From a virus: DNA of 64,000 bases. The DNA lies in the IMG/VR virus record IMGVR_UViG_3300020579_000009, positions 1 to 64,000 of that record. One strand, given 5' to 3'. A program made the position numbers and the translations under genes. This document shows, piece by piece, positions 1 to 64,000 of the stretch. Numbering within the stretch: position 1 is the stretch's first letter; each line of letters starts with the position of its first letter. A model generated the notes under the pieces. It had not been told where the DNA came from and did no database searches. It saw only the letters and a list, made by a program, of their open reading frames with translations.

Positions 1-102
1 TGGAACCGCGACGACGGAAAGTACATCCCGTACTGTTCTACTTTTCTGGCGCGAGAGCAATGGGCCGATGAGCCGTGGACTGGAGCTTTTGAAGGGCGCT
101 AG
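1..102 (+). CDS. C-terminal fragment of phage replication initiator (partial)
   Basis: WNRDDGKYIPYCSTFLAREQWADEPWTGAFEGR*, identical to the end of 44241..44984. Confidence 0.85.
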   Translation, partial: WNRDDGKYIPYCSTFLAREQWADEPWTGAFEGR

Positions 103-127
103 GCGCTGCGGGAAGGTTGGCGCGGCG
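1..127 (+). repeat. 127-bp exact direct repeat, copy 1
   Basis: Identical to 44883-45009; diverges at 128/45010. Confidence 0.95.
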
Positions 128-164
128 GCGACGCAGGAAGAAGCAGAAAGGGTGAAAGAAAATC

Positions 165-353
165 ATGGGCGAATGGGAGATTACGGTAAGGCCGTGGAAG
201 GCTTCGGGCGGCAGCACGGTGCATGATGAAACCTTGCTAGTTGAGGCGGATTCGTCACGGCAAGCCCTGTTGAAGTTTTACCAAGCAGAGGACTACGATT
301 TTACCATTTGGCGCGTGATTGATATTGTGCGGCGCGGGCCAGAAGTGAGGTGA
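165..353 (+). CDS. Hypothetical protein
   Basis: 62-aa ORF with purine-rich upstream sequence; deleted in unit B. Confidence 0.55.
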   Translation: MGEWEITVRPWKASGGSTVHDETLLVEADSSRQALLKFYQAEDYDFTIWRVIDIVRRGPEVR

Positions 354-357
354 GCGG

Positions 358-699
358 GTGCCGGTAGACCAGAAGAAATATCCGAAGAACTGGAAGGCGA
401 TTAGCGCCGAGGTCAGGAAGCGCTCTGGAGGGCAATGTGAATGCACGGGCGAGTGCGGCTTGCACAAAACGACTGGTGGAGCGCGAAGATGCGTGGAGAA
501 AAACGGAGAGGCAGCTAAGTGGGCTCGCGGAAAGATTGTACTTACGGTTGCCCACCTGTGTCATAACCCGCGTTGCGCGAGACGGAAGCATCTCAAAGCT
601 ATGTGTCAGCGCTGTCACCTACGATACGACGTACAGCTCCACAAGCAGCACAGGCGCGAAAGACGCGAGCGAGAAACCGGACAAATGAGATTGCTTTAG
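358..699 (+). CDS. HNH-type zinc-binding nuclease-like protein
   Basis: YPKNW...CECTGEC...LTVAHLCHNP...HLKAMCQRCHLRYD pattern. Confidence 0.7.
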   Translation: MPVDQKKYPKNWKAISAEVRKRSGGQCECTGECGLHKTTGGARRCVEKNGEAAKWARGKIVLTVAHLCHNPRCARRKHLKAMCQRCHLRYDVQLHKQHRRERRERETGQMRLL

Positions 700-743
700 C
701 CAAGGAACAAGACTAAACTCTCGCGCAGCAAAGGAGAAAAAGC

Positions 744-1130
744 ATGAGACCTAGAAGGGCATTTCCTACCATCGCTTTGCTGATTCCGCTGATGCTGGCG
801 GGCTGCGCGGCGCGGCCTATCCATCCCGGCGCTGCCAATTCCTACGACTCTAACGCTTACGACGCGCTGATTGTGGCGCACAGCGTCATTGAGACTACCA
901 AGACCGATTTGGCGAACAATGCCTTCCCCGCATCTATCGCCGGAAACGTCAAGACGGCGCTGAACGACCTGATACGCGGCTATGACGTGGCGCAGACAGC
1001 CTACACTGCTTACCACGCTTCGGCAGTAGTGGGCACGGCCACTCCCGCGCAATCGACAGCCCTGACCAACGCTCTCAACGACGTGAACAGCAAGACCGCC
1101 GCGCTCACAGCGGCAAAGGCGGGAAAATGA
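744..1130 (+). CDS. Lipoprotein, possibly lysis accessory or spanin-like
   Basis: Signal peptide with lipobox LAGC, helical Ala-rich mature part, AGGAG RBS. Confidence 0.7.
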   Translation: MRPRRAFPTIALLIPLMLAGCAARPIHPGAANSYDSNAYDALIVAHSVIETTKTDLANNAFPASIAGNVKTALNDLIRGYDVAQTAYTAYHASAVVGTATPAQSTALTNALNDVNSKTAALTAAKAGK

Positions 1131-1369
1131 GCACCACCGTAACCGTTACGACACCTAGCCCGAATCCTCCCGGCAGCAAGCTCCAAAGCATCCTCAGCAT
1201 CATCTCGCTGGTCTTGCAGGCGCTCACGGCCATTCCCGGTCTTGGTGTACCGATTGCCATTGAGCAGGCGTTCCAGAAGATTCTGACCAATGCGCTCGCG
1301 GCTTATCAGGCAGAGACTGGCCAGCCGCTCGACTTGAGCAAGATTCCGCAAGAAAGCCTAGTCCCTTGA
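1127..1369 (+). CDS. Small amphipathic/membrane protein coupled to the lipoprotein
   Basis: ATGA overlap; hydrophobic ILSIISLVLQALTAIPGLGV. Confidence 0.65.
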   Translation: MSTTVTVTTPSPNPPGSKLQSILSIISLVLQALTAIPGLGVPIAIEQAFQKILTNALAAYQAETGQPLDLSKIPQESLVP

Positions 1370-1372
1370 CAT

Positions 1373-1482
1373 TAGCGCCGAAGCGATGGCGCTAGGAAGG
1401 CAAGGCGCGTTGCCACGATGGAGTAGTTTGCAGTGACTTGGGGCCCTGCTGGGTTCGCGCTCGGTCAGGGCCTCCTCCTAAA
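1373..1482 (+). ncRNA. Conserved structured RNA motif, copy A
   Basis: Stem TAGCGCC/GGCGCTA with loop GAAGCGAT, GGAA, stem GGCAA/TTGCC, ACGA, third stem GGCCCTG/CAGGGCC, CCTCCTAAA. Covarying counterpart at 45821-45925. Confidence 0.55.
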
Positions 1483-1486
1483 GCCT

Positions 1487-1789
1487 ATGCTCCTAACAAC
1501 TCATCAACGCGAAGAGCTTTCACATCATGGCCTGTGGATACGCGAGGCTTGCGACAAGTGCCATAAGCTTCTGCTTTTGCCGTGGTGCTTCACGCGGCGC
1601 GGCGAGAAAGGCGTCTATTGCTCAAGGCTTTGCCGGGATGGGGAAGAGCGAGCGCCTATTGGAACGTGTGCGAATTGTGGGGCGAAGTTGGGCCCAGTAC
1701 GCAGAGGAACGAAGTTCTGTTCCGCGACCTGCCGGACACGCCAACACAGAAGTCCTAAACAGGGCGAAATTCGCGTTACTGGCCATTGA
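1487..1789 (+). CDS. Zinc-finger protein (CxxC...CSxxC repeats)
   Basis: CDKC, YCSRLC, CANC, FCSATC; ATG 1487 chosen as start. Confidence 0.55.
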   Translation: MLLTTHQREELSHHGLWIREACDKCHKLLLLPWCFTRRGEKGVYCSRLCRDGEERAPIGTCANCGAKLGPVRRGTKFCSATCRTRQHRSPKQGEIRVTGH

Positions 1790-1827
1790 AACTAAAGGAC
1801 TTAAAAACAGCTGGATACATTTAAGCT

Positions 1828-2304
1828 ATGGACACACAATCTGAGGCAAAACTGGCGGAAGTTCACCCTGAACTGGCAAGGCGTATCGAGCAGCTAGCCG
1901 CTTTGCTTTCCTTCCCGCTCATCGTGACTTGTGGCTTGCGAAGCTGGGCGGCTCAGGACACGCTCTTTGCTCAAGGAAGAACTACCCCCGGCCCGGTAGT
2001 GACGAATGCCAGAGGCGGATGGTCGATGCACCAGTTTGGGCTCGCCGTCGACGTGGCTCCCACGGACGGACATAGCGTGGATTGGAATGGCAAAGACGCC
2101 AAGTGGGAAGAGATTCTAGCGAAGGCTCCGAGCGTAGGCTTGGCGGAAGGCGCAACGTGGCGGACGTTCCCCGACGAGCCGCACCTTTATCCACAGGAGA
2201 TTCCGCCAAACCCCGATGACACCCTGCGCTACACCTTCAAAGAAGGCGGCATGGCCGCAGTCAACGCGTGGGCCGATGCCCTGATGGGGATTACCAGCGA
2301 CTAG
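1828..2304 (+). CDS. Endolysin, M15 family (L-Ala-D-Glu peptidase-like)
   Basis: LRSWAAQDTLFAQGRT, SMHQFGLAVD (SxHxxGxAxD) and DEPH motifs. Confidence 0.9.
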   Translation: MDTQSEAKLAEVHPELARRIEQLAALLSFPLIVTCGLRSWAAQDTLFAQGRTTPGPVVTNARGGWSMHQFGLAVDVAPTDGHSVDWNGKDAKWEEILAKAPSVGLAEGATWRTFPDEPHLYPQEIPPNPDDTLRYTFKEGGMAAVNAWADALMGITSD

Positions 2305-2768
2305 CTAACCTGGTTCAAGCTGAAATCCGTCACCTGCACGGGCGCGGCAGCCAGAATCGGAACGTTGAATACATGGCTGATAGCCGTTCCAGCGCCGTTC
2401 ACGCCGGAGATGGTCAGGTTATAGGAAGCTCCGGTGTCGGTAGCCGCCACGGACGCTGTAAACTGGAGCGTCTTGGGGTCTACCGGGCCGAGCGTTACGA
2501 GCGTGTCATCCACGCTGACCACCGGGCCAGAGGTAAGAGGGACAAAGTTCGTTGCCGGGACAAGCCCGATAGCGAAGGTACTGGTGCTGCCTTGCTGCGT
2601 TCCATTGATAGCCATTGATTCTCCTTGAATGATTTGAAACAACTCGAAATCCGTTACCTGGTTGATGCTTACAAGCTGATTGAGAGTGTGCGCGATGCGT
2701 TCGAGTTCATGCGCGATGCGTTCAACTGCCCGCAGTTCCCGTTCTTCCCGCTCTTCTTCGTGCCTCAT
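2301..2768 (-). CDS. Coiled-coil plus beta-sandwich protein with internal in-frame start at 2615
   Basis: Ortholog of 47117..47635; AAGGAG RBS before internal MAINGTQQG. Confidence 0.75.
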   Translation of the reverse strand: MRHEEEREERELRAVERIAHELERIAHTLNQLVSINQVTDFELFQIIQGESMAINGTQQGSTSTFAIGLVPATNFVPLTSGPVVSVDDTLVTLGPVDPKTLQFTASVAATDTGASYNLTISGVNGAGTAISHVFNVPILAAAPVQVTDFSLNQVS

Positions 2769-2929
2769 CGGATTATAGAAAGAGCATGCCCGCCAGCGAT
2801 TTCAAGCAGAAAAGCCAGTAGGCCGCACGCGAACGATAGCCTGCCGATTTCCTGTAGCTTGGGATTGGCGCTTAGGGCATACATGAGCACACCGACGAGC
2901 GCGACCAATAAGCTGAGATAGATAATCAT
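2765..2929 (-). CDS. 54-aa two-TM membrane protein (holin-like)
   Basis: Translated by hand: MIIYLSLLVALVGVLMYALSANPKLQEIGRLSFACGLLAFLLEIAGGHALSIIR; conserved at 47632..47796. Confidence 0.75.
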   Translation of the reverse strand: MIIYLSLLVALVGVLMYALSANPKLQEIGRLSFACGLLAFLLEIAGGHALSIIR

Positions 2930-2973
2930 GGATTCAGTCTCCCCTTTTCAGAAAAGTTTGTATGTTCCCTTCA

Positions 2974-3261
2974 TCACACCTTTGGAGTCGGAACAGGTTG
3001 CGCAGTAATTTGCGGCTGGCCTGCCATCGCGGTCTGTTTGTCGAGCGCACCCTGAAAGTTTGGGGAACCTTCGATTCGCTGGCTAAACGCACGGGTAAGA
3101 TTCGAGGCCAGCGCGTTGGCAAAAGAAAAAAAGAATTTATAAAAGCCGCTGGAATTTGCCTGCGGAGATGGAAGCGAGCCCACGAAGTTGCTGAACACCA
3201 TGTAGCCTACGAGAGTTGATGTGGCTTGATGCGCGGAGATGTAAGCCCAGATTGTGCTCAC
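2974..3261 (-). CDS. Putative holin/membrane protein
   Basis: 95 aa, hydrophobic N-terminus, lysis-region context. Confidence 0.55.
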   Translation of the reverse strand: MSTIWAYISAHQATSTLVGYMVFSNFVGSLPSPQANSSGFYKFFFSFANALASNLTRAFSQRIEGSPNFQGALDKQTAMAGQPQITAQPVPTPKV

Positions 3262-3422
3262 TTTTCCTTCTTTTCGTTGAATCGAGGATATCTGTCCATC
3301 TGCTCGCGTATCTTACCAGCACAATCGGCACAATAGGGATATTTAAAGTGAGTTGAGCCGTTTATCTCCACCATTTTCTCTTCATGGGGAGGAATCTCTT
3401 TTCCGCACTTCTCGCACTTCAC
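3258..3422 (-). CDS. Small zinc-ribbon protein
   Basis: CEKC...CADC; GTGA overlap; homolog at 48129..48275. Confidence 0.6.
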   Translation of the reverse strand: MKCEKCGKEIPPHEEKMVEINGSTHFKYPYCADCAGKIREQMDRYPRFNEKKEK

Positions 3423-3868
3423 GGCTCCATCCTCAGAAGCAAACCAATTACAGCGATGCCCAAAAATGCGAGACTGATGGCAACAGCCCACGAAGCATTG
3501 AATCCCGCGCTTTTCCCCGCACTTTGGCTGCGCGATTCCCGCAAGTCAGTGATTTCCTTGTTAAACCCTTCTTTTATGGTGTCGATTTTGTCGATTACCG
3601 CTTGATGATTGGACATATACTCCTGTCGCGGCATGAAACCAGAAGCCTGGTCAGCGAGAGTTTTCCTGAACTCGTTCACGCTATCGAACCGCTTCTCTGT
3701 GGCTGTTTCGGCTTTGGCCACGGCTTCCTTGCTGGACGTGAGAGCGAGACTTGTCTTTTCGTCTGTCGCGCGAAACCGCTCCTCGTAGCGCCTGTCCCGC
3801 TCATCCATAAGCGTGCGGAGGTTCAAAATCTTTTCCAGTATGGCGGTATTGTGCTCCTCCCCGGTCAT
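3419..3868 (-). CDS. Coiled-coil protein with C-terminal TM helix
   Basis: Heptad-rich body, C-terminal WAVAISLAFLGIAVIGLLL; analogous to 49208..49711. Confidence 0.7.
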   Translation of the reverse strand: MTGEEHNTAILEKILNLRTLMDERDRRYEERFRATDEKTSLALTSSKEAVAKAETATEKRFDSVNEFRKTLADQASGFMPRQEYMSNHQAVIDKIDTIKEGFNKEITDLRESRSQSAGKSAGFNASWAVAISLAFLGIAVIGLLLRMEP

Positions 3869-3989
3869 TTCCCCCTCTTAGGCCGCACCCTTAAAAGGTG
3901 CGCCCGTTCCCGCAAGAGCAATTGAATCACATGCAAGAGTTTAATCTCCAGCTTGGTTAATCTGTGGGAGTCTGGTATCACAATATCCA

Positions 3990-4727
3990 TTACTGTTTGG
4001 TCAGCTCCAGCCAATGCAGATTGAACAGATACCCTGCCGTTCCTGAGCAAACAAAATGCAGCGTCACTGGCCCTGCTGGAAGAGCGAGAATCGGCCCTGC
4101 TACCGTTTGCCACGTCTGCCAGCCGCCTGTCGCGGGGATAGAGACAACGCCCAGCATGGTGCCTCCCTGCTGAATCGTGAGTGTGCCGCCATGAGCGCCC
4201 GAAGAAGAACGAACGGTTAGTGCATAGTTCCCTGCTGCCGGCACCGAAACCGAATAGTCGTAGGTCTGGCCGTTCTGGATGAAACCAACATCGAGCACGG
4301 AGCCGGAATCGGTCGTGTTTTCCGTCTGCATCGCTGGGACGGCAGCGATAGCGGTTGAGGCTTCCACATGCACGATGACGGCGACGGGCGGGAGAGTGCC
4401 TTGCTGGAGCGCCGCGATTTGAGCCTGCATCGTTGTGATTTGTGAAGCGAAGCCCGTAGCCTGGGATTGGAGAGTCGAGATAGTCGCTTCGTCACTAGCG
4501 AGTTGTGTCTTGAGCGCGGCAATAGCACCTGCATCGTTCTGCTGAAGCTGAAATACGGTGGCGATGTTGTTCTCTATCGTGGATTTGTAGCTGAGCAGCG
4601 CAATCGAAGCGTTGGTCTGTGAGGTCGTCACATCGGGGTAGACCGCAAGCGATGGAGCCTGCGCGTTAAGGCTTATAGCACAGCAGAGAACGAAAATTAC
4701 TAGGGTCTTTCTCAACTTTACCTCCAT
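3990..4727 (-). CDS. Secreted coiled-coil protein with CBM6-like carbohydrate-binding module
   Basis: Signal peptide ...AISLNA-Q, coiled coil, and the CBM6 hallmarks ENTTD..VGFI..G..Y and TGGWQTWQTV. Confidence 0.8.
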   Translation of the reverse strand: MEVKLRKTLVIFVLCCAISLNAQAPSLAVYPDVTTSQTNASIALLSYKSTIENNIATVFQLQQNDAGAIAALKTQLASDEATISTLQSQATGFASQITTMQAQIAALQQGTLPPVAVIVHVEASTAIAAVPAMQTENTTDSGSVLDVGFIQNGQTYDYSVSVPAAGNYALTVRSSSGAHGGTLTIQQGGTMLGVVSIPATGGWQTWQTVAGPILALPAGPVTLHFVCSGTAGYLFNLHWLELTKQ

Positions 4728-5091
4728 GTGTCGCTGCCTGAATCGCCGTCACTGTGTTCCATGTTGTTGCTCCGGCTGTCGGCAAGAGCCAATCCCAATG
4801 GAACCTGTCATCCTCGCTCTTGCGCCAGTAGTGCGATAGCTGCCCCATGCCGACCGAGAAGCCGAAACGGATACTCTCGCGGGCCTTGAATTCTCCGTAG
4901 CCTCCATCTGGGCAATGCCCTCCGATGCCGAACTGCTGGCGGCAGGTGTGAATGTAGTGCGTGGCGGCAACGGAACTGCCAGCCGGAAGTACGAAGTCGG
5001 TCAGGACATGGAGCACAACCTTACGTGGCCCCGCCACCGCCAGCCCCGGCAAGAGAAGGAAGAGAAGGGCGAACTTTATTGATTGGTGCAT
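4666..5091 (-). CDS. Signal-peptide-bearing hypothetical protein
   Basis: KFALLFLLLPGLAVA signal; in line with the operon. Confidence 0.6.
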   Translation of the reverse strand: MHQSIKFALLFLLLPGLAVAGPRKVVLHVLTDFVLPAGSSVAATHYIHTCRQQFGIGGHCPDGGYGEFKARESIRFGFSVGMGQLSHYWRKSEDDRFHWDWLLPTAGATTWNTVTAIQAATHGGKVEKDPSNFRSLLCYKP

Positions 5092-7328
5092 AGGATTTGG
5101 ATTATCTCCGTGTTGCTAGCACCCGGAGTGTTGTTGAACGTAAAAACTACTCCGGTATTTGTCAATGCAGTAGGTGTTAGAAATTCTGAGGCCGCAAGAA
5201 TTGGCTGTGTTCCACCCACCTGATACGCGCTGCAAAACGCTGGAGCTTGAATGAATGGCGTGGGAAATGTATAGGTGATAGTTGGATTAGCTGTTAGGCC
5301 GACAGTGCCGTTCGTGATTGTTCCTTGAACGGATTGCGTGGCTCCAGTTAAAGCCGTCCATGCGGCGGTGGGTGTATTACCCCACCCGCTACTGAGCACT
5401 AGCTTAGCTGCTGTGATGGGAGTGCCTGTTACAGAGCAGGAGCCGAAAGTATTGATTGCAGAGTTGGCGATACTGCCTTGCGTGAACGTGTTGGCGCACG
5501 CATCGGTGAAATTGATGGTGCCGCTGGTCTTGGTGAACATTGACATCTTCGTGCCGATAGCGGAGAGAGTTGCGCTGTAGGCGTTGATATTGCAGTTTGT
5601 CGGGTTGGCTCCGCAGAAGAACAGAGAAGAGTTGCCAGTCCCAGAACTATTCGATTCGGTAATTTTCGTGCCGCTTAAATTCACTGTTGCTGTTCCGTTG
5701 TTGTTGAAGAAAATCCCGAATGTGGCGTTGCCGTTGCTCGCGCCAATAAGATAGTCGCTGAAGGAATTCCATGTCCCGTTACTTTCGAGTCTTACCGCAG
5801 GGACGTTGCCAGCGCCGCTCGCGTTCACTCCCCAATACATCCCACCAGTCGAGTTGACGATGTTGCCGTTGAGGTCGAGCCACAGAGACGCCCCTCCACC
5901 GCCAGCGGCTCCGTCTGAGCCGAAGCAGTCGAGAGCATTGAGTGTGAGGATGTTCCCGGAAGCGAAGCGGCAATTCGTATTTCCGAAGCCCTCTGTAACG
6001 ATGTTGCTAAAGTAGGTGACGCCGCACCCGCCCTTGCCCAGTAGTCCTGTCGAGCTTGCAGAGGCAGCCTCCCACATGCTGAAGGACATATTCCAAGCGG
6101 CCATTGCCGTACAGTTTGGGTTGACGCCTTCAAATTCGATGAGGTTGACGGCGTGGGTCGTTCCGGCATCCGACTGGCCGTATCCCCATACGCCCCAATC
6201 GTGGGCATACCAATTCGCGGGGCCGACGATGCATCCAGCGAGGCTTTGGCCACCCGTGCAGTTAGCAAAGTTCGTGCTAGGTAGAGGGACTAGGATAGAG
6301 TTGCCCATTCCCTGTCCCGCTACGGACGGGCCTACCTGCGTATCGTCTGCGAGCGCGACTCCGGCACAAGGGCTTCCGGTGGGCACCGTGCCGACATTGA
6401 GCAGGCCCCCAGATGGAATCGTAATGAACGCCTGCCCTGAAGGAAACACAACAGTCTTGCAAGTAGTGCCCGCCCACGCAGCAATTGCGGTATTCTGGAT
6501 GGCGGTTGAATCGTCCTGCGTTCCCCAAACGAGGGCGCAGATGTGTCCACCAGCTTGCGTACACGATGCCGTGGCATTGTCAACGGCACAGCCGGGGAAA
6601 GTCGTTCCGACACTTATACTATTTGCGCTGTTGATGGTGCAGATAAAGCCTTGAGGTAGAATCACGCTTCCGCAAGATGCGCCGTTGCAGCCAACCGTCA
6701 TGCTGTCGGGAGCGGTCGTTCCAAAGACAATCTTCCCTAAGTCTGCGCTGGTAAATCCGCAACTCGCATCCGGGCAGGTCACGGTATTGCTGTTTTGCAC
6801 GAATGTCGCAGCGGAATTGGATTTCACGTCCCACTTCGCGCCGAACGATAGAGGGCTTAGAGAGAAACCGATACTGGAATCCACCGTCCAAGTATTCGTC
6901 GCCGTGCAAATGTAGATGCCAAAAGGGATGACTGAAAGCTGAACCGGAGCCGTCGTTCCCGGTGTGCATGTAGCAGGCAGCGAAGAGACAGACGTGATGC
7001 CGGAGCCGGAGCCGCCAATGGAAACCGTCTGCCTATTTGCGCTATTGTAGCCTGGCCCCGATAACTGAATGACATAGGTGCCAGATGCAATGTAGAACGT
7101 TGCGAAACCGGAAGGCCCAAGTTGAATGGGCTGGGCAATGGATTGGGTCAGCCCGACATCAGAGAAGATAGCTGCCGTTACTGGGCAGGGATAGCCATTA
7201 TCAGGCGAAGGGCAGACGCGGAGTTGGGCGTTGGGAGCAGGGGGGCTGAGATTAAAAATGGTGCCCTGCGCTTCGGCGTAGCCAGCCCAAGCCAAAATCA
7301 TCAGCAATGCAAATAATATTCTTCTCAT
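5076..7328 (-). CDS. Tailspike/depolymerase-like beta-helix protein with Sec signal peptide
   Basis: Start MRRILFALLMILAWAGYAEA-Q at an ATGA overlap. Particle-binding-like N-domain (IFSD...QPIQL...FYIASGTYVIQ). SPLSFGAKWD and DDSTAIQ...VVFPSG are pectate-lyase-superfamily start motifs. Confidence 0.8.
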   Translation of the reverse strand: MRRILFALLMILAWAGYAEAQGTIFNLSPPAPNAQLRVCPSPDNGYPCPVTAAIFSDVGLTQSIAQPIQLGPSGFATFYIASGTYVIQLSGPGYNSANRQTVSIGGSGSGITSVSSLPATCTPGTTAPVQLSVIPFGIYICTATNTWTVDSSIGFSLSPLSFGAKWDVKSNSAATFVQNSNTVTCPDASCGFTSADLGKIVFGTTAPDSMTVGCNGASCGSVILPQGFICTINSANSISVGTTFPGCAVDNATASCTQAGGHICALVWGTQDDSTAIQNTAIAAWAGTTCKTVVFPSGQAFITIPSGGLLNVGTVPTGSPCAGVALADDTQVGPSVAGQGMGNSILVPLPSTNFANCTGGQSLAGCIVGPANWYAHDWGVWGYGQSDAGTTHAVNLIEFEGVNPNCTAMAAWNMSFSMWEAASASSTGLLGKGGCGVTYFSNIVTEGFGNTNCRFASGNILTLNALDCFGSDGAAGGGGASLWLDLNGNIVNSTGGMYWGVNASGAGNVPAVRLESNGTWNSFSDYLIGASNGNATFGIFFNNNGTATVNLSGTKITESNSSGTGNSSLFFCGANPTNCNINAYSATLSAIGTKMSMFTKTSGTINFTDACANTFTQGSIANSAINTFGSCSVTGTPITAAKLVLSSGWGNTPTAAWTALTGATQSVQGTITNGTVGLTANPTITYTFPTPFIQAPAFCSAYQVGGTQPILAASEFLTPTALTNTGVVFTFNNTPGASNTEIIQILCTNQ

Positions 7329-8047
7329 CCCAGGTACTCCAATCTTACCCGCAATGCGTACAGTCCAGTAGAGCCCGTATTCGTGGTGGCGTAAGTGATA
7401 TTCTGACTTGCTGCGCTGAAAAATAGAAAGGAATTTGTTATTGGCGAACAATCACTTCCCAAACTCGCCAGATTCGCACTTCCTGAATTTATAGTTACCG
7501 GGCCGGAAGGCCCGTTGTTATACCCAATGGCAGAAGAAACAGTGCCCGCGCTTCCCGCCGTGGTGGTAAAAAGATAGACCGTAGCACGGTAAATCCCCGC
7601 TCCGGTCGATGGGACGGCATATAGTGTCGTCGTTCCAATGCTGGCATTTTGCCCCAGCACAGTCGCACTTGCCACGATTGCCGGAAGTTGAGTGGCGATG
7701 ACTGGCGGAAGAACTGTGCCTGTCGCCGCTAGTGTATTGAGGTTCGCGCTTGTGCCAACGATGCTATATTGAACAGGCCCAATCTCGTTCCCCTGGAAGT
7801 CCCTGAACGTCACGGCGTAAAGCGTGTTTGATGGAGTGATGTTGTCGTTACCCCACAAAGGCAAAGTGAAGGTTCCATCTTGCGCGGTCATGGCTGTGTA
7901 GGTCAGTGCAGGAATGATGCTTGTGCCGGAGACACCTATCGGGTTGCCAGTTCCAATGTTTGTGAGCTGGAAGATGACCTTTCCCTGCGCGATTTTCCCG
8001 CTGGTGAGAGTCTGTAGGGTGCCTGTTACGGTGCAAGGTGTGGGCAT
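7325..8047 (-). CDS. Tail fibre/appendage protein with C-terminal jelly-roll-like domain
   Basis: N-terminal TVTGTL...DGTFTLPLWGNDNITP attachment-type domain; C-domain resembles 63223 and 51286 proteins. Confidence 0.65.
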   Translation of the reverse strand: MPTPCTVTGTLQTLTSGKIAQGKVIFQLTNIGTGNPIGVSGTSIIPALTYTAMTAQDGTFTLPLWGNDNITPSNTLYAVTFRDFQGNEIGPVQYSIVGTSANLNTLAATGTVLPPVIATQLPAIVASATVLGQNASIGTTTLYAVPSTGAGIYRATVYLFTTTAGSAGTVSSAIGYNNGPSGPVTINSGSANLASLGSDCSPITNSFLFFSAASQNITYATTNTGSTGLYALRVRLEYLG

Positions 8048-8577
8048 CAGCTTAGGCGGTTGACGTTCCCGCCCCTCCCAAAGATTCCACCACCGCCACC
8101 TACTCCACCGCCTACTCCGCCTTGATTCACTGGCGTCTGCGAAACAGGTATGACCGTGGCACCGCCGCCAAGCGCTGCACCCGGAGCCGGAGCCGATACC
8201 GCGCTTCGGTCGCCATTCTTATCAATCGCCTGTACCCAATAGAATCGCGTAACGGTGTCATTGAGACTCGCTCGCATGAAGGAATTGCTTGAACCTCCCA
8301 AGTTTGCCGGAACGGTTGTTAGCGGCACGCCAGCCGGAACTTGGTTGGTAGAGGTTTCAAAGACAGCATAACTCGCCGCATTGACAACTTCGTTCCATGC
8401 AACCTGAACTGCATTGGGATGTGAAATCGTCGTTACCATCGGCGCAGCGGGAGGAAAAAGACTGCCCTGCACCTGATTGGCAACGGTCATCAGCCAGGTC
8501 AGAAAGTCGTAGGTCGCTGGGCCAAGAGCGGAGTCCTGTGGCACACCGTTCCACACGCGACGTGGGCCGCTAGGCAT
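8047..8577 (-). CDS. Tail protein with Fn3-like domain
   Basis: VQVAWNEV..AASYAVF...RFYWVQAIDKNG..S..S; Gly-rich tail. Confidence 0.65.
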   Translation of the reverse strand: MPSGPRRVWNGVPQDSALGPATYDFLTWLMTVANQVQGSLFPPAAPMVTTISHPNAVQVAWNEVVNAASYAVFETSTNQVPAGVPLTTVPANLGGSSNSFMRASLNDTVTRFYWVQAIDKNGDRSAVSAPAPGAALGGGATVIPVSQTPVNQGGVGGGVGGGGGIFGRGGNVNRLS

Positions 8578-9103
8578 TCTTGGCCACCTTAAAAATCTTC
8601 TTGGTGTTCACGGGATTCCCATTAGGAATAAGCGAATGCACGTTGAATCCGTCACGGATTACGGCGATGCTTCTGACATCAGTAACAAACAGGCAATCGC
8701 TTTCCCTGTCCAGCAACTTCTCGAAGTTTGCTATGAATCGCTTCTTGTAGCTTGTGAGAGAGTCTCCTTCGCGCAGAGGGATGTCAGGGTTATCGCGCCA
8801 TTTTTCCTCGACAGCTCTAATAGCTCCATCAGCGATAGCAGAATCGCGGGCATGAAAACGTCCGAAATTGAATCTCCGGTATCCGTAATCAGTTCGAACC
8901 GGGACTCCAAGCTCATTCCCGGCCACATTCCCTGCCTCAGAGTCCAAGTCTGAGCTGACAACATGAGCCACCTTGCCTTTCAGTGGAGCGAGTAGCGCTC
9001 GCCATTCATTCTTGGCCTTACGCTCCAGCGGCACGAAACGCCAGCCAGAGACACGACCGCGCCTGTCTAGCTTGTTTTCTGGGGCAGCCACAACGTAAAT
9101 CAT
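8570..9103 (-). CDS. Histidine phosphatase (PGM)-fold protein lacking catalytic residues
   Basis: RVSGW..VPL, VVSSDL, RRFNFG, NPDIP..GDSL..R; RHG replaced by AAP. Confidence 0.7.
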   Translation of the reverse strand: MIYVVAAPENKLDRRGRVSGWRFVPLERKAKNEWRALLAPLKGKVAHVVSSDLDSEAGNVAGNELGVPVRTDYGYRRFNFGRFHARDSAIADGAIRAVEEKWRDNPDIPLREGDSLTSYKKRFIANFEKLLDRESDCLFVTDVRSIAVIRDGFNVHSLIPNGNPVNTKKIFKVAKNA

Positions 9104-10944
9104 TGCGTCTCTCCCAGCATGTCTTTGAAGTCGTCAATCTGACGCTGGATTATCCCGCGCTCCGCGCCCTTCGCGCCTTGTAGTTTTTTCTCCGCGGCAG
9201 CCAGCGATTCCCTTAGCACTTCCTGTCGCATCATGGCGTCCGAGGCTCCGCCAAATGGAGTAGGATTGCCTCTTGGCATGTCGCCCCCGCCTTTAAGCGC
9301 GGCAGCGGCGGCCGCCTTGTTGGGGTAAACCTTCTTCGGAGAGATGTTCTCAGGCTCAAAGCCTTTCCCGCCGAGAAAGTCAGCAGCAGCGGGATTCCTT
9401 AGCATTCGAGGGACACCAGCACGAAGTCCAGCGCTTGTAGGCGATAGCTTGGCGATGAGCAAATCCATCTTGGTAGGTCGCGACAAGCGTTGAACGGTAT
9501 CAATGGCCCCGGAGCGCCCTACTTCTTGGTTGATTTTGTCCATGTTGATGCCGAAAGGCTCGTACTTGCTAAGAATGTCGAGCGTCTGTACGCGGGACTT
9601 TCCGGTGAGCGGTTCCATGATGTCGCTGGCATTTTCGCCCGCGAGTGTTTTTGCAATAGGTGAGCGGTGGAAGTCATCGAGGTAGCCCTTCCACTTCGCA
9701 TTGGCGTCAATCCATTGCGGCTCTTGGCTCGCATCCCGTGCGCCTTCACGCAGGATTTTCGAGAGTTCTCCGTAAGCCGCTGAAGCAGCCGCTTGTGCCG
9801 GGCCTTGTAAGCGGCCCATCTGCCTGCCCAAGTCCGAGCGTGCCTGTTTCACTTCCTCGAAGGTCATTCTTCCCGCTTGTGTCGTTCCAATGTCTCCTAC
9901 AGCAGCTTTAATCTCATTTGGCTGGAAACCTTGCTCCTTGAGAGCCTGTGCGATTTCATCCGGGGCCATGCCGCCTTGCTTCAGGCGATTCACGAAGTCG
10001 GCGGTATTCTTATTGACGAAATTAGCCATCGAAGGCTTTTCCGGCGTGGTCAGTTTCTTAAGGCTGGTTGGCAACTGACTTTGATCTTCGAGCGTGTCAC
10101 CCATTGCCGCTGAAACCCTGCCACGCACTTCCGCCTTGTCAAAGGCCCCTTCTGGTTTTGCAGAGTCAACGGCCTGAGATACCTGAGCCATTGCCTGTTG
10201 AGCGTCCTGGTGGACGGCATCAGCTACGCCAGCGACATGTTTTTGTAGTTCGAGCGCGTGCGCGTGCTGGTCGGCAAGGACACGGACTTTTGATGGCCCT
10301 TCGTTGAGAATCTCTCTTGCCGTATTTTGGAAGGCGGATTTTCCTATGGGGTCAGCAATAGCTTCGGGAACTTTCTCTCCGCCTTTTAGCGTAGCGAGTT
10401 GTGTCCCAAAAGCCGCAATGTCGTGGGCCGACTTACCAACGTCGTACTGCCGCATCTCGCGCTGTGGGCCGCCTGTAACGTTGGTCAATTTACGAAAGAA
10501 ATTGTCGATTAAAGGATTGATTGCATCCATCGCATTGCCGAAGCCAGAAGTAACCGCGCCCGGAACGGCGACAACTGGATTCGTTGTCATGCTGGCTTTC
10601 ATATCTTCCGGCTTGAGCGTCCAGAACTTGCCGATAGTTTTTGCCTGTTCAGTAAGATTTGAACCCAAATCCGAAACAGGGTTCATCGTTTCAGGGATGC
10701 CAACGCCGCTAGCAGCGCCAAGTACGGATTCCCGCGCAATCGTCCCGGCAGTAGAACCATCATCGGGAGCAGTCAACTGCTTGACATTGAGAATTGGCCC
10801 ACCTTTGCGAGACTGCATTGCCCCCGGTTGCATGGCGGCAAGGTGCTGTTCGATAGCCTGATTCACAGATGCATCATCCATTGAGCCGGGAAAACGGACA
10901 GCTCCGACACCTGGAACGCGCACGATTTTGTCCCCATCAGGCAC
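9100..10944 (-). CDS. Large internal virion/DNA ejection protein
   Basis: 614 aa, helical and Ala/Gln-rich, at the ejection-protein position; shares KGGPILN with 55098..57077. Confidence 0.65.
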   Translation of the reverse strand: MPDGDKIVRVPGVGAVRFPGSMDDASVNQAIEQHLAAMQPGAMQSRKGGPILNVKQLTAPDDGSTAGTIARESVLGAASGVGIPETMNPVSDLGSNLTEQAKTIGKFWTLKPEDMKASMTTNPVVAVPGAVTSGFGNAMDAINPLIDNFFRKLTNVTGGPQREMRQYDVGKSAHDIAAFGTQLATLKGGEKVPEAIADPIGKSAFQNTAREILNEGPSKVRVLADQHAHALELQKHVAGVADAVHQDAQQAMAQVSQAVDSAKPEGAFDKAEVRGRVSAAMGDTLEDQSQLPTSLKKLTTPEKPSMANFVNKNTADFVNRLKQGGMAPDEIAQALKEQGFQPNEIKAAVGDIGTTQAGRMTFEEVKQARSDLGRQMGRLQGPAQAAASAAYGELSKILREGARDASQEPQWIDANAKWKGYLDDFHRSPIAKTLAGENASDIMEPLTGKSRVQTLDILSKYEPFGINMDKINQEVGRSGAIDTVQRLSRPTKMDLLIAKLSPTSAGLRAGVPRMLRNPAAADFLGGKGFEPENISPKKVYPNKAAAAAALKGGGDMPRGNPTPFGGASDAMMRQEVLRESLAAAEKKLQGAKGAERGIIQRQIDDFKDMLGETQ

Positions 10945-11912
10945 TAAGGGTTACTCCCCTGAACAGGCTGAATCCCTTGTCCGGGAACATAGACATGCGT
11001 TGCACCATCCCCAGATGGTTTTGGCTTCTTCTGGTTCTGCTTGGCTTGCACTTTGTTGGTCGCAGGCGGAGATGGCAACGCAGCGGTCGGGCCACCCGTT
11101 ACTGGAGCGCCTCCAGACGATACTCCCGGCATCCCCGCCCCGCGAGCTTCGCTTACCCGTTTCGTTACATCATCGAGCCCAAAGGCTTGTGAGAGAATCG
11201 GGTGTTCAAAGGCAAGATTCTGAATCGACTGAATAGCCTGCAATCCTTCGGCAGTTCCCTTCTGGTTTAGAGCGGAGTTGGCAAGGTCAAGAAAACCTTG
11301 CTTAATTCCCATGCCTGTTACGGCGAGTTCATACTTCGCTTGCTCAATCCCTACCTGTTGGACGCGTAGCTTGTAAGTTTTCTCAAATTGCGCGGCCTGA
11401 TTATCAAGACGCTGCTTTGCTACAGAAAGCCGTCCTGCCGCCATGTCTTTCTGCCAGTCGTTCTTTTCCGCCGCGAGGTCGGCCTGTTGCTGCTTGATTT
11501 GGTTGGCGGTATCGCCTTGCTCTTTCTTGCGTTGCACGTCCTCGGCGCGAGTGTCGGCATTCTGCTTCGCTACGTCGGCCAAGTCTCTGCGGTATCCAAG
11601 CTCGCCCTGCTGATAGGCTCCAGTCTGAGCAAGGCGAGCCATCGTCTCGGCCTTCTGTGCTTCAAGCTGCTGGGCCTGCAATCTCTGCTCTGGCGGCATG
11701 GAAGCCCAGCCATAGGACTGTGCTCCGCCAGCAAGCGCCTGAATAATCTTGGCGATAATCGGATGAACGCCAGGGTCAATCTGCCCTTGCATTTGTGGGA
11801 CAGACGAAGCCATCGGGTTAGAAAGGGATTGCTGCGCCTGCTGCATCATCCCCTGCGTTGGGTCAGGCGGCTGTTGGACTAGAGGATTCTGAGGAGTGCT
11901 CATAGCGTCCAA
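10944..11912 (-). CDS. Internal virion/ejection protein
   Basis: Gln-rich coiled coil with Pro-rich termini; synteny. Confidence 0.6.
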   Translation of the reverse strand: MDAMSTPQNPLVQQPPDPTQGMMQQAQQSLSNPMASSVPQMQGQIDPGVHPIIAKIIQALAGGAQSYGWASMPPEQRLQAQQLEAQKAETMARLAQTGAYQQGELGYRRDLADVAKQNADTRAEDVQRKKEQGDTANQIKQQQADLAAEKNDWQKDMAAGRLSVAKQRLDNQAAQFEKTYKLRVQQVGIEQAKYELAVTGMGIKQGFLDLANSALNQKGTAEGLQAIQSIQNLAFEHPILSQAFGLDDVTKRVSEARGAGMPGVSSGGAPVTGGPTAALPSPPATNKVQAKQNQKKPKPSGDGATHVYVPGQGIQPVQGSNP

Positions 11913-12592
11913 CCTCCTGTCGTCGGCGTGCCACCACCTTGTGTGGGCACCGTAGGCACACCTGGAACTGGCCCGAACACGCTAGGAGGCAAAGAGCCAG
12001 GTGTATCGCCAGGCGCTCTCCCCGGTACTTGATTACCCTGTCCTAGTAAGTTTGCAAGAACGCCGCCAAGCCCGCCAAGTCCACTGCCAAGACTTTGATA
12101 AGGGAGTTGCGCTGAGACGTTTGGCTGATTCTGTGACGCTCCCGCCATAGCTCCGGCAGAAGTAAGTCCCTGCTGCGCCTGAAACTTGATTTGCTCGTTA
12201 TTCAGTAGATTCGCTAGATAGTTTCCTGCTCCGCTTGCCGCCATGCCTGAGCCGATATTTGCAAGTCCCGCCGCAGTAGTTCCACTTGGCCCATAGCCCA
12301 ATCCTGTTTGACCTATCTGTTCGCGGAACTGTCCCGCTGCGTTGTTGCCTTGCTGGGCGTTCTGCGCTGCCGCCGCAGCTTGAATATTCTGAAGGAACGG
12401 GCTTCCAGATTTCGTATAGGGCGTATAGAATGCTTCCGCTTGGTCGAAGGCTTTCTGCTTATCGGCCATTTCCTGCTGGGCGATTTGTTCCTGCTGTGTC
12501 AGAGCCTTCTGTTGACGGCCTCCAGCCTTGGATGCCTCGACAGCTCCGGCGATGGCAGCCCCCGCAGCGATAAGCCCTGAAATCAGCGGCAT
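11900..12592 (-). CDS. Small ejection protein (P22 gp7 / T7 gp14-like position)
   Basis: MPLISGLIAAGAAIAGAV N-terminus, Gln-rich, YTPYTKSG motif, Gly-rich; follows the GNAT gene. Confidence 0.7.
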   Translation of the reverse strand: MPLISGLIAAGAAIAGAVEASKAGGRQQKALTQQEQIAQQEMADKQKAFDQAEAFYTPYTKSGSPFLQNIQAAAAAQNAQQGNNAAGQFREQIGQTGLGYGPSGTTAAGLANIGSGMAASGAGNYLANLLNNEQIKFQAQQGLTSAGAMAGASQNQPNVSAQLPYQSLGSGLGGLGGVLANLLGQGNQVPGRAPGDTPGSLPPSVFGPVPGVPTVPTQGGGTPTTGGWTL

Positions 12593-13032
12593 CGAAGTTC
12601 TTTCATGTACGTCACCTCTACCTGCTTATAGCCTAATCTCTCATACAGCTTTCCAACTTCCGCGTTCGGCGCGGTGAATCCCATGCGCGTTGCGCCCATC
12701 TCTCGTGCCTGTTTCTCTGCTTCCCACAAGAGTTTTATCGCTCCGCCTTCCTTGCGTTCTTGCGGCTCGACGTACCACATAATTTCCGTTGCCGTTGGCT
12801 CTCCAGTGAAGTAATGAGGGAAAATAATAAACCCTAAAAGCCCAGCCACTTTGCCACCATCGTTCTCATATAGCAGGACTTTCCCGTTTGCTCCGCCGAT
12901 GACATTGAGCGCCAATTTTGCGCTTTCCTCCGGCGTGTCTTTTAGCATCCCGGCGTATGGGCCATCCTTAAGAGACTGACTACCCAGCCTCACGATGTCG
13001 GATACATCCTCAACCGTCGCCGCTCGTATCAA
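12583..13032 (-). CDS. GNAT-family acyltransferase
   Basis: MIRAATVED, ATEIMWYVEPQERKEGGAIKLL, KLYERLGY motifs. Confidence 0.9.
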   Translation of the reverse strand: MIRAATVEDVSDIVRLGSQSLKDGPYAGMLKDTPEESAKLALNVIGGANGKVLLYENDGGKVAGLLGFIIFPHYFTGEPTATEIMWYVEPQERKEGGAIKLLWEAEKQAREMGATRMGFTAPNAEVGKLYERLGYKQVEVTYMKELRCR

Positions 13033-13253
13033 TGCGCCTCCGCGTAGTTCACAATGTCCTGCACCGATAAAAGATTCTGCGCCTCGCAGTCCGGTATCTC
13101 TTTCCCTAGCCCGTCCTCAAGAGCCTGAATCAAGCTGGCCATTTCGAGAGAGTCCGTAACCAGTGTGACGAGTCGGCAGTCAGGCGTCACCAGCTCCCCC
13201 GTTTCTTGCTGGATAACTCTAGTCACTTTCTCCAATGTCTCGCTTCTCATCAT
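13029..13253 (-). CDS. acpP: Acyl carrier protein
   Basis: 74 aa, acidic; LVTDSLEMASLIQALEDGLGKEIPDCEAQNLLSVQDIVNY matches the ACP DSL phosphopantetheine motif and the EIPD..A...V....Y C-terminus. Confidence 0.85.
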   Translation of the reverse strand: MMRSETLEKVTRVIQQETGELVTPDCRLVTLVTDSLEMASLIQALEDGLGKEIPDCEAQNLLSVQDIVNYAEAH

Positions 13254-13801
13254 TGCGCCATCCTTAGCCCTCTGCCGCCGCCACCGTTACCGCCTCCCAA
13301 ACTTCCAACCGTGGGTGCTGTTGGCACGGTGCTCGCTGCCTGTGGAGCGAAATTAAATCCTAGTCCGTTAAGCGCCTGCTGGAGCCAGGTCATCGGGAGT
13401 CCCGCTTGTGGCGCATTGCCTTCCTGTCCAGATGGGCCGCTGATTTCAGAAAGATTCCCAAGTGGGTTAACTTTCATCACGTTGCCGCCTTGCTTATTGT
13501 TGCTAAACAGTCCTCCGATAGCCGTGGCAAGATTTTGCAAGTAAGAAGAGTCAAAGCCCTGCGATGGGCCACTAGCGCGAATCGCTTGCGGCCCAAGAGT
13601 ATTACTAGTGCCGGGAGCCGGGGCGAGTGGAGGTGTGGGATTTGCAGGGCCTTGTGGGTTCCTGCCATTTTGCGCTGGGCCTGGCAATGCTCCATTTCCG
13701 GGGAACTGTGTCGCTGGATTAGGGCCTTGCTGTGCGGGGCCGGGCATCTTTCCGAACGCCCCGCCAAACGCCGAGCTTGGCCCCATGTAAAGTCCTGGCA
13801 T
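13250..13801 (-). CDS. Pro/Gly/Gln-rich virion-associated protein
   Basis: FDSSYLQNLATAIGGLF is conserved with FDSAYRQDLATYAGGLF of 58867..59454. Confidence 0.7.
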   Translation of the reverse strand: MPGLYMGPSSAFGGAFGKMPGPAQQGPNPATQFPGNGALPGPAQNGRNPQGPANPTPPLAPAPGTSNTLGPQAIRASGPSQGFDSSYLQNLATAIGGLFSNNKQGGNVMKVNPLGNLSEISGPSGQEGNAPQAGLPMTWLQQALNGLGFNFAPQAASTVPTAPTVGSLGGGNGGGGRGLRMAQ

Positions 13802-13802
13802 A

Positions 13803-16427
13803 CTATCTCCCTACGATACCTGTATACGCTACTTCGTACCCGCGCAGCTCATAAAATCCCGGCCCGGACGGGAAAGTACATCCAATCTGAAACCTTCTCC
13901 CCTTCACTGGCCTGAATCCGCCGAACTTGAATTTAGCAGGGGAGTATTCGAGAAACAATGGATTTGAGTTGCTATCCACGCCGGGAATGAGATTTGTGGT
14001 CAGTGGATTCACCCCAATGACGAACCTATCGTCATCAAAGGCATTCACCGCCCAAGCCCATCCCTGCGAAGCAAGGTTGTTCGGAATCTGATTAGTGAGT
14101 GCCCGCATCCATTCGAAGGTCTTAATCATGTGCGGATCTTCGTTGCCGAAGGCATGAAGCGTTACGCCGGGAGTAGGAACGCTGCGCTCCGCCGAAATCG
14201 TGAAATAGCTGGGCTGCCAATCCACGTCTGTAATCAAGTCCACGTCGCCAACAGACAGGTGATTCGTGGAGTTCCCATCGTAGGACGTGACGATGCTCTC
14301 GCAGTTGATGTCGTACTGATACCAAGTCGGCGCATTGGTCGCCATGTCGAAGGTGAAATAGCTGGGCTGACCATTGGAAGCAAGAAGGTCAAGGTCGAGC
14401 AGAAGCAGTTTGTTGTTGAAAGTTGAAGAATCAAGAGCAATGGCAAGGGCTAGCCAGGAACGGTCGCCTTTCTTATAGAAACTCATTCTGGCGAATTGCA
14501 ATCGTGCTCCGTTGATACGGTTGAGCACGTCCTGAACGGGCTTGCCTACGTTCTTTGGCGCGTAATGGTCGGTGAAAAGCCAGACTTCCCGGTCGGAGGA
14601 AAGCCACATCGCTCCAAGCGGAGTTACTGCTGTAGCATAAGGCGAAGCACAACCAATCTTATAAGGGAGCCTCTGAATCGTCGCCGCAAGCTGCGCTGGA
14701 TTTGCAATAGTGTTGTCACTGAGAAGCCCCGTCAATTTGTACATGTCCTGACGGTTTGACCAGATGATGAGCCCGGTTGGGAGATTCGCCATGCCGTTAA
14801 GTTGCCCGTCACCCAAAGGCATCGTCACTGTGTTCAGCGGAGAGAAGCATTCTGGCGGCTGGCCGATGACTGTAGCTTCGATGTTGCTATAGAAAAAGGT
14901 TTGGAGATTAGCCACGACTCCATAAACGAGCACTCGCCCTTGGTAGTCTTGACAGAATGCCCCAATGGGCGGAGGAACATTGTAAATTTGCGCAATCTCG
15001 CTGGTGAATGGAGGGTTGGGCGGTTCGGAGTTGGCGGTATCGTTGAATTCCAGTCCCGCAAGCAACGCTGTATTCCCTATCGGGTTGAAGGCATTCCTGC
15101 CAATTAGGAAATAAACTGGCTGGCCATCGCCAGTAGCATAGAGTTTTACGAATCCCTGTGCTGGAGAGGAATTTAGTAATTGCGGATCGTAAACCTGAAA
15201 ACGCGCTCCGCCAATTCCACCGCCGTTATAAGGGAGATGCAATGTCATGGAAGTGGCGCTAGCAACCGCCGATATGTAATTCCCTGTAAAGGCGGAACCT
15301 TCAACCCAAATAGCCCGTCCAATCCATGCCGATGTGAATGCGGTGCCGACTCCGGTAACGGTGGCGTTGCCGTTCACGACTGTAACCGTTCCGACTTCCA
15401 CAAGGTCTATGGTTCCGGTTTGGGACGCATACTTCACGAATTGCGAAGCGGGGGAAGGGGCGGAAGTCTCTCCATTTACATCTGCCTCCCAAGCCCATTG
15501 ATAGGAACGCCCGACTGTTTTGGTGATACCTAGCGTCACCGTTCCAGCTCCGCTCGTAGCTGCTGGCCCTACTTGCACGAAGGTAAAAGTCGAAGCTCCG
15601 GTCTTGGTAATTTGAACTGCTACACCTGCCGCTGTGTTGAAAGTGGTATCGGTCACGCCTGAGATGCCAACATAAACCCCCGTCACCATTCCGGCTGGTA
15701 GTGGCGCGGTCGTGGTAATGGTCACGATGTTATTTGCGCGTACTGCTCCTGTGGGAGCGGCCTGAATCGTTGCCGTAGAGCCAGCTACGAGCGTGATGCT
15801 TGGAGAAACGTCAGGCGCATCCAATCCCCAAAACATGAAGAGAGGAGAAGCCTCGGCAAGCGTGTTTGGCACAGTCTTAGAACGAAATTGCCCATTTGTC
15901 TCATAAATAGCATTTCCGATTCTGGTTCTCATCCACGGGCCGTTAAGAACGGAAAGCGCAAAAGGGAAGTCCGCACTAGGAGATTGACCATTAAACCTAT
16001 CCCATACTTCATCGAGTGGCTGTACTAGTGTTGCGGCAACCATTCCAGAAATAGAAAGCGGGTTATTACAAATCCAACGCGGCCAGAATGCGTCATCATT
16101 ATTGTCGAAGAGTACGCGGTTAACCAAAGTCGCCGGGGAACCAAATCCAGTCGGGTCCAGGAAGGAATACATGGAAATAATACGATTGCCATTGGCCGTG
16201 AATCCACTAGCGGTGGAGTTGAAAAATGGTGCCCAGCGAGCCCTGCGAATCGTGCCGAACTGCCCGGCGTAGACCTGCGAGGAAGCCGCCCAGAATTGCG
16301 GCGTAAGCAAGTCGGGACTGGTGTAGCCGTTATATCCTCCTACAAGGGAATCCAGCGTAAGGACTCGCGGCCCTGTCTCGTTCTGTGTCTGCTCGAACTC
16401 CGCTGGTGCTCTGCGTCTCTCGGCCAT
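13803..16427 (-). CDS. Tail tubular/DNA stabilisation protein (P22 gp10 / T7 gp12-like)
   Basis: 874 aa, beta-propeller-like (IGCASPYATAVTPLGAMWLS, KNVGKPVQD); follows the adaptor. Confidence 0.75.
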   Translation of the reverse strand: MAERRRAPAEFEQTQNETGPRVLTLDSLVGGYNGYTSPDLLTPQFWAASSQVYAGQFGTIRRARWAPFFNSTASGFTANGNRIISMYSFLDPTGFGSPATLVNRVLFDNNDDAFWPRWICNNPLSISGMVAATLVQPLDEVWDRFNGQSPSADFPFALSVLNGPWMRTRIGNAIYETNGQFRSKTVPNTLAEASPLFMFWGLDAPDVSPSITLVAGSTATIQAAPTGAVRANNIVTITTTAPLPAGMVTGVYVGISGVTDTTFNTAAGVAVQITKTGASTFTFVQVGPAATSGAGTVTLGITKTVGRSYQWAWEADVNGETSAPSPASQFVKYASQTGTIDLVEVGTVTVVNGNATVTGVGTAFTSAWIGRAIWVEGSAFTGNYISAVASATSMTLHLPYNGGGIGGARFQVYDPQLLNSSPAQGFVKLYATGDGQPVYFLIGRNAFNPIGNTALLAGLEFNDTANSEPPNPPFTSEIAQIYNVPPPIGAFCQDYQGRVLVYGVVANLQTFFYSNIEATVIGQPPECFSPLNTVTMPLGDGQLNGMANLPTGLIIWSNRQDMYKLTGLLSDNTIANPAQLAATIQRLPYKIGCASPYATAVTPLGAMWLSSDREVWLFTDHYAPKNVGKPVQDVLNRINGARLQFARMSFYKKGDRSWLALAIALDSSTFNNKLLLLDLDLLASNGQPSYFTFDMATNAPTWYQYDINCESIVTSYDGNSTNHLSVGDVDLITDVDWQPSYFTISAERSVPTPGVTLHAFGNEDPHMIKTFEWMRALTNQIPNNLASQGWAWAVNAFDDDRFVIGVNPLTTNLIPGVDSNSNPLFLEYSPAKFKFGGFRPVKGRRFQIGCTFPSGPGFYELRGYEVAYTGIVGR

Positions 16428-17398
16428 TAGCGTGACCCGCTAGGAGAAACGGTGTAGCGCAAAAGCCTTTGCGGGAAAGGGCGTACCCTTGCTGGTTCCT
16501 GCCGCTGGCGAACCATGATACTGTCGCGCATGGAGTCCAGCTCCGTCTTGGCTAGAGCCGCCCAAGAAGTGAAGCGCGAATCATTGCCCGGCGTGGACAT
16601 GAAGTTACGCGTGGCGATGGTCGAAATGACGTTGTGATGCCCATCTGGAATATCAGGAACGGAACAAAGATTGTAGTTCGTAAGCGCCGGGATTACAGGG
16701 TTTGGAGCGGTCAAGAGTGTCAAAGCCGTGTCGCTGGCAATAGCTTTTACCCGGAACGTTTGGTTGTTCGCACCTTGATTGAAAACCAGTTCCATCCCGA
16801 TGTCGGTGTCCTGGTCATTGCCGGGCAGGGCGGAAATAAAATCAGCGGGGACTACTTGCGTGAAGTTCGTCCCTGCTCCCGTGATTGCTGTTCCGGCGCT
16901 CGACACCGTGCCGTTGAACACGATGGCCAGCGGCATGAAAATGAAGCTGTAGGTCACTTCAATCTGCGTGCCTACTGGCAGAGGTTGAGCAAAGAGCACG
17001 CTGAACTTGCTGAATAGAATGTAATAGTATGGCCCGCTAGTGGCCGCTATCTGCGGAGTGATTTGCTGCTGCGCCTGAAAGTCATCGTCGTTCCAGCTGC
17101 GCGGCTGACCCTTGCTCCAGTTTGTGTCGCCGGGCTGAAGGATGCGGAGGCGGTCAATCTGGAAGGCGCGAAGCGAAACAGCGGTATTGAGATTCCCGTT
17201 AAAGTTAGCGAGGAAGTCAAACTCTACCGCTGAGGTTGCAACGGTTACGATTTTCTGGTCGGTGAAATAGCTGTCCTCAAGCTGGAGGATATAATCCCAA
17301 GTCTCTTTGTACGCAGCGTTTACTTCGTCCAGATACTCGGAAATATCGTAGGACGGATTACGCCGCTGCACTCGCTGGCAAAGAGAAAGGGCATTCAC
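16427..17398 (-). CDS. Head-tail adaptor protein
   Basis: EYLDEVNAAY..W and PDIPDGHHNVI adaptor-type helices; ortholog of 62207..63220. Confidence 0.7.
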   Translation of the reverse strand: MNALSLCQRVQRRNPSYDISEYLDEVNAAYKETWDYILQLEDSYFTDQKIVTVATSAVEFDFLANFNGNLNTAVSLRAFQIDRLRILQPGDTNWSKGQPRSWNDDDFQAQQQITPQIAATSGPYYYILFSKFSVLFAQPLPVGTQIEVTYSFIFMPLAIVFNGTVSSAGTAITGAGTNFTQVVPADFISALPGNDQDTDIGMELVFNQGANNQTFRVKAIASDTALTLLTAPNPVIPALTNYNLCSVPDIPDGHHNVISTIATRNFMSTPGNDSRFTSWAALAKTELDSMRDSIMVRQRQEPARVRPFPQRLLRYTVSPSGSR

Positions 17399-17404
17399 TC
17401 ACTG

Positions 17405-18022
17405 TTACCTCTTGGGTGCCGTTAGTTCCGCCATGCGTTTCTCGACTTCCGCAGCGACAAGCTGAGAAATCTGCGCGGGGTCGGGCTGGATAATCTGGAT
17501 GTTTGCCGGAACCTGCGCGGCGGGACGGTTCACCACTTCCGGTCGCGCCATTCCGAGGATGTCGTAGCATTCCTGCTCGTAGGTAGTGGGACTCCAGCGC
17601 CCCGGCCCACCCTGCATCTTCACGCGGAACTGCAATTCAAAAGCCTCTACCACTTTCTTCCTGAAAACAAGATTCCGCTTCTTGCCTTCGGCGGCCAGTA
17701 TTTCCATCTCTTTTTCTGACGTATGGTCGCTGTTGCAGAACATCAAGCCCACAGGATAGAACGTGCCATTGAACTCCATGCCCTTGTCGCGGCAGATGCG
17801 CGTGGCCAGTTCGCGGGCGGAGATGGTGATTTCCTTCTGGTCGGCTTCCTTGTCCACCCAGCTTGTAACGTAGGTGTCCTTGTAAAAACCATCAGGGTCA
17901 AGCGCCGTCCAAGCCCCAGCAGATAGCGGAACCTGAATGCGATAGGCTTGAACGTAATCGACCAAAAACCCCTGGTCGCCTCGCTTCGGAAAATCTTCTG
18001 GACTCCAAATTGCCCACGGCAT
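17405..18022 (-). CDS. Hypothetical protein
   Basis: 205-aa ORF in the late operon with a TAATG junction. Confidence 0.65.
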   Translation of the reverse strand: MPWAIWSPEDFPKRGDQGFLVDYVQAYRIQVPLSAGAWTALDPDGFYKDTYVTSWVDKEADQKEITISARELATRICRDKGMEFNGTFYPVGLMFCNSDHTSEKEMEILAAEGKKRNLVFRKKVVEAFELQFRVKMQGGPGRWSPTTYEQECYDILGMARPEVVNRPAAQVPANIQIIQPDPAQISQLVAAEVEKRMAELTAPKR

Positions 18023-18357
18023 TATTTTGTTCCTTTCTCTTCAAATGGCATCCATGCTGGTTTCGGTGGCCCTTGATTGGCTACCGTCACGGTGTCGGCA
18101 ATCTTGTCATTCAGGGCGATGCCGTCCGATTCTTCCATCTTGTCCTGCCCGTAGACCACGACACTGAACTTTGCACGCATATCTTCCGTCCGCATGGGAG
18201 GCGTGGTATAGGTTTTGGCGCTGGGCGCTCCGGCGATGAAGGCTCCGTCTTTCTTCCAGAGATACTTGTAAGGAGCAACGAGGTCGGTATCGACGGCAAA
18301 CGTCGCCATCGTGCCGGGAACTGCCGCTGGTGTGGTGCTAATTACTTTGGTTGCCAT
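18022..18357 (-). CDS. Ig-like domain protein
   Basis: ATFAV...YKYLWKKDGAFIAGA...YTTP...D..AKFSVVV. Confidence 0.7.
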   Translation of the reverse strand: MATKVISTTPAAVPGTMATFAVDTDLVAPYKYLWKKDGAFIAGAPSAKTYTTPPMRTEDMRAKFSVVVYGQDKMEESDGIALNDKIADTVTVANQGPPKPAWMPFEEKGTK

Positions 18358-18712
18358 AAACCCTTTCCCATGCTTCGGCGTAAGAGCGGCTGTACCCTAC
18401 CCGGCTTTCGCTGAGATGCAACCCAGCCCGTACTACCCGCTCCGCTCCGTCCATGTAGCTGTCGGTCATTTCATCGGCCTTGCGCTTGTTGTAGTCCTCG
18501 CGTTCCTTTTTGTAGAAGTTCACAAGCTCTGCCGCTGAACTCGTTTCCCGGTTGCCCACGGAAAGAATCTGTAAGTCACGTTCCGTGACGCCCGGTCCTT
18601 CGGTCGTGCGGGCTACATAGTCCTTGCCCGTCACGTCCTTGCCAATTAAGTCGAGCTTGCCATCAGAACGCTTTTTTGGCTTGAGCTTCCAAGACTCAGG
18701 AAGCGCGGCCAT
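18338..18712 (-). CDS. Hypothetical protein
   Basis: 124-aa ORF in operon. Confidence 0.6.
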   Translation of the reverse strand: MAALPESWKLKPKKRSDGKLDLIGKDVTGKDYVARTTEGPGVTERDLQILSVGNRETSSAAELVNFYKKEREDYNKRKADEMTDSYMDGAERVVRAGLHLSESRVGYSRSYAEAWERVYGNQSN

Positions 18713-18951
18713 CAGGCGACCTGGTACAAACCTTGGAGCGGCGATTCGGCAGCCGCGAAGTCAAAGTTCGTGGTCGTGCCCGCAGCAGCAGCTAGCGCCG
18801 TTGAGAGAGCCGCGTTCTGTGCCGCCGTCAGTTCCATGTCCACAAGAATGGACTGGTTCGGAAGCGTGCCTGTCCAGACCTGTAAACGGCAAGCGCCGCT
18901 GGCGCTGACGAGGTTCGTGCAAACTAGCCTTGTTGCAACCAAAGTCGCCAT
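18712..18951 (-). CDS. Hypothetical structural protein
   Basis: AAGGAG RBS; head region. Confidence 0.6.
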   Translation of the reverse strand: MATLVATRLVCTNLVSASGACRLQVWTGTLPNQSILVDMELTAAQNAALSTALAAAAGTTTNFDFAAAESPLQGLYQVA

Positions 18952-18963
18952 CTGATTCTCCTT

Positions 18964-19419
18964 TTAACCGATTCGAGCAAAAACGTTAAATCCTGTTGCC
19001 GTGCCGAGCGTTACGGTCAAAAAATTCAGCCGCATTTTCCCGTTACCACCCAACCCTGAAACATCTAAAGCAATGGGTATATTATTCGTCGAAGATTCGA
19101 AAGCAATTCCTGAATAAGGTGATAACCCCGCTGCTGCGCCACTTACCGGAGTGAGCTTATTGAAAATGCCGAATACCGGAGTGAATGCCGGAATCCCTTC
19201 TGGAACAATGGCTGCTTCAAGCTGCCCCACTACCGAAGTCAGCGTTCCGGCAATAGGGATAGGAACAACCTGCACAAGCAAGACGCCGCGATAGTTCGAG
19301 GACTGAGGAATAATCCCGAACGGCGCTTGTGCTCCCGTCGTCTGAATGTTGCTGTAGAGCCACTCATCCACGCCAAGGCGCAGAGTGAAGCTCGTTATCC
19401 CTGGACTGTTTGCTGGCAT
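18964..19419 (-). CDS. Beta-rich structural protein (possible capsid decoration)
   Basis: Head-region position and beta-rich composition. Confidence 0.55.
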   Translation of the reverse strand: MPANSPGITSFTLRLGVDEWLYSNIQTTGAQAPFGIIPQSSNYRGVLLVQVVPIPIAGTLTSVVGQLEAAIVPEGIPAFTPVFGIFNKLTPVSGAAAGLSPYSGIAFESSTNNIPIALDVSGLGGNGKMRLNFLTVTLGTATGFNVFARIG

Positions 19420-19764
19420 TTAGTGTCCAAAAGCGCAGATGAGCGTCTTTACCGCCGTGACGTTGGTGGTGTTGGCCACTTCAAGTCCTGTAGAACTGAC
19501 GGCGAAGCCAAGATTCCCAGTGGCACTGAAAATTATAGAGTAAGTTGCTACTTGCCCATCTGCCCAGATACCAACCGGGCCGAACACCGGAGGAATCTGT
19601 AACTGGAAATCGGAAGTAGCCGCGTAAGTGTTGAAAAAGAAAGTCGAGGCAGGAAGCGCATATCCGCCAGTTGGATAGCTAGCATCGCCGTCCACTTCCA
19701 CGATGGCGAAGAACTCGGACGCGCCCCAAGCCCATTTGTATTTCGGAATGATTGTCAGAGCCAT
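19420..19764 (-). CDS. Putative head decoration/cement protein
   Basis: DASYPTGGYAL and EVANTTNVT motifs just downstream of the capsid gene. Confidence 0.6.
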   Translation of the reverse strand: MALTIIPKYKWAWGASEFFAIVEVDGDASYPTGGYALPASTFFFNTYAATSDFQLQIPPVFGPVGIWADGQVATYSIIFSATGNLGFAVSSTGLEVANTTNVTAVKTLICAFGH

Positions 19765-19767
19765 CCG

Positions 19768-19956
19768 TTACTTCCCTTCTTCCGGGTTGTACTCCACGTC
19801 GTCGGATTTGAGCCCGCCGTTGATGGTGTTGCTGAACGAATCGTCCAGGTCATCCATCGCCTGTTTCAAGGCTTTGGAAGCCTGCCCGCCAAGTTCAGGA
19901 ACCTGCCCCGTAATCGAAGTCCCGTCGCCGCTGGTATTCACTTTCCCCATTGCCAT
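19768..19956 (-). CDS. Small acidic hypothetical protein
   Basis: AAGGAG RBS; 62 aa. Confidence 0.55.
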   Translation of the reverse strand: MAMGKVNTSGDGTSITGQVPELGGQASKALKQAMDDLDDSFSNTINGGLKSDDVEYNPEEGK

Positions 19957-19962
19957 TCTCCT

Positions 19963-20139
19963 TTAGGGCTTTGCCCGATCTTTCACCATGTCTCTTGTGT
20001 CGGACACATCAGGGCCATCTGATTCCGCTGCCTTGTCCGTGACGCTGAGTGATCCCATACGGCGGAGCGCTTCTGCTGCTGCGTCTTTCGCTCCGCCGTC
20101 AGGATCAGCACCGTAAATGTCCTTGTTGCACTTAGCCAT
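19963..20139 (-). CDS. Small hypothetical protein (58 aa)
   Basis: Translated by hand, MAKCNKDIYGADPDGG...KDRAKP*; fills the gap after the capsid gene. Confidence 0.5.
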   Translation of the reverse strand: MAKCNKDIYGADPDGGAKDAAAEALRRMGSLSVTDKAAESDGPDVSDTRDMVKDRAKP

Positions 20140-20141
20140 TT

Positions 20142-21434
20142 TTAGTAGCCAGCCGGAACGCTCAAGCCAACGACTGCGGTGTTGGCGTTCGGGAAATAGG
20201 CTCCTAGGTTTCCACGGAACTCCAGATAGGCCACAAATGCATCGTTGTAGCCGCCCGTGGTAGTCGGCACGCGGTTCAGAATCGAACCTGTCCGGTCATC
20301 AAAGCTAAGTTTCCGCGCCGTGACCTTGAGCAAGGATTCCTTGTTCACGAAATACAGTGTGTCGCGCGGGGCGTCCGTGTCGATGACCCAGGGGATGCCT
20401 TCAAACTCATAGGCGGTGTAGCCCAAGTCCATCTTCATGGCCGTGCCGTTGAACTGCTTGAGCGTCCAGCCCATGTCGGCATAGGCGTGAAGTTGGCTGC
20501 CGTGGCTCCAGATGCGGAGCTTCGACAGGTCAACCGCGCCGCGAACTTGCTGAATCGTCCAGATGCCGCGCCGGAGGAAATCACGGGTTAGGGCAGGCGT
20601 CCCGGCCAGCGTAATGACGTTGGCGTTGTACTGCGGATTGGCTGCCCGGTTAATGTTCTGGAAGTTGGCCGCGAACGTGCCGTTGTCGACGATGACCTTA
20701 AGGCCCGCCATCGCCTTGTTGAAAGAGCCCGAAGAAATGATGGCATCGCCTGATACTAGTACGCCAGCCGCAGAAGCCGGGCCGACTACGATAGTGACCG
20801 CGCCGCCTGCCGCCGTCAGGTTCGTTGTGCCAGCCACGCCTAAAAGGTTCGAGACGGACACGATGGTTGCCGTGCCCTTGACGGTGTTGACCGTGCCAGT
20901 AAGGAAGTCCACTGTCAGGCCGGGACGCAAATAACGCGCACCGTCTCCCAACCCCGTCACGTCCACAGTGGTGTTGGCAACCGTCGAGAGGGTGACGCCA
21001 GCGCCGACTTTGGCAAGAGTGCCGGAGCCGTCGAGGAAGGAATACCAGTTCAGTTCCTTGATGGCATCCACGACGCCGTTGCGGACGTTAAAGGCAAGGG
21101 ACTTCACATAGTTGGTAGCGTCTCCGCCACCGCCTGCGTCGAGCGCCGCCCCGGTAAACTGAATGGGCTTGACGTAGCTGTAGAAGCCCACGATGGCGCG
21201 GTTCACGCGCTGGGAGTCGCCAGCCGGAAGCGCTCCGCCATCGCCATACCATGCGTGCTGGCCGTTACCTGCCATGTGGACGGGGATTTCTAGTCCACGG
21301 TTCGAAATCATGGTGCCCGCGCCTTCGAATACATCGTTCCAAAGGACGGCGGCGGTATTGAACTGTTTTTCTACGCGAGGATTGAAAACGACCTTGAAAA
21401 TCGGGTCTGCTGCGGACAAATCGAATTGTGCCAC
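20142..21434 (-). CDS. Major capsid protein
   Basis: 430 aa after the scaffold; GGALP, FEGIPWVIDTDAPRDTLYFVN and terminal beta motifs typical of HK97-fold coats. Confidence 0.85.
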   Translation of the reverse strand: MAQFDLSAADPIFKVVFNPRVEKQFNTAAVLWNDVFEGAGTMISNRGLEIPVHMAGNGQHAWYGDGGALPAGDSQRVNRAIVGFYSYVKPIQFTGAALDAGGGGDATNYVKSLAFNVRNGVVDAIKELNWYSFLDGSGTLAKVGAGVTLSTVANTTVDVTGLGDGARYLRPGLTVDFLTGTVNTVKGTATIVSVSNLLGVAGTTNLTAAGGAVTIVVGPASAAGVLVSGDAIISSGSFNKAMAGLKVIVDNGTFAANFQNINRAANPQYNANVITLAGTPALTRDFLRRGIWTIQQVRGAVDLSKLRIWSHGSQLHAYADMGWTLKQFNGTAMKMDLGYTAYEFEGIPWVIDTDAPRDTLYFVNKESLLKVTARKLSFDDRTGSILNRVPTTTGGYNDAFVAYLEFRGNLGAYFPNANTAVVGLSVPAGY

Positions 21435-21451
21435 TTGAGCCTGCTAGGCCG

Positions 21452-22333
21452 CTATTTGTATGCCGATTTCAGTTCTGAGTCGGAGATATTGCCCCAGATG
21501 GGGTCGTGCCCGTGGCCCTCTTGTTTCGAGGACGCGCTGCCGTTTACGTTATCGGCGGCAGCGGGAATCTCTCTTACGCCGTTCGCTTCCACTGTGGAGC
21601 GGCGGGTATGCTCGGCATTCGATGCGGCTTTGGTTTCAGCAGTAACGAGGCCAGAAGCCTTCGAGAAGTAGGTCGGCACATCCACGTAGACGCCAGCGGC
21701 TATCCGGTCACGGGCCTTTGCATCTCCCCAGAGCATTTCATTCGTTTTCAGCCGGATATAGTCTCTATCCTTCTGCGAAACAGATTCAGGGAGCTTCGCC
21801 AGCAGACCATCCACGGACACCTTATAACCTTCTGAGATTGCCGTCTGCCTGCGTGCGGACTCTTCCTGATTCTCTTTCTGAATGAACCTGTCCAGTTTGG
21901 CCTCGATTGCGGTGAGTCGCGGGTCAACTGCGGGTGCCGAATCAGCAGTTCTGCTCGAACTGCCGTTCGCGCTGCCATTGCGGACTTCGGCGGGGAGACG
22001 GTTAAACCAGCGGTCGGATACTCGCTCCAGCAGTTGCTTATGCAACGCCGGATTGTTCTTCTCAATTTCATCGAGCAATAGGTCAGGATTATTTTCGAGA
22101 AGTGCGGGCAGGTTATCAAGAGCAGTTTTGGCTGCCTTGAACTCCGCTGCGGTAGCCGGAGTAATGCCCATATCGACCAGTGATTTATACGCCTCTACGT
22201 CTGCTTCCGTGAACTGAGGTTTCGTTTCCACGGTTTCCGCCGTGGTCGTTGCCGCAGTTGTTTCAGTAGAGGTAGCGGTGGTCTGCTGAGTCGCTGCGGT
22301 CTCTAGTTCGGTGAAAGTCAGATTACCTTCCAT
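21452..22333 (-). CDS. Capsid scaffolding protein
   Basis: Acidic Thr-rich N-terminus and coiled coil, between portal and capsid. Confidence 0.7.
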   Translation of the reverse strand: MEGNLTFTELETAATQQTTATSTETTAATTTAETVETKPQFTEADVEAYKSLVDMGITPATAAEFKAAKTALDNLPALLENNPDLLLDEIEKNNPALHKQLLERVSDRWFNRLPAEVRNGSANGSSSRTADSAPAVDPRLTAIEAKLDRFIQKENQEESARRQTAISEGYKVSVDGLLAKLPESVSQKDRDYIRLKTNEMLWGDAKARDRIAAGVYVDVPTYFSKASGLVTAETKAASNAEHTRRSTVEANGVREIPAAADNVNGSASSKQEGHGHDPIWGNISDSELKSAYK

Positions 22334-22376
22334 GCTGTTCCTTGTAGACTACAAACAAGCGATAGTCAAGACAATT

Positions 22377-24758
22377 TCATCCGTTGCGTCCGTTGCGCCT
22401 TCTTTGCTGCGCGGAGTGAGACTGTCCGCGAGGGCCAGTATGGTGTTGGTTGCCTCCTGATGGCTGCGGCTGATGGGGTTTCATGGCATTGCCTTTTTGC
22501 TGTCCGGCAACCTGCCGCTGCTGTGGAGAAGTCTGTTCGGCGGGTTTCCCGCCTTGCTGTGGCGTACCTCCGGCTTCCTGTCCCGCTCCCTGAATAGCCC
22601 CTTGAATCTGCGCCATCTTCTGCATATTCAGCAGATGTTTGTGCAGATGGTCTTGCGCTCCGGCCTTCACTTGCGGCGGTTGGTCGTCCCAATCGTCCGA
22701 CTTCATCCAGTCCGTGAGCGTCTGGATATGCACAGGGTCATTGTCGCGGGCAAGCATGGGGTCGGGGAATTGGCCCGTAGCTTTTGCTCCCTGAATCTCT
22801 TTGGTCTGCACTTTCGAGTCCCGCGAGTTCGGGCTTAGGTCAGGAGAAAGCTGATACAACTCCAAGACTTTGTTCTGTACTGCTTGCGGTAGTTGCGGAT
22901 TGAATGCTCCGGCTGAAATCGCTTGCACGAGATTCTGCTGCTTAGATGGGTCGAGCGGAACGATTCTGGCCACCCACCGAATACCATCGAGTTTCAACAT
23001 CTCTCCGCGCAGCATCTTAAATTCCCACTGTCCATTTTGTCCCATTGTGGCTTGCACGCGGTCATCGAGCCAGTTTTCTGCGGCCAGTTTCGTCATCTGC
23101 ATAGCCCAGAGTTCGTTTTCTTCCTTGTACATAAGCTGCAAGGGCGCAAGCATTCCTTGCGCTTGAGCGGCTGCTGTTTGCTGCCCGCCAAAAGTATTGA
23201 TACCCGTTTCGTGCTGGCCGATTGCTGCGGGAGAAACGCCGGAATGGAACGTCATATCCTGCAAGCGGGTGTTTTTCCATTGCCAAACGTCAGAGGAAAT
23301 CTGCCCTCCGGGGTGCCATTTCACGGCTTGGTCGATGTTTCTTTGCCCCAGGTTCTTGCACTCAATCATGTAGCCGCCGTCGCGGATGATGTTGTTCTTA
23401 TCGATTTTCTGCGTGTCGGCTAGAAGCAGAGGCATGGTGTTGTAATCGACGTGGCGCATCAGCATGCGGTCGCATTCATCGAATTGCATCTGTAGAGGAA
23501 TCAAATCGTCGTCGCCGTCGCCCCAGAATCTTCCTTCGACGTGGATGTGTTTGAAATGCGTCCAGTGGTCGTCCATCGACTCGTTACGCGTTTCAAGCAG
23601 GCAGTCATCGGCTTTCCCGGCATACATTCCAACCGGAAACAGCTTCCTCATCTCATCATCAAAGAAGTATTGGCTTGGCCGAATCCAGCCTTGAATCAGA
23701 ATCTTTTTCTGCTGCGCTACCGCCCGTTCATACCAACCCGGATATTGCGTCGGGTCGCTCGGCAAATCAGGAATGGCTTCCTGGTAGACAAGTCCGATGT
23801 CCTCGCTGACGTTCACGCCTTCGCCCGCCGACTGCATCCCGCCGAATTTGGCTTTCGGGAAATTCGCATGGAGCGCCACGGAATCAACCATCCGTACACG
23901 TAGAAACTCCGGCGCTTCTCTTAGCGTCTTGACACTAGAACGGACGTAAGCCTCGAACGGCCAAACCACTTCGCAGATTTCTTGTCCTTTGGGGTAGGCT
24001 ACTTTTCCTTTCATCTGCGGGACTTGGGCCGTTTGTGGCGGAGTGTTTATAGGTGGTGCGGGAGCATCCGGCCCACAGGCAGGGCAGACCTGCGCTTGCC
24101 CTTCGCCCTGTAACTGACAGACCGGGCATTGCCAACTGCCTTCGCTGATTTGCACTTCGACATCTTCGTAGACTGGCTGGGTAAAAAAACCGTATCTTGG
24201 ATCAACGGAATAATAGTTGTACCGGAAGGAGTTTCCAAAGAGACGAAGGTTAGTTGCCTCGCGCGCCCGAATTGCATCATAGCCAATATTTTCTTTCTGT
24301 ATGTCCAGTGAAGCCCTAGCCGCCGCTGCAATGCCTTGAGATTCCGCATCAGGGCTGGTCGGTTGAGCAATAAACTCCGGGGCCGTCTGGACGTACATGG
24401 CTGCGCCATAGCGGATATAGCTCCTGTAGTAGTTCGAAGCGAACCCATACTCAGCGGAATTTACGCCAATGCTGTCGAAGGAAAACCCGATGTCGGAAAG
24501 AACGGAATCATGGTAGCCAGTGAAGAACAGGTGATTGCGGAACCACTTCCGATGGAGTTGCAATTTCTCGTACTGTAGCTGCCAGTAGCGCTGGTCGAGC
24601 ATCCATTTAATTCGTTCCTCAATGGGCCGTCCCCACGGGTAGGACGGAAGGATTGCCCGTTTGTCCTGCTTTTCCTGTTTGTCGCGGACAAGCGAATCGC
24701 TACCCCCCTTGAACATCGAGGTAACTTTCTGCATTATTCCGCTGACTGTTCCGCCCAC
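22377..24758 (-). CDS. Portal protein
   Basis: 793 aa downstream of TerL; GRFWG...LIPLQ, FHSGVS..AIG, DNDPVHI and Gln-rich tail; internal CPVC/CPAC. Confidence 0.85.
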   Translation of the reverse strand: MGGTVSGIMQKVTSMFKGGSDSLVRDKQEKQDKRAILPSYPWGRPIEERIKWMLDQRYWQLQYEKLQLHRKWFRNHLFFTGYHDSVLSDIGFSFDSIGVNSAEYGFASNYYRSYIRYGAAMYVQTAPEFIAQPTSPDAESQGIAAAARASLDIQKENIGYDAIRAREATNLRLFGNSFRYNYYSVDPRYGFFTQPVYEDVEVQISEGSWQCPVCQLQGEGQAQVCPACGPDAPAPPINTPPQTAQVPQMKGKVAYPKGQEICEVVWPFEAYVRSSVKTLREAPEFLRVRMVDSVALHANFPKAKFGGMQSAGEGVNVSEDIGLVYQEAIPDLPSDPTQYPGWYERAVAQQKKILIQGWIRPSQYFFDDEMRKLFPVGMYAGKADDCLLETRNESMDDHWTHFKHIHVEGRFWGDGDDDLIPLQMQFDECDRMLMRHVDYNTMPLLLADTQKIDKNNIIRDGGYMIECKNLGQRNIDQAVKWHPGGQISSDVWQWKNTRLQDMTFHSGVSPAAIGQHETGINTFGGQQTAAAQAQGMLAPLQLMYKEENELWAMQMTKLAAENWLDDRVQATMGQNGQWEFKMLRGEMLKLDGIRWVARIVPLDPSKQQNLVQAISAGAFNPQLPQAVQNKVLELYQLSPDLSPNSRDSKVQTKEIQGAKATGQFPDPMLARDNDPVHIQTLTDWMKSDDWDDQPPQVKAGAQDHLHKHLLNMQKMAQIQGAIQGAGQEAGGTPQQGGKPAEQTSPQQRQVAGQQKGNAMKPHQPQPSGGNQHHTGPRGQSHSAQQRRRNGRNG

Positions 24759-25031
24759 TTACTTTTTCTCCACATACTGCGGCATCCCAGGAATCTTGAA
24801 GCGCACTCGCTCCAGCATTTCCATTTTGCGTTTCTCCGTGAGCGGTTCCGGCTTCGCCAGTTGCTTCACCGCTTCCGCCAGCGGGTGCTCGTCAGGCAGG
24901 GGATTTAGTCCCTTGCTTTCCAGTATCTTGTCTATCAGTCCCCGGTTTGTCCGGTTGTGCTGATACTGCTGGACTGCCAACAGAAGTGCCAAAAGTCCGC
25001 TTGAGATATAACAGGCTAGGTGCGACTCCAA
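24759..25031 (-). CDS. Small membrane-anchored protein
   Basis: N-terminal TM segment. Confidence 0.5.
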   Translation of the reverse strand: MESHLACYISSGLLALLLAVQQYQHNRTNRGLIDKILESKGLNPLPDEHPLAEAVKQLAKPEPLTEKRKMEMLERVRFKIPGMPQYVEKK

Positions 25032-25070
25032 GCAGTTCCTCCTTTTCGTAATTGTCCCAATCTTTTTCGC

Positions 25071-25286
25071 TCATCGTGTCCTCTCTGGATGGCAGCGCGG
25101 GCACGCATGCCGCGTTCCTCCTTGCACATGCGTATCGAAGGGCTTGAGGTCATTGCGCGAGAAGCATTGCCCACAGATACTACACCGCATTACTTGACCG
25201 ACAATCGGCTTGATGGCCGGAGCTTCTTTCAGCTCTTTCGCTTCCTGCGCAATTTGTGCTTCGAGCGCCGTTCTAGCGTCATCCAT
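25071..25286 (-). CDS. Zinc-ribbon protein
   Basis: CSIC...CPRC. Confidence 0.5.
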   Translation of the reverse strand: MDDARTALEAQIAQEAKELKEAPAIKPIVGQVMRCSICGQCFSRNDLKPFDTHVQGGTRHACPRCHPERTR

Positions 25287-25411
25287 GTTTCACTTTGACT
25301 TTCATCTTCATCTTGGCTTCGACTTTGGCTTTCTTCTTGTCGGGAGTTTTACCTTTTTGCGCCAGCTTCATCGCGGCCATGACCATCGGCTTCATCAGGT
25401 TGCCCATGCCG

Positions 25412-26062
25412 CTAAGGTCTGCCATTGATTTCTCCTAGTAGGCGCTGCGCATCCTGCCACTGGAGCGTATCATCGTCGCGCCACTGACAGCATACGTCTC
25501 CCGCTGCAACTTCCGTTTGGAGCGCACGGCAAAATCCAGTTGCCGATTCCCATTTCTCTTCTTTGCCTTCCGTCTGGTAGTGGTCGCAATCGTCGCCGCC
25601 GTTTATACCTCCGCAATTGGCTCCGCCGTATTTCTGGCCCGGCTTAGGAGCGTTAATCCAGATGAGCCCCATGTAATCGGGGTCGGAAGCAAACACCCGA
25701 TAGAACGCTTCGCCCTTGTTCGTCTTGCCATAGAACTGCATGGAGCAGCACGGCCAGTACTCAATCTGCTTGGCGTCGGCAGTCGCTTCTTTCGGCCATA
25801 TCAATTTCTTTATGATTTTGCGCGGGCCGATAAGCGAACAGGTTTCCGCTGTTTCGTTGTAGAACTGGCAGTTGTAGCAGGAGGCTGGTTCGTCGTTCAT
25901 TTCCTCGGACGTGGTGAAAAGCGCTTCGCCTTTGGTGTTGACGACGGGAGATAGACTTGTAGGCGCTGAGAAGGCCATACGCATGGCGTTGACTTTCCTA
26001 AGCTGCTCCGGCCCGTAGACCGGAAAGCCGCCTTCGATGATTTTAAGATCGCTTCTGCTCAC
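25412..26062 (-). CDS. Cys-rich protein with two HiPIP-like (Fe-S/metal) repeats
   Basis: CYNCQFY..CSLI...WPCC and C...CDHY...GFC...VCCQW. Confidence 0.55.
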   Translation of the reverse strand: MSRSDLKIIEGGFPVYGPEQLRKVNAMRMAFSAPTSLSPVVNTKGEALFTTSEEMNDEPASCYNCQFYNETAETCSLIGPRKIIKKLIWPKEATADAKQIEYWPCCSMQFYGKTNKGEAFYRVFASDPDYMGLIWINAPKPGQKYGGANCGGINGGDDCDHYQTEGKEEKWESATGFCRALQTEVAAGDVCCQWRDDDTLQWQDAQRLLGEINGRP

Positions 26063-26187
26063 GTTTCGCTCTGGCCTTGTCCACTCCTGAAATCGTGCCT
26101 TTATTTCTGCTAGCGTAGAAAACTGATTCCGCCTTTTTAGGGTCTTTATACGTTCGCCGCATCGCGGCCATGATTTTATTCCCCTTC

Positions 26188-26505
26188 TCAGTTAAGGGCA
26201 TGGTTCACGGGCTCAGGAATGTCGTCGCTGACCGATTGATTCAGTTCGCGCTGCATGGCGTGAAGGGCTTTGGTGATTTTCAGAATGAATTGCCCTTCGA
26301 GGAAAACAGGGGTGAAGTTCGCGGCGTCGATGAAGTCGGTGTCTTTCTTGTGGAGAAGTAGCCGCCAGCGGTCTTGGCCGAAAACCGGGAAAAGCAACTG
26401 GCCATTCGAGCCGTGATATTCGTAGCCTTCGGGGGGCAAGAGGACTTCAGCGAAAAGCGTTTCTACTAGTTCATCGGGCGTGGGCGGCGGAGGTGCCATG
26501 TTCAT
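26188..26505 (-). CDS. Hypothetical protein
   Basis: ATGA overlap with TerL. Confidence 0.55.
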   Translation of the reverse strand: MNMAPPPPTPDELVETLFAEVLLPPEGYEYHGSNGQLLFPVFGQDRWRLLLHKKDTDFIDAANFTPVFLEGQFILKITKALHAMQRELNQSVSDDIPEPVNHALN

Positions 26506-27989
26506 TGCGGAGGAATCTCCCTAGCCTGTTGTACTCTTAAATCCTTAATTCTCAAAGTGGAAAATCCGTGGCGGCGCAAAGGTTCCTTTTCCTTGTGTTC
26601 CTCGACGCGCTGCCAGTAGAGCCGTGAGGCTACGTCAAGCTTTGGATTCTCCCACTTTTTCGGCAAAACAAGTTCGCTCGGAAGCGGCCTAAAGGTGTGA
26701 ATCAGGTAGCGGATAGCGTCAGGACAATGGGAATTGGCGTGGCTCGGCTCGTTTTTCGGATTACCGGATTTGTCTTTTGCCCATTTATAAGTCGTTAGTT
26801 CGCGGATGGTGTTGGTGCAGGACTTGGCTACGAAGTAGCGCGGAGAGCCTTCTTTTCCGGTGAAAGGATGCTTTAGGCGAGGGTCGATGTGCATGTATTG
26901 GGCGACTTTGAAAAGGCCGGGTTTCACGTCCTTGATGGCTGCTTGGCCGGAGATGCCGTAATCTTCCAGCTCAATCGCCGCCGCTCTTTGGGCATAGTCG
27001 TAGGCCATGCCTTCGAGCTGACGGCCATCCATTTTTTCGTGGAACTGTTCGGCAATGGGTTTTACGCGGAGTTCCGAGCCGTAGATTTCGGCAAACTGGT
27101 AGAGATTGCCGTCCGGGGCCAAGCTCGCTATGGGGATAGCCCAAGGATCGCCTTCTTCGCCGCCGCCAACGTCCGTGCCGACAAAAACAGGCCATTCTAC
27201 GGGCGGTCTCTGGTGCCCGGAAAACACTTCCCAATCCCGCGCGTCATCCCAGACGTGGGTATTATCGCCAAATTCCTTATAAATCAGGTCGGTAAAGTCG
27301 GTGAAACTTCCGTTTACGAAGCGGTCGTACCAGTCCGGTGGATAGAGGCATTTTCTGCGGATGTGATATTCCTCCGGCAGAAAGACGTTCTCCATCGAAG
27401 TCGCGCCGATGCCAAGATTCAGGCTTTTCATTTCCGCCGAGCGGTCGGGGTCGAAGAAATACCGCCACTGGTAGTCGTGCCCGGCTGGGTTTGAGGCGCT
27501 ACGGTAGATTCTTCGTGAAACGTTTTTGCGTCTCAGGCGTCCGGTAAGCATCAGGAACACTTCTTCGGAGACTTCGCTGGCCTCATCTACCCCGGCAAAG
27601 CTCAAATTTAAGCTGCGGATGTGGCCTGTCACTTTAGGGTCGGAAATATCGAGATGCCGGAAAATGACTTGATGGCCGTTAGAGAATGTCCAAGTCTTTT
27701 TGGCTTCCGCCCAATCGCCCATGCTAGATGGCACTAGTTCAAGGAACGTTTTCATGGTGGTGGATTCAAGGGCTGGCATATTGAGGCGTCCGAGGAGGGA
27801 AAAACCGTTCGGCTCGATAACGGCGTTGCAGATACAGGACGTACAGAGGGAGACGGATTTGCTTGCGCCTTCTCCGCCGACGAAGGCTACTGCGAAATAC
27901 TTCGAGGTTACGAATTCCTTGGCTTTTGGTAACTTTTCAAGTCCCGCGATTGCGTCAGCGAGTTCTAGTTCTCCGGTGTAGAAGCCCAC
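26502..27989 (-). CDS. terL: Terminase large subunit
   Basis: Walker A GGEGASKS, Walker B FAGVDEA, coupling motif ASNP, nuclease VGTDVG and HCPDAIRY. Confidence 0.92.
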   Translation of the reverse strand: MGFYTGELELADAIAGLEKLPKAKEFVTSKYFAVAFVGGEGASKSVSLCTSCICNAVIEPNGFSLLGRLNMPALESTTMKTFLELVPSSMGDWAEAKKTWTFSNGHQVIFRHLDISDPKVTGHIRSLNLSFAGVDEASEVSEEVFLMLTGRLRRKNVSRRIYRSASNPAGHDYQWRYFFDPDRSAEMKSLNLGIGATSMENVFLPEEYHIRRKCLYPPDWYDRFVNGSFTDFTDLIYKEFGDNTHVWDDARDWEVFSGHQRPPVEWPVFVGTDVGGGEEGDPWAIPIASLAPDGNLYQFAEIYGSELRVKPIAEQFHEKMDGRQLEGMAYDYAQRAAAIELEDYGISGQAAIKDVKPGLFKVAQYMHIDPRLKHPFTGKEGSPRYFVAKSCTNTIRELTTYKWAKDKSGNPKNEPSHANSHCPDAIRYLIHTFRPLPSELVLPKKWENPKLDVASRLYWQRVEEHKEKEPLRRHGFSTLRIKDLRVQQAREIPPQ

Positions 27990-28152
27990 TTATGCCAGCC
28001 TTCGACTAACGCCTGCCTATGAATCTTGCGCTGTTTCTCTTCCCAGCGGCTTGCGCCGTCTATCTTATCCCAAATATAGAATCCCACTAGCGTCCAAAAG
28101 GCTACCGTGAACATCTGGCCCCAGGTGGCTTCGAAGTTCGGTTGATGGTACA

Positions 28153-28677
28153 TCAGATTCCTCCATGCCGCGCGGTAAATGCTATGCCGTAGGCGTTGCC
28201 GGAGCCCAAATATAGTCTCGGCAACCGTTCAAGTTTGTGATGGCCTGTCCTATGGAGCAAAAACGAAAGACCCTCACCGGCCCCGTAGAAGGCAAGCTGA
28301 AAGCCCACCATCCCAGCGCAACTCTGAGTAGGCAGGTTCATCTCGCGCTCGCCCCGTGCCAGAAAACGGCAGGTAATCGCTGAATCCGTCGCGGCCAAAG
28401 TCCCGGCTGCGGCTAGTTCCAGTTTTGCGAAGCGGTCGTAAAAGCGATGTTTGGTGAAAGGGCTTTCCGGTTCGGCGTGATAGGCCGTGCCACTATCCTT
28501 TGGAGGGTTCCCCGCGCGCCTTTCGGCAAGCACTACTGGCTTCACCTCTCGGCTAAGCGCCCACGGTTCACCTTGTCTCGCCAACCCCGTACTTACCCTC
28601 TCCTCATGCGCTGGCTCAGTCTGTGCGCCACAGAATTGAGCCATAGCTCCAAGAGCAAAAAGCAAAAGTCCGCTCAT
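28153..28677 (-). CDS. Membrane-associated hypothetical protein
   Basis: N-terminal hydrophobic segment and C-terminal membrane helices; ATGA overlap. Confidence 0.55.
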   Translation of the reverse strand: MSGLLLFALGAMAQFCGAQTEPAHEERVSTGLARQGEPWALSREVKPVVLAERRAGNPPKDSGTAYHAEPESPFTKHRFYDRFAKLELAAAGTLAATDSAITCRFLARGEREMNLPTQSCAGMVGFQLAFYGAGEGLSFLLHRTGHHKLERLPRLYLGSGNAYGIAFTARHGGI

Positions 28678-29036
28678 TCGATTATCGCCAGTCCCCCGCA
28701 TTGCCAGCAGCGGAAACTCTTTGCGACCCCGTGCTTGCATGTTTTAGCAGTATGTCTATGTTCACCAACTCCACCCGATGTGGATTCGGATTCTGCGTTA
28801 TTAGCAGGTAAAGCTGCTGCCGTAGGTCGCTCAGGCGCACTAATCCGCCGTTTTGCCACACGTACTGACGTAGGCCGTGGCAGTCCCGAATTGTCCTCAA
28901 GTTCTCCAAGTAGTGTCTCCCGCATCCACTCCACCAGCGTCTTGCCCTCTCCCCGCGCCCGCTTCTCCATCCTGTCGGCGTCTCCTGATTCTACGTAAAC
29001 CACTAATCGAGCCCGCTGGTCGAAGATTCTTCGCAC
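28674..29036 (-). CDS. Ribbon-helix-helix-like protein with C-terminal Zn motif
   Basis: RLVVYV...RMEKRARGEGKTLVEWMRE; CKH...CWQC. Confidence 0.5.
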   Translation of the reverse strand: MRRIFDQRARLVVYVESGDADRMEKRARGEGKTLVEWMRETLLGELEDNSGLPRPTSVRVAKRRISAPERPTAAALPANNAESESTSGGVGEHRHTAKTCKHGVAKSFRCWQCGGLAIIE

Positions 29037-29044
29037 TCGCCAAA

Positions 29045-29072
29045 CCTATAGCATGTCGTATATATGTGTCAA
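29045..29072 (-). promoter_or_regulatory. Sigma70-like promoter reading into the packaging/late operon
   Basis: TTGACA-16nt-TATAGG on the minus strand. Confidence 0.45.
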
Positions 29073-29254
29073 GAGAATTCGCAAAAGTTGTGGATGAAGA
29101 TATGCATTGGCAAAGGGGTCCCCCTCTTTTCGGCTGCTTCCCTTAGCCAGTACTGGTAGTCCTGAGGCGTCCCATAAGACTTATTGTGTTAACTAGGATG
29201 TGATGATACTAAAGGACTTAGCTTACACTTGCACAATTATGGTGCAATGGTACA

Positions 29255-29710
29255 CTATTTGTCTGGAGTAACGTCTATTGCGGAGTCTTGCTTAACTGGA
29301 GTGTTTGGCTGTACTTGCATAAGATTCTGGATAGCAATCGTCAGACCGGGATCAGGGGCTTTGCCTTGCTTCGAGTTTAATGGCCAGATAGTATTTTCAA
29401 GGACCTTAATTGCCATGTTTTCAGAGTTTTGCGAGAGTCTATGCTTTGCGACGCGAATGCTTTCCGGGATCAGGTCCATACTCGCAAGTCTTTCTCTCTG
29501 AAGTGTCTCATCGAAATTGTTCAGGTCTATCACGTTTGTAACCGTGTTATAGGCTATGCCTAGGTCTCTTTTAATCTTTAGCTTAGACTGCCCATTAGCT
29601 CTTTTTGCCAGAATTGCAGACTGAATAGCAGGGGCTTTCCTTGAGGACTTTGGCCGATACGCTTTCTTATTGGCTGTAACAGTCTCTAATTGCGGAGAAT
29701 CGGTGCTCAT
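29255..29710 (-). CDS. Putative terminase small subunit / HTH protein
   Basis: HTH-like GQSKLKIKRDLGIAYNTV, upstream of TerL, TerS-like C-terminus AIDVTP. Confidence 0.55.
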   Translation of the reverse strand: MSTDSPQLETVTANKKAYRPKSSRKAPAIQSAILAKRANGQSKLKIKRDLGIAYNTVTNVIDLNNFDETLQRERLASMDLIPESIRVAKHRLSQNSENMAIKVLENTIWPLNSKQGKAPDPGLTIAIQNLMQVQPNTPVKQDSAIDVTPDK

Positions 29711-29747
29711 GCCTGGAGTATCGCGCGGACCTGCCTGCTATTGCAAG

Positions 29748-29781
29748 AAAAAAAGGCCAGAGTTTTTAGGCTCTGGCCTTT
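29748..29781 (-). terminator. Rho-independent terminator
   Basis: AAAGGCCAGAG/CTCTGGCCTTT stem followed by a T-run on the minus strand. Confidence 0.75.
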
Positions 29782-29799
29782 GGGTTTGAGTGTTTTCTG

Positions 29800-29994
29800 C
29801 TACTTGCGCGTGTAGGCTAGGAATTTTTCGCGCTGAAAATAGGGGTTGAATTGCCTGCAAACGTCTGCGATCTTGCGGCAGTCTACGTCCCACTGACTTT
29901 CGGCCATGTCTGTTAGGACGTTTGGGTTGATAGGCTTTAACGGTCTCGCGGACCGTAGCGCATCTGCTAGGGCAATGAAGTGTTTGCGTGTCAT
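29800..29994 (-). CDS. Small phage protein
   Basis: MTRKHFIALADAL...NPYFQREKFL; ATGA overlap. Confidence 0.65.
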   Translation of the reverse strand: MTRKHFIALADALRSARPLKPINPNVLTDMAESQWDVDCRKIADVCRQFNPYFQREKFLAYTRK

Positions 29995-31229
29995 GGTTTG
30001 GCCGCCAGTCGGAAGTACTCTGGTAGGCTGGAAACATAGAGAATATTATTCTCCGCGCATTTGTTGCGGCATTCGAGCGTAAGCAAGGGGTGTGGCGCGT
30101 CCCCTACTCCCGTTACCACGCCGTCACATATCCAGACTTTTGGTCCGCGCTGTCTGGCAAGCCAGTCTAGGGCAGGTCCGTCCACCCCGTTACCGTCGCC
30201 CATTCTTTCCGGGTTGGACGCGTATCGTCCGTTTTGCGCGAAGATAATGAGCCAGCCGTCCCTTTTGCCGTCTGAACAGTATCCCGCTATGGTTGCGGCT
30301 GGCGCTGTCTTTAGCAGTTCTACCAGGTCCCCGCTGGATAGGTTCATCGATCCCGATATGTCTATTAGGATATTTCCGCCAATGCTAGGGACCTTGCGAT
30401 CCCATGCCATGCCATCAAACGCCGGGAGTAAGGCGCGTAAGGGATTACGGAATGCTCCCATAAACCCTGCCTTGCGTTTGTGGCCTAGTCTCATCCGCGA
30501 AATAGACTTGTCTAGGTTAGGTTTGACAATTTCCATGTCGCACCATTCCGGGGTTTCGTTGAAAAGACGCGGCAGGGTAGTACTGCCCTTGGCGTCCAAT
30601 TTGGACAGGTCCTCGCGTTCCGTTTGGGGTTTGCCAAAATAAGATTCTAGGGTTTTGGCCGTGAGGATTATTTTGTCGGTAACTTCAGACGGGATGCGTG
30701 TTTTGCCTTTCATGCTTGCGCCGATAGCGCGAAGCGTTAGGCTGGCCGTTTTGAGCACGGCCATGTCACGCGCGTTCAGTACTTTATCGGTTATCTTGTT
30801 TTTTACGCTGAGAATCTGCAAGGCGCGCTGTGCGTGTATCTCGCGGATGAATTCTTGCGGTATCTCGCCGTCAATTTTCGGCATGGGCAGGTTTTTAATG
30901 CTGTCCACACCTTGCGCAAAGGCAAACCCGTTAACGATGTTATCTAGGACGGGTTGTACCCATTCATTCTTGGCGCAATGGAACGTCCGGTCTATATCTG
31001 GGGTTATCGCGTCAACGGCAAGGTGAGCGTATTCATGCGCGCGGATCGCTATGTCCTTATCTTCATTTGTCAGTGGCACGCCAAAGGCACGGCCAGTGTA
31101 AGAGGTAGTTCCAGCCGTGCCTTGCATCGGATCGCAGACCGTGTATTCTCCGTTTCCCCTGCCTGCTACGGCTGGAACTGGAATGTACTTACGGTCCTTG
31201 GCGCGTTTTTTGAGTATTTGAGGTATCAC
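29991..31229 (-). CDS. Metallopeptidase-like (HExxH) plus VWA domain protein
   Basis: RAHEYAH; MIDAS DISGSM; WICDG. Confidence 0.8.
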   Translation of the reverse strand: MIPQILKKRAKDRKYIPVPAVAGRGNGEYTVCDPMQGTAGTTSYTGRAFGVPLTNEDKDIAIRAHEYAHLAVDAITPDIDRTFHCAKNEWVQPVLDNIVNGFAFAQGVDSIKNLPMPKIDGEIPQEFIREIHAQRALQILSVKNKITDKVLNARDMAVLKTASLTLRAIGASMKGKTRIPSEVTDKIILTAKTLESYFGKPQTEREDLSKLDAKGSTTLPRLFNETPEWCDMEIVKPNLDKSISRMRLGHKRKAGFMGAFRNPLRALLPAFDGMAWDRKVPSIGGNILIDISGSMNLSSGDLVELLKTAPAATIAGYCSDGKRDGWLIIFAQNGRYASNPERMGDGNGVDGPALDWLARQRGPKVWICDGVVTGVGDAPHPLLTLECRNKCAENNILYVSSLPEYFRLAAKP

Positions 31230-31924
31230 GCGACACCCCGCAGTTTGAGGGTGTCGGTTATGTCCTTGGCGCGTTCCGCATAAGCAAGGACAGAGGCAGT
31301 TTCCATGTCCACCCCTGCATTGCGAAGCTTGGCGTAGGCGAAGCTAGCGCGGGTGGAAATAGCGCGGGAGCTGTCTTTCCAGGAGTCCTTTACCGCGTCC
31401 CCTAACCCTGCCCATGCCGAATTCAGCGCGGAAATTAGTCCGGGATGAGGATCAACCAAATTGATTACACACTCGCACCTATCCCGCAAGGCAGGATCAA
31501 GCTCATCGGCTGTATCGTTGGAAGTAATCACGGCGCGAAAATTCCTGTTCGCCGTTACGGTCTCGCCGTCCGCCAAGGTAATTCTCGCGGAGTCCTTGCT
31601 GTCTAGGACGGCCAGTAATGCATCCTTTACAGCACCAGACGCGCGGGACAGCTCATTAATTACCAGAGTCTTTCCTTCCCGGAATGCCGTCACTACAGGT
31701 CCATCATGGTAGACAAAGGCATTTCCTTCCGGGATATAGTGGCCAAACAATTCCTGCACAACAGTATCCTCTGAGAGATTCAGGGACACCGTATTACTTG
31801 GATTCTCTCCCCCTTGCGCTGTGAACGTTTTTCCGATACCGGGTTTCCCGCAAACGCAAACAACCCGCAAGTGTTGGATCGCGGTATCCAGTAAGGACCA
31901 TGCATTTAGATTAGTAGTAGTCAT
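31226..31924 (-). CDS. MoxR/CbbQ-like AAA+ ATPase
   Basis: GKPGIGKT, YHDGPV, LVINELSRA, ITSN, LDPALRDR, ISTR; ATG 31924 chosen as start. Confidence 0.85.
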   Translation of the reverse strand: MTTTNLNAWSLLDTAIQHLRVVCVCGKPGIGKTFTAQGGENPSNTVSLNLSEDTVVQELFGHYIPEGNAFVYHDGPVVTAFREGKTLVINELSRASGAVKDALLAVLDSKDSARITLADGETVTANRNFRAVITSNDTADELDPALRDRCECVINLVDPHPGLISALNSAWAGLGDAVKDSWKDSSRAISTRASFAYAKLRNAGVDMETASVLAYAERAKDITDTLKLRGVA

Positions 31925-31986
31925 GTCGGTTTTTCCTTTTCTTGATTCAGATTCGGGTTGCCCATGCGAGGACACCCCGTAGGCAT

Positions 31987-32015
31987 AGAGTAGACTGTAG
32001 CGTGTAGCAATGCAA
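31987..32015 (-). promoter_or_regulatory. Sigma70-like promoter of the AAA/VWA operon
   Basis: TTGCAT-17-TACTCT on the minus strand. Confidence 0.45.
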
Positions 32016-32335
32016 GTGAATAATCGCCTGTCTCGACAAATGTAACTAGTAGTACGCGTATGAATTACGCGAATTGTCTTGACATGGGAAAACAATAGGG
32101 TGTAAAAACTACAGTGTAGTTTGTCGGTTCCATGCGAGTACGGGATATCGGGAGTTTAACGGTACTGGTATCCCGTTACTATCCAAACGTACAGTACTAC
32201 GCCATTAAGGGGAGTTTTTGTTACTCTCAAAAAAGCCGGGGGTTTTTGGAAAATTTCCTATATATGGCCCGCAAAAATTTTTGAAATTCATCCTGTGGGA
32301 AGTAGGACCCATGCCAAGGGACCCTCTCTGCCCGA

Positions 32336-32632
32336 TTGGAGCCGAACATGCCCATTAAACTAATGGAAAATGAAAAAGATTCTATTCCCAAGCCTAAAGT
32401 GAAAGCGGTTATACGCCAAACGAAGATTTGGCAAGAAGCCGTAGAGTTCCTTGCTGGCGGCAAGCCGTTTGAAATCAAGCTGCCCAAGAATTTCCTGCTC
32501 GCGCAGGGCATCACCGATCCGGTGGTATCTTTTAAGGTTTCGCTTCAGCGCTTTGCGGAACGCAAGGGTTTCCGCTACCGCATCTATATCGTGGACGCTG
32601 TGATCTATTGCGTCCCAGTACTCACATCCTGA
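32336..32632 (+). CDS. Hypothetical protein
   Basis: 98-aa ORF after the control region. Confidence 0.55.
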   Translation: MEPNMPIKLMENEKDSIPKPKVKAVIRQTKIWQEAVEFLAGGKPFEIKLPKNFLLAQGITDPVVSFKVSLQRFAERKGFRYRIYIVDAVIYCVPVLTS

Positions 32633-32642
32633 AAATTGGTAC

Positions 32643-32671
32643 TTGACGTAGTAGTAGCAGTAGCACATAGT
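32643..32671 (+). promoter_or_regulatory. Promoter with GTAG-repeat spacer
   Basis: TTGACG-17(TAGTAGTAGCAGTAGCA)-CATAGT. Confidence 0.5.
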
Positions 32672-32689
32672 CGGCGGCAGGAGGCAATC

Positions 32690-32992
32690 ATGCCGAAAGC
32701 ATCATTGAGTAATGACAAGCGCCAAGCACTGATGGACGACATCAGGCAGGGCTTGAGAATGAAAGACATTGAAAAGAAGTACGGAGTCACTGGTGGTACG
32801 GTCAGCTATTATCAGAACAAGATTGGCAAGCCTGGACGTAACGGGCATCGCCGCATCGCTCCCATCGTTCTAGGCTCTACGATTGACAACGCCCGCTCCA
32901 GTAAAGAACAAGTCGCTGAACTGGTGGATTTGCTGTGGACGCGGCTGCCGTTGCCGGAGAAGCTGGCTATCCTCAAAGGAATAAGCCGATGA
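32690..32992 (+). CDS. HTH DNA-binding protein
   Basis: GLRMKDIEKKYGVTGGTVSYY; GGAGG RBS. Confidence 0.7.
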   Translation: MPKASLSNDKRQALMDDIRQGLRMKDIEKKYGVTGGTVSYYQNKIGKPGRNGHRRIAPIVLGSTIDNARSSKEQVAELVDLLWTRLPLPEKLAILKGISR

Positions 32993-33468
32993 AAAGGAAA
33001 GAGAAGTCCCTAAGTCTGGCCACCGTCAGGAAATTCTTCCCAGACGTAACCAGCGTAACCGACGCCGACGACAACACCATCCTTGAAGTCACCCGCACAG
33101 ATTCCAGTTCCGGTACTACCAAGAGTCATAACCATTGCGCCTTTGCCAAGGCTTGCCAACGCAAGTTCCAAGCCCGTGGAGTGATTGTCTCTGTGAAAAC
33201 CTGCTACATCATCAAAAAGGACGCGGCTATACGCTTCATTCTGCCGGAGAGCGTCAGCCGAGAGATTGTTTCCTTTGACCGCAAGGGCGGGTTTGCCGAA
33301 GGCCACTACCAACTGAACGCCCCTACCAGCTCACATCGTCTTGGTGCTCGCCAGGAACGCGCCGAAGGCGTGCATGTAACGAAAAATGCCAGCAAGCGCA
33401 AATTTCGCCACTTTACTTCCGGTATCAGGGCTATGCTGCACGGCAAGAGGATTGACGAGGTTGCGTAA
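32989..33468 (+). CDS. Hypothetical protein, paralog of 38183..38662
   Basis: VTDADD, CAFAKA, PESVSREIVSFDR, G.Y.L.A, RHFTSGIR. Confidence 0.75.
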   Translation: MKRKEKSLSLATVRKFFPDVTSVTDADDNTILEVTRTDSSSGTTKSHNHCAFAKACQRKFQARGVIVSVKTCYIIKKDAAIRFILPESVSREIVSFDRKGGFAEGHYQLNAPTSSHRLGARQERAEGVHVTKNASKRKFRHFTSGIRAMLHGKRIDEVA

Positions 33469-33609
33469 AAGCAAGAAAAAGCCGCTCTATCGCTGCACGT
33501 TTTGCGGGCATCGCTCGCGCCGTACTGGGGAATGCCCCTTCTGCGGACAGCTTAGGAAGGACCCTTTGGGCCGTGAACTAGAGCGCAGAAGGGCTAGGAG
33601 ATACCAGGA

Positions 33610-33954
33610 ATGACGCCGGAAGAACACAAAATCGCTCTAGCGGAGATTGAAAGGCTCATGGACGGAGACCCTGCCAAGGACAGTGTGGAAGGCATGCTCT
33701 TAGCGCAACTGGCCGAGAAGGTCCAGAAGCACGAAACGGCTGTTTATGCCGAAAGACTAGAAATCTGGAGCCGCATCACCAAAGAACCCCTCTTTCAGTT
33801 CTTAAAGCACGATCCCGTAGGCCGTACCATCCTATGCCTGTTTGCTAACGGCCAAATCTCGCATGGCAAATGCGCGCAGGCCATAACCGAGAAGTTTTGC
33901 TTGAATCTTGAACCAGATTTGCCGGAATGGAAGGGCTACGATGTCCAAGAGTAA
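33610..33954 (+). CDS. Hypothetical protein with HigA-like N-terminus
   Basis: EEHKIALAEIERLMD..P..DS.EG..L..L...V..HE. Confidence 0.55.
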   Translation: MTPEEHKIALAEIERLMDGDPAKDSVEGMLLAQLAEKVQKHETAVYAERLEIWSRITKEPLFQFLKHDPVGRTILCLFANGQISHGKCAQAITEKFCLNLEPDLPEWKGYDVQE

Positions 33955-34108
33955 TGGAACTATGGGTGTCTACAAGTTCGCGCGCGAAATGCGCTGGAGC
34001 GTGGATTGGGTGTACAAGCAGATTCAGGCGGGAAACCTAAAGGCCGTGAAGGAAGGCCGTAAATGGGCTATCCCTGAAAAAGAGCTGGAGAGATGCCGCG
34101 CCAAGTAG
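33941..34108 (+). CDS. Excisionase-like (HTH_17) DNA-binding protein
   Basis: FAREMRWSVDWVYKQIQAGNLKAVKEGRKWAIP. Confidence 0.75.
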   Translation: MSKSNGTMGVYKFAREMRWSVDWVYKQIQAGNLKAVKEGRKWAIPEKELERCRAK

Positions 34109-34318
34109 GACCCCAATGTGTGCGATTTAGCCGCTAGGCTCGTTCTCCCGGTGCTGCCCTCAGTTCAGGGCTACGCTCGTACAGTGTCTTGCAACCCATG
34201 CAAAGCCACCCATCTGCTATCCAAAATGCCGCTGTGTAGTTGTCGCCTGGCTCAAAAGGGTCAACGCGCCGCACGTAGGCTCTCCCATGAATATGGCACT
34301 CTGGCTCATTCGGCTCGC

Positions 34319-34783
34319 TCATTCCGTCTCTCCCGGTGCTGCTTTGCGCCCCGCTTCCCATTCAGAAAAAGTATCGTTTAGCGCGGGGGTTTCATCCCAG
34401 CTGAACTCCACGCTCCACATCGGCCACTTGCCATCATCCTGCATTCCTTCTACAGAATCATTTGTGCCGAAGTCGCGCAAATATCGCAGGAGTAGTTTGC
34501 CGTCGTCTGTAAGCCATGCCCAGCCAATCCCCGTTCCATGCTCGACAAGCCCCCAGCTATCAAGAACTTTCGCGCCGAACTCTACCCAGGAATCGCGCAC
34601 GTCTTCTGAATCATTGCCAAGCTGGAACTTGTAGAAGCTGCCGTTTTTATCGTGATTCTCGGCGCGTTCAAGCAAATGCAGAACGGTTTCCCAGTGGGCA
34701 TCAGTTCCGCAGCCACACAGCCCCATCTTTTCGATTATCCCGCGCACCTTCAAGGCATCAGCCCTATTCCAGTTTTCGCTCAC
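34319..34783 (-). CDS. Hypothetical protein
   Basis: GLCGCG...LDSWGLVEHGTGIGWAWLTDDG; GTG start after GGGAGAGG. Confidence 0.6.
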   Translation of the reverse strand: MSENWNRADALKVRGIIEKMGLCGCGTDAHWETVLHLLERAENHDKNGSFYKFQLGNDSEDVRDSWVEFGAKVLDSWGLVEHGTGIGWAWLTDDGKLLLRYLRDFGTNDSVEGMQDDGKWPMWSVEFSWDETPALNDTFSEWEAGRKAAPGETE

Positions 34784-35063
34784 AATTCCTCTCCCGGTGC
34801 TTTTTGCTGCGCCGCGCGAATCACGGCCTACACTTCCACAGTAGTCGTGCGAAAAAGTAAGCTGTGCCGCCAACGATAGCGATACCGATAACCCCGGCAA
34901 GCGCCACAATCAAAGTGCTCGTAACTCGTATCAGCGTGTCCCGCGCTCTCTCGCTCGACTCTGTGCTCATGGTTGCACCTTTTTCCTGCTTCCCCATTCT
35001 TCGCCAGGATAGCAGTCCCATCGTCGCTCCCTTCCGCGCTCCTCGTGCCAAAGCCAGAGAATC

Positions 35064-35140
35064 AAAAGGGTGTCTCGCCGCACGCAGAGTTCTTAGCCCA
35101 AGCCGTGCAACCTGTTAGCGTCACTCCGCGCGAGACACCC
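35064..35140 (-). other. Extended hairpin with T-run (attenuator/terminator or small RNA)
   Basis: GGGTGTCTCGC/GCGAGACACCC outer stem, inner GCGGAGT/ACTCTGC, then TTTT on the minus strand. Confidence 0.5.
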
Positions 35141-35143
35141 ATC

Positions 35144-35326
35144 TCATTTTCCGACTTGAATCTCATCTTGAATCCTCATGTAAAGTTTGTAACTCAGAAG
35201 CACCGCCACGGGTTCATCGCCATCTTGAATCACGAATAGTTCATCGTCCAATTCTCGCAGCGTATCGGCATTGAAATGGCGCAGCTTTGTTATCCCGACG
35301 TGCTTAACGCGCTCGTCTATGTACAT
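35144..35326 (-). CDS. Phd/YefM antitoxin-like protein
   Basis: VGITKLR.....L.....FVI..GDEPVAVLLSY..Y pattern. Confidence 0.6.
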   Translation of the reverse strand: MYIDERVKHVGITKLRHFNADTLRELDDELFVIQDGDEPVAVLLSYKLYMRIQDEIQVGK

Positions 35327-36162
35327 CGTTTCCCTCGCTTGCCTGCTGGCTCCGTGGCGCTGCGCTCCTGGCTGGCGGCGAGGGGTGCTTTGATGGAATC
35401 CAGTCCAGCATCCACGCGTGGATTTGTCCGACAAAGAATGTTCTTGGCTTCTGGGTGCTCGCTGGCGAATATCGCTTCAAGCCAATCGCTTGCGTGCTGT
35501 AACGCCGCTCGCAGTTCCGTGGATTCGCCTGCCGCCGCGACGTTGTTGCCCCTTCGCCAGCCAAGTGAGTAAGCCTCGGAAGCCGTTAATCCGCAAATGT
35601 GCTCACCGTCAACTATTTCCAGTATCGCGCTACAGACCTTGCACACTACGGGCGGCGCTGCCTCGGCCCCCGGCTTAACCAGCGTCAGGTCAGGACGAAA
35701 CTTGCGAGCCTCCTTAGCTGATTCGTTCAGTGGCGTAGTTGGCTCCTGTTTGCCCTCGACGGGCGGGGCGGCGCTGTCATGGAATACATCAAAGCAACGC
35801 GCTCCAACACCGCTCAATGGCATCGGACTTTCCTTTGTTCCCTTGCAATGGGGGCAACGGGCTGGCGCTGGCGGCTCCTGTTTGCTGGAGAGAGCGGCGT
35901 TCCAGGCTGTTCGAGCTAAGTCTTTGGGCACATGAGATTTTCCATTGTCCACGATTTTTGCCCACCATTCTTCAAACGTTCGCGTCCCCGGCTCCCGCAG
36001 GGCTTCGCGCACGACCCCTTCTAGTTCATCGGCGCAAAGAGTAACCATCCATCGAGCGCCGTGTGTCTGCATATCGCTTGTGCCCACACGCACTTTCCCT
36101 TCGCGCCACTTCGCAATCAGTTCCCGCAACGTGCGCTCTACATCCATTGGCTTGTCGGTCAT
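35317..36162 (-). CDS. Mosaic early phage protein
   Basis: FEEWW...ARTAWNAAL, CPHC and CKVC modules. Confidence 0.55.
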   Translation of the reverse strand: MTDKPMDVERTLRELIAKWREGKVRVGTSDMQTHGARWMVTLCADELEGVVREALREPGTRTFEEWWAKIVDNGKSHVPKDLARTAWNAALSSKQEPPAPARCPHCKGTKESPMPLSGVGARCFDVFHDSAAPPVEGKQEPTTPLNESAKEARKFRPDLTLVKPGAEAAPPVVCKVCSAILEIVDGEHICGLTASEAYSLGWRRGNNVAAAGESTELRAALQHASDWLEAIFASEHPEAKNILCRTNPRVDAGLDSIKAPLAASQERSATEPAGKRGKRCT

Positions 36163-36559
36163 GCGATTCCCCTAACTTTGCAACAATCCAGCTTTGGTTT
36201 CAGCCGGTCTCCATCTAATTCTCGCGCAATCTGACGGTCGATGCGCTTCCGTAGGTTGACGTGCGCTCCTGTTGGCCTGTAGCCATTCTGAATCAGGTCG
36301 TTGCGCTCCAGTAGCGTGTAGCAGCGATGCGTCCATGAACAATGCCGAATCGCAAAGAAAACGTGAACGCGACTACGGCCCTGACTCACACGGCGCACGA
36401 CTCGAAGCGTCCCAGAGCGCGAACGTAGAACGTCTCCAGCCCTGACTTTCCATATCCAGGAGAATCCGCGCTGTTTGTCGCTCTCCATTTTCATACGCTT
36501 TGTGCGCTCAATGTACCAATCGTCGCTCGTGGCTACATCCATTGGCTCCTCCGATGTCG

Positions 36560-37084
36560 TCATGGCTGCGATGTCTCCTTCCAAAATGGTATCGGCTTTG
36601 CATCCTTCGGCAGATAGAGCGGATGACGCGGCGAGCCATCTTTGTTCCTGCCAAAACATTTGAAGTCCGTCCGCAGAATTTGTGAAAACTTTACGATTAC
36701 TTTCTCATCCCGCTTTAGATAATGGCCGTGCTTTCCCCACGCCGCGATGATGATTCCAGCTTCTCTAGCCGAATCCTCAATCCATGTATCGTTGTCTGGG
36801 CCTATCGGGTCTTTCGCTGCCATCATCTCTTTGGGATTGGTCGCCCGAAACGCAAACAGATTCGTCATGCACAACGCTCCGTAGCCCCACGCATTAGCGA
36901 AGCCTACGCAGCGACGAATCGTAGGGTCGTCTTGGATTTCATCAGCGGTAGACGGGTTCAGCCCCACAAACATCGCATAGGCTCGCTTGCGCCCGAATCC
37001 TTGACGCTCCTCTCCGTCAAGCATCGGCCAGTCGCGCCAAAGCGTATAGCGATAAACTCTATCCTCGCTGAGAATTGCGCTCAC
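36560..37084 (-). CDS. DUF1643 family protein
   Basis: YRYTLWR, FVGLNPSTAD..DDPTIRRC, NLFAFRATNP, AWG, HPLY. Confidence 0.9.
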   Translation of the reverse strand: MSAILSEDRVYRYTLWRDWPMLDGEERQGFGRKRAYAMFVGLNPSTADEIQDDPTIRRCVGFANAWGYGALCMTNLFAFRATNPKEMMAAKDPIGPDNDTWIEDSAREAGIIIAAWGKHGHYLKRDEKVIVKFSQILRTDFKCFGRNKDGSPRHPLYLPKDAKPIPFWKETSQP

Positions 37085-38182
37085 CCTCTGCTCCCCGCTC
37101 TCACTTTGAACCTTTAGCTGGATTGCACCAGCAAACAGCTATGGCATGAGTATCGTCAAGGTTTAGAACGTGATTTTTGCTTTCACAGCTTGGGCAATAA
37201 GGAATAGAAGTTCCTTCCCTTGCTTCCAACTCTCCCCCGCATTCGCGACAATGCAATTTAATTGTTCTCCGTTCCATTGTTCTGCTCCCCGCTCTCTTGG
37301 TAGTAGGATGGGTCACGGGCGTAGCCTCACTTCTTTTTTGCCGCGCGTCGTGCGCTGGACTTGCGTGATTGACTCGTAGACGATAAACTTTTTCTCAGCA
37401 GAATCTTCTTCTGCGAAGTGAACAGTGTCTCCGTTGAGGAAAAACTGGCCTCTGCCGATACCACGCTCATCAACAGGGATTTGCCTCATCACTTCGCTGC
37501 AAGGCATGCCCTTGCGATAAATCAGCACTCGCGCAACCATGCCGATAGTCGGTTTAGTCCGTCGCTCGCTCATTTCTGTCTCCCACGCGGTTTGCGCTTG
37601 GTGCTGGGCTTCGCGCCTAAAGTCCCCGCCTGTGCATCTCTTGCTGCTCGCGCCATACAACATAAAATCATTTCCCGGTAGAACATCGGAGGCGTCCCCT
37701 TGTGTCCTTCTCCTGCTTCGCCGTGCATGCAAGGAAGCTCTCGGAGCGTTTCCCCTATCTCGAATATGATTCCTTCGCCCATGTCCTTGTTGACCTTCTC
37801 GCACCATTGTTTCTCCGCAAATTCTTCCAACTTCGCCAGCACAGTCCCATGCGCCAAGTCTGCCTTGAGCTGATTCTTGCCTTGCTCCACCTGTATCGCC
37901 GTCAGCTTCGTCTCCAGCGCATTAATCCCTGCCAGCAACTTGCCTTGCGATTCGGCCACGCTCTTCAGCAATACCGCATGCGTCTTGTGCCATTCCTCGC
38001 TCATTGTTGCTTCGCCTGCCGTGATTCCAGCTCGCCAATCGGTATCTGCCACTTGCGGCCTAGCTTCTTTGCCGGGAGTTTGCCCAGATAGATTTGCTGA
38101 TAGATGTGATTCAGCGACATCCCCGTTGCTCTGGCGAAAGCGTAGACGCCCACGTATCCATTGCTATTCTTCGACATCTATT

Positions 38183-38662
38183 TTATCCCCTTGTACTCAA
38201 TCCCTCTCGAATGTTCGCTGTGTGGTGGATGAATCGCTTTGCGGCTCCGCCAGTCTTTGGACGGCTGTTGTCCTCCCGCGTGTCTTTGCCGCGATAGGTT
38301 CCAAGACGCCCAGACTTCGGCATGGCTTTGAGTTTGTAATCGCCCGGCTCGAACGATGCGCCACGGTCAAAGGAAACTACTTCCTTGCTGACCGCTTCGG
38401 GAACCTTGTAGCGCGTGGCATGCGTTCCTTTGATGACGTAAGCGATCGAAGCGGAGATGATGACACTCGCTGCGCTCTCTTGCCGCTTCACCGCCGTTGC
38501 CATCGCGCATTCCCCGTGATTCTTCTTGACGCTTGTTTTGTAGTCCTTCTCCGTGACGTTGACGAGCAAATCGTCGTCCGCATCCGTAACTGTTTTAACT
38601 TTCGGCGCGAACTTCTGAACCACGCCAAGAGCTACTCGGCCAATCCTGTTGCGATTCTTCAT
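38183..38662 (-). CDS. Hypothetical protein, paralog of 32989..33468
   Basis: VTDADD, CAMATA, PEAVSKEVVSFDR, HHTANIR. Confidence 0.75.
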   Translation of the reverse strand: MKNRNRIGRVALGVVQKFAPKVKTVTDADDDLLVNVTEKDYKTSVKKNHGECAMATAVKRQESAASVIISASIAYVIKGTHATRYKVPEAVSKEVVSFDRGASFEPGDYKLKAMPKSGRLGTYRGKDTREDNSRPKTGGAAKRFIHHTANIREGLSTRG

Positions 38663-38689
38663 GTAGCGCCCCCCTTATGAGGGCTGGCA

Positions 38690-38813
38690 TACTTCTACTA
38701 CTACTCGGCCAAACCTGTCAAGGACATAAAGTGTCACTTTAGCGATTATCCACAGACACTTTTTGGCTGGTACTTTCGTACTATTGCATAGCCTGTTTTG
38801 GTAGTAGTAGTAT
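38690..38813. promoter_or_regulatory. Divergent early promoter region with GTAGTAG arrays
   Basis: TTGACA (minus, 38716-38721) and TTGCAT-18-TAGTAT (plus); transcription direction switches here. Confidence 0.55.
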
Positions 38814-38833
38814 GTTGCCAGCGGGAGGCGCAC

Positions 38834-39052
38834 ATGGACGGATTGGACTTCATGGCAATCAGTGCTTGGGAACTCGACGAGGAACAGGGCATGCGCGGGT
38901 GGCTCTTGTGGCTCAAACAGGCCGAAAAGCTCATGCACAAGCGCACTCTCGACGGCTGCGAGGATGAGGACGGCTATTCGCTGGACTCCGCGCACGATGC
39001 TTTTGAGGCAGAAATCTCACCCGAAGATTACGCAGCAGGGAAACGAGCCTAG
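38834..39052 (+). CDS. Small acidic hypothetical protein
   Basis: GGGAGG RBS; LDG.EDEDGYSLDSAHDAFEA. Confidence 0.6.
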   Translation: MDGLDFMAISAWELDEEQGMRGWLLWLKQAEKLMHKRTLDGCEDEDGYSLDSAHDAFEAEISPEDYAAGKRA

Positions 39053-39086
39053 TTCGCAGCCCCCTGCACTAGAAAGAGGAGCCGAA

Positions 39087-39371
39087 ATGAAACACTTTCC
39101 AGAGAAAATCTACGATATGCGCGGCAACAACAATGGCTTGTATCGCGTCGCTGTGGTCTGGTGCGCGGTTTGCCGCCAGCAATGGGGCGAAGGCTCTTGG
39201 CTAGAGGGCATGAAGGGCTACGACAAGGCCCACCAACCCACCTTCTCCGAGGGTATGACCCGCTTGAATTCCGTGCTAAAGCGTGTCGCTGAGGCCGCCG
39301 TGCCGGATACCGAGCGCGAGGATTACAAAGCCTATGAGCGGTGGCGCGAAGATAGGGCGGTGCGCGGATGA
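39087..39371 (+). CDS. Hypothetical protein
   Basis: GAGGAG RBS, MKHFPEK... Confidence 0.55.
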   Translation: MKHFPEKIYDMRGNNNGLYRVAVVWCAVCRQQWGEGSWLEGMKGYDKAHQPTFSEGMTRLNSVLKRVAEAAVPDTEREDYKAYERWREDRAVRG

Positions 39372-39766
39372 TTCACTCCATCCCTTGCCCTGATTGCTCG
39401 AAGCGCATGGATTCGTTCCTCTGGTGCGAGCGATGCCTTGGAAGCGGACGTATCGCGCTTATCGCCAAGCCCCAGCCCAGCGGGAAAGCCCTGCTACGCG
39501 CGGCGGGGATATGGTTTGGCTTTTTTCTGCTTGGTATTTTGCTGGTGCTGCGGCAGTTGAGGTTGCTCTAATGGACGCCTTCTTTCAAGCGCATGAAGCG
39601 TGGATTCTAGTTTTCATAATCGCTGGCAGCGTCAAGTTCGTCTTTGACGTATTCGACGTGATGAAGTGGTGGAGCAAAGAATGACCAGCGCGGAAGTGAC
39701 CTGGAAATCCATCGGCAAGTTCCTGCTCGCGGTCTTGGGGGCTTTGGCCTATGTCTACGGTCTGCT

Positions 39767-40141
39767 GTGGCTGCGGGGGCTGGGCCAGTGAAAAAGCTCT
39801 GCCTGTTATGCAAGAAGCGTTTCTCTGATGGCCTTTTCTGCGCTCATTGCACGTTTGAGAAACACATGAAGTCTATGAATCTCACTATCGAACCGGAATT
39901 TCTTTTTCACCCGCAACGCAAGTGGCGATGGGACTACATCCTTTCCGGTCATAGAATCGCCGTGGAAATTCAGGGCCAGATTTGGCACAAAGGCGGTCAC
40001 ACGTCCGGCAAGGGAATGCAGCGCGATATGGACAAGAGAAATGCCGGAGTCATGCTGGGCTGGCGCGTGCTTACGTTTTCGACTGACGATGTAATCAGAG
40101 GCCGCGCAAAAGCGTTTATCTACGAACATCTCTTCACCTAA
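39767..40141 (+). CDS. Vsr/DUF559-like PD-(D/E)xK endonuclease
   Basis: EFLFHPQRKWRWD..IAVEIQG...GGH...D.DK.NA...GWRVL. Confidence 0.8.
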   Translation: MAAGAGPVKKLCLLCKKRFSDGLFCAHCTFEKHMKSMNLTIEPEFLFHPQRKWRWDYILSGHRIAVEIQGQIWHKGGHTSGKGMQRDMDKRNAGVMLGWRVLTFSTDDVIRGRAKAFIYEHLFT

Positions 40142-40154
40142 AAGGAGCTTTTCA

Positions 40155-40973
40155 ATGGCAAATGAGCAACTGGAAATCCCTAGCGAGAAGCACCGCTTCA
40201 GCAACACAAAAGAAGTGCGAGACGAAATCAAGGCTCTTGCCGCGAATGGCGAGACGAAAGAGCTTCCTAAGCTGAACCTGCTGCAAAAGCTCGCTGCCAT
40301 CGTTGCGGAAATCGACAACGTGGACAAGCGCGGGCGCAACGAGTTCCAAAAATATGCATATGTCAAGGCCACGGATGTCGCTTGGCTTGTCAGGAAAGCC
40401 CTGTCCAGCCGGAATATCTACCTGGTGGCCGACGTGGTGGAAGTGCGGAACTACGAAATCCCTGCTAGGGAAGGCTCCATGCAAGCCGTGGACGTGAAGA
40501 TGCAGTTCAGCTTCTTTGATGGCGATGTGGTGGATGGCATGCCCGTTGTGCTCCATGCCTTCGGTACGGGCACCGACAAAGGCGACAAGGCCATCTACAA
40601 GGCCATGACCGGCGCTTTGAAGTATGGGCTTCGCCATGCTTTCCTCATCCCAGATGAGTCTGACCCCGAAGGCGATGCCAGCGTGGACAAGCTGACCGCC
40701 AATGCCAAGAAAGTCGGCGAAGAGAAGGCCAAAGCCATCAAGGAAGGCAAGAATCCACCTGTCCTTAGCCTCTTCTACATCTGGAACGATGAGAACCAGA
40801 CGGCTGAGATTGTGGGGGCCGAAGAGCTGAAAACGGCCAACAAGGACATCCTCAAGCAGTTCTGGAGCAATGCGGCAAAGGCCATCATCGTCACCGGTGA
40901 GCAGTTGGAAGGGCTGAAGTACCAGTTTGAGCAGCGGGAAGTGCCGTTTAGCCCATTGAAGGCGAAGGCATGA
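40155..40973 (+). CDS. erf: ERF-family ssDNA-annealing recombinase
   Basis: VDKRGRNEFQKYAY, GTGTDKGDKAIYKAMTGALKY.L...F.I....DPE. Confidence 0.88.
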   Translation: MANEQLEIPSEKHRFSNTKEVRDEIKALAANGETKELPKLNLLQKLAAIVAEIDNVDKRGRNEFQKYAYVKATDVAWLVRKALSSRNIYLVADVVEVRNYEIPAREGSMQAVDVKMQFSFFDGDVVDGMPVVLHAFGTGTDKGDKAIYKAMTGALKYGLRHAFLIPDESDPEGDASVDKLTANAKKVGEEKAKAIKEGKNPPVLSLFYIWNDENQTAEIVGAEELKTANKDILKQFWSNAAKAIIVTGEQLEGLKYQFEQREVPFSPLKAKA

Positions 40974-41115
40974 GATTGCATGGCCAAAGTGTGACGAGCT
41001 ATAGAGGCAGGAACAACCTCCGGCAATGGCGTAGCAAGAGTGATGAGCGGGCAGGCATGCCCGTAGCTTCACAAATTGGATGGGAAGTCACACCCTTAGC
41101 GCGGGTTCCTGTCCA

Positions 41116-41424
41116 ATGAAATTCTCTGAACTCAAAGCGAACTGGGCGTGGTTTCTGGAGCATATGCCGGACGATGAGCCTTGCTCGTTCCCGCGCAGAG
41201 AGGTCAAGCGCAGAATCGCCAACAAAGAGAAACGGAGCAGGGTTTCCTTTGCCTGCGACCCGGATACCTACTCCGAGTTCCACCGGGAGCGGGAACGCAT
41301 CATGCGCGTGCTCGATGAAAACCCCACGCTGTTCGGCCTGTTTATGATTAAGTGCTTGGGCCATTGGGATGACATCGACATCGCAGAGTGGAAGAAAGAG
41401 CAGGAAGGGCCAGATGAAAGCTGA
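41116..41424 (+). CDS. Hypothetical protein
   Basis: ORF in early operon. Confidence 0.5.
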   Translation: MKFSELKANWAWFLEHMPDDEPCSFPRREVKRRIANKEKRSRVSFACDPDTYSEFHRERERIMRVLDENPTLFGLFMIKCLGHWDDIDIAEWKKEQEGPDES

Positions 41425-41761
41425 TAGGCAGGCGACGGAAGCCGCTCGCTTCGAGGACGATAGGAGCTATATTGCGAAGGACGGCAGGCACGTCCTGCGT
41501 GGATACGATTGGGACGAACGCAAGCGGGAACTGTTTAAGCGCAGCGGAGGACGGTGCGAGTTCCTGAACTGTCAGGGCTATCGCTGCTCTGCCGAAGGCG
41601 CTATCCCGGCGCACATCATTCCGAGGCACCCGTTGCGCGATGACCGCTTATCAAATTTGAAGCATTACTGCATCCCGCACGACAAGCAGATGGAGAAACA
41701 GGCTTGGCGGAGAATACGGAGCGACAAAGCCGAGAGGATAGCAAATGGTCAAATACCCTAG
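41414..41761 (+). CDS. HNH-type protein
   Basis: RSGGRCE..C...AHIIPR...D.LSNL...C..HD. Confidence 0.65.
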   Translation: MKADRQATEAARFEDDRSYIAKDGRHVLRGYDWDERKRELFKRSGGRCEFLNCQGYRCSAEGAIPAHIIPRHPLRDDRLSNLKHYCIPHDKQMEKQAWRRIRSDKAERIANGQIP

Positions 41762-41982
41762 AATGAGGCACTTCCGGTCTGGCGATACGAACCACGTGGA
41801 AACCTGGTGGAGCAGAACCACGGAGATTGGCGTGGGCGTGGTGCCCGTCAAGAGCGATAACTTAGAGCCTGTGCGCTTGCCTGTGGGCCTAGAAGTGACC
41901 GTGGCTACCATGCTGCGCCATTTGCCGAGCAAGCGCGAGCGGGAAGCAAAACGCTTTCTCGCCCTCACGGAGCGCAGCTAGA

Positions 41983-42525
41983 ATGCGACTGTATTTTATT
42001 CGCCGGGACATGGAAATTAGCGATGCTTTGCCGCTAGATATGCCCTATTTGCGAAAACTCCAGAAGGAAGAATCTTTCGCGCTTGGCTGGATTCCTGAGC
42101 AAATCTTTGACAGGGTTTGGGCTGGAACTTTCACGGGATGGATTTTGCTTTGCCGCGTGAATGGCGACCCTGTGGGTTTTTGTTTTTGCGCTCCGGGCTA
42201 TAAAGCCCCTTTTTATGGAAGAATCTATCAACTCGCGGTGCAAGCCGATGCGCGGCGCTATGACTATGGAACATTCCTTGCCGACACAGCGCATTCGCTT
42301 ATTTCGGAATCAGGCTCGCAGGGAACAACGCTGCGATGCGCCCATGATTTGCCGTCGAACTTCTTTTGGGATGCTCTGGGGTGGAAGCTGCTAGGGATTA
42401 TTCCCGAAGGTTCCAGCGTGGGGGACTCGCCGCGCAAGACAAAGCGAGCCTTGCACAAGCGATTGAAAGTAGGCACGTCGCTATTCCCGTTGGTCGGCCT
42501 TGAACGTGAACTGGCTCGCAGCTAG
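41983..42525 (+). CDS. GNAT-like acetyltransferase
   Basis: VGFC, RIYQLAVQADARRYDYG, LRCAHDLPSNFFWDALGW. Confidence 0.75.
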   Translation: MRLYFIRRDMEISDALPLDMPYLRKLQKEESFALGWIPEQIFDRVWAGTFTGWILLCRVNGDPVGFCFCAPGYKAPFYGRIYQLAVQADARRYDYGTFLADTAHSLISESGSQGTTLRCAHDLPSNFFWDALGWKLLGIIPEGSSVGDSPRKTKRALHKRLKVGTSLFPLVGLERELARS

Positions 42526-42666
42526 GGGGCGCGGATTTTGCTTGCAAAGGGAGCGAAAAAAGCTCTTGTAGAGAAAGGAGTTTTGCTCTTGCGCGGCCCC
42601 CGGAGCGGTGAGGGGGGAGCCAGCGTTTCGCTATTTCTTCTACCGTAAAATAGTTTGAGAATTAGC

Positions 42667-42695
42667 TTGACAAACCTAACGCTAGGTTGTAGGAT
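42667..42695 (+). promoter_or_regulatory. Sigma70 promoter with palindromic operator in the spacer
   Basis: TTGACA-17-TAGGAT; spacer contains AACCTA-ACGC-TAGGTT. Confidence 0.7.
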
Positions 42696-42825
42696 GGGGT
42701 TAGAAAGTGAGGCACGCCATGACATACGAAACGCCATTCGGAACCTTCAACACCTGGGAAGAAGCTGCTATAGCTTGCGAGCGCTGTGACATGGACCCTG
42801 TTACCTGCATCAAGATGGTGCGGCC

Positions 42826-43113
42826 ATGAACCAATGCGGCTTTCGAGGACTTGGCCATTACTGCACACTCGGCAAGGTGCAGTTTATTTCTCGCTATCAG
42901 GAGACGAACGATTACTGCGTTGACGGGCGGCGCGTTTCTGTGACTGATGCTGGCGACGTTCACCATGACGAAGAAGGCGATATTGCTCGCATCTACGCAT
43001 TTGAGCTTTCTAAGCATCAAGAGTATCTACGCTGGCATTCTGAGAATGTCTCTTGGCTGAAGAATAAGCCATTCAAATTCAGTGCGGGAATCTGCAAGGC
43101 GTTCGCGGCATGA
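42826..43113 (+). CDS. Hypothetical protein
   Basis: ATGA-coupled ORF downstream of the promoter. Confidence 0.5.
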   Translation: MNQCGFRGLGHYCTLGKVQFISRYQETNDYCVDGRRVSVTDAGDVHHDEEGDIARIYAFELSKHQEYLRWHSENVSWLKNKPFKFSAGICKAFAA

Positions 43114-43341
43114 GACGCAGGGGCACGCATCCTTTGAGCGGCAAGAAATATGCCGCTATGTTGGCGAAAATAAGTGAACCTAGATTTGTTGCTGAAGGGG
43201 CTTGCGGCGGTGAATATGCCGTCGTGTGGGACAGAAAGCGCCAGCGAATCGTATTTCCTTATCTGCGCACTGGCGTAAGCCTATCGGACGACCAAATTAG
43301 AGCCATTGCAGAAGAATTGAATGGTTTAATGGGAGACGCCA

Positions 43342-43806
43342 ATGAGCGGCTCTGACAAAGTTTATATCCCTGAGTGGATGCCGGAGCGCCGCCAGGACTT
43401 CATGGTGACTTGCGATGAAGTACCCACTCCTCATTCCTATGCCATTTGCTGTTGCACGGCGAACCACAAAAATCCCAATCCAGTGCCATCGTGGACTTCG
43501 CATGACCCATTGACCAGATGGGCAGACAGTATCGTATATGCGTTTTCGACCGGACAGTATGGAGATTTGCACGTTGATGAGAACTTCGCCAAGGCAGTAT
43601 TGGATGTGAAGAATCGCATCAAGGCATCCCAAGCGACGAAGCAATTAAAGCAGTGCCATACCTTGGCTTGCAGATGCGGGAAGAAAATTGAAATTGAGAC
43701 GTTCGGTTGGGGACCGGGAGAGCATGGCGAATCTTGGATGTGTCCTGACTGCAAGAAGCGATACATGGAGTTATGCGAAAGGCAAATTGATGAATCAGGA
43801 ACATAG
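43342..43806 (+). CDS. Cys-rich hypothetical protein
   Basis: GGGAG RBS; CRCG...CPDC. Confidence 0.5.
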   Translation: MSGSDKVYIPEWMPERRQDFMVTCDEVPTPHSYAICCCTANHKNPNPVPSWTSHDPLTRWADSIVYAFSTGQYGDLHVDENFAKAVLDVKNRIKASQATKQLKQCHTLACRCGKKIEIETFGWGPGEHGESWMCPDCKKRYMELCERQIDESGT

Positions 43807-43897
43807 CGAGAATCATTACAACTGTAATGCTTGCGTGGCGTTTAACGTTTATTGGATTAGTGGACAAGGAAAGATGGTCAATTTGAGGCAGCGTTAC

Positions 43898-44032
43898 ATG
43901 AGCGATACACCTAAGAATCCCGCCGCAGTAGCTCTCGGCAGCATAAAGAGCAAGAAAAAAGCTAAGTCCTCGCGCAAGAACGGCAAGCTAGGCGGCAGGC
44001 CAAAGAAAGTAGTTGACAAGGCGGCGCAATGA
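43898..44032 (+). CDS. Small basic protein
   Basis: KNPAAVALG..KSKKKAKSSRKNGKLGGRPKK. Confidence 0.6.
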   Translation: MSDTPKNPAAVALGSIKSKKKAKSSRKNGKLGGRPKKVVDKAAQ

Positions 44033-44040
44033 TTTACAAT
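44013..44040 (+). promoter_or_regulatory. Sigma70 promoter upstream of replication leader
   Basis: TTGACA-16-TACAAT. Confidence 0.65.
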
Positions 44041-44045
44041 TTCCG

Positions 44046-44135
44046 CAGATATCTGTGGTCGGGCTTGTGGCGTACCCCACTTTGCCGTGAGCCGTTGCAA
44101 GCCCACCACGCATATCTGGAAAGACTCACGGCAAA
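44046..44135 (+). ncRNA. Pseudoknot-capable structured leader RNA
   Basis: Long stem 44046-44072/44093-44118; loop segment TTTGCCGTGAG (44081-44091) is perfectly complementary to CTCACGGCAAA (44125-44135). Confidence 0.5.
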
Positions 44136-44240
44136 TGTCCTCAAAATTGACCACGTACTTTGTGACCATCACGAGAGAGTCATTCGCCGCGCTGTGAAGC
44201 GATTTTGCTTGACATTCGATAGCGTTATACTGTAACTTCC

Positions 44241-44984
44241 ATGCTCATGGCGAACACAAAAGTAGGACTTGCGTACCGCAGCACTCGGCGGAATTGGGTA
44301 AAACTGTGGACGCATGAATGGTTGCGCGGCACTTCGCGGTTTGAGTTGAATCCAGCGCAGCGGAGCGCGTTTGTGGACTTACTGGCGATGGCCGGAGACT
44401 CAAAAGTACCGGGGAAGGTCTGCGCTGGAATTGATGTTGATGGGTCGATTCTCGGCTTTCCGCTGGATTACATTGCTGGCGTTCTGACGATGGATAAGCC
44501 GTATCTCAGGGACACGCTATTCCTTCTTGAAAAGCAGGGAAGAATTGAGACTTCACTGGACGCCAGAGGTAACTCGATTATCACTCTCACAAGCTGGGTG
44601 AAATATCAGTCGGAGTATCATCGCCAGAAAAGTTACAGGTCAAACTCCGATGAGGTGACAGGCAAAGTTACAAGTGAAACTCCTGCGAAGTTACCAGTAG
44701 AGGGAGAAGTAGAGGTAGATGGAGAAATAGAAGAAGAAACATCTTTTGGTGTGTTTTGGGATTTGTATCCTCGCAAAGTCGGAAAGGCAAAGGCAACTGT
44801 CCTGTGGAAGAAACTAAGCTCTAGACCGGAGCTTCAAAAGAACGCCTTGCATGGGCTGAAACTTTGGAAACAATCCGAGCAATGGAACCGCGACGACGGA
44901 AAGTACATCCCGTACTGTTCTACTTTTCTGGCGCGAGAGCAATGGGCCGATGAGCCGTGGACTGGAGCTTTTGAAGGGCGCTAG
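44241..44984 (+). CDS. Phage replication initiator (replisome-organiser-like)
   Basis: WVKLW..W...S, LLAMAG, WVKYQ, FGVFWDLYPRKVGK..A...W, YIPY.STFL..E.W. Confidence 0.8.
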   Translation: MLMANTKVGLAYRSTRRNWVKLWTHEWLRGTSRFELNPAQRSAFVDLLAMAGDSKVPGKVCAGIDVDGSILGFPLDYIAGVLTMDKPYLRDTLFLLEKQGRIETSLDARGNSIITLTSWVKYQSEYHRQKSYRSNSDEVTGKVTSETPAKLPVEGEVEVDGEIEEETSFGVFWDLYPRKVGKAKATVLWKKLSSRPELQKNALHGLKLWKQSEQWNRDDGKYIPYCSTFLAREQWADEPWTGAFEGR

Positions 44985-45009
44985 GCGCTGCGGGAAGGTT
45001 GGCGCGGCG
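44883..45009 (+). repeat. 127-bp exact direct repeat, copy 2
   Basis: Identical to 1-127; covers the 3' end of the replication gene. Confidence 0.95.
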
Positions 45010-45092
45010 CGGGCCAGAAGTGAGGTGAGCGCAGATTTAGCTTGTAACGGGCCAAGCATGTAAGTACGATTCGCGCAGCAAAGGAGAAAAGC

Positions 45093-45536
45093 ATGAGACC
45101 TAGAAGGGCATTTCCGACCATCGCTTTGCTGATTCCGCTGATGCTGCTGACGCAGGCTTACGCTTGCACGGGTGGCGTGGTTCACAAAGTCACCGTGGCG
45201 CAGCACGACTTCCGCATCGCGGTACAGGCGTTTCAGGACACGGAGATTGCGCTCTACAACCAGGGCGGAGTTATCTCACCGGACACGCACCGGGAGATTC
45301 AGGAATACATCGGCAAAGTGGCGCTGGCGGGCGTAGACCTAGACCAAGCCTTAGCCTCAAACGCTCCCACTTCGACGCTCAAGACCAAGCTCGACAGCAT
45401 CATGGCCTTACTTGACCAGCTCAATACGCAAGGGCTTCTGGGAGTGAAGAGCCAGAACGCCAAACTTGCGCTGACCTCTGCTCTGCTTGCCATAAAGGGC
45501 ATTGTCGCTGGCGCGGAAGCGTGGGTGACGCAATGA
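45093..45536 (+). CDS. Exported/lipoprotein-like protein (unit B)
   Basis: First 18 aa identical to 744..1130, then AYAC; helical mature part. Confidence 0.7.
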   Translation: MRPRRAFPTIALLIPLMLLTQAYACTGGVVHKVTVAQHDFRIAVQAFQDTEIALYNQGGVISPDTHREIQEYIGKVALAGVDLDQALASNAPTSTLKTKLDSIMALLDQLNTQGLLGVKSQNAKLALTSALLAIKGIVAGAEAWVTQ

Positions 45537-45742
45537 ATCCTTTGCTCATAGTCCAGATTCTCCAAGCCCTGCTCGCGGCTGAGCCTACGGTAGTCCAAGC
45601 AATTCATAACCTGCTCTCCGGCACGGGCACCGCCGATGATTTGGCCGTCCTCGGCGCGGACAAGATTGCTTGGCAAGCCATCGCAGACAAGGCAGCGGCG
45701 GAAGTGGCAAAGATACCGCCGACTACCACCAAGATTCCGTGA
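45533..45742 (+). CDS. Small amphipathic protein coupled to the lipoprotein
   Basis: ATGA overlap; LLIVQILQALLA. Confidence 0.65.
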   Translation: MNPLLIVQILQALLAAEPTVVQAIHNLLSGTGTADDLAVLGADKIAWQAIADKAAAEVAKIPPTTTKIP

Positions 45743-45820
45743 GTTTCGCGCTAAGGGGCTTGGCGCGATAGGACGGCTCCCCACCTTCCCCAAGAGGCTA
45801 ACTAGGGCCGTCCGACTTTT

Positions 45821-45925
45821 GCGCTCGACACGATGGGCGCTGGAAAGGTGAGCGTTACCACGACATGCCCAAGGGAGCGGAACGTTTCAATGGCTTTGAA
45901 CCCGCCGCTCCCTGGGCCTCCTAAA
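45821..45925 (+). ncRNA. Conserved structured RNA motif, copy B
   Basis: GCGCTC-GACACGAT-GGGCGC, GGAAA, GGTGA/TTACC, ACGA, long third stem, CCTCCTAAA. Confidence 0.55.
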
Positions 45926-45935
45926 AGGAAAACTT

Positions 45936-46190
45936 ATGAAACGCAGAGCGGAAGAAGCGGAAGTCATAGTACGGCTGGACTATCTGGACAAGCAGGCGCA
46001 TATCTGCGTAGGCTCTTGGCCGCGCATGGCAGCCAAAATGAAGAAGATGTACGGAGAGAGCATGGACAAGGGCGTTCGCAACCAGTCCCAGCGATGGCTG
46101 ATTCCGCTCCGGTGTATCAGTTTCCGTTCCTTGAAGCCCACCACAAGGCCTAACGTCGTTCAACCACGCCGTTCAGCAACGCATTCCTGA
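45936..46190 (+). CDS. Hypothetical protein
   Basis: AAGGA RBS; 84 aa. Confidence 0.55.
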   Translation: MKRRAEEAEVIVRLDYLDKQAHICVGSWPRMAAKMKKMYGESMDKGVRNQSQRWLIPLRCISFRSLKPTTRPNVVQPRRSATHS

Positions 46191-46199
46191 GATTATCTC

Positions 46200-46679
46200 G
46201 TGGAACTGGTACTCCAACGCCTGACGCTGACGCCAAACTCCACCGAAGGGGAACTTCGGGGCGGGGGCAAGGTTTGGGACACGCTGGAGCTGCCTGTGAA
46301 AGACGGTCTACCCGGTTCCGCCATTCCACCGGGGAAGTTTTTAGTGGTGCTTAGTCAGTCGCCTAAATTTAGCCGCAGTACGGATTCTTGGGTGATGCAA
46401 TACGCGATGGAGATTCCGCATGTGCTTGGGATTCCGAGCAGGTCAAATATCCTCATCCATTGGGGCAATTCCGCCGTAGACACGGAGGGCTGCGTCCTCG
46501 TGGGCGACACGGCGGCACAGGACTACATTGGGCAGAGCCGGAAAGCCTTTTCTGAACTTTGGGCGCTTCTCAAGGCAGCAAAAGACGCAGGCGAAGCTAT
46601 CAGCCTGACCGTGCAAGGCGGGATACCGCAAACGCCTAATACCTCTGGCGACGTAGCCGATGCTCTGGCGAGCGACTGA
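46200..46679 (+). CDS. DUF5675-family putative endolysin (L,D-transpeptidase-like)
   Basis: L.R....STEGEL, TLELP, AIPPG.F, SPKF, RSNILIHWGN..DTEGCVLVG. Confidence 0.85.
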   Translation: MELVLQRLTLTPNSTEGELRGGGKVWDTLELPVKDGLPGSAIPPGKFLVVLSQSPKFSRSTDSWVMQYAMEIPHVLGIPSRSNILIHWGNSAVDTEGCVLVGDTAAQDYIGQSRKAFSELWALLKAAKDAGEAISLTVQGGIPQTPNTSGDVADALASD

Positions 46680-46715
46680 TGCCAGTGGAATGGGTATTCG
46701 CGGGGCTAGGCGTGG

Positions 46716-47093
46716 CTATGCTGCTTCTGCTGGCCTACCTGCTCGACCGCGCGAGAAGGCGCTAGGCTGTGGACGGTACATCGTCCCCTTCTGCCCAGCG
46801 TCTCTAAGATTGTCCGCTTGAGTTCCAAGGAAAAGATGATTCGGATTCACGCATTGCCGAATATCGCAATGATGAAGAACCTGTTGGCCTGTCGGGATAT
46901 CTCCACGATGAATCATCCAAGAGAATTTGTGAGCATAGATATTCCCCTTGCCCACAATTAGATGACCGTATCCTTTGGCACTTTTAGAGCCAATCCAAAA
47001 CCAACAGGAATCCGTCTTGTAGACCTTCTGCCAGAAACGCTCTTCCGCAGTGCCGCGAAAACCTGTTTTCGGGCCGGGTTTCATGCAACGCAT
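46716..47093 (-). CDS. HNH homing endonuclease
   Basis: CWFWIG..GYG, YAHKFSW..HRG.IP, VLHHCD..CVNPNHLFLGT.ADN. Confidence 0.9.
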   Translation of the reverse strand: MRCMKPGPKTGFRGTAEERFWQKVYKTDSCWFWIGSKSAKGYGHLIVGKGNIYAHKFSWMIHRGDIPTGQQVLHHCDIRQCVNPNHLFLGTQADNLRDAGQKGTMYRPQPSAFSRGRAGRPAEAA

Positions 47094-47116
47094 TTTAGCA
47101 CAGTTCTCGCTGCTTT

Positions 47117-47635
47117 TTACGCAGGCGGAGCTGTGACTTGGCTGAGCGAGAAGTCCGTGACCTGAACAGGCGCGGCAGCCAGAATCGGCACATTGAACAC
47201 ATGGCTGATAGCCGTTCCAGCCCCATTCACGCCGGAGATGGTCAGGTTATAGGAAGCTCCGGTGTCGGTAGCTGCCACGGACGCCGTGAACTGGAGCGTC
47301 TTGGGGTCTACCGGGCCGAGCGTTACGAGCGTGTCATCCACGGTAACGACCGGGCCAGAGGTAAGTGGTACAAAGTTCGTTGCCGGGACAAGCCCGATAA
47401 CGAAGGTGCTAGTGGTTCCTTGCTGAGTTCCCTGAATAGCCATGTTTCCTCCTGAGATTTGAAACAACTGAAAATCCGTTACTTCATCTTGCGGCGGAAT
47501 CAGTACTGCTAAAAGCTGGTCAATCTTGGCGCTCTGGTCGGCAACAGCGGCCTCGATGGAGTTCAGGCGGTCATTGGCCTCATTCAGCGCCTGCTCGATC
47601 TCCCGGAGTTCCCGGTACTCCCGCCATTCGGTCAT
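47117..47635 (-). CDS. Coiled-coil plus beta-sandwich protein with internal in-frame start at 47443
   Basis: Ortholog of 2301..2768; AGGAGGA RBS before MAIQGTQQG. Confidence 0.75.
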   Translation of the reverse strand: MTEWREYRELREIEQALNEANDRLNSIEAAVADQSAKIDQLLAVLIPPQDEVTDFQLFQISGGNMAIQGTQQGTTSTFVIGLVPATNFVPLTSGPVVTVDDTLVTLGPVDPKTLQFTASVAATDTGASYNLTISGVNGAGTAISHVFNVPILAAAPVQVTDFSLSQVTAPPA

Positions 47636-47796
47636 CGGACTATCGAAAGAGCGTGTCCGCCTGCCACTTCAAGCAGGAAGCACAGAAGTCCGGCGAAGTA
47701 GCTGATACGCCCGATTTCCTGCAACTTGGGATTGGCGCTGAGCGCATACATGAGAACGCCGACGAGCGCGACCAATAAGCTGAGATAGATAATCAT
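47632..47796 (-). CDS. 54-aa two-TM membrane protein (holin-like)
   Basis: Ortholog of 2765..2929. Confidence 0.75.
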   Translation of the reverse strand: MIIYLSLLVALVGVLMYALSANPKLQEIGRISYFAGLLCFLLEVAGGHALSIVR

Positions 47797-47808
47797 GGAT
47801 TCATCCTC

Positions 47809-48132
47809 CTATGGTTTGGGCGGTGGTGCTGCTTCTTTCTGAACAGAAGCCTGCGCATCGGCAATGGCCGCACTCGCTTGCTTTGTGGCCGTGGCAGCAG
47901 TTTGCATGGAATCGGCAATCGGTGTGGTCTTTCCGCTGTTGGCCCATTGCTGCCAGAAACGCGCTTCACTGACTACCACTACCAGCCCGGTAGCGACGAG
48001 TACATGCCGGAACCAAGGCCAGCTAAACAGTGCCTGTGGGATGTCCACAAGATTGGCAAGAATGACGCCCGTAGCGGCGCTAACCGCCGATTTGATGGAG
48101 CCAATTACGAGGTCGCTCTGCTTGACATTCAT
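47809..48132 (-). CDS. Putative holin
   Basis: Two hydrophobic segments; lysis context. Confidence 0.55.
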   Translation of the reverse strand: MNVKQSDLVIGSIKSAVSAATGVILANLVDIPQALFSWPWFRHVLVATGLVVVVSEARFWQQWANSGKTTPIADSMQTAATATKQASAAIADAQASVQKEAAPPPKP

Positions 48133-48275
48133 TGCTTTCCTCGTTTCTCCCACTTCGGATATTTCTTCATTTGCTCTTTTATCTCAGCCACGCATCCCGC
48201 GCAAGGAGAAAGAACGCCTTCCTTCATGACTTCCTGCCCCTTGGGGATGTCCTTGCCGCACTTCGGGCATTTCAT
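48129..48275 (-). CDS. Small zinc-ribbon protein
   Basis: Translated by hand, MKCPKCGKDIP...CAGCVAEIKEQMKKYP; homolog of 3258..3422. Confidence 0.6.
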   Translation of the reverse strand: MKCPKCGKDIPKGQEVMKEGVLSPCAGCVAEIKEQMKKYPKWEKRGKQ

Positions 48276-48819
48276 GCGCCAGTCCTCCTACGATGAGAAA
48301 CGCCACGATTCCGAGCATCGGCGGTACGCTCCAGTTGTACGGCAGCCAGGATTCCAGATGCAGGATAAAGCCCATCCGGAAGAATGCTTGGGACAGCCAG
48401 AGCAGAGCCAGCACCAGCGACACCGCGCCATTCCTGACGTAAGGCGCTCGCCCGCCGATGCACAAGGCCCCCCAGAGCAGAATTCCGGCTTCTACAAGTT
48501 GCACCCACTCGTAGACCTTTGCAGGATGTCCCAGCGAGACGTAGGCCATGCGTGCAACCGTCATAGCAAGAACCGAGGCAAACCCAGCCGACCTGTAACT
48601 CAGTCCCTCACTGGCAATCCACACCACGCAGGTTAGAATAAAACCTGTCATTACGGCATAAGCGGTTAGATATTCCAGCGACGTATCGCCGGAGAGCCGC
48701 TCGACGCCCCAGATAACCGGGACGTAGGCTGCCTGAACGCAGAAGTAAGCGAAGAGGCTCGCCTGGTGCCGCGTGCGCCGGCCAGCAAAGAGAACAGCAG
48801 CAAGAACCAGTACCGCCAT
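48184..48819 (-). CDS. Multi-pass membrane protein
   Basis: About 6-7 hydrophobic segments. Confidence 0.65.
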   Translation of the reverse strand: MAVLVLAAVLFAGRRTRHQASLFAYFCVQAAYVPVIWGVERLSGDTSLEYLTAYAVMTGFILTCVVWIASEGLSYRSAGFASVLAMTVARMAYVSLGHPAKVYEWVQLVEAGILLWGALCIGGRAPYVRNGAVSLVLALLWLSQAFFRMGFILHLESWLPYNWSVPPMLGIVAFLIVGGLAHEMPEVRQGHPQGAGSHEGRRSFSLRGMRG

Positions 48820-48977
48820 TAGCTCTCAACTTGGCCTGTAGCCTGCTTAATCTTCACAGTGACCGCGCCTTCTGGTTTCATCACCGTCACTGTGATTACT
48901 CCGCCTGTGACTGCCAGTTTCACGTTCTCATAGAGCACTACAACCCCACCGGGGTGCGGCCCTCCTCCGGTTCCCAT
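48819..48977 (-). CDS. 52-aa small protein
   Basis: AGGAGGA RBS, MGTGGGPHPGGVVV..., TAATG junction. Confidence 0.5.
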   Translation of the reverse strand: MGTGGGPHPGGVVVLYENVKLAVTGGVITVTVMKPEGAVTVKIKQATGQVES

Positions 48978-48979
48978 AA

Positions 48980-49201
48980 TCAGTCCTCCTGACGTTTCCA
49001 GTGTTTGCCGTTCAAAATGCCCTGGATGTACTTGATTTGCCCCCGCAGCACCACTACATCCCTGCGAAGCTCTTCGATGTCGTCACGCGGTTCCTGCTCC
49101 TGAAGTTTCCATCTGAATAGATACCGCGCTAGGGCAAAGTTGCAAACCAATGAGAATGCTGTGCCTGCGAAAATCAAACCAATCTGTTGCCAGAAGGTCA
49201 T
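48980..49201 (-). CDS. Small TM plus coiled-coil protein
   Basis: N-terminal TM helix and heptad C-terminus. Confidence 0.6.
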   Translation of the reverse strand: MTFWQQIGLIFAGTAFSLVCNFALARYLFRWKLQEQEPRDDIEELRRDVVVLRGQIKYIQGILNGKHWKRQED

Positions 49202-49207
49202 GGTTCC

Positions 49208-49711
49208 TCATTTCCCTGTCAACAAACGGCTTACCAAGTTTGCCACAAAGATTCCTATCACGACGATGATTCCGATGACCCACTGATTCTGCTGTCGCCC
49301 CTCCACCCGCTGCCCGCTTGCTCCCACGCCCTGATACTGGTTCTGCTCCAAGGCGGCAATGCGTTTGTCCTGGGCCTGTGCTTGTGCGCCCTGCTTTTCG
49401 AGCGCCAGCGCGACGTTGTTGGTATTGGCAACCAGTAAGGCATCGATGCGCCCTGCCTCTGCTCTCTTCGCCTCTCCATCGGCTATCCGGCGTTCAGCAA
49501 AGAGCTTTTCCGTGAAGCGTTCCGCCTGTTCCCTCAAATCATCTTGCCGCTTCTGGGCAGCTACGGCCATTTCGTTATGGTGCCGCCTCTCCATCTCCAC
49601 CAGTTCCTTGACGTTGGCGGTAGGGTCGATAAGCGGAATCTGTGGAGTCTTCTCTTTCAGGGCATCCAGCCGCAGCAGAATCTCCCGATATTCGCTGAGC
49701 TGCTCCGTCAT
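49208..49711 (-). CDS. Coiled-coil protein with C-terminal TM helix
   Basis: WVIGIIVVIGIFVANLV tail. Confidence 0.7.
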   Translation of the reverse strand: MTEQLSEYREILLRLDALKEKTPQIPLIDPTANVKELVEMERRHHNEMAVAAQKRQDDLREQAERFTEKLFAERRIADGEAKRAEAGRIDALLVANTNNVALALEKQGAQAQAQDKRIAALEQNQYQGVGASGQRVEGRQQNQWVIGIIVVIGIFVANLVSRLLTGK

Positions 49712-49944
49712 TCAAGAATCCCCATTCGGAATCCATTGGCTACCGCTTCCGCTGCGTTGCTGGCTCCGAGTTTCCAGCACAGGCGATGCACCAAATCCCT
49801 CACCGAAGCAATGCTGACATGCAGGAGCGAGGCAATTTCCTTGCGCGTCATGCCCTTGCTCAGCAGGTTCAGCACTTCTCCCTCGCGTTCAGTGACCCTG
49901 ACCTTGACGGAAACTTCCGCCGTAAGATTCACTGGCAGCGCCAT
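49708..49944 (-). CDS. LuxR/GerE-type HTH regulator (stand-alone)
   Basis: TEREGEVLNLLSKGMTRKEIASLLHVS..SV...V..L..KLGA.N.AEAV. Confidence 0.88.
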   Translation of the reverse strand: MALPVNLTAEVSVKVRVTEREGEVLNLLSKGMTRKEIASLLHVSIASVRDLVHRLCWKLGASNAAEAVANGFRMGILE

Positions 49945-50329
49945 GCGATGCGTTCTCCGGGCTTCCCCTGAAGCTCCACCCACTCTCTGCTTACAGAGCG
50001 AATCTGAATAGGCTTGTCCGCTGAACAGGCAGGAAACTTCTTGAAGAATTTGTGAAAGCCCACAACCACCGTACCGCCTTGCGGGATATGCACGACCCCG
50101 CTCTCAACGTGCAAAAAGGGCCAGGAGAGCAGAGCGATAAGAGACCATGTAGCGGTTCCATTTCGTCCGGTGTTCCTGTTTCCATAGCGCATCTTTACAT
50201 CTCCGGCTGCAAAACTTTACAGGGCCACCATAACGGCGCATGAAGGGCTTCGCACAGTTGTTGCAGTACCCAATGCTGAACTTCCGGCACCGGCACTTGC
50301 GCCTTCGGCACCTGCTACACTGCCCCGCA

Positions 50330-51247
50330 TCAATTGAGCACGCCTTGATTGGTTCCTGATGCGGTGACACAAATAGGCACGCTCCCCGGTATGGGATTCC
50401 CATTGATGGGGTCTATCGGCAACGCGCAACTCAGCATGAGCACGAAGCCAGAGATGCCGTGAAGATTAGCAAGGAACGACCCCGGAAACGGCATGATGCT
50501 GCCCTGATTGATGAGCTTTGCTAAGCCGTCATAGTTGTAGACGTTCAGCGAAACGATGTCGGAAAGAGCGAGAGCCACGGTTCCTGAGATGTTTCCGCTG
50601 GCATCCGGCGTGACGTTGGCGACTTGCTGCGATGCTCCGCTGGATAACTGGTAGATGCCTATGGTTCCTGTAGCTGGAGCGCCGTTAATCAACACCTGCC
50701 CGGAGAAGCTGAAGTTGACGGTTTGCGGTGGAGTGGTGGGCTTGGCGGTCAGCGTGACGTTATCGAAGTCCAGTTGCGACGGCCCGGTAGACGTGATAAG
50801 CACTCCCAGATTCCCCGTGGGTTGCGAGGCTCCTACGGGACAAGGAAGCGTCACCGTAATCCATGCTCCCAAGGGAATCGTGGAACTATCGCCGCTCGTA
50901 GCGCAGAATGAAGCCCCGGCATCGGTCAGGGCAATCTCATAGGCGCTGGAATGGCCGTCATTTCTGTGGCCGATGGAGAGAGTCAGCGTGTAGGTCGTGT
51001 TGATGCGCGGAGCCACGCCGAAATCCTGCGAGCAGGTTCCCCCGTTCATCCAAGCTATGGAGGCTCCATCCGGCAAAGTAGCGAAGTAGCCTACGGGCTT
51101 CCATGTGGCGCAGTTCCCTTTCCATCCGGTAGGAGCCGTTCCGTTCCAGGTGCCAGCGGCAATGGTGTTGCTTTCAAAGCTGCCGTTGGTCACGCTCTGC
51201 GCTGCCGCCAGCCCCGGCAAGAGAAGCAAGAGAAGGATTAGTCTCAC
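50330..51247 (-). CDS. Secreted carbohydrate-binding (CBM4/9-like) protein
   Basis: Signal LILLLLLLPGLAAA-Q; NGSFE...PTGW...YTLTL...W...FDNVTL. Confidence 0.7.
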   Translation of the reverse strand: MRLILLLLLLPGLAAAQSVTNGSFESNTIAAGTWNGTAPTGWKGNCATWKPVGYFATLPDGASIAWMNGGTCSQDFGVAPRINTTYTLTLSIGHRNDGHSSAYEIALTDAGASFCATSGDSSTIPLGAWITVTLPCPVGASQPTGNLGVLITSTGPSQLDFDNVTLTAKPTTPPQTVNFSFSGQVLINGAPATGTIGIYQLSSGASQQVANVTPDASGNISGTVALALSDIVSLNVYNYDGLAKLINQGSIMPFPGSFLANLHGISGFVLMLSCALPIDPINGNPIPGSVPICVTASGTNQGVLN

Positions 51248-51285
51248 GATTCCACCGTCACATTGAACACCGTAGATTCGAGATA

Positions 51286-51642
51286 TCAATTCATATCCTC
51301 AACGACGTAATAAACATTGTAAGTAACGCCTGCTGGAGGCCCTCCTGTTGCTGAGGTGATGGGCTGTCCGGCTTTTACCCGAACTAGAACGGAAAAACCC
51401 GCCGCAGCCACATTGTTAATTGGGTCTACCGATTGGAATTGCCCCGAACCTCCAACGGTCTGAGAACCCAAATCATCTGTGTACATAACAGGCACTGTGA
51501 AAGGAGTTGCTGGCGAGGCTTCAAGATATTCCGATATCCTGAATAGGCCAGAACTACTAGGCGTAAACAAGGTGGCACTAAACGCTCCAGTCTGATTTAG
51601 AGACTGGATTGAAGCTACAATGGTTGGGACTTCAGCTTTCAT
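51286..51642 (-). CDS. Stand-alone jelly-roll-like domain protein
   Basis: IVASI..LNQTG...TLFTP.SSGLFRIS.Y; resembles C-domains of 7325 and 63223 proteins. Confidence 0.6.
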   Translation of the reverse strand: MKAEVPTIVASIQSLNQTGAFSATLFTPSSSGLFRISEYLEASPATPFTVPVMYTDDLGSQTVGGSGQFQSVDPINNVAAAGFSVLVRVKAGQPITSATGGPPAGVTYNVYYVVEDMN

Positions 51643-51655
51643 ATCTTCTCCTTTT

Positions 51656-53962
51656 TTATTTGCTATCACAACTGATTTGAATGACTTCAGTGTCGTTGAC
51701 TGTCGGTGTCCCATTATAGGTAAAAACTACGCCGGTAGTCGTCAAAGAACTAGGAGTCAAAATACTTTGATTATCCGTAATGAGCGGCTGGTTTCCACCA
51801 ACTTCTATAGCCGAACACACCACGCTCGATACATCAACGAATGGCGTCGGAAAAGTGTAGGTAATCGTGGGGTTTGCCGCTTGTCCTGCTCCGGTGTTGG
51901 TGATGGTTCCTTGAACGAGGCGGGTGTTGCCGGAGAGTGCTGTCCATGCCGCCGATGCTCCCCAGCCCGCGCTGAGAACGAGTTTTGCCGCCGTGATGGT
52001 TGTTCCGCTGATGGAGTTTGAACCGAAGTAGGTTCCTGCGGCGATGCTGTTTGCAGAGCCGCCCTGTATAAATGTATTGCCGCCGTCATCATAGAATTGC
52101 GAGCCAGCAGTGGTGATAAGAAATTGATTGTTAGCGCCTGCCGCTTTTACGGTGGTGCCGCGAACGTGCATCTGCGTTACCGTGCTGTTCAGCCAAATGG
52201 CCGCGCCGCCAGCCGACGTAGATAACATGCCCAGAGAATCATTGGTGAGATTCACGGTGCAGGCTGCGACACATTGTGTTTTCATGACGGTACACGCAGT
52301 GCTGAAAGCGCAATTGAGGAAATCCCCGTTGGAATTAAGCATGCCTGTAGAAGTAGCGTCATTGACTAAAACGATGGGGGTCAGGAAGTTCTGTCCGTAG
52401 TAACTACCGTTTGAGTTGATGATGGATGGCTGGCCGTTGGTGCCTGCCAGCAAATTAAAAACGATGGAAGTCCCATTTGAGCCGAAGCAGGCAATCTGGG
52501 CAAGCTGCATGACTACTCCCGCGTTTGTGGCGGTGCAGTTGATTGCGCCGAACAATTCCGAAATGTCGTTGAAATATACCGGGTCGCCGCACGAAGAACG
52601 CCCCATATCAAACCCTACGGCGTTGGGGTCAAGTATTCCCCAGTTGGAAAACGTGAGATTGAATCCCGTAGAGCCTGTGCACCCGCCGCCGAATGGTGAG
52701 CCGTCAAGTTCAAACAGGTTGATAGTGGGATTCCCAGAAATCGAAGCCTGTCCCAATCCATTGATGCCAAAATCGTGAGCCGCAAGATTGGGAATTCCGC
52801 CATTGCAGGCGTGGGCGCTGAATCCGTTCGTGCATCCAGCATAGTTGTAATTCGGCGTTGGAATCAGGACGGAGTTTGCTGGCCCTTGTCCAAAGACTTC
52901 CGGGCCTGTTTGGTTCACGTCGATGGGGGAATTGCCGGAAACGCCAGTCCATCCACCGCACGGAACGCTTAAAGAAGCGCCCGCGATATTCATTACCGGC
53001 CCGCCGATAAAAGCATTGCCTTCCGGGAACTGCAAAGCCTTGCAAGCGCCGGGAGTTGAGAAGGCTGCCGTCGCCGCTGCGTTAATGGCCGTAGCGTCGT
53101 CTTGGCTGCCCCATGCGAGAGCGCAAAGAGGATTCCCTGCCGGGACGCAATTGGCGAGCGCGGTTGCGGCTGCGGTGATGCTGGTCGCGCTGTTGACGGT
53201 CGTGATGGTCGTTTGAGCTAGGAGCGCAGCGTAGTTGCCCGTGCCATTGTTCGCGCTGTTCGGCCCTGCGTAGCCGAAAACAATTTTCCCGACATCCGTC
53301 CCCGCAACTCCCGCTGTCGAGCAAGGATAGACCGCCCCCGGACATTGGAAATTGCAATCCCCTGCTCCGCAAGTAACCGTGGCGCTGCCGATGGAGAACG
53401 TTGCGTTCATGGTATATTTCGCATCCCACTTCGCACCATAGGCGAGCGGAGAAATTGTCTGCGAAGGGTTGGATGGAAACCAGGTATTCGTGGCGGTGCA
53501 GATAAAAACGCCGTAGCCCGTGCCATTGATAGTCAAGTTTACCGGAGCCGTAGTTCCCGGTGTGCAAGTAGCAGGCAGTACAGAGACACTGGTAATGGCG
53601 GAGCCGCCACCACCGCTAGGCCCTGTGAGTGTGATATTGGTTAGGACGGTGGAATAGCCAGTGCCGAAACTCTGGACGACATAGGAACCTGCCGGGGCAA
53701 AGAACGTGTAGTGCCCGTTGGCCTGTACGGAGAATGGGTTAGCTTGCTGCGTGGTGCCGCTCTGGTCGCTGTAGATAAGCGTCAGGGGGGAGCACGGAGG
53801 CCCACCAGACCCACCAGAAGCGCATACAGCGATGCTTGCAGGGCCATTGGGGAATCCGGCAGGAGCTACGCTGCCATCAAACCTCACGACCGCAGGTGTC
53901 GTTTGCTGCGCCCTTGCCAGAGGAGCCAGTAGCAGCAACATAAAAAATAGTATTTTCCTCAT
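51656..53962 (-). CDS. Tailspike/depolymerase-like protein with Sec signal peptide (unit B)
   Basis: MRKILFFMLLLLAPLARA-Q; IYSD..GTT..ANPFS...GHYTFFAPAGSY; SPLAYGAKWD; DDATAINAA...LQFPEG; ortholog of 5076..7328. Confidence 0.8.
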   Translation of the reverse strand: MRKILFFMLLLLAPLARAQQTTPAVVRFDGSVAPAGFPNGPASIAVCASGGSGGPPCSPLTLIYSDQSGTTQQANPFSVQANGHYTFFAPAGSYVVQSFGTGYSTVLTNITLTGPSGGGGSAITSVSVLPATCTPGTTAPVNLTINGTGYGVFICTATNTWFPSNPSQTISPLAYGAKWDAKYTMNATFSIGSATVTCGAGDCNFQCPGAVYPCSTAGVAGTDVGKIVFGYAGPNSANNGTGNYAALLAQTTITTVNSATSITAAATALANCVPAGNPLCALAWGSQDDATAINAAATAAFSTPGACKALQFPEGNAFIGGPVMNIAGASLSVPCGGWTGVSGNSPIDVNQTGPEVFGQGPANSVLIPTPNYNYAGCTNGFSAHACNGGIPNLAAHDFGINGLGQASISGNPTINLFELDGSPFGGGCTGSTGFNLTFSNWGILDPNAVGFDMGRSSCGDPVYFNDISELFGAINCTATNAGVVMQLAQIACFGSNGTSIVFNLLAGTNGQPSIINSNGSYYGQNFLTPIVLVNDATSTGMLNSNGDFLNCAFSTACTVMKTQCVAACTVNLTNDSLGMLSTSAGGAAIWLNSTVTQMHVRGTTVKAAGANNQFLITTAGSQFYDDGGNTFIQGGSANSIAAGTYFGSNSISGTTITAAKLVLSAGWGASAAWTALSGNTRLVQGTITNTGAGQAANPTITYTFPTPFVDVSSVVCSAIEVGGNQPLITDNQSILTPSSLTTTGVVFTYNGTPTVNDTEVIQISCDSK

Positions 53963-54594
53963 TGTGTCAACTTCCTCCCCAAATAAACACCTCCGCCGCT
54001 CCCTCCACCCCCAGCGTTGGTCGCTGGCGTATTGCCAGCCGCTGGTGTTGTGATTCCAGTAACGGCAAGGTCGGAAGCGAGTTGCAATCGCCCTCGTAAT
54101 ATCTGCTGCTGAGCCACGGCGATAGTCGCAGCGGTATATGCGATGGGCGGAGAACCTACAGCCGGAGGGACACTTACAAATAATACGCGCTGCAAGGATT
54201 CATCGAAGTAGGGATAAAAGAAGTATTGCGTGTTGGCGAGAAGCCCAGTGATGGTTTGATTGCCGGGGAAAGGGCCAGCTACGGTGTTGTCATCCCGGTA
54301 TATCCGCAGGATAGAAGAATTGTTGGTGCCGTCCCAGAAAAGGGAGATGGACGTAGTAGAAGGACATGTAAAACCGAAATTTGTAGCCAGCGCGGTGGTG
54401 CGGCTACCGGCAGACTTTAACTGCGTGCTGGTAGGGTCAACCACAGGCTTGTTAAGAGAGCTAAACCCTGCGCCGGAAAGGTTCTGTCCCACAAGGATAT
54501 TGAGTGAGGTTTGAACCCAGTCCAGAAACTCATGCGTGCCGTGACTCAGATTCTCGTCGTGCGGTCGCAAGCTATATTGTCGTAACCTGCCCAT
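53959..54594 (-). CDS. Tail protein
   Basis: Positional ortholog of 8047..8577 (FLDWV/FLTWL; Gly-rich tail); ITGLLANTQYFFYPYFD. Confidence 0.6.
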   Translation of the reverse strand: MGRLRQYSLRPHDENLSHGTHEFLDWVQTSLNILVGQNLSGAGFSSLNKPVVDPTSTQLKSAGSRTTALATNFGFTCPSTTSISLFWDGTNNSSILRIYRDDNTVAGPFPGNQTITGLLANTQYFFYPYFDESLQRVLFVSVPPAVGSPPIAYTAATIAVAQQQILRGRLQLASDLAVTGITTPAAGNTPATNAGGGGSGGGVYLGRKLTQ

Positions 54595-55101
54595 CTATCC
54601 GCCCCACTCGTAAATCCTACCCCGCTCGAACTTCGTCGCCACGCCCGTTAGGTTCTCTATCTCAAAAGGTGCCGCGACAACGACGTAAGTAGCTCCATTC
54701 CGCTTGAGTTTGTCTTTAGATGCCGCCAGTCTATTCTTGAAACTGGTCAGCGAATCTCCCCCTGGTATGGGAATATCGGGATTGGCTTTCCAGCGTTCGC
54801 GCATATCGGAGAGCAGTTTTTCCGCTTTGTCCTTGCTCTGGCCGTGCGCGTTGGCAAAGTTGAAGCGTCTGAGACTTTTCCATTCCTCGCAAGGCACGCC
54901 AAGATTGCGGGCAAGGAAGAACCCGCTCTGCCCATCCAAGTCCGAGCACACTACCTTCTGAGCGCCGAGTTCCTTGAGGCGCGGGGTCAATTCCTTGAGT
55001 TTTTTGAGCTTTTCCCGTGGAGCAGGTGTCTGCCGCCAGCCCATGACTCTTTGCTGTTGGTCGTAGATGGATTCCGCTGGGAGTACGAAAAGCACCTTCA
55101 T
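54595..55101 (-). CDS. Histidine phosphatase-fold protein lacking catalytic residues
   Basis: RVMGW, VVCSDL, LRRFNF, NPDIPIPGGDSLTSF..R; RHG replaced by LPA. Confidence 0.7.
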   Translation of the reverse strand: MKVLFVLPAESIYDQQQRVMGWRQTPAPREKLKKLKELTPRLKELGAQKVVCSDLDGQSGFFLARNLGVPCEEWKSLRRFNFANAHGQSKDKAEKLLSDMRERWKANPDIPIPGGDSLTSFKNRLAASKDKLKRNGATYVVVAAPFEIENLTGVATKFERGRIYEWGG

Positions 55102-57077
55102 GGCGCTTGCTCCTCTCTGAGAATGCTTGCGATTCTTCCGGCCTTCCCGGCCTTTGAACCTTTAGACTTGGTTTCCGCTTTCTGTTCTTTGGTCATTTCC
55201 TTAATCATGTCGGCGTTTTGCTGCATACGCTGCTCCGCTTGCTGAATCTCTGCATCGGAGAATACGCCTTCTCCTGCCACGCGCAACCTGTCTTTGATGT
55301 GCGCGTTCTCGACGCGTAGAGCTTGCAGTTTGTCAGCCAGGCTCACGGGCTTCAGTGTTTCTTCCACGCCCTTCGGGTTGATTCCGCCCTTCCAATCGCC
55401 TCCAGGACTAGGCGGAGGGTTTGCCGCAACTCCTCCCGGAGATGGACTACCGCTACTAGGTGTTCCACGTGGAACATTTGGAGTGCCTGACGGGGGTTTC
55501 TGTATCGGCCCTTCGAGCGGTGGCCCTGTTCGCTCCGAGCCTGCCGCAGTAGTCTTTTGAATCTCTTTGAGGAGTTTTCCCATGTCGGCAGCGTCCAGCA
55601 TGTTCGCCACTTTGCCAGCCACAATGATAGGCAGAACAAGCCCCAACCCCGGCAAGCCCGATGCCTGCCCTACAGCTGCCGCTCCTATCGCCGCTGGCCC
55701 CGCCGTCAGCGGGTGACGGATGATGGCCTTGATTTTCCCCATGAAGTTCGCTTTGGTTTCCTGCGAGTAACGGTCAAGGTCAACGCCCAACTCCTGAGCT
55801 TTGGCAAACGACTTCGCGTCAATGCCGTACTTGTCGAGGGCTTGCTTGATTTCTCCTGCCGCCGTGGCGTTCTTTGGGTCAATGAGCTTTGAAAGAGCAT
55901 TCGAGTGGTTCGGCTCGTCTACCAACTGGCCTAGCAATCCGCTCTGCATTCCCTTATAAGTCCGCGTTTCATCGATGTAGTGCTGCCAGAGTTTCGCCTG
56001 CTGTGTACCCAATTCCTGCGCCCTGTCTCCAGTGGCTTTGTGGAGACCGTCATAAAGAGCGTTGAGCGCAGCGGCTTCGCGGAACTTCCCTGCACGTTCT
56101 AGGGCCGCAGCATCCCTGCCTACGTCGGTCGTAAAAGACTTTGCCTCTCTCAGCGGAATCATGGGCCTGGATTCCGCTCTAAGAATCTGTCCTTCCGCCC
56201 CTTCTGGCAGCGCCTTCATGGTCTTGCCCATCACGTCTCTAGCCGCCCCTGCCGCTTTGGACACATCGACAAAACCCGTCTGATTGCCTTTACTCTGCAT
56301 GTCCATCTCATCGGCGGATAGGACGCTATTCACGCTCTGGCTGATTTCTCCATTCGGCCCCATAATGCGCTCGTTGAGCATAGCCAGAGGCTTACGCAAC
56401 ATGTCGTTTACGACACTGACTTTGCCCTTGTCGATAGCAAGATTCCGGTGGATGAGTTTCTCCGATGCGCTAATCTTGGCCTTCAATCCCTCATCTATCG
56501 CTTCCGGCCCCGCCATCTGCATCTTAAGTCCAGAGAGGCCGCCAATCCCAGAAGCGATTGAACGAGGGTCGCCGCGCTTGATTCCCTGCTCGATGTCGCT
56601 AGAACCACTTTCAATCCCCGAAGCCACCCCTTCAATCCCTTTTGCCGCCATGTCGAACGGAGTCATCAAGGCAGCGCCAACGGAAGCTAGTGGCAGGTAT
56701 TTCTCCATCGGCTCATTGCCACCCAGAGCCTTTTTCCAGTTGCCGAAGGAATCTTTGGCCATTCCGCCGAAAGCCGTCCCTGCCTGTTTAGCGGCATCTC
56801 CGAGCGTGTCGGCGTCTTTGATTCCGAAGGCTCCCAAAGCTGCCTGCGTAGCGGAATGAACGGGACTATCCCCGGCGTTTAGGATTGGCCCGCCCTTGCG
56901 GTTCTGGTAGGAGCCTGCTGGCACCGCGCCTTGATGCACGCCTAGCTGTTCTTCGGTGGGCTCATTAGCAGGATGGAACACACCGACAGGATTCCCGTTT
57001 GCATCCCATCGCTGTCCACTCGGAGGCGGCGGGGTATCGGAGACCGGGTTGCCTTGTGCGTCCCAGCGTTGCGGCAT
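55098..57077 (-). CDS. Large internal virion/ejection protein
   Basis: 659 aa; KGGPILN shared with 9100..10944; two N-terminal QRWDAxGNPV repeats. Confidence 0.65.
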   Translation of the reverse strand: MPQRWDAQGNPVSDTPPPPSGQRWDANGNPVGVFHPANEPTEEQLGVHQGAVPAGSYQNRKGGPILNAGDSPVHSATQAALGAFGIKDADTLGDAAKQAGTAFGGMAKDSFGNWKKALGGNEPMEKYLPLASVGAALMTPFDMAAKGIEGVASGIESGSSDIEQGIKRGDPRSIASGIGGLSGLKMQMAGPEAIDEGLKAKISASEKLIHRNLAIDKGKVSVVNDMLRKPLAMLNERIMGPNGEISQSVNSVLSADEMDMQSKGNQTGFVDVSKAAGAARDVMGKTMKALPEGAEGQILRAESRPMIPLREAKSFTTDVGRDAAALERAGKFREAAALNALYDGLHKATGDRAQELGTQQAKLWQHYIDETRTYKGMQSGLLGQLVDEPNHSNALSKLIDPKNATAAGEIKQALDKYGIDAKSFAKAQELGVDLDRYSQETKANFMGKIKAIIRHPLTAGPAAIGAAAVGQASGLPGLGLVLPIIVAGKVANMLDAADMGKLLKEIQKTTAAGSERTGPPLEGPIQKPPSGTPNVPRGTPSSGSPSPGGVAANPPPSPGGDWKGGINPKGVEETLKPVSLADKLQALRVENAHIKDRLRVAGEGVFSDAEIQQAEQRMQQNADMIKEMTKEQKAETKSKGSKAGKAGRIASILREEQAP

Positions 57078-58145
57078 CTATTTATACCAAGTCTTTGTTT
57101 TGGCATCCCATTGAGCGTCGGCAGGCACACCCTTTGGCCGGGCGGGTGCTGAACCTTGCGGCGCGGCTGCCGTGCCTGCCTTTGGCGTTGGCCGGAACTC
57201 CGGCGACGGCGCACTTTGCACCTGCGGAACATCTACTCCAAGAGCATTGAAGAGCCACGATTTCACGCTAGGGTCACGCGCTGCGGCTTCGTTGGCAATC
57301 TGCGTCCGCGTTCCCGACATGACCTGAGCAACATCTTCCGTGGTCGCATCCTTGTGTAGAGAACGGTAGTTCCTACCTGCTTCGTTAGCCGCTGCTTGCG
57401 CCTCATCCACGATGTTATGGCGGACTTTCTCATCCGTGGCGGCTTGCTTGAAGTTCCAGTTATGCACCATGTTGTCGTGCTGGTTCTTGACACTCTGAAC
57501 GTAGGCATCGGCGCGTTCTTTCATGCTATCCGCGCGAGATGCAGCCGCAGCGCCCATCTGGCCGCGATAGTTGGCCAGTCCGGCTGCCTGAGTGAGTCCG
57601 GTAGTGGCGCGGAGTTCCTCTGTAGGGATGGCTTCCTGGTCTTTGAGAGCTGCAAGCTGGTCGCCCAGAGATTTCTGTTGTGCTCCGTACTGCCGTATGC
57701 CCGGCCCGTAGACAACGCCCTGTACATCTTGACCGGGGCGTGTAGCAGCTCCTAACGTGATAAGGGCCTGCCCTAGATTGTGAAAAAATCCCTTCACCCC
57801 TTCCCCGTGCCGAATGTCGGGCGTCCAACCCATCTTTGGCGGTTGCATCGCAGCCATTTTTTTCTGGATGTCCTGCTCTTGGCTGCCGATTTGTTCTAGC
57901 CTTCCGCTGGCCTGCTGATATTGAGGAAGGTTAGATACTTGGCTGACCATCGAAGCTAGGTCTGTCCCACCAGTAGCCGGAGCACCTCCTTGTGGCTGGA
58001 CAGGACTGGTCGGAGGAATAGCGGAAGGCCCCGGTGCAATAGGCACTCCAGCTTGTGGCTGCCCACCGCCCATCATCCCCATCAGTTGCATGAGCTGCGG
58101 AGGAAGTGGGCTATCCGTTGCTTGGGTTACGTCGCCTTCAGCCAT
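57078..58145 (-). CDS. Internal virion/ejection protein
   Basis: Gln/Pro-rich coiled coil; synteny. Confidence 0.6.
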   Translation of the reverse strand: MAEGDVTQATDSPLPPQLMQLMGMMGGGQPQAGVPIAPGPSAIPPTSPVQPQGGAPATGGTDLASMVSQVSNLPQYQQASGRLEQIGSQEQDIQKKMAAMQPPKMGWTPDIRHGEGVKGFFHNLGQALITLGAATRPGQDVQGVVYGPGIRQYGAQQKSLGDQLAALKDQEAIPTEELRATTGLTQAAGLANYRGQMGAAAASRADSMKERADAYVQSVKNQHDNMVHNWNFKQAATDEKVRHNIVDEAQAAANEAGRNYRSLHKDATTEDVAQVMSGTRTQIANEAAARDPSVKSWLFNALGVDVPQVQSAPSPEFRPTPKAGTAAAPQGSAPARPKGVPADAQWDAKTKTWYK

Positions 58146-58870
58146 TATTTCCCCTGACCTGTTGGAATGCCGCCAGCACCGAAGATGCCGCCAGCCATTT
58201 GCCCGATTGCGCTCATCGTTTCAGCGGCGGTATTTGTCGGCTGCTGAATGCTAGTGCTCGTTTGCCCCAGCAAAGAGGCTGGATTAAAGAGTTGCGCGAG
58301 CGAAGAAAGTCCTTGCGCTCCGCCCATCTGCATCATTTCGTTCTGGAAAAGATTCTGCAAATACATCTGCGAAAGATTTTGGGCTTGTCCGGTAGCTTCT
58401 CCACCAAGCATGGCAGCCTGCATTCCCGATGGTGCGGCACCATAGCCGGAAGCGTTCAGTCTTTGTTTCGACAGAGCCGCTGCATTTTCTCCATGGTTCA
58501 CGCCTTGCCCGAAACTGGCTTGCTGCTGTTGCTGATAATACGGCGAACCAAGATTCATCAGTTGCTTGAAAAAATCCATTGCCGGGCCTGCGGAACCGCC
58601 CATCATCTTCGTAAACCAAGGAATCAAGGCGTTTCTTGCCAAGCCCGTTTGCAGGTTGGTTTCCGCAAGGTTGGCAGCCAAAGCTCCACCATCCTTAGTG
58701 CCAAAGCCATAAGGATTTGTCGTTCCCGTCGCGCCAGCCGGACTGGCGGAAGGCGGAGAACCAAACAAGGAAGGCCCGCCAGGAATACCGGGCATGTTTG
58801 TGCCTGTCTGTCCCGGCCATCCAAGAGGATTAGAGCCTTGTCCCTGTAACGGGTTAGGCATCGTACTCAT
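58145..58870 (-). CDS. Small ejection protein
   Basis: GSPYYQ..., GYG..PSG..AA, YLQNLFQNE match GSPFLQ, GYGPSG, YLANLLNNE of 11900..12592. Confidence 0.7.
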   Translation of the reverse strand: MSTMPNPLQGQGSNPLGWPGQTGTNMPGIPGGPSLFGSPPSASPAGATGTTNPYGFGTKDGGALAANLAETNLQTGLARNALIPWFTKMMGGSAGPAMDFFKQLMNLGSPYYQQQQQASFGQGVNHGENAAALSKQRLNASGYGAAPSGMQAAMLGGEATGQAQNLSQMYLQNLFQNEMMQMGGAQGLSSLAQLFNPASLLGQTSTSIQQPTNTAAETMSAIGQMAGGIFGAGGIPTGQGK

Positions 58871-59454
58871 TCAAACGCCATCCTTCCTCCGCGCTGGCTT
58901 CCACTACCTTGCTGCAAAAACTGCTGTAGCCACGCCTGCATGGGATTCGGAGTTTGCGCCGGTGCTTTAGGTGCCGGAGGCGCGTAGCTGAAAGGATTCC
59001 CTCCAAGAGCGTTCTGCAAGAGTGTGTTCGGCATTCCCAGAACAGGGTCGCTGCCGGCGCCTGTAGCGGCTCCGCCAAAGGGGTCGTTGCTCGTCGGATT
59101 GAAAGACAGGTTCCCTCCAGGCCGTCCGAAGAGTCCTCCCGCATAGGTAGCAAGGTCTTGACGATAGGCAGAATCAAACGGCCCTGTGCCCGTAGCCCGC
59201 ACCGACTCAGCGCCCATTACATTCGCAGGAGGAGGCGGAGCTTGGTAGGCCGGAGTACCACCGGGAGGATTTTGCGCTGTAAACTGCCCTGCTCTTACCA
59301 TCTGCGATGTCCCACCAGAAGTAGGCGTTTGGTTTTGCGCCATGGGCTTTGCGCCGACAGGGCCAACGGAGGGGCTTTTCCCGCCAAAGTAAGGCACGCC
59401 AGTCTTGCCGGGTTGCCCCATCATCACATTCATAGGGTTAAACATTGTTCCCAT
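58867..59454 (-). CDS. Pro/Gly/Gln-rich virion-associated protein
   Basis: Ortholog of 13250..13801. Confidence 0.7.
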   Translation of the reverse strand: MGTMFNPMNVMMGQPGKTGVPYFGGKSPSVGPVGAKPMAQNQTPTSGGTSQMVRAGQFTAQNPPGGTPAYQAPPPPANVMGAESVRATGTGPFDSAYRQDLATYAGGLFGRPGGNLSFNPTSNDPFGGAATGAGSDPVLGMPNTLLQNALGGNPFSYAPPAPKAPAQTPNPMQAWLQQFLQQGSGSQRGGRMAFE

Positions 59455-59456
59455 AA

Positions 59457-62207
59457 TTATCTCGGCGGGCTTGGCCCAAAGCCCAACTGAATGCTCCTCA
59501 ATGCGTAATTTACACCCGTTCCACTTGGGAAGTTAACAACAAACTGAATGCGCCGTCCCATCACGAAGTTGACTCCGCCAATCTTAAATAATTCCGGGCT
59601 ATGCCGGAACGGAGCGCCGCTCGATAGATTTGGATTTCCGCAAAGGGAACTCGAATCATTCACTCCCGGTATAAGCGAAAGCGATAGCGGCGAAGCAAAA
59701 GTATAAAAGTCATCATCTATGCCCAGGGCTCCAAAACTCCATCCGCTCGCCACTGTTCCTCCGGTGCTGGATGCGTTAGCGCCGACCTGGGTGTAAGTGA
59801 AAGTTGTTGGCGTCGGAGTAGTCTGAACAGTGAATGCCCCGGCAGGAAAGTTCAGCCCGGTCACTCCCACGACAAAAGCCGTGTTATTTGGCGAGAGTCC
59901 GTGAGGCGTTGCCGTTGTCACCGTGACCGTGTTCAGGGCTCGCGCTATTGTTGCGATGGCTACCGTCGTGGAATTGGCAAGCGTGGATGGGTCTTGGTTG
60001 GTCGTGAAGCGTAGCCACGTTGGCCGCTTAATCATAAATGCGGAATCGTTTCCCCACGGTTGGGTCGTGAATCCAGCTCCCGTAACAACCGTTTCCGTGC
60101 CAAAGAGTCCAGTCTGGTAGTCTGCATCCTGAATCAAGTCCGTCGAACCGACGACCATCCTCACTGCCCCGCCAGTTTCATAGAGCACTTCGAGCGAATT
60201 GCAGTTGATGTTGAAAACCCAGAAGGCCGGGTGATTCGTAGCCATGTCGAACGTGAAGAAAGACGCTTGTCCATTCGAGGCCAGCAAGTCCAAATCGAGG
60301 CTCACAAGAACATTGTTCGATGCTCCATTCGATAGCGCGATGGATACCCAATTCCTGTCGAGCGAGTGATAGTAGGTCAAGCGCACGTTCGCCAGTTGGT
60401 TGAGCGGGATGTTTCGCAGGATATTCTGAATCGGCCTGCCGATATTTCTGGGAGCATACTTGTCCGTGTAGAGCCACAATTCCCGGTTCGATGTAACCCA
60501 AATGGCTCCAAGCGACGTGACGGCCACGGCGAAGGGATTCGCACATCCCAAGCTATAGGGGAGGCTGGTTATCTGCGTGCCTAGACCGACAGCAGTATTC
60601 GCCGCCCCCAAGCCTAGAGGGGTGTTGTCAGAGAGAAGACCGGTTAGCCGGAACATGTCCTGCTTGTCGCTCCAGATAATGAGTGAACCGGGCAGGTCGG
60701 CCATGCCTGAAATGTTGGCATTCTGAATCGGGAGCGTAACCTGATTGAGGGGAGCAACGGATTCTTGCGTAAGCCCAACCGTGGTGCTCTCGATGTTCGT
60801 AAAGAAAAAGGTTTGTCCCGGAATGGTTCCACCGTAGATAAGTAAGCGTGACTGGTATTCCTTGATGAAAGCTCCTACGGGTGGAGGAACGTTAAAAAGC
60901 TGGCTGACTTCCGTGGTGAATGGAAAGTTTGGAGGCTCGGAGTTGGCGACATCCAGATAAGAGATACCTTGCCCAAAAGCAGAACCGGCAGTTGGAGCGA
61001 ACGCATTCCTCGCTATACGGAAATAAGTCGCTCCGCCATCGGCGGTTGCATAGAACCGGATGTGCGTGGTTTGCGGGTCATACACTAGAAAGTTTAATGT
61101 TGGAAACACCCCCAAGGAAGTCGCTACCGTAAGCTGCGTAGTGCTCTGCACGCTCAAGATGCGGCTCGCTGTGTTCACGCCGCCGCCGATAGTCATAATG
61201 GAACGCCCTACCCAAGCCTGCGAAAACTGCGTATTCGTCCCGGTGACGGTCGTTCCAGCCGATGCTATCGTTCCAGGTTCTTGGGCGAAAAGTGTTCCAA
61301 ACTGAAGATTGTAAAGAACGAATTGCGTGGCAGGCGAAGGAGCTGAAACGTGGTTTTTGTTGACATTCTCAAAAGCATAGGCATAGGAACGTCCCACGGA
61401 CTTCGTAATCTGCGTGGTCAGGTTCCCGCTTCCAACGATTAACGCCGTATCAAAACCAGCCTGCGGCCAAGTGTAGGTAAAAGGCCCGGCACCGCTTACC
61501 TGGACACCGCCGAATGTTCCATTAAAACTAATATCGCTGACCAGTGTTACATTGATTACACCGTTCTGGTTGGAAAATCCGACCACCAACGCCGCAGTTG
61601 TTGCGGTCACTATGCCGTTTTGCCTGCGAATATTCGTAAGTGCCTTGCTGTCGCCGGAACTGATGGTTATTTGGAGGCTTGAGTCAGGGGCATCCAGCCC
61701 AAAGCCTTCAATGGTCGCTGCGTTGGCGAGCCTTCCTGCCATTTTGATTGCGCCATTCATCTCATAGACGATGTTTTGCAGGACTTCCCGCGAGAATGGC
61801 CCGGCGAGCGATGGTGCTGGAGTGGTGTCGGCTGTACCAGACCCGGTAGGGTCGTAATAAGGATTGAATCGCTGCGTCTTAGCATAAGAAGCGCCCGTAT
61901 CGAAGCTGAAGAACTTCCCATTGTTATCTCCCAGCAGATAGTTGGACAAGCCCGGTAAGGCAAAGAACTTCAGTGTAGTGAATGGTTGGTTCTGGTTCGT
62001 CCAGTTTCCTTGTGCCTGTGATACAAGATTGGCGAAACGCGCTCTCTGCACAAACCCATAAGCCCCTGAGTAGACGTTTGAAGCCGCTGACCATTGGCGC
62101 GGAGTCTGGAGCGTTGGGTCGGTGTAGGTGTTGTAACCCAAGTTCAAAGACGCCAGTACTTCCGCTGGAGCGGATTGCTGTGCGCGAACTGGAGAGCGTT
62201 GTGCCAT
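59457..62207 (-). CDS. Tail tubular/DNA stabilisation protein (gp10-like)
   Basis: Ortholog of 13803..16427 (ANSEPPN, NVPPP, LDLDLLASNGQ, FTFDMATN). Confidence 0.75.
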   Translation of the reverse strand: MAQRSPVRAQQSAPAEVLASLNLGYNTYTDPTLQTPRQWSAASNVYSGAYGFVQRARFANLVSQAQGNWTNQNQPFTTLKFFALPGLSNYLLGDNNGKFFSFDTGASYAKTQRFNPYYDPTGSGTADTTPAPSLAGPFSREVLQNIVYEMNGAIKMAGRLANAATIEGFGLDAPDSSLQITISSGDSKALTNIRRQNGIVTATTAALVVGFSNQNGVINVTLVSDISFNGTFGGVQVSGAGPFTYTWPQAGFDTALIVGSGNLTTQITKSVGRSYAYAFENVNKNHVSAPSPATQFVLYNLQFGTLFAQEPGTIASAGTTVTGTNTQFSQAWVGRSIMTIGGGVNTASRILSVQSTTQLTVATSLGVFPTLNFLVYDPQTTHIRFYATADGGATYFRIARNAFAPTAGSAFGQGISYLDVANSEPPNFPFTTEVSQLFNVPPPVGAFIKEYQSRLLIYGGTIPGQTFFFTNIESTTVGLTQESVAPLNQVTLPIQNANISGMADLPGSLIIWSDKQDMFRLTGLLSDNTPLGLGAANTAVGLGTQITSLPYSLGCANPFAVAVTSLGAIWVTSNRELWLYTDKYAPRNIGRPIQNILRNIPLNQLANVRLTYYHSLDRNWVSIALSNGASNNVLVSLDLDLLASNGQASFFTFDMATNHPAFWVFNINCNSLEVLYETGGAVRMVVGSTDLIQDADYQTGLFGTETVVTGAGFTTQPWGNDSAFMIKRPTWLRFTTNQDPSTLANSTTVAIATIARALNTVTVTTATPHGLSPNNTAFVVGVTGLNFPAGAFTVQTTPTPTTFTYTQVGANASSTGGTVASGWSFGALGIDDDFYTFASPLSLSLIPGVNDSSSLCGNPNLSSGAPFRHSPELFKIGGVNFVMGRRIQFVVNFPSGTGVNYALRSIQLGFGPSPPR

Positions 62208-63220
62208 TAGCGGAGAAACGCCCTATTCTTTCTGCCGATTCCATACGGAAATCTTTGCTTGGTCGGAGGGTTGTTGCTTTGCCGCTCTATGAGAGAATCG
62301 CACATCATCTGGATGTTCTTCTGGCTGATGGCTGTCCACTCGGAAACTCTCGAGTCATCTCCTGCCACGGAGTACATTTTGGATAGAGCCACGGCGGCAA
62401 TCACGCGAATATGTTCGCGCGGAATCTCCGGCAGCGCGGAGAGGATGTAAGGAGAGCCAGCAGTAAGGGCTGGGGCAATCGCTGTTTGTGTAGTAAGCGA
62501 CGTATCGCTTGGGATGGTCACGATGCGGTAGATTTGGTTTGGCCCGCCTGTTTCTCCGGCAACTATAAGCTCCGCTTGAATCTCTTCCTGCTGAGCCGTG
62601 GCGGGCTGCGAGCCTTGAAAGTCGGGCTGCAAAAGTTGCGTAAAATTGGTTCCGTTGCCAGTGACCGTAATGCCAGCCGATGAGATAGTTCCGCCGAAAA
62701 GATAGCTCAAGGATAGCGGCCAGAACGTGTAAGAGGCTTCAATCTGTGAGCCTATGGCTAGTGGCAATGCGAATCTCAGATTATTTCTGCCGTTCAGCCA
62801 CCAGTAGTATGGCCCGGTCTGTGTTGGCTGAGAGGTCGGGTTGGCGGATAGCGCCACAAAGTCAGGCTCGTTTGGAGTCATGGAGCGCGAGGATTGAAAG
62901 AACCCTCCAGAGGGAGGCAGCACGCGAATGCGGGTAAGCTGATAAAGCCTATTGCTTACCGGGGACGAAAGAGCGCCATCGGCGTTGAATTGCAGGTCAT
63001 AGCTGAATTGCGCCGTCACAACCGTCACAACCTTGATGTTGGTGAAGTAGTGGTTCTTGAGCTTCGATACTTCCTCCCAGACGTGAATGTAAGCGGCGTT
63101 TATTTCGCGTAGATACTCACTAAAGTCATATCCGGGAACTCTCTGAGCTACATACTGCACAAGCCCAAAGACGTTCGTTGGCGGCGATAGAAGGGCCGGA
63201 ACTTGCTGGGCAACTGGCAT
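62207..63220 (-). CDS. Head-tail adaptor protein
   Basis: Ortholog of 16427..17398. Confidence 0.7.
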   Translation of the reverse strand: MPVAQQVPALLSPPTNVFGLVQYVAQRVPGYDFSEYLREINAAYIHVWEEVSKLKNHYFTNIKVVTVVTAQFSYDLQFNADGALSSPVSNRLYQLTRIRVLPPSGGFFQSSRSMTPNEPDFVALSANPTSQPTQTGPYYWWLNGRNNLRFALPLAIGSQIEASYTFWPLSLSYLFGGTISSAGITVTGNGTNFTQLLQPDFQGSQPATAQQEEIQAELIVAGETGGPNQIYRIVTIPSDTSLTTQTAIAPALTAGSPYILSALPEIPREHIRVIAAVALSKMYSVAGDDSRVSEWTAISQKNIQMMCDSLIERQSNNPPTKQRFPYGIGRKNRAFLR

Positions 63221-63222
63221 AT

Positions 63223-63999
63223 TTAGAATGGCCCCTCTACGCGAACGTGAACCGCATACTGCATAACTGTCCCGCCGACCGATGCGTAACCGCTCGTAGC
63301 GAACTGGATAGCCGCTCCTGACTTGGCGAAGAACGTATTATTATTGGCGTTTGTAGGCCCGATGGTGCCGACCGTATTGGCGCTACTCGTGGAGACGATG
63401 AGCGATGACTGAGCCACGGAACTGTCGGCATCCGTCCATAGGATAGTGCAGGATGGCAGGGTTGAACTAGTCGTTGCCGCCTGAGTGACCACCGTGTAGC
63501 AGGATATACGGTAGTAGCCGTTCGCAGTAGGTATCAGGAGCGTGGTCGTGCCGACGTTGGCTGTCTGCGCCGTGAGATTCGATACAGCCGACTGCTGCAC
63601 CACCAAGTTTGGGCTAGGTATACTAGCGCCGTTAATGACGGGGCTAGTGAGCGTGACTACTCCGGTAATGGTACATGGCCCAGTGACAGGGCAAGCCAGC
63701 TCCGTGTCTGCCTGAACGAATGGCGTTACTATTGCTGGCCCGTAAATCTGGATGGTGTAGCGCCCTGGCGCGGCATAGAAAAAGAAATTCCCATTGATGT
63801 CGGTAAGGAACGGGTTGGTTCCTCCACTGGTCGTGGCATTGCTTGTGGCCAGCGTGGCGAGAGTCGAGCAGGGAGTTGTGGTTGTATTGGCTGGCTGCGT
63901 GCATACCGCTACAAACTGGAACGCCAGCGGAGTTCCACGGGAGCCGATAACCTGCGATTGATAGCGGACGCTCTGAGCGAAGGCGCAGCTAGGGAGCAG
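63223..63999 (-). CDS. Signal-peptide-bearing fibre/appendage protein (5' truncated)
   Basis: Frame stays open to the window edge: ...LLPSCAFA-QSVRY...VCTQP...PC...NPFLTDINGNFFFYAAPGRYTIQIY, then a jelly-roll-like C-domain. Confidence 0.7.
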   Translation of the reverse strand: MLPSCAFAQSVRYQSQVIGSRGTPLAFQFVAVCTQPANTTTTPCSTLATLATSNATTSGGTNPFLTDINGNFFFYAAPGRYTIQIYGPAIVTPFVQADTELACPVTGPCTITGVVTLTSPVINGASIPSPNLVVQQSAVSNLTAQTANVGTTTLLIPTANGYYRISCYTVVTQAATTSSTLPSCTILWTDADSSVAQSSLIVSTSSANTVGTIGPTNANNNTFFAKSGAAIQFATSGYASVGGTVMQYAVHVRVEGPF

Positions 64000-64000
64000 G

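Follow-up and report, generated by a model that had tools for sequence, protein, structure and literature searches.

An unclassified hairpin-rich element between the early-type and lysis genes of two sibling soil phage units

In the T4 lysozyme gene e, in the lambda S 'sdi' structure and in the com-mom pair of phage Mu, a leader hairpin sequesters the ribosome-binding site or the start codon. Other stem-loops lie between the cistrons of polycistronic mRNAs, where T7 RNase III sites and the hairpins of Rhodobacter puf and E. coli malEFG serve as stabilisers or processing sites, and such intercistronic hairpins can give differential expression inside one operon. Transcript hairpins can also address RNA polymerase, as in the nut sites of lambda and P22, made up of boxA and boxB, and in put of HK022, in which two stem-loops act in cis on the polymerase without a phage protein. 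Here we describe an element that occurs once in each of two related phage genome units on a single soil contig, directly ahead of the lysis genes. The element is real, unclassified and absent from RNA databases, and is best filed with phage mRNA leaders or intercistronic structures.

Two sibling phage units and the setting of the element

The window, by which we mean the whole stretch of DNA analysed, covers the initial 64 kb of a 78.7-kb viral contig of soil origin in IMG/VR. Comparing the window with itself revealed a pair of collinear, mosaic phage genome units, displaced from each other by about 44.9 kb: the sequence at 1-127 recurs exactly at 44883-45009 (127 bp), the remaining homologous stretches are 66-85% identical, and many segments are without similarity. 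The contig consists of related yet distinct phage genome units joined head to tail via this exact 127-bp repeat, which could be either an assembly join at k-mer length or a true tandem; because two joined units are present, the CheckV rating of '100% complete' spans more than one genome. The tail proteins, like the other virion genes, are encoded on the minus strand, and the plus strand carries early-type genes (ERF recombinase, replication initiator, GNAT), then the element, then the lysis genes. Given that the virion genes occupy the opposite strand, the lysis genes are appended to the end of the early-side operon. ARAGORN found 0 tRNA or tmRNA genes and no tRNA-like element in the window. 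The genes relevant to the setting are as follows.

20142-21434, minus strand: major head protein
26502-27989, minus strand: terminase
744-1130 and 45093-45536: lipoprotein-like genes
1127-1369, plus strand: gene upstream of copy A, member of a conserved 75-84-aa family
1487-1789, plus strand: zinc-ribbon ORF (two fingers) downstream of copy A
1828-2304, plus strand: M15-type endolysin (peptidase) downstream of copy A
45936-46190, plus strand: 84-aa ORF downstream of copy B, unrelated to the zinc-ribbon ORF of A
46200-46679, plus strand: DUF5675 (C82-like peptidase) candidate endolysin downstream of copy B
46679-46765: 28-aa ORF MPVEWVFAGLGVAMLLLLAYLLDRARRR, overlapping the DUF5675 gene at TGATG

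Both units share the order lipoprotein gene, small gene, element, small ORF, endolysin, and both copies therefore lie at the junction of the early-side operon and the lysis cassette. An earlier note on this DNA had called the flanking genes unrelated, which holds for the small ORFs adjacent to the element, between which BLAST found no similarity, but not one step upstream, where the two lipoprotein-like genes encode an identical 18-residue signal peptide (DNA 97% identical over 77 nt) ahead of mature parts that have almost completely diverged. The family of the gene at 1127-1369 numbers 32 homologues with the motif PIAIEQAFQKILTNALAAYQAETGQPIDL.KIP, has no Pfam or PHROG match and is usually found elsewhere in soil phages (loci L297-L310) directly ahead of holin-like or endolysin genes; it may be a lysis-cassette member that has gone unrecognised. 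In unit B, the 28-aa ORF has the appearance of a very small membrane protein belonging to the lysis cassette. Across nine relatives, the DUF5675 protein keeps a His...Cys motif, NILIHWGN...TEGC.LVG, unchanged; DUF5675 proteins have been described as C82-like peptidase lysins (2026 preprint, bioRxiv 10.64898/2026.04.11.717860).

Two further features of these cassettes recurred. In these soil phages, cysteine-rich, zinc-ribbon-like small ORFs stand immediately 5' of M15 or DUF5675 endolysin genes not only in the window (1487-1789) but also at L002 (about 2815-2998), L135 (about 1300-1450) and L147 (just upstream of 1501). The DUF5675 gene of many viral contigs (e.g. L138, L147, L155, L163, L170 and L191) is no more than about 0.5-1 kb away from a contig end, suggesting that often no other gene separates it from a genome terminus or an assembly break.

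Anatomy, folding and conservation of the two copies

Each copy is an untranslated stretch containing three hairpins, P1 to P3, followed by a tail that leads into the next start codon. We resolved the two copies into the following parts.

1372-1486, plus strand: copy A, whole element, about 110 bases, three hairpins, untranslated
1372-1395, plus strand: P1 of A, 8-bp stem UUAGCGCC/GGCGCUAG with 8-nt loop GAAGCGAU
1396-1418, plus strand: linker GGAA, P2 and ACGA of A
1399-1414, plus strand: P2 of A, GGCAA/UUGCC
1415-1418, plus strand: conserved ACGA of A
1440-1474, plus strand: P3 of A, 15 pairs with one bulge
1474-1482, plus strand: tail CCTCCTAAA of A
1474-1489, plus strand: pyrimidine/A-rich tail CCUCCUAAAGCCU of A, running into the AUG (1487) of the zinc-ribbon ORF
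45746-45768, plus strand: extra hairpin 0a, in B only
45771-45813, plus strand: extra hairpin 0b, in B only
45821-45935, plus strand: copy B, whole element, three hairpins, untranslated
45821-45840, plus strand: P1 of B, GCGCUC/GGGCGC with loop GACACGAU
45841-45863, plus strand: linker UGGAAA, P2 and ACGA of B
45847-45859, plus strand: P2 of B, GGUGA/UUACC
45860-45863, plus strand: conserved ACGA of B
45867-45917, plus strand: P3 of B, 13 outer pairs and an inner stem, loop UCAAUGGC
45917-45925, plus strand: tail CCTCCTAAA of B
45917-45938, plus strand: tail CCUCCUAAAAGGAAAACUU of B, running into the AUG (45936) of the 84-aa ORF

The sequences and coordinates given in the earlier note proved exact for both copies, and the two additional hairpins it had placed upstream of B are present at 45746-45768 and 45771-45813. 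P1 of A begins 3 nt past the stop codon of the upstream gene (1367-1369), the P1 loops (GAAGCGAU and GACACGAU) are 8 nt long in both copies, and CCTCCTAAA occurs exactly twice in the window, once per copy. The element is non-coding, conserved between the siblings and composed of P1, a weak P2 and a very stable P3, and its 3' end is a pyrimidine tract followed by A residues, directly against a start codon predicted to be open.

P3 folds at -25.6 kcal/mol in A (z -3.83) and at -30.4 kcal/mol in B (z -4.12), with 0 of 200 shuffles as stable in either copy. P1 reaches -12.8 kcal/mol in A (z -2.86; 3 of 200 shuffles as good) and -10 kcal/mol in B (z -2.83). P2 was no more stable than its shuffles (z about -0.9; -0.92 in A), and copy A taken as an entire element gave a z of only -1.3 to -1.7. 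Fold energies were lower on the plus than on the minus strand in both A (-50.2 versus -38.4 kcal/mol) and B (-46.7 versus -43.1 kcal/mol). Furthermore, P3 of A contains several G.U pairs that exist on the plus strand only, and P1 and P2 of B contain U.G and G.U pairs whose counterparts in duplex DNA or on the other strand would be mismatched. Together, the G.U pairs and the fold energies favour an RNA read from the plus strand.

Equilibrium folding gave a mean unpaired probability over -15 to +12 of the downstream start of 0.47 in A and 0.67 in B, the latter being the most open among 55 gene starts in the window, and the -60 to -16 segment ahead of these starts is among the most paired. With both starts predicted to be open, we rejected a masking leader of the T4 gene e or Mu mom type, which would sequester the start codon or ribosome-binding site. 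Neither downstream start has a Shine-Dalgarno sequence, as is the case for many other genes of this phage. Both copies also permit alternative pairings, of GGAAGG with CCUCC and of the P1 5' arm with the P2 loop region (GCGCC:GGCGC in A, GCGCUC:GAGCGU in B); because palindromic GCGC and short tracts are involved, we treat these as leads only.

We built a covariance model from the P1-P2 core of copy A alone (R1) and searched both strands (128 kb). Copy B was the best non-self match at 21 bits (E about 8e-4), and the next match scored 14 bits. As R1 picks out B and CCTCCTAAA is found only twice in the window, the resemblance between A and B is real and beyond chance. In a structure-aware alignment the P1-P2 core is 74% identical between the copies, similar to homologous coding DNA elsewhere in the units (66-85%) even though the adjacent ORFs have been replaced; the longest exact match is 9 nt.

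The earlier note had held that the unpaired elements are kept and the stems change in a compensatory manner. The same alignment shows the reverse, with stems more conserved (19 of 24 paired columns identical) than loops (18 of 31 unpaired columns). Eight of the 12 pairs are invariant, two show a one-sided change, B leaves one unpaired, and the sole two-sided change is a P2 pair that is C-G in A and U-A in B, where P2 also has one G.U pair. This single compensatory pair carries no statistical support, with 225 of 500 shuffles performing as well; the absence of significant covariation, which the note had itself named as telling against its proposal, is thus the result of the two-copy shuffle test. 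The apparent swaps in P1 arise from a register shift in the alignment, as the GCGC/GCGC core is conserved in both copies and B has one extra base per arm, forming a U.G pair. More generally, such a shift can give two sibling copies the look of covariation when their core is a GC-rich palindrome.

The indels that separate A from B are +1, +1 and -3 nt, and the two single-base ones fall on opposite arms of the P1 stem, where they add a base pair and would break any reading frame, which favours an RNA stem that is non-coding. The start-to-start distance of the GCGC cores is 14 nt in A and 16 nt in B. Because only two copies of the P1-P2 core are available, as siblings on one contig, and covariation is nil, common descent alone could account for the similarity of A and B.

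A hairpin at 16425-16456, CATTAGCG-N5-CGCTAGGA, has 16 nt in common with the P1 stem and its flanks and scores 14 bits with R1 (E 0.07). On the minus strand it coincides exactly with the TAATG stop/start junction between two tail genes. Its likeness to P1 is probably a coincidence.

Relatives, known families and signals

R1 found no further P1-P2 core when run on 88 loci surrounding DUF5675 or M15 genes and on the full length of ten related viral contigs. A stringent pattern scan of IMG/VR and GTDB genomes returned no other core, a looser one returned chance matches in coding DNA only, and blastn against GenBank phages likewise returned only chance matches. Loci anchored on the M15, lipoprotein, DUF5675 (viral, genome and metagenome collections) and upstream gene families had no P1-P2, and relatives of the M15 endolysin and of the upstream gene family were without the element altogether. 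The earlier note had staked its proposal on further homologues in a covariance-model search, and none of the P1-P2 core came to light. Close variants of the element do occur in other soil runs, and soil metatranscriptome contigs from two runs overlap it, one identical over 1185-1416 and one variant over 1390-1658, from which neither transcription nor strand can be deduced.

A broader resemblance emerged ahead of DUF5675 endolysin genes, where five or six soil phages carry related hairpin leaders. These leaders (L134, L138, L139, L010 and, in part, L135 and L223) are 110-210 nt long, rich in hairpins and directly precede the DUF5675 gene, or in L010 a short ORF upstream of it. They begin right past the upstream stop codon (UAAGAGUUUGGC...) and close at the 3' end with a stable hairpin, a pyrimidine tract, a run of A and the AUG; the pre-start hairpins of L134, L135, L138, L139 and L010 have z values of -2.2 to -5.2. 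Hairpins 0a and 0b of B match the leaders of L134, L138 and L139 in position and outline, and the P3 loop UCAAUGGC of B is common to L134 and L010. A covariance model of P3 and tail of B (R2) gave as its top non-self matches the equivalent hairpins of L134 and L010, in the right place at E about 1, and did not detect P3 of A. Since R2 misses P3 of A, the 'shared P3' amounts to a shared kind of structure plus a 9-nt tail and is not a demonstrable homology. Judged on these sequence comparisons, P1-P2 is peculiar to A and B, and P3 with its tail has an outline in common with the DUF5675 leaders.

In L138, L139, L010 and B, bases just past the upstream stop can pair with bases just before the start, which is not so in A. 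This helix shows a G-C to U-A exchange between L139 and L138; 7 of 500 shuffles were as good for L138 and for L139 each, and the signal is weaker for the others. Comparison of L138 (1335-1503) with L139 (1323-1503) also brought out unpaired blocks of strong conservation (UGUGUUAAAUCCA, GACACCACGU and, in P3, the loop GUCAUCC) and a possible 6-11-bp helix between the stop region UAAGAGUUU and the pre-start bases AAACUCUUA with one compensatory exchange. A scan with the L138/L139 linker pattern gave one extra match, a chance match in coding DNA.

The element falls outside the described RNA families. Rfam 15 gave 0 matches at gathering score over the full window, and at E<=10 around both copies only chance-level fragments appeared (9-16 bits against thresholds of 44-80); the related DUF5675 leaders had no Rfam match either. 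The scan agrees with the earlier statement that the family is not recognised, and the riboswitch and ribozyme that had been offered as options find no resemblance in any known class. In or adjoining either copy there is no plus-strand intrinsic terminator-like site, P3 being followed by CCUCCUAAA, and no sigma-70-type promoter. The boxA pattern YGCTCTTWA (<=1 mismatch) is missing upstream of either P1 and occurs in total at chance level. Several early ORFs had no Pfam match; N-like proteins are not recognisable by sequence.

Various further candidates were considered and set aside. A sigma-54 promoter, assessed by eye, has its GG/GC spacing off by one in A and is absent in B; an ECF-like promoter, GGAA-N16/17-ACGA, fits A and B by eye, yet no sigma gene was found; and a repeated late-promoter motif was likewise rejected. 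Against a conserved uORF or leader peptide, the small ORFs vary in length and sequence, and none in A ends at the tail UAA. A minus-strand small ORF behind UUUAGGAGG is present in L138 and L139 but has, by eye, no start codon in A or B. Copy A is flanked by a 19-nt imperfect direct repeat (1353-1371 and 1480-1498, 74%), which we did not accept as a target-site duplication, its exact 8-mer seed being expected by chance.

Readings of the element and comparison with known systems

What stands of the functional RNA proposed in the earlier note is a conserved, non-coding, hairpin-rich plus-strand element just 5' of the lysis genes; covariation, a terminator and a known class do not. Control of expression toward the endolysin can reasonably be inferred from position alone. 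Our preferred reading, held tentatively and at slightly under an even chance, is that the element is a lineage-specific, cis-acting structured leader, or intercistronic UTR, that tunes lysis-gene expression post-transcriptionally. The element is located where the early, replication-side operon reaches the lysis genes, and its hairpins would act after transcription, setting the amount of lysis product made from read-through transcripts. P1, after the stop codon, and P3, before the start codon, would most likely be barriers to RNA decay or processing sites, by which the stability and translation of the lysis cistrons could be uncoupled from the upstream genes, and translation could begin in the open, A-rich start region with no need of a Shine-Dalgarno sequence. 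More speculatively, the competing purine/pyrimidine pairings could form a switch. We infer this stability or processing mechanism as a generic proposal, and the element may be only a lineage-specific structured mRNA leader.

Among the alternatives, a spacer with no specific function, GC-rich and left over from the common ancestor of the units, with hairpins incidental to composition and recent descent, would not be expected to show P3-type hairpins at a matching position in seven phages whose stem sequences are unrelated, with z as low as -5.2, nor two single-base P1 indels that keep pairing, a strand-specific fold preference, or about the conservation of coding DNA despite replacement of both neighbouring ORFs. 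We consider this spacer unlikely though by no means negligible, as covariation is no better than in shuffles, loops have changed more than stems, P2 is no more stable than chance, A overall has a weak z, no collection searched held other copies, and relatives of the M15 endolysin and of the upstream family do without the element. The element could also work as DNA, with P1 (a 6-8-bp inverted repeat with an 8-bp spacer, preceded in A by a perfect TTGACA at 1366-1371) serving a late (lysis) promoter as its operator or activator site, or with the whole element as a recombination linker at a module boundary. The 2-bp difference in distance between the GCGC half-sites, which an RNA stem tolerates and a dimeric DNA binder does not, makes a DNA-level site very unlikely, as do the U.G and G.U pairs, mismatched once the sequence is duplex DNA or is read from the other strand, the lack of a sigma-70-like promoter in either copy and of TTGACA in B, and a longest exact A/B match of 9 nt, too short for a recombination linker.

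Two other readings assign the RNA a partner. A riboregulator recognised by a phage or host factor, with P1-P2 as the RNA target through which lysis read-through or expression is timed, might work by N/nut-like or put-like processive antitermination or through an RNA-binding translational regulator, and a factor common to both sibling phages would explain the same module before two different lysis cassettes. Both units retain the P1-P2 core between genes that differ from one unit to the other, in B this core sits midway in an L134-type leader, the early-to-lysis junction is a sensible place for timing control, and the P1 loops start with GAAG and GACA, which we take to be like the boxB loops of lambda and P22, a resemblance only. 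We nevertheless regard this as improbable: the loops have 8 nt and are not GNRA-like pentaloops, no boxA-like sequence lies upstream of either copy, there is one copy per genome unit and not one behind each early promoter, no terminator-like site follows, Pfam searches of early ORFs yielded no candidate factor, and ten related whole contigs held no homologues. A trans-acting small RNA was suggested by the single-stranded CCUCCUAAA tail, which after its stable hairpin resembles the anti-Shine-Dalgarno end of 16S rRNA and would, as a mimic of that 3' end, bind Shine-Dalgarno sequences. It is extremely unlikely, given that the tail runs directly into the start codon of the next ORF, that no repeated TTTAGGAGG-type leader or target occurs in the window and that strong Shine-Dalgarno sequences are missing from many genes of the phage; the anti-SD sRNA of the earlier proposal thus finds neither SD-like targets in the window nor a promoter or terminator of its own.

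Quite improbable, too, is a regulatory reading in which P1-P2, with ACGA and the purine linker, would be a new phage-specific riboregulator, a factor-bound module or conformational switch that times endolysin expression from an early-side operon and is portable between lysis cassettes of different enzyme types. Such a switch would use the alternative GGAAGG/CCUCC and P1-arm/P2-loop pairings. If the element does gate the lysis genes, it would represent an RNA-level lysis-timing device in uncultured soil phages, whose lysis genes are attached to the early-side operon instead of a late one, and a candidate new RNA family.

Set beside the described systems, the cis-acting leader that we prefer is like those of T4 e, lambda S sdi and Mu com-mom in being a stable, phage-specific hairpin structure in cis directly 5' of a lysis or late gene to which read-through transcription also extends. 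It is unlike them in that the starts are predicted to be open and have no Shine-Dalgarno sequence, and in that we identified no internal late promoter or activator protein. The cysteine-rich ORF followed by an endolysin also recalls com before mom, a likeness of layout and not a shown homology. With the T7 RNase III sites, puf and malEFG the element shares stable hairpins between cistrons, after a stop and before the next start; its P3 stems (13-15 bp), however, are shorter than classical RNase III substrates, and the conserved P1-P2 core and CCUCCUAAA tail are without counterpart there.

The nut sites of lambda and P22 and put of HK022 are similarly small, phage-specific transcript hairpins upstream of genes that need timing, and P1 and P2, adjacent hairpins 3-6 nt apart, appear put-like, a likeness of layout only. 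Unlike nut, the element has an 8-nt loop in place of a 5-nt GNRA-like one and no boxA; unlike both, it is a single copy far from early promoters, with no terminator following and no Rfam match. Finally, the DUF5675 leaders of L134, L138, L139 and L010, themselves undescribed, differ in that none has the P1-P2 core and P3 of A is not detectably homologous to theirs, but they share with the element the same succession of stop codon, hairpins, stable hairpin, pyrimidine/A tail and AUG.

Follow-up and report, generated by a model that had tools for sequence, protein, structure and literature searches.

Putative Sec leaders and paired cysteines on the tailspikes of two related soil phages point to receptor-binding appendages that may fold outside the cytoplasm

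The tailspikes and fibres of phages A and B, encoded in the 64,000-nucleotide stretch of DNA analysed here (the window), are, judged from sequence, very probably exported by the Sec pathway and folded with disulfide bonds outside the cytoplasm. This conclusion is based on conserved leader peptides, an even number of cysteines in 91% of the leader-bearing relatives, the pairwise gain and loss of these residues, and a cysteine pair in the N-terminal domain that is lost exactly in leaderless homologs. Export and disulfide-dependent folding had been part of the original prediction, and this part is now strongly supported. The best explanation of the data, to which we give an even chance, is that exported, disulfide-folded homotrimeric spikes join the phage particles at lysis. 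To our knowledge, textbook tailed phages complete their whole assembly in the reducing cytoplasm, and we know of no fibre or spike that makes use of the host secretion machinery.

Phages A and B are probably two related short-tailed soil phages of Acidobacteriota. Their tailspike genes P0001 and P0002 (Table 1) encode orthologs that can be aligned end to end with 40% identity. Both genes belong to the tail morphogenesis module, where genes for the adaptor, the nozzle and ejection-like proteins precede them on the same strand, and the slot of the spike gene is identical in loci L008 and L009. Each start codon overlaps the stop codon of the upstream gene by ATGA (gene 7325-8047 in phage A; tail gene 53959-54594 in phage B). 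A Shine-Dalgarno motif of the GGAG type is located 8-12 nt 5' of both ATG codons, and GGGGAGGA stands upstream of that of P0002. The coordinates and starts given previously proved to be right, as did the cysteine numbers, which are exactly 26 and 24. Alignment also confirmed that many cysteines occupy equivalent positions, including those of the TCTPG..ICT and the C-terminal CS..C motifs. Because of their predicted fold, the trimer model and their operon position, P0001 and P0002 are probably homotrimeric beta-helix tailspikes, that is, receptor-binding and glycan-cutting proteins.

Table 1. Features of phages A and B discussed in the text (positions refer to the window).
Feature	Phage	Position	Strand	Remarks
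Lysis region	A	744..2304	+	Lipoprotein 744-1130 (lipobox LAGC), small membrane protein, leaderless M15 peptidase endolysin 1828-2304
P0178, downstream of spike	A	3990..4727	-	Leader MEVKLRKTLVIFVLCCAISLNAQA, coiled coil, CBM6 lectin domain
P0001, tailspike precursor	A	5076..7328	-	750 aa, 26 Cys; ORF and translation; last large gene of tail operon
P0001, C-terminal beta-sandwich	A	5079..5411	-	About aa 640-750; conserved pair C699-C747; model; adds to trimer contacts
P0001, right-handed beta-helix body	A	5454..6461	-	About aa 290-625; strand ladder in model; predicted trimer interface
P0001, N-terminal beta-sandwich	A	7014..7268	-	aa 21-105; Cys pair C39-C48; module joined to different bodies elsewhere
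P0001, signal peptide	A	7269..7328	-	aa 1-20, MRRILFALLMILAWAGYAEA; predicted cleavage before Q21 (mature start QG)
P0177	A	7325..8047	-	Leaderless 240-aa short-fibre-like protein; translation
Tail-module protein	A	8047..8577	-	Leaderless, 176 aa; adjoins fibre/spike slot on upstream side
Nozzle-like (874 aa) and adaptor (323 aa) genes	A	13803..17398	-	Define short-tail machine
Major head protein	A	20142..21434	-	phrog_14242, E 9e-32
P0179, downstream of spike	B	50330..51289	-	Leader-bearing, HpiC1-like/CBM-like; Pfam HpiC1-like, E 6e-18
P0002, tailspike precursor	B	51656..53962	-	768 aa, 24 Cys; translation; last large gene of tail operon
P0002, signal peptide	B	53909-53962	-	aa 1-18, MRKILFFMLLLLAPLARA, then QQ
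Third leader-bearing protein, short tail fibre	B	63223..64000	-	Gene cut by window end; start at 64035 in full record

Leaders were called with our own n-h-c/AxA heuristic, not with SignalP. By this measure both orthologs open with the signal peptides that had been claimed for them: an n-h-c leader ending in AxA before Q is preceded by a Shine-Dalgarno motif, and the architecture is kept in relatives. The layout expected for Sec and signal peptidase I is present in P0001 (MRR-ILFALLMILAWAGY-AEA/Q), P0002 (MRK-ILFFMLLLLAPL-ARA/Q) and the third protein (MRR-LLIPSLFLFLLPSC-AFA/Q), with a positive n-region, a hydrophobic core of 12-15 residues and small residues at positions -3 and -1. Specifically, the leader of P0001 has an RR n-region, a 14-residue core and A-E-A at -3 to -1. 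The survey of homologs likewise agrees with conserved signal peptides, about 120 of 137 full-length relatives of the P0001 family carrying a leader by the same heuristic, while the leader sequences themselves are divergent. Relatives of the third protein number 103, of which 55 have a leader and the remainder represent distinct leaderless forms. Throughout the 78.7-kb record, the heuristic flagged only late proteins resembling fibres, spikes or CBM proteins, one lipoprotein and two small proteins; none of the head, portal, adaptor and nozzle proteins was flagged. On these patterns, the leaders are not chance occurrences.

Several other readings of the leaders were considered and rejected. As to a Tat leader, P0001 has RR, but relatives read MRK, MKK, MKR or MKIK, so that the twin arginine is not conserved, and the length of 18-22 residues and the strong hydrophobicity are also at odds with it. 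Processing by signal peptidase II as a lipoprotein does not fit P0001 and P0002, which have no cysteine near the cleavage site, nor the third protein, whose LPSC is not conserved (relatives have WVPSAYSQ or LLPSAALAQ). A leaderless isoform made from an internal start is opposed by the lack of a methionine in P0001 between the leader and about residue 209, and no post-leader methionine is conserved among relatives. Finally, a hydrophobic core of merely 12-15 residues argues against an uncleaved membrane anchor.

The AF2 model of P0001 (pLDDT 90.7, pTM 0.80) shows a strand ladder which, together with the fold search, bears out the beta-helix claimed earlier. The best Foldseek matches are the tailspikes Dettilon gp208, K2-2 TSP, LKA1 gp49, AP22 gp54 and that of Sf6 (E values 6e-9 to 4e-6, probability 1.00, TM 0.2-0.4); the secreted bacterial beta-helix enzymes AlgE4 and GH87 match likewise. 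Pfam and PHROGs yielded no match for P0001, P0002, the third protein or P0177. The beta-helix body is the probable glycan-cutting part in this model. Trimer geometry, which the original prediction had left to structure prediction, was modelled: a homotrimer of residues 430-750 scored 0.90 as compared with 0.15 for the best of three controls. This mark was attained by 20 of 30 proteins whose solved structure is a pair of one chain and by 1 of 23 whose solved structure is a single chain. Because tailspike trimers have already been solved, the pass may reflect likeness to these. Contacts agreed between runs to at least 93% with a partner pLDDT of at least 86, and they recur with a periodicity of about 30 residues (459-464, 490-494, 519-523, 550-552, 582-584, 606-611).

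The N-terminal domain of P0001 appears to be a shared module. N-termini that are 60-93% identical to it sit on unrelated bodies (SGNH hydrolase, K1-lyase_C-like), and its counterpart in the third protein is 32% identical. The best fold match of the latter domain is the N-domain of the Pam1 tailspike (7eeq_A; Z 8.9, rmsd 5.8, 92 residues aligned), followed by transthyretin-like and CnaB domains (Z 8.1-8.6, with lower rmsd for the transthyretin-like ones) and by Sf6 gp14N and P22 gp9N (Z 7.1-7.5); Z values below 8 are common background, and the fold is a common beta-sandwich. Thus, of the particle-attachment-like domain seen earlier the beta-sandwich stands in the model, and a role in attachment is tentatively suggested by the match to Pam1 but weakened by the similar scores of transthyretin-like and CnaB domains. 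CarboxypepD_reg (PF13620) matched relatives only below the cut-off of 32.3 bits (25.4 bits in P0244, 16.9 bits in P0275). Leaderless forms of the domain begin with M-x-x-[YF]RFDG, at precisely the point at which the exported forms begin once mature. In 68-kb phages, leaderless, cysteine-poor proteins of this type are encoded in the same slot, flanked by the head genes and the gene of the big tail protein. The short fibres P0271, P0275 and P0279 of uncultured phages of about 68 kb (loci L093, L094 and L096) are examples: their N-domain is 44-49% identical over about 80 residues and their genes lie between head-completion genes and that of the large tail protein, but they lack a leader, the second cysteine of the pair is replaced by proline, and the whole protein contains only 1-3 cysteines.

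The distribution of cysteines is consistent with disulfide bonding of the mature proteins. Their number is even in 110 of 121 leader-bearing P0001 relatives and odd in 11 (binomial p 1e-21), and even in 49 of 55 leader-bearing members of the family of the third protein (odd in 6), compared with a baseline of 58 even versus 77 odd counts among leaderless phage ORFs. Across P0001 relatives cysteines are gained and lost as 11-13 neighbouring pairs, and eleven reciprocal best co-occurrence pairs were found, each consisting of sequence neighbours. For instance, both cysteines are present, both absent or only one present in 69, 52 and 8 relatives at positions 453-468, in 36, 90 and 4 at 611-631, and in 109, 12 and 6 at 357-366; C699 and C747 occur together in 106 relatives and are jointly absent from 11. 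As for the third protein and its relatives, 19 of 19 leader-bearing forms have the N-domain pair C..PC, which is broken in 3 of 3 leaderless forms, and the leaderless members of this family are cysteine-poor, 21 of 48 being devoid of cysteine (Mann-Whitney p 2e-10). By contrast, the cysteine density of the body does not differ in the P0001 family between proteins with and without leader (2.89% vs 2.86%), the leaderless set being small and partly composed of incomplete entries. The clearly cysteine-poor forms are only those with W..IDS.G N-termini (6-12 Cys). Since some leaderless P0001 relatives such as P0006 (24 Cys) retain all pairs, many of the cysteines are not strictly dependent on export.

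The third protein was predicted to share the signal and N-domain layout of the spikes, and its full ORF, taken from the record, has both a leader ending in AFA before Q and an N-terminal beta-sandwich. It starts with MRRLLIPSLFLFLLPSCAFA followed by QS and is preceded by an AGGAGG motif; the model (pLDDT 84.5) combines the sandwich with a C1q/TNF-like head at the C-terminus. P0177 and the third protein have homologous C-terminal domains (BLASTP E 5e-5 over 116 residues). All fibre- and spike-like candidates of phage B carry a leader, and most proteins of its tail module have no Pfam or PHROG match. P0178 contains a Pfam CBM_6 domain (E 2.5e-24), and the true start of P0179 is probably internal, before LILLLLLLPGLAAAQS. 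The 176-aa protein next to the fibre/spike slot is 76-87% identical and found at the same position in L008 and L009, has weak PHROG tail matches, and is a candidate docking partner. The adaptor of phage A exceeds the Pfam cut-off for SU10_adaptor (30.2 vs 27 bits), and PHROG tail-fibre and tail matches were found in the nozzle/adaptor region. Cytoplasmic endolysins imply holin-dependent lysis; since the endolysin of phage A is leaderless, lysis must involve a holin to open the inner membrane. As a separate matter, P0177 could be the only virion-borne receptor binder of phage A, which speaks against a virion role of the spike in this phage.

When reference genomes were scanned for the N-domain of the third protein, relatives turned up almost exclusively in Acidobacteriota genomes, beside capsid genes and at integrated positions on Mb-sized contigs. 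In these prophage loci a large N-domain protein is encoded 3-5 kb after the capsid gene, inside the morphogenesis block. The corresponding pattern scan with the P0001 N-domain revealed no relative, and no match to P0001 or the third protein was obtained by tblastn in 50,697 records of cultured phages. The major head protein of phage A has 25-27% of its residues in common with the capsid proteins of phages of Arthrobacter and Microbacterium, and capsid and terminase share at best 22-28% identity with any phage isolate.

The trait itself is found in a cultured podovirus of Tunturiibacter (Acidobacteriota), Tunturi_2 (PP885685.1). In its genome, the gene called 'tail protein' is immediately followed by a block of large late proteins, gp12, gp13, gp14, gp16 and gp17, whose annotations read tail fiber, pectin lyase and virion structural protein; each has a classic leader ending in A-x-A before Q. 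The four large leader proteins have even numbers of mature cysteines (20, 10, 20 and 34), and the 149-aa gp16 has a single one. The Tunturi_2 genome differs in its size of 63 kb, and tblastn detected no similarity of it to P0001 or the third protein. The paper on the Tunturi phages does not mention signal peptides and contains no virion proteomics. The generalization that all Acidobacteria phages export their fibres does not hold, because the fibres of Tunturi_3 have no leaders and few cysteines.

With the tailspikes of podoviruses (P22 gp9, Sf6 gp14, Dettilon/Det7 gp208, LKA1 gp49, AP22 gp54 and Klebsiella K2-2 TSP) P0001 and P0002 have in common a right-handed parallel beta-helix, packed along its length in a homotrimer (predicted here), a small N-terminal beta-sandwich before the body, a C-terminal beta-sandwich, and a gene position at the end of the tail module. 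The podovirus tailspikes known so far have no signal peptide and are poor in cysteine, and both their folding and their attachment are cytoplasmic. By contrast, P0001 and P0002 have a cleavable-type leader and 24-26 paired cysteines, and the sequence identity to those tailspikes is only 9-14%. A full-text literature search found no paper that describes Sec leaders on fibres or spikes of tailed phages; the JG068 paper concerns a SAR endolysin only. WceF of Pantoea stewartii is an exported, trimeric glycan hydrolase with a tailspike fold and a P22-like N-terminal domain (PMC7949094). It has a 28-residue Tat leader and is encoded in a bacterial EPS biosynthesis cluster, and disulfides are not mentioned in that paper. 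Phages A and B, however, have short leaders of the Sec type on cysteine-rich proteins whose genes are coupled to a phage tail operon. WceF illustrates that exported trimeric tailspike-like enzymes which never join particles exist in bacteria. The chimeric fibres of Bdellovibrio bacteriovorus (Bd2133; PMC10769870) represent phage-fibre-like trimers used outside the cytoplasm, but they are cellular proteins of a predator and encoded outside any phage morphogenesis operon. The C-terminal head of the third protein resembles that of Bd2133 (Z 7.5, rmsd 3.6, 113 residues aligned) only at the level of the common C1q/TNF-like fold.

Taking these data into account, we propose that the spike precursor is made from the late tail operon with a cleavable leader for Sec and signal peptidase I. 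The unfolded chain would pass the inner membrane, the leader would be removed before the glutamine, and folding and trimerization would take place in the periplasm, where the 26 or 24 cysteines may form 13 or 12 mostly neighbouring disulfides. Head and tail core would meanwhile be built in the cytoplasm, and the spikes would reach the particles only once holin lesions and lysis merge the two compartments. Docking might occur via the N-terminal beta-sandwich, and surplus trimers would be freed as depolymerase. The short fibre of phage B and the downstream CBM-bearing proteins could take the same route. We infer that cleavage, periplasmic folding and docking at lysis actually take place, and we infer attachment to virions at or after lysis because the N-domain is shared among different bodies, leaderless orthologs occupy the same slot, and phage B has no leaderless receptor-binding candidate.

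It is also conceivable, although we regard it as rather unlikely, that the exported and disulfide-bonded spikes never join the particle and act as free tailspike-derived depolymerases or lectins. The original prediction had itself named such an alternative, a secreted depolymerase or surface modifier. In the course of infection or upon lysis, the proteins would strip or bind the exopolysaccharide or LPS of the producer and thereby free progeny from debris, destroy receptors or block superinfection, while the virion would bind its host through leaderless parts such as P0177, the adaptor or the nozzle. The evidence for export and disulfides applies here too, and WceF, an EPS hydrolase that serves the cell and not the virion (PMC7949094), sets a precedent. 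Moreover, P0178 and P0179 combine a leader with carbohydrate-binding modules in the manner typical of secreted proteins that act on glycans, one fibre of phage A (P0177) is leaderless, and adaptor and nozzle contain tail-fibre-like segments. However, it is not obvious why a free enzyme should need an N-domain that is 60-93% identical across unrelated bodies, its mature N-terminus would not need to match the start of leaderless homologs in a structural slot, and phage B would be left without a recognizable receptor-binding protein. The ATGA coupling to tail genes also suggests a structural stoichiometry.

Improbable in our view is a leader that goes unused during infection, with Sec shut down or saturated or the leader bypassed, so that assembly is cytoplasmic and the cysteines are oxidized only after release into soil water. 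Tailed-phage assembly is indeed cytoplasmic in every studied case, and the full cysteine pairs of leaderless relatives such as P0006 imply that oxidation after release must be possible for this fold. Yet a useless leader would not retain its n-h-c/AxA architecture over hundreds of diverged relatives while the sequence drifts, the N-domain disulfide tracks the leader perfectly (19/19 vs 0/3), and the leaderless relatives of the third protein are poor in cysteine. An uncleaved hydrophobic N-terminus of 20 residues on an anchor domain also conflicts with leaderless homologs that begin right at this domain. Very improbable, finally, is that the genes are cargo of lysogenic conversion, through whose expression a prophage would remodel the surface of its host, and not late structural genes. 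The integrated relatives in Acidobacteriota and the position at the distal end of the tail operon, a frequent location of morons, are compatible with such cargo. Against it stand the common strand and the stop/start overlap with tail genes without a visible gap for a separate promoter, the presence of the trait in Tunturi_2, isolated as a lytic plaque former, and the location of the prophage-encoded N-domain proteins within the morphogenesis block.

Docking of exported spikes at lysis may be extended, with somewhat less than even confidence, to a whole lineage of Acidobacteriota tailed phages whose particles are built in two compartments, with heads and tail cores made in the cytoplasm. All their receptor-binding appendages would be exported via Sec, locked by disulfides in the periplasm and joined within the seconds between holin triggering and envelope rupture, the docking N-terminus being created by signal peptidase. 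A cultured system with the same trait, Tunturi_2 on Tunturiibacter psychrotolerans, makes the question directly testable. If true, a signal peptide should not be counted against a virion protein in annotation and in phage-host predictors, and infection would require SecYEG, signal peptidase and thiol oxidases of the host, which could represent new host factors or targets of defence. Such split assembly would be a new step in tailed-phage morphogenesis and would account for the way in which soil phages come by receptor-binding proteins that are locked by disulfides and very stable. Should the proteins instead remain unattached, phage-wide export of depolymerases and lectins derived from tailspikes would still be a notable means of dealing with the thick exopolysaccharide of Acidobacteria.

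The spikes of phages A and B (P0001 and P0002, respectively) are very probably exported and folded under oxidizing conditions. According to our own n-h-c/AxA heuristic both start, as the original prediction had it, with a signal peptide, consisting of two to three basic residues, a hydrophobic core of 12–15 residues and AxA followed by Q. A Shine-Dalgarno motif lies upstream of each spike ATG, which overlaps the stop codon of the preceding leaderless tail gene as ATGA. The cysteine contents had been correctly estimated, and many of these residues indeed occupy equivalent positions when the two proteins (40% identity) are aligned end to end. In the entire record, the heuristic flagged only P0001, P0002, a short tail fibre of phage B, P0178, P0179, one lipoprotein and two small proteins, and none of the head, portal, adaptor, nozzle or ejection-like proteins. 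Two carbohydrate-binding proteins, P0178 (leader, coiled coil and CBM6) and P0179 (leader and HpiC1-like domain), are encoded directly downstream of the spikes of phage A and phage B, respectively. The genes of the two small proteins, whose N-termini are leader-like (MSGLLLFALGAMAQFCGA...), stand at the start of the late operon, directly upstream of the terminase genes, and their DNA identity between the phages (84%) is far above that of flanking genes.

The cysteine pattern is the strongest signal that the leader is real and used. The P0001 family has 433 representatives among 1.8 billion (E <=1e-3), and a survey of full-length relatives with the same heuristic found a leader in about 120 of 137. 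The leader sequence varies freely among these relatives, its architecture alone being conserved. After removal of the leader, the number of cysteines is even in 110 of 121 relatives (p 1e-21); the counts for leaderless ORFs from the same and related phage loci are 58 even and 77 odd. In the alignment of relatives, the best reciprocal co-occurrence partner of each P0001 cysteine is its neighbour in the sequence. Eleven clear and two probable pairs thereby make up 13 pairs for 26 cysteines, the predicted clear ones being 39-48, 121-141, 185-190, 214-219, 256-264, 290-321, 357-366, 406-435, 453-468, 611-631 and 699-747.

Within the family of the phage B short fibre (n = 103), the cysteine count is even in 49 of 55 leader-bearing forms, and 21 of the 48 leaderless forms contain no cysteine at all. 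A C..PC pair is present in the N-terminal beta-sandwich that follows the leader (N-domain) in each of 19 leader-bearing forms. Proline replaces the second cysteine in all three leaderless forms of this domain, one of which has also lost the first. These three proteins start with M-x-x-[YF]RFDG, precisely at the predicted N-terminus of the mature exported forms, and their genes, in 68-kb phages, take up the same slot, with head-completion genes on one side and the gene of the large tail protein on the other. Judged from the sequences, this pattern of leaders, cysteines and start sites argues that the leader has been cleanly added to a structural domain of a fibre, disulfides being gained and lost together with it.

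Searches of Pfam and PHROG yielded no family match for P0001, P0002 or the short fibre. In the AlphaFold2 model of P0001 (alignment of 137 relatives; pLDDT 90.7, pTM 0.80), the leader helix is followed by a beta-sandwich (aa 21-105) and a neck formed by a hairpin; after an inserted domain, the chain continues as a long beta-helix and ends in a second beta-sandwich. The beta-helix body proposed at the outset is thus seen in the model, and its top Foldseek matches are phage tailspikes (Dettilon gp208, K2-2 TSP, LKA1 gp49, AP22 gp54, CBA120, Sf6), with secreted bacterial beta-helix enzymes ranking below them. Structure prediction also favours a trimer: a homotrimer model of residues 430-750 scored 0.90 as compared with 0.15 for the best control, with a contact agreement of at least 93% and a pLDDT of at least 86. 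Among solved structures, 20 of 30 one-chain pairs and one of 23 single chains attained the mark applied to this score. As in solved tailspikes, the predicted interface repeats at each helix rung. Because such trimers have already been solved, the result demonstrates likeness, not proof.

The model of the short fibre (pLDDT 84.5) combines an N-domain of the same kind with a C1q/TNF-like head that resembles PRD1 P5, the tips of cyanophage short fibres and a Bdellovibrio fibre. The best match of its N-domain is that of the Pam1 tailspike (7eeq_A, Z 8.9), ahead of those of the Sf6 and P22 tailspikes with Z scores of 7.1–7.5, but transthyretin-like domains score equally well, and the idea that this domain may bind the particle is therefore a lead and not a result. 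In two relatives of the short fibre, P0185 and P0186, the N-domain is joined directly to a C-terminal domain (LVLSAGWG...ANPTIT...) resembling the last 110 residues of P0001, a layout which implies that N-domain, body and C-terminal domain shuffle as separate modules.

We give about even chances to a model in which the exported spikes dock onto particles at lysis, the alternative being that they act as free enzymes. A role in the virion is suggested by the position of the spike genes in the operon and their ATGA coupling, and by the related phage loci L008 and L009, which keep the spike in the same slot. Moreover, the N-domain is 60–93% identical across bodies as unlike as an SGNH esterase and a K1-lyase-like spike; receptor-binding proteins that are exchanged on a common anchor usually show such a pattern, which supports a virion part. 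A few members of the P0001 family possess classical leaderless fibre N-termini, and phage B has a leader on every fibre- or spike-like candidate. By contrast, a leaderless short fibre (P0177) is present in phage A, and P0006, a leaderless relative of P0001, retains all cysteine pairs. Free enzymes also have a counterpart in WceF of Pantoea stewartii, an exported tailspike-like enzyme of bacteria that serves the cell (PMC7949094).

Locus L008 (IMGVR_UViG_3300021479_000171, 9878-13865) belongs to a close relative of phage A (adaptor and nozzle 99–100% identical). Its spike is a mosaic with the leader of P0001 and a body that is 46–47% identical to each of the two spikes, followed downstream by 100% matches to one phage B gene and one phage A gene, which points to active swapping of cassettes at this locus.

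The full record comprises 78,747 bp, the window being its initial 64 kb, in which two related short-tailed-phage genomes lie in the same orientation. Phage A encodes a terminase (Terminase_3 match), a major head protein (phrog_14242, E 9e-32), an SU10-type adaptor, a nozzle-like protein of 874 aa and, in the lysis region, a leaderless M15 endolysin; its gene order recurs in phage B, which extends to the record end. To judge by the exact direct repeat, the record seems to consist of a closed phage A genome of 44.9 kb and an appended incomplete phage B (about 34 kb). The junction could be an assembly join via shared sequence or a genuine tandem pair. No near cultured phage was found, capsid and terminase being only 22–28% identical to those of any isolate.

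Coordinates of features in the record
Feature	Position (strand)	Remarks
P0001, phage A spike	5076-7328(-)	750 aa, 26 Cys
P0002, phage B spike	51656-53962(-)	768 aa, 24 Cys
Short tail fibre, phage B	63223-64035(-)	truncated by window edge; complete ORF begins at 64035 with MRRLLIPSLFLFLLPSCAFA, then QS
P0177, phage A short-fibre-like protein	7325-8047(-)	
Small leader-like proteins	28153-28740(-); 75067-75501(-)	
Matches downstream of L008 spike	51286-51714; 3990-4727	phage B gene; phage A gene
54-aa proteins	2765-2929(-); 47632-47796(-)	nearly identical, one per phage; two hydrophobic stretches (MIIYLSLLVALVGVLMYALSANPKLQEIGR...); candidate holins
Lipoprotein	744-1130(+)	lipobox LAGC; may be spanin or exclusion protein
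Histidine-phosphatase-superfamily protein	8570-9103(-); 54595-55101(-)	His_Phos_1, E 2.7e-8; inside both tail modules, also kept in L008 and L009
Two small genes (74 aa, 149 aa), phage A	12583-13253(-)	between tail and ejection-like genes; both kept in L008, 149-aa one also in L009; neither in phage B
Direct repeat, 127 nt	1-127; 44883-45009	exact
Second repeat, 77 nt	721-797; 45071-45146	97% identical

Relatives of the N-domain occur at 117 places in species-representative genomes. The 80 places kept are nearly all in Acidobacteriota (Terriglobia, Acidiferrales), several of them on Mb-sized contigs, and a homolog of the capsid gene of this phage is located 3–5 kb upstream in 41. Most of the N-domain proteins are 900–1600 aa long, rich in cysteines and equipped with a leader. 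Tunturi_2 (PP885685.1), a cultured podovirus of Tunturiibacter, encodes five leader-bearing late proteins in a row after the tail protein; cysteine counts are even in the four large ones (20, 10, 20 and 34), and the 149-aa gp16 has one cysteine. By contrast, leaders were not found on the annotated fibres of Tunturi_3 (PP885686.1), which infects the same host strain, and these fibres contain zero to seven cysteines. Signal peptides and virion proteomics are both absent from the paper on the Tunturi isolates.

No account of tailed-phage spikes with Sec leaders emerged from our literature search. While the spikes and fibres are otherwise ordinary, their probable maturation route is unusual. The interest of this trait is high because it calls cytoplasm-only phage assembly into question and can be tested in a cultured system, for which Tunturi_2 and Tunturi_3 offer a natural contrast.

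Follow-up and report, generated by a model that had tools for sequence, protein, structure and literature searches.

The window analyzed here is the whole stretch of 64,000 nucleotides from a 78.7-kb record, the source of which is an uncultured soil podovirus. On its minus strand the genes of an acyl carrier protein (ACP), a GNAT acyltransferase and a 230-aa protein (p230) are consecutive, with overlaps of 4 nt and 10 nt, and the gene order is nozzle, p183, ACP, GNAT, and the IVP-B-like p230. The features of this region, together with a comparator from unit B, the second phage of the record, are listed below.

13803..16427, minus strand: 874-aa nozzle or tubular-tail-B-like protein, assigned from its position after an SU10-type adaptor and from weak phrog tail matches
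13250..13801, minus strand: p183, Gly/Pro/Gln-rich, 183 aa, between the nozzle and the ACP, at the upstream edge of the ACP–GNAT insert
13029..13253, minus strand: ACP, 74 aa, AcpP-like, with Ser35 (DSLE) as the putative phosphopantetheine serine
12583..13032, minus strand: predicted GNAT acyltransferase, 149 aa, TTG start, in the IVP-A slot (PF00583, phrog_1249)
11900..12592, minus strand: p230, 230 aa, homologue of IVP-B / P22 gp7-type ejection proteins by family hhalign
10944..11912, minus strand: second putative ejection protein, 322 aa, at the IVP-C / P22 gp20 position, named from position and size only
9100..10944, minus strand: third putative ejection protein, the largest, 614 aa, at the IVP-D / P22 gp16 position, by hhalign
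58145..59454, minus strand: unit B comparator, homologues of p183 and p230 directly joined, no ACP and no GNAT

The stop codon of p183 is located within the start of the ACP gene (ATGA), the stop codon of the ACP gene is within the TTG start of the GNAT gene (TTGA), which has a GGAGG sequence upstream, and the GNAT gene overlaps the ATG of p230 by 10 nt. Hence, the open reading frames and the ATGA-style overlaps running from p183 through the ACP and GNAT genes to the ejection gene are as the initial annotation described them. The SU10-type adaptor lies at 16427–17398 (PF24175), and p183 is conserved in the loci L004, L005, and L064. The ACP is the one PP-binding match in the whole 78.7-kb record, and a second GNAT, at 41983–42525, is located outside the virion genes, with no further GNAT in the record. 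Neither a phosphopantetheinyl transferase (PF01648) nor a ketosynthase nor an acyl-ACP synthetase was found in the 78.7-kb record, which means that loading of the carrier would fall to the host.

The ACP scored 20.3 bits against PF00550, and 19.3 bits in the genome scan, with both values below the cut-off of 20.8, while PF00550 was in the precomputed matches of 12 of its 22 close homologues. The profile of the ACP family matched solved AcpP structures from the PDB with E values from 5e-18 to 1e-13. The AF2 model (pLDDT 84) is a four-helix bundle, with helices at residues 5–18, 28–31, 35–49, 55–58, and 64–73, in which Ser35 forms the N-terminus of helix II, and the comparison of this model to FAS-II ACPs using Foldseek gave a TM value of 0.85 and rmsd values of 1.3–2.0 Å. 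The residues D34-S35-L36-E37 are invariant in the family alignments A1 and A4. Across 13 distinct loci the serine is the sole motif residue that is universally kept, the sequence in L150 being ASLD, and the intact DSL serine motif reported initially for this 74-aa protein was thereby confirmed (DSLE at 34–37, Ser in 13 of 13 loci). The fact that the carrier serine is kept down to about 33% ACP identity is expected only if the prosthetic group matters. The dN/dS values of 0.11 for the ACP and 0.04 for the GNAT indicate purifying selection on both genes, which are therefore not chance open reading frames. Judged from its sequence and predicted fold, the window ACP is a genuine AcpP-type carrier. 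It resembles the AcpP of bacterial type II fatty-acid synthesis (FAS) in its 33–39% identity, its four-helix fold, and the serine starting helix II, but it has a shorter loop I and belongs to a phage late operon, whereas FAS AcpP is encoded between fabG and fabF. A further difference is that the acidic residue of helix II equivalent to E. coli Glu41, which we take to have a role in partner binding, is replaced by Ser or Asn in most members of the phage ACP family.

The GNAT matched PF00583 with 43.2 bits (cut-off 20.7) and phrog_1249 at 7e-23, and PF00583 was matched by 50 out of 50 members of the GNAT family. Hence, of the HMM check proposed in the initial annotation, the Acetyltransf part came out positive, while the PP-binding part fell just short of its cut-off. 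The AF2 model of the GNAT (pLDDT 94) aligned in VIA-align to CoA-dependent GNATs with Z values of about 17, as for example to 9mgt_A (Z 17.4, rmsd 2.2 Å over 131 residues). The R-x-x-G-x-A pantetheine-phosphate loop (motif A) is intact in the window GNAT (RKEGGA, residues 93–98), and E83, W86, and Y130 are conserved, the last of which, the tyrosine of motif B, is nearly invariant. By its sequence and modeled fold the window GNAT is an ordinary small GNAT. The Foldseek and wide VIA-align comparisons did not tell apart carrier-dependent enzymes, protein N-terminal acetyltransferases, and small-molecule enzymes, and FeeM, CurA, SbzI, and ApxC were absent among the listed structural matches. There was no fused ACP–GNAT protein among the 89 homologues of 122–173 aa (search range 81–261 aa).

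It has been clear for decades that infectious particles do not form without the genes that T7 (gp13) and P22 (gp14) have at the position of this GNAT, while to our knowledge no activity has been assigned to these genes. In descriptions of this IVP-A slot, a small acetyltransferase-fold gene follows the tubular-tail-B or nozzle gene, precedes IVP-B, and opens the ejection operon (PMC4819975, PMC6775973). The slot holds T7 gp13 and P22 gp14 (Hardies 2016, PMC4819975), and acetyltransferase-family genes are found in it in SIO1 (gp26.2), VpV262-like phages, and cobaviruses (PMC4819975, PMC6775973). The window GNAT, between the nozzle and the IVP-B-like gene, has the same placement, and its homologues were found at the IVP-A position in SIO1, Pam1, and a Zobellviridae phage, in agreement with the initial remark that a GNAT-like gene before internal virion proteins is common in podoviruses, for which the slot is already known (PMC4819975, PMC6775973). 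On the other hand, the family of the window GNAT is a canonical PF00583 family with no detectable sequence link to T7 gp13 or P22 gp14. The comparison of the GNAT family profile A3 to the single T7 gp13 and P22 gp14 sequences using hhalign, for which single-sequence targets make a weak test, gave probabilities below 1%, and the family had no Pfam match to PF11090 (T7 gp13) or PF11039 (P22 gp14) at E values up to 1. The second difference is that the described IVP-A examples are without a carrier protein, while here, as at 12 other distinct loci, the GNAT gene is preceded by a coupled ACP gene.

The distribution of the pair was analyzed using 22 ACP and 89 GNAT database homologues, with pairing judged from related loci and from equal longest-contig sizes. 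The data showed that the phage-type ACP is located directly before this GNAT at 13 of the 13 distinct loci found, among which are the viral loci L004–L007, L010, and L147–L150, and the metagenome loci L064–L066. The pair recurs down to about 33% ACP and about 47% GNAT identity, and 16 of the 22 ACP database clusters share the longest-contig size with some GNAT cluster. The 77 other metagenome matches, which reached no more than 74 bits against the phage-ACP profile and had no adjacent GNAT, are read as probable cellular AcpP-like proteins. The concern voiced at the outset that the ACP might never co-occur with this GNAT elsewhere was thus removed. Together with the ejection genes, the pair occurs in two tail backgrounds, which are the SU10-type adaptor with the 874-aa nozzle, present here, and a P22 gp10-like background (L006, L010, L147–L149). 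In the genome collection neither the ACP profile nor the nozzle protein gave a match, and the GNAT-clade profile gave a single one, a relative lacking the ACP in a Candidatus Sulfotelmatobacter MAG, so that an Acidobacteriota host is only hinted at. In phage records tblastn gave weak unrelated ACP matches and five ACP-less GNAT relatives, and no cultured phage carrying the pair. The literature searched contained no report of this pairing or of any connection between a phage ACP and virion or ejection genes.

These data bear on the question of whether the ACP acts independently of the GNAT, either as an auxiliary metabolic gene that boosts or hijacks host fatty-acid synthesis, or as a decoy that titrates SpoT, MukB, or FAS enzymes. 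Such roles could explain why the protein is closest to FAS-II AcpP and why the phage brings no loading enzymes, and phage ACPs are routinely listed as auxiliary metabolic genes (PMC11705849, PMC11924767, PMC8224337). However, the ACP gene lies inside a late virion operon with stop/start overlaps on both sides, the phage-type ACP was never seen without this GNAT at the 13 distinct loci, it travels along with the ejection module from one tail type to another, and the equivalent of Glu41 is Ser or Asn in most members, which makes these roles very improbable. For the decoy function toward SpoT or MukB that was suggested initially the analysis gave no support, and the strict coupling to one GNAT clade in a late operon argues against it.

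The phylogenetic tree placed 12 ACP-linked GNATs in one clade (96/84), while the 13th, from L150, branched beside the 12, in a soil-phage clade (100/99). Within the soil-phage clade there is one apparent loss of the ACP, and several GNATs of the same clade (L146, L151–L158) are without an ACP, as are most virion GNATs of the family. Since these GNATs work without an ACP, the carrier is dispensable for the basic IVP-A role. The canonical R-x-x-G-x-G/A loop is present in 12 of 12 GNATs of the main ACP clade. In the lineage with a degenerate loop (RKSFTAL) the ACP is either aberrant (ASLD, L150) or gone (L146, L151, L153, L154), and many members of the virion-GNAT family have degenerate cofactor loops. 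The association of motif A with ACP presence, strong in the raw table (12/1/6/48), was rejected as statistical evidence, because on the tree, with only two changes of ACP state, it comes down to two independent contrasts.

The presence of degenerate loops in genes that are nonetheless retained suggests that the slot can work without catalysis. A stable complex might form between the IVP-A GNAT and holo- or acyl-ACP, the pantetheine arm of which would occupy the CoA site, and this complex would serve as an assembly chaperone loading the hydrophobic ejection proteins into the procapsid, with no transfer taking place. Mitochondrial acyl-ACP, which binds LYR proteins, provides a model for such a structural partner, and the chaperones of hydrophobic translocators are small and acidic, as is the ACP. 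The conserved serine would fit a pantetheine-mediated contact, and the IVP-A of T7 acts in morphogenesis without being a structural protein and has no known catalytic activity (PMC4819975). This explanation is nevertheless unlikely, as the ACP-linked clade is the part of the family with the full catalytic-looking set of residues (E83, Y130, and the R-x-x-G-x-G/A loop), the two proteins were not seen fused or obligately paired, and the ACP was apparently lost at least once.

The proposal of acyl transfer can be compared with the known systems in which the acyl donor is bound to a carrier protein. HlyC and ApxC, which are mentioned in PMC8784127, carry out acyl-ACP-dependent fatty acylation of a membrane-inserting RTX toxin and are encoded beside their substrate, although HlyC uses the host AcpP with no dedicated carrier, and the acylation of RTX toxins is on internal lysines. 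The acyl-ACP-dependent acylation of an adjacently encoded membrane-inserting protein, which is proposed here, would resemble this system, and the analogy to HlyC-type enzymes was drawn in the initial annotation. It did not extend to the enzyme, because the GNAT was assigned to PF00583, ApxC was absent among its listed structural matches, and it had no match to the HlyC family (PF02794) in Pfam scans at E values up to 0.1 and up to 1; PF02794 was also absent among the 25 families most matched by the 50 GNAT family members. The carrier-protein-dependent GNATs GdvG, FeeM, and SbzI offer a better analogy. In the case of GdvG, the N-terminus of a ribosomal peptide receives its acyl chain from an ACP, and FeeM and SbzI are also GNATs using carrier-protein-bound acyl donors (PMC11685415, PMC8784127). 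This class has no shared signature (PMC11685415). The reaction proposed here would be of the GdvG type. As in GdvG/AprG of the goadvionins, FeeM with FeeL, SbzI with SbzG, and the GNAT-like decarboxylases CurA/GphF, a GNAT-fold enzyme is encoded here beside a dedicated small carrier protein, and the two are co-inherited, as judged from the 13 distinct loci and the clustering of their GNATs. However, GdvG, FeeM, and SbzI belong to bacterial natural-product clusters with their own chain-building enzymes, while here there is a virion operon with no synthase; the putative acceptor is a 230-aa structural protein instead of the ribosomal peptide of GdvG; and no specific sequence or structural similarity of GdvG, FeeM, SbzI, or CurA to the window GNAT was seen among the matches listed.

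The protein encoded after the GNAT gene begins with MPLISG, which is followed by a Gly/Ala-rich hydrophobic segment and by a Gln-rich coil. The p230 family A6 matched the L006-type family A7 with a probability of 93% in hhalign (E 3.7e-7), and the L006 member of A7 matches phrog_598, annotated as DNA ejection, at 3.6e-29, while the direct comparisons were weak or negative (A7 to P22 gp7, 21%; A6 to T7 gp14, below 1%). By these profile comparisons p230 is a homologue of the IVP-B / P22 gp7-type ejection proteins, as the initial annotation had it. The 322-aa protein is conserved in L004 and L005 and had no family match in Pfam and phrog scans. The family A8 of the 614-aa protein matched A9 over 83 columns (71%, E 3.7e-5), and the L006 member of A9 matches phrog_770, a DNA transfer protein. 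Of 52 unique genes that follow the virion GNAT in the wider family, 43 encode a protein with a hydrophobic N-terminus. Among these 43, residue 2 is small in 42 and residue 5 is Ser or Thr in 35 (background 15%), which gives an IVP-B-type motif of M-[A/P/V/G]-hydrophobic-hydrophobic-[S/T], followed by a membrane-like segment. The synteny of the GNAT with this hydrophobic N-terminus extends across very diverged podoviruses at near-zero intergenic distance.

Unit B provides a comparison within the same record. Its nozzle protein (59457–62207) is 41% identical to the 874-aa nozzle, and blastp showed 41% identity of p183 to 58867–59454, and 35% identity of p230 to 58145–58870 (residues 52–145 versus 97–190). 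These matches, with domain scans across the record, confirmed that the orthologs of the flanking genes are directly joined in unit B, without ACP and GNAT. The hydrophobic MP... N-terminus is absent from the unit B ejection-protein homologue, so that the difference in N-termini noticed initially also stands, and it fits the pattern of the wider virion-GNAT family. On the other hand, within the soil clade no N-terminal feature was found that separates ACP-linked from ACP-less ejection proteins.

The fact that related phages keep the pair suggests that an acyl chain may be placed on a membrane-inserting ejection protein. The three coupled genes could form an acyl-transfer module heading the ejection operon, in which a host phosphopantetheinyl transferase would convert the phage ACP to its holo form, and host fatty-acid enzymes would charge it with an acyl group. 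The IVP-A-type GNAT would then take the acyl-phosphopantetheine arm into its CoA-type site and acylate a virion or ejection component on an amine or hydroxyl. The likeliest acceptor would be p230, the product made right after the GNAT, and the lipid might help it to stay packaged or to insert into the host envelope at infection. The retained serine, the constant adjacency of the pair, the clustering of its GNATs in a clade, the intact loop, and the purifying selection argue for acylation, as do the association of the pair with ejection genes across two tail backgrounds, the joint lack of the GNAT and the hydrophobic N-terminus in unit B, and the precedent of GNATs with carrier-protein-bound acyl donors. 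The arguments against it are that the GNAT resembles ordinary acetyl-CoA enzymes and its intact loop fits acetyl-CoA equally well, that ACP-less GNATs occur in the same clade and the N-termini are alike with or without the ACP, that phosphopantetheinyl transferase, ketosynthase, and acyl-ACP synthetase are all absent from the record, and that the N-terminal residue of p230 after Met removal would be Pro, an unusual acyl acceptor. Weighing these points, we tentatively regard carrier-dependent acylation of an ejection component as the most likely role of the ACP–GNAT pair, with somewhat less than even confidence.

The same support for a working ACP–GNAT pair would apply if the transfer were real but directed to another acceptor, such as p183, the nozzle, a host lipid, LPS, or peptidoglycan, or a small molecule, with the link to p230 being positional only. 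The similarity of p230 N-termini in ACP-linked and ACP-less phages agrees with this, and many small-molecule acetyltransferases are among the closest structures. Such a different acceptor is, however, quite unlikely given the synteny of the GNAT with the hydrophobic N-terminus across diverged podoviruses at near-zero intergenic distance, and the fact that unit B is without both together. The more specific form of the acylation proposal, a private lipidation system in which a host-made acyl group would pass from the phage ACP through the IVP-A GNAT to the N-terminal region of IVP-B for envelope insertion, is itself rather doubtful.

A GNAT clade that has its own ACP, with the serine and the cofactor loop intact, is the clearest genomic hint yet of real acyl transfer in this slot. 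It points to acyl-ACP as a donor that can be tested and to the hydrophobic N-terminus of IVP-B, with the conserved motif M-[APVG]-x-x-[S/T], as a candidate acceptor. If true, the proposed lipidation would provide phages with a counterpart to what animal viruses have in their myristoylated membrane-penetration proteins, and it would give the first enzymatic function for IVP-A, the class of T7 gp13 and P22 gp14. Confirmation would make it the first case of a protein lipidation system encoded by a phage, and would show that some "ACP" entries in viromes are something other than auxiliary metabolic genes.

The ACP and GNAT genes of unit A, the phage that carries both, are part of a minus-strand late operon according to the gene calls in the window (p183, p230, p322 and p614 are named by their length in amino acids):

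16427-17398, minus strand, SU10-type adaptor (PF24175)
13803-16427, minus strand, nozzle-like protein, 874 aa
13250-13801, minus strand, p183, Gly/Pro/Gln-rich
13029-13253, minus strand, ACP, 74 aa
12583-13032, minus strand, GNAT, 149 aa, TTG start
11900-12592, minus strand, p230
10944-11912, minus strand, p322 (putative ejection protein, assigned from its position)
9100-10944, minus strand, p614
8570-9103, minus strand, histidine-phosphatase-fold protein (PF00300, 2.7e-8)

The nucleotide sequence at the junctions agrees with the overlaps described in the initial annotation: ATGA is common to the end of p183 and the start of ACP, TTGA with GGAGG immediately upstream is common to the end of ACP and the start of GNAT, and the GNAT stop lies 8 nt past the ATG of p230.

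As a single sequence the ACP scored 20.3 bits against Pfam (threshold 20.8). Its 22 database homologues are 62-93% identical and share an invariant D34-S35-L36-E37 motif, and the ACP family profile, which includes distant phage members, matched solved type II FAS ACPs (E 5e-18 for Aquifex and 9e-14 for E. coli AcpP). AF2 predicted (pLDDT 84) a bundle of four helices with Ser35 at the beginning of helix II, and the model superimposed on FAS-II ACPs with a TM score of 0.85, an rmsd of 1.3-2.0 Å, and 33-39% identity. Each of the 13 distinct phage loci retains the serine, even the one where ASLD replaces DSLE, and dN/dS was 0.11 whether a close or a distant relative was taken for comparison. The profile matches, the fold, and the conserved serine support the earlier description of an ACP with an intact DSL motif; the window ACP is genuine. 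Its loop I is shorter than that of AcpP, and most family members have Ser or Asn at the position of helix-II Glu41 of E. coli AcpP, which in the E. coli protein is important for partner binding. The phage encodes neither a phosphopantetheinyl transferase nor a ketosynthase nor an AMP-forming ligase, which implies that host enzymes would have to activate and load the ACP. The candidate host phylum is probably Acidobacteriota, as suggested by one ACP-less relative (L146) on a contig of a Candidatus Sulfotelmatobacter MAG and by the soil origin of the relatives.

The GNAT matched PF00583 with 43.2 bits, and its AF2 model (pLDDT 94) was closest to ordinary CoA-dependent GNATs (Z about 15-17), among which aminoglycoside, polyamine, and protein N-terminal acetyltransferases were mixed with no preference. 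Pfam scans of the window GNAT and its family gave no HlyC, FeeM, or LuxI signal, and the protein looks like an acetyl-CoA enzyme. Homologues with 28-33% identity were found in Roseobacter phage SIO1 (gp26.2), Pseudanabaena phage Pam1 (gp11), and a Zobellviridae phage, where they hold the same slot, past the gene for the tail appendage or nozzle but ahead of the ejection proteins. Hardies et al. defined this slot as IVP-A, an acetyltransferase-family, non-structural morphogenesis gene ahead of the internal virion protein IVP-B, with T7 gp13 and P22 gp14 as examples (PMC4819975), and a paper on cobaviruses likewise equated the SIO1 GNAT with IVP-A (PMC6775973). These homologues and reports bear out the remark that a GNAT commonly precedes internal virion proteins. 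Neither Pfam nor comparison of the family profile with single sequences linked the GNAT family to T7 gp13 or P22 gp14. It seems unlikely that ACP and GNAT form a non-catalytic chaperone complex in this morphogenesis slot. The use of carrier-bound acyl donors by GNATs is established, with GdvG, FeeM, SbzI, and the CurA/GphF decarboxylases as examples, and GdvG acylates the N-terminus of a ribosomal peptide (PMC11685415, PMC8784127).

The neighborhood survey proposed in the initial annotation was based on IMG/VR scans with an ACP profile and with wide and clade-specific GNAT profiles, and on a single scan of metagenomes with the ACP profile. It yielded 13 distinct loci that carry a phage-type ACP (the window, L004, L005, L006, L007, L010, L064, L065, L066, L147, L148, L149, and L150), each with the GNAT directly behind it. 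The remaining 77 metagenome matches reached no more than 74 bits with the phage-ACP profile, had no adjacent GNAT, and are tentatively read as cellular AcpP-like proteins. For 16 of 22 ACP clusters the longest contig was as long as that of a GNAT cluster, which indicates further co-located pairs. In the literature phage ACPs figure only as presumed auxiliary metabolic genes (PMC11705849, PMC11924767, PMC8224337), and the terms "acyl carrier protein" and "internal virion protein" did not occur together in any of the papers searched. That the ACP paired with this virion GNAT serves as an auxiliary metabolic gene or a decoy appears very improbable.

Among 68 virion GNATs placed in a tree, the ACP-GNAT pair is restricted to one soil-phage clade (20 rows, support 100/99), and many GNAT relatives have no ACP. 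Twelve ACP-linked rows form one clade (96/84), the thirteenth, L150, is sister to the ACP-less L146, L151, L153, and L154, and the ACP-less L152, L157, and L158 are basal; the most economical history has ACP gained once and lost once. The R-x-x-G-x-G/A loop is retained across the 12-row clade, while in the L150 lineage it is replaced by RKSFTAL and LLWEAEK in helix alpha-3 becomes LLRGAER; there the ACP has ASLD instead of DSLE in L150 and is missing in the other four members. The loop state tracking the ACP state, in two independent contrasts only, fits a functional link. No ACP-GNAT fusion was seen among 89 GNAT homologues of 122-173 aa (search range 81-261 aa). Two tail types carry the cassette, one with an SU10-type adaptor and a large nozzle, the other P22 gp10-like; the cassette therefore travels with the ejection module.

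The full 78.7-kb IMG/VR record also contains unit B. Bases 1-127 recur exactly at 44883-45009 as a 127-bp repeat, and therefore the units are two related phage genomes, head to tail; they are separate, distinct phages, and the join is probably an assembler product. Unit B thus serves as a natural comparator. As had been noted, its homologues of p183 (58867-59454, 41% identity by blastp) and p230 (58145-58870, 35% in the central part) lie next to each other, and neither an ACP nor a GNAT separates them. The whole record holds one PP-binding match, and its only other GNAT (41983-42525, plus strand, PF00583, 25.2 bits), which lies close to an ERF-family recombinase (40155-40973) in the early region, is unrelated to the virion GNAT. 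In both phages a low-complexity Gly/Pro/Gln-rich protein of ~185 aa (p183 and its homologue) lies between nozzle and ejection module; neither had a family match, and this protein may stand in for a plug or needle. A histidine-phosphatase-fold gene is translationally coupled behind the gene for the largest ejection protein in units A and B (8570-9103; 54595-55101) and in L004, L005, and L064, and its presence is not tied to ACP.

The genes downstream of GNAT are assigned to ejection proteins, p230 and p614 on profile comparison and p322 on position only. The p230 family aligned from residue 1 with the family following GNAT in P22-like relatives (hhalign 93%, E 3.7e-7), whose member from L006 matched phrog_598 "DNA ejection" (3.6e-29), and p614 matched the gp16-like family (71%, E 3.7e-5). 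The order in L006 and relatives is P22 gp10-like (phrog_578), small ORF, ACP, GNAT, gp7-like, ~500-aa protein, and gp16-like (phrog_770).

N-termini were surveyed for the genes that begin within a few bases of the GNAT stop codon throughout the virion-GNAT family, ACP-linked or not (window, L001-L062, L146-L158). In 43 of 52 unique cases the N-terminus was strongly hydrophobic and Gly/Ala-rich; among these, residue 2 was one that permits Met removal (A, P, V, or G) in 42, and residue 5 was Ser/Thr in 35, versus 15% Ser/Thr across residues 7-25. The pattern is M-[A/P/V/G]-hydrophobic-hydrophobic-[S/T] leading into a membrane-like segment rich in Gly/Ala, and MP[LIVF][ILA][ST] in the soil clade. 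Within that clade, no feature was found that sets the candidate acceptors of phages with an ACP apart from those of phages without one. The p230 homologue of unit B, which lacks the virion GNAT, starts with an unrelated, non-hydrophobic sequence, in keeping with the different N-terminus noted before. The hydrophobic N-terminus behind GNAT, with both missing in unit B, ties the GNAT to the IVP-B N-terminus more closely than position alone. A precedent for processing at this end is P22 gp7, from which a host protease removes the N-terminal 20 residues (database record). An acyl acceptor other than an ejection component is quite unlikely. We tentatively propose that the GNAT would use the carrier to acylate an ejection component, most likely in the N-terminal region of IVP-B. 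The finding is a known IVP-A slot, here with a dedicated carrier, and IVP-A-type GNATs may have their recognition site in the conserved IVP-B N-terminus.
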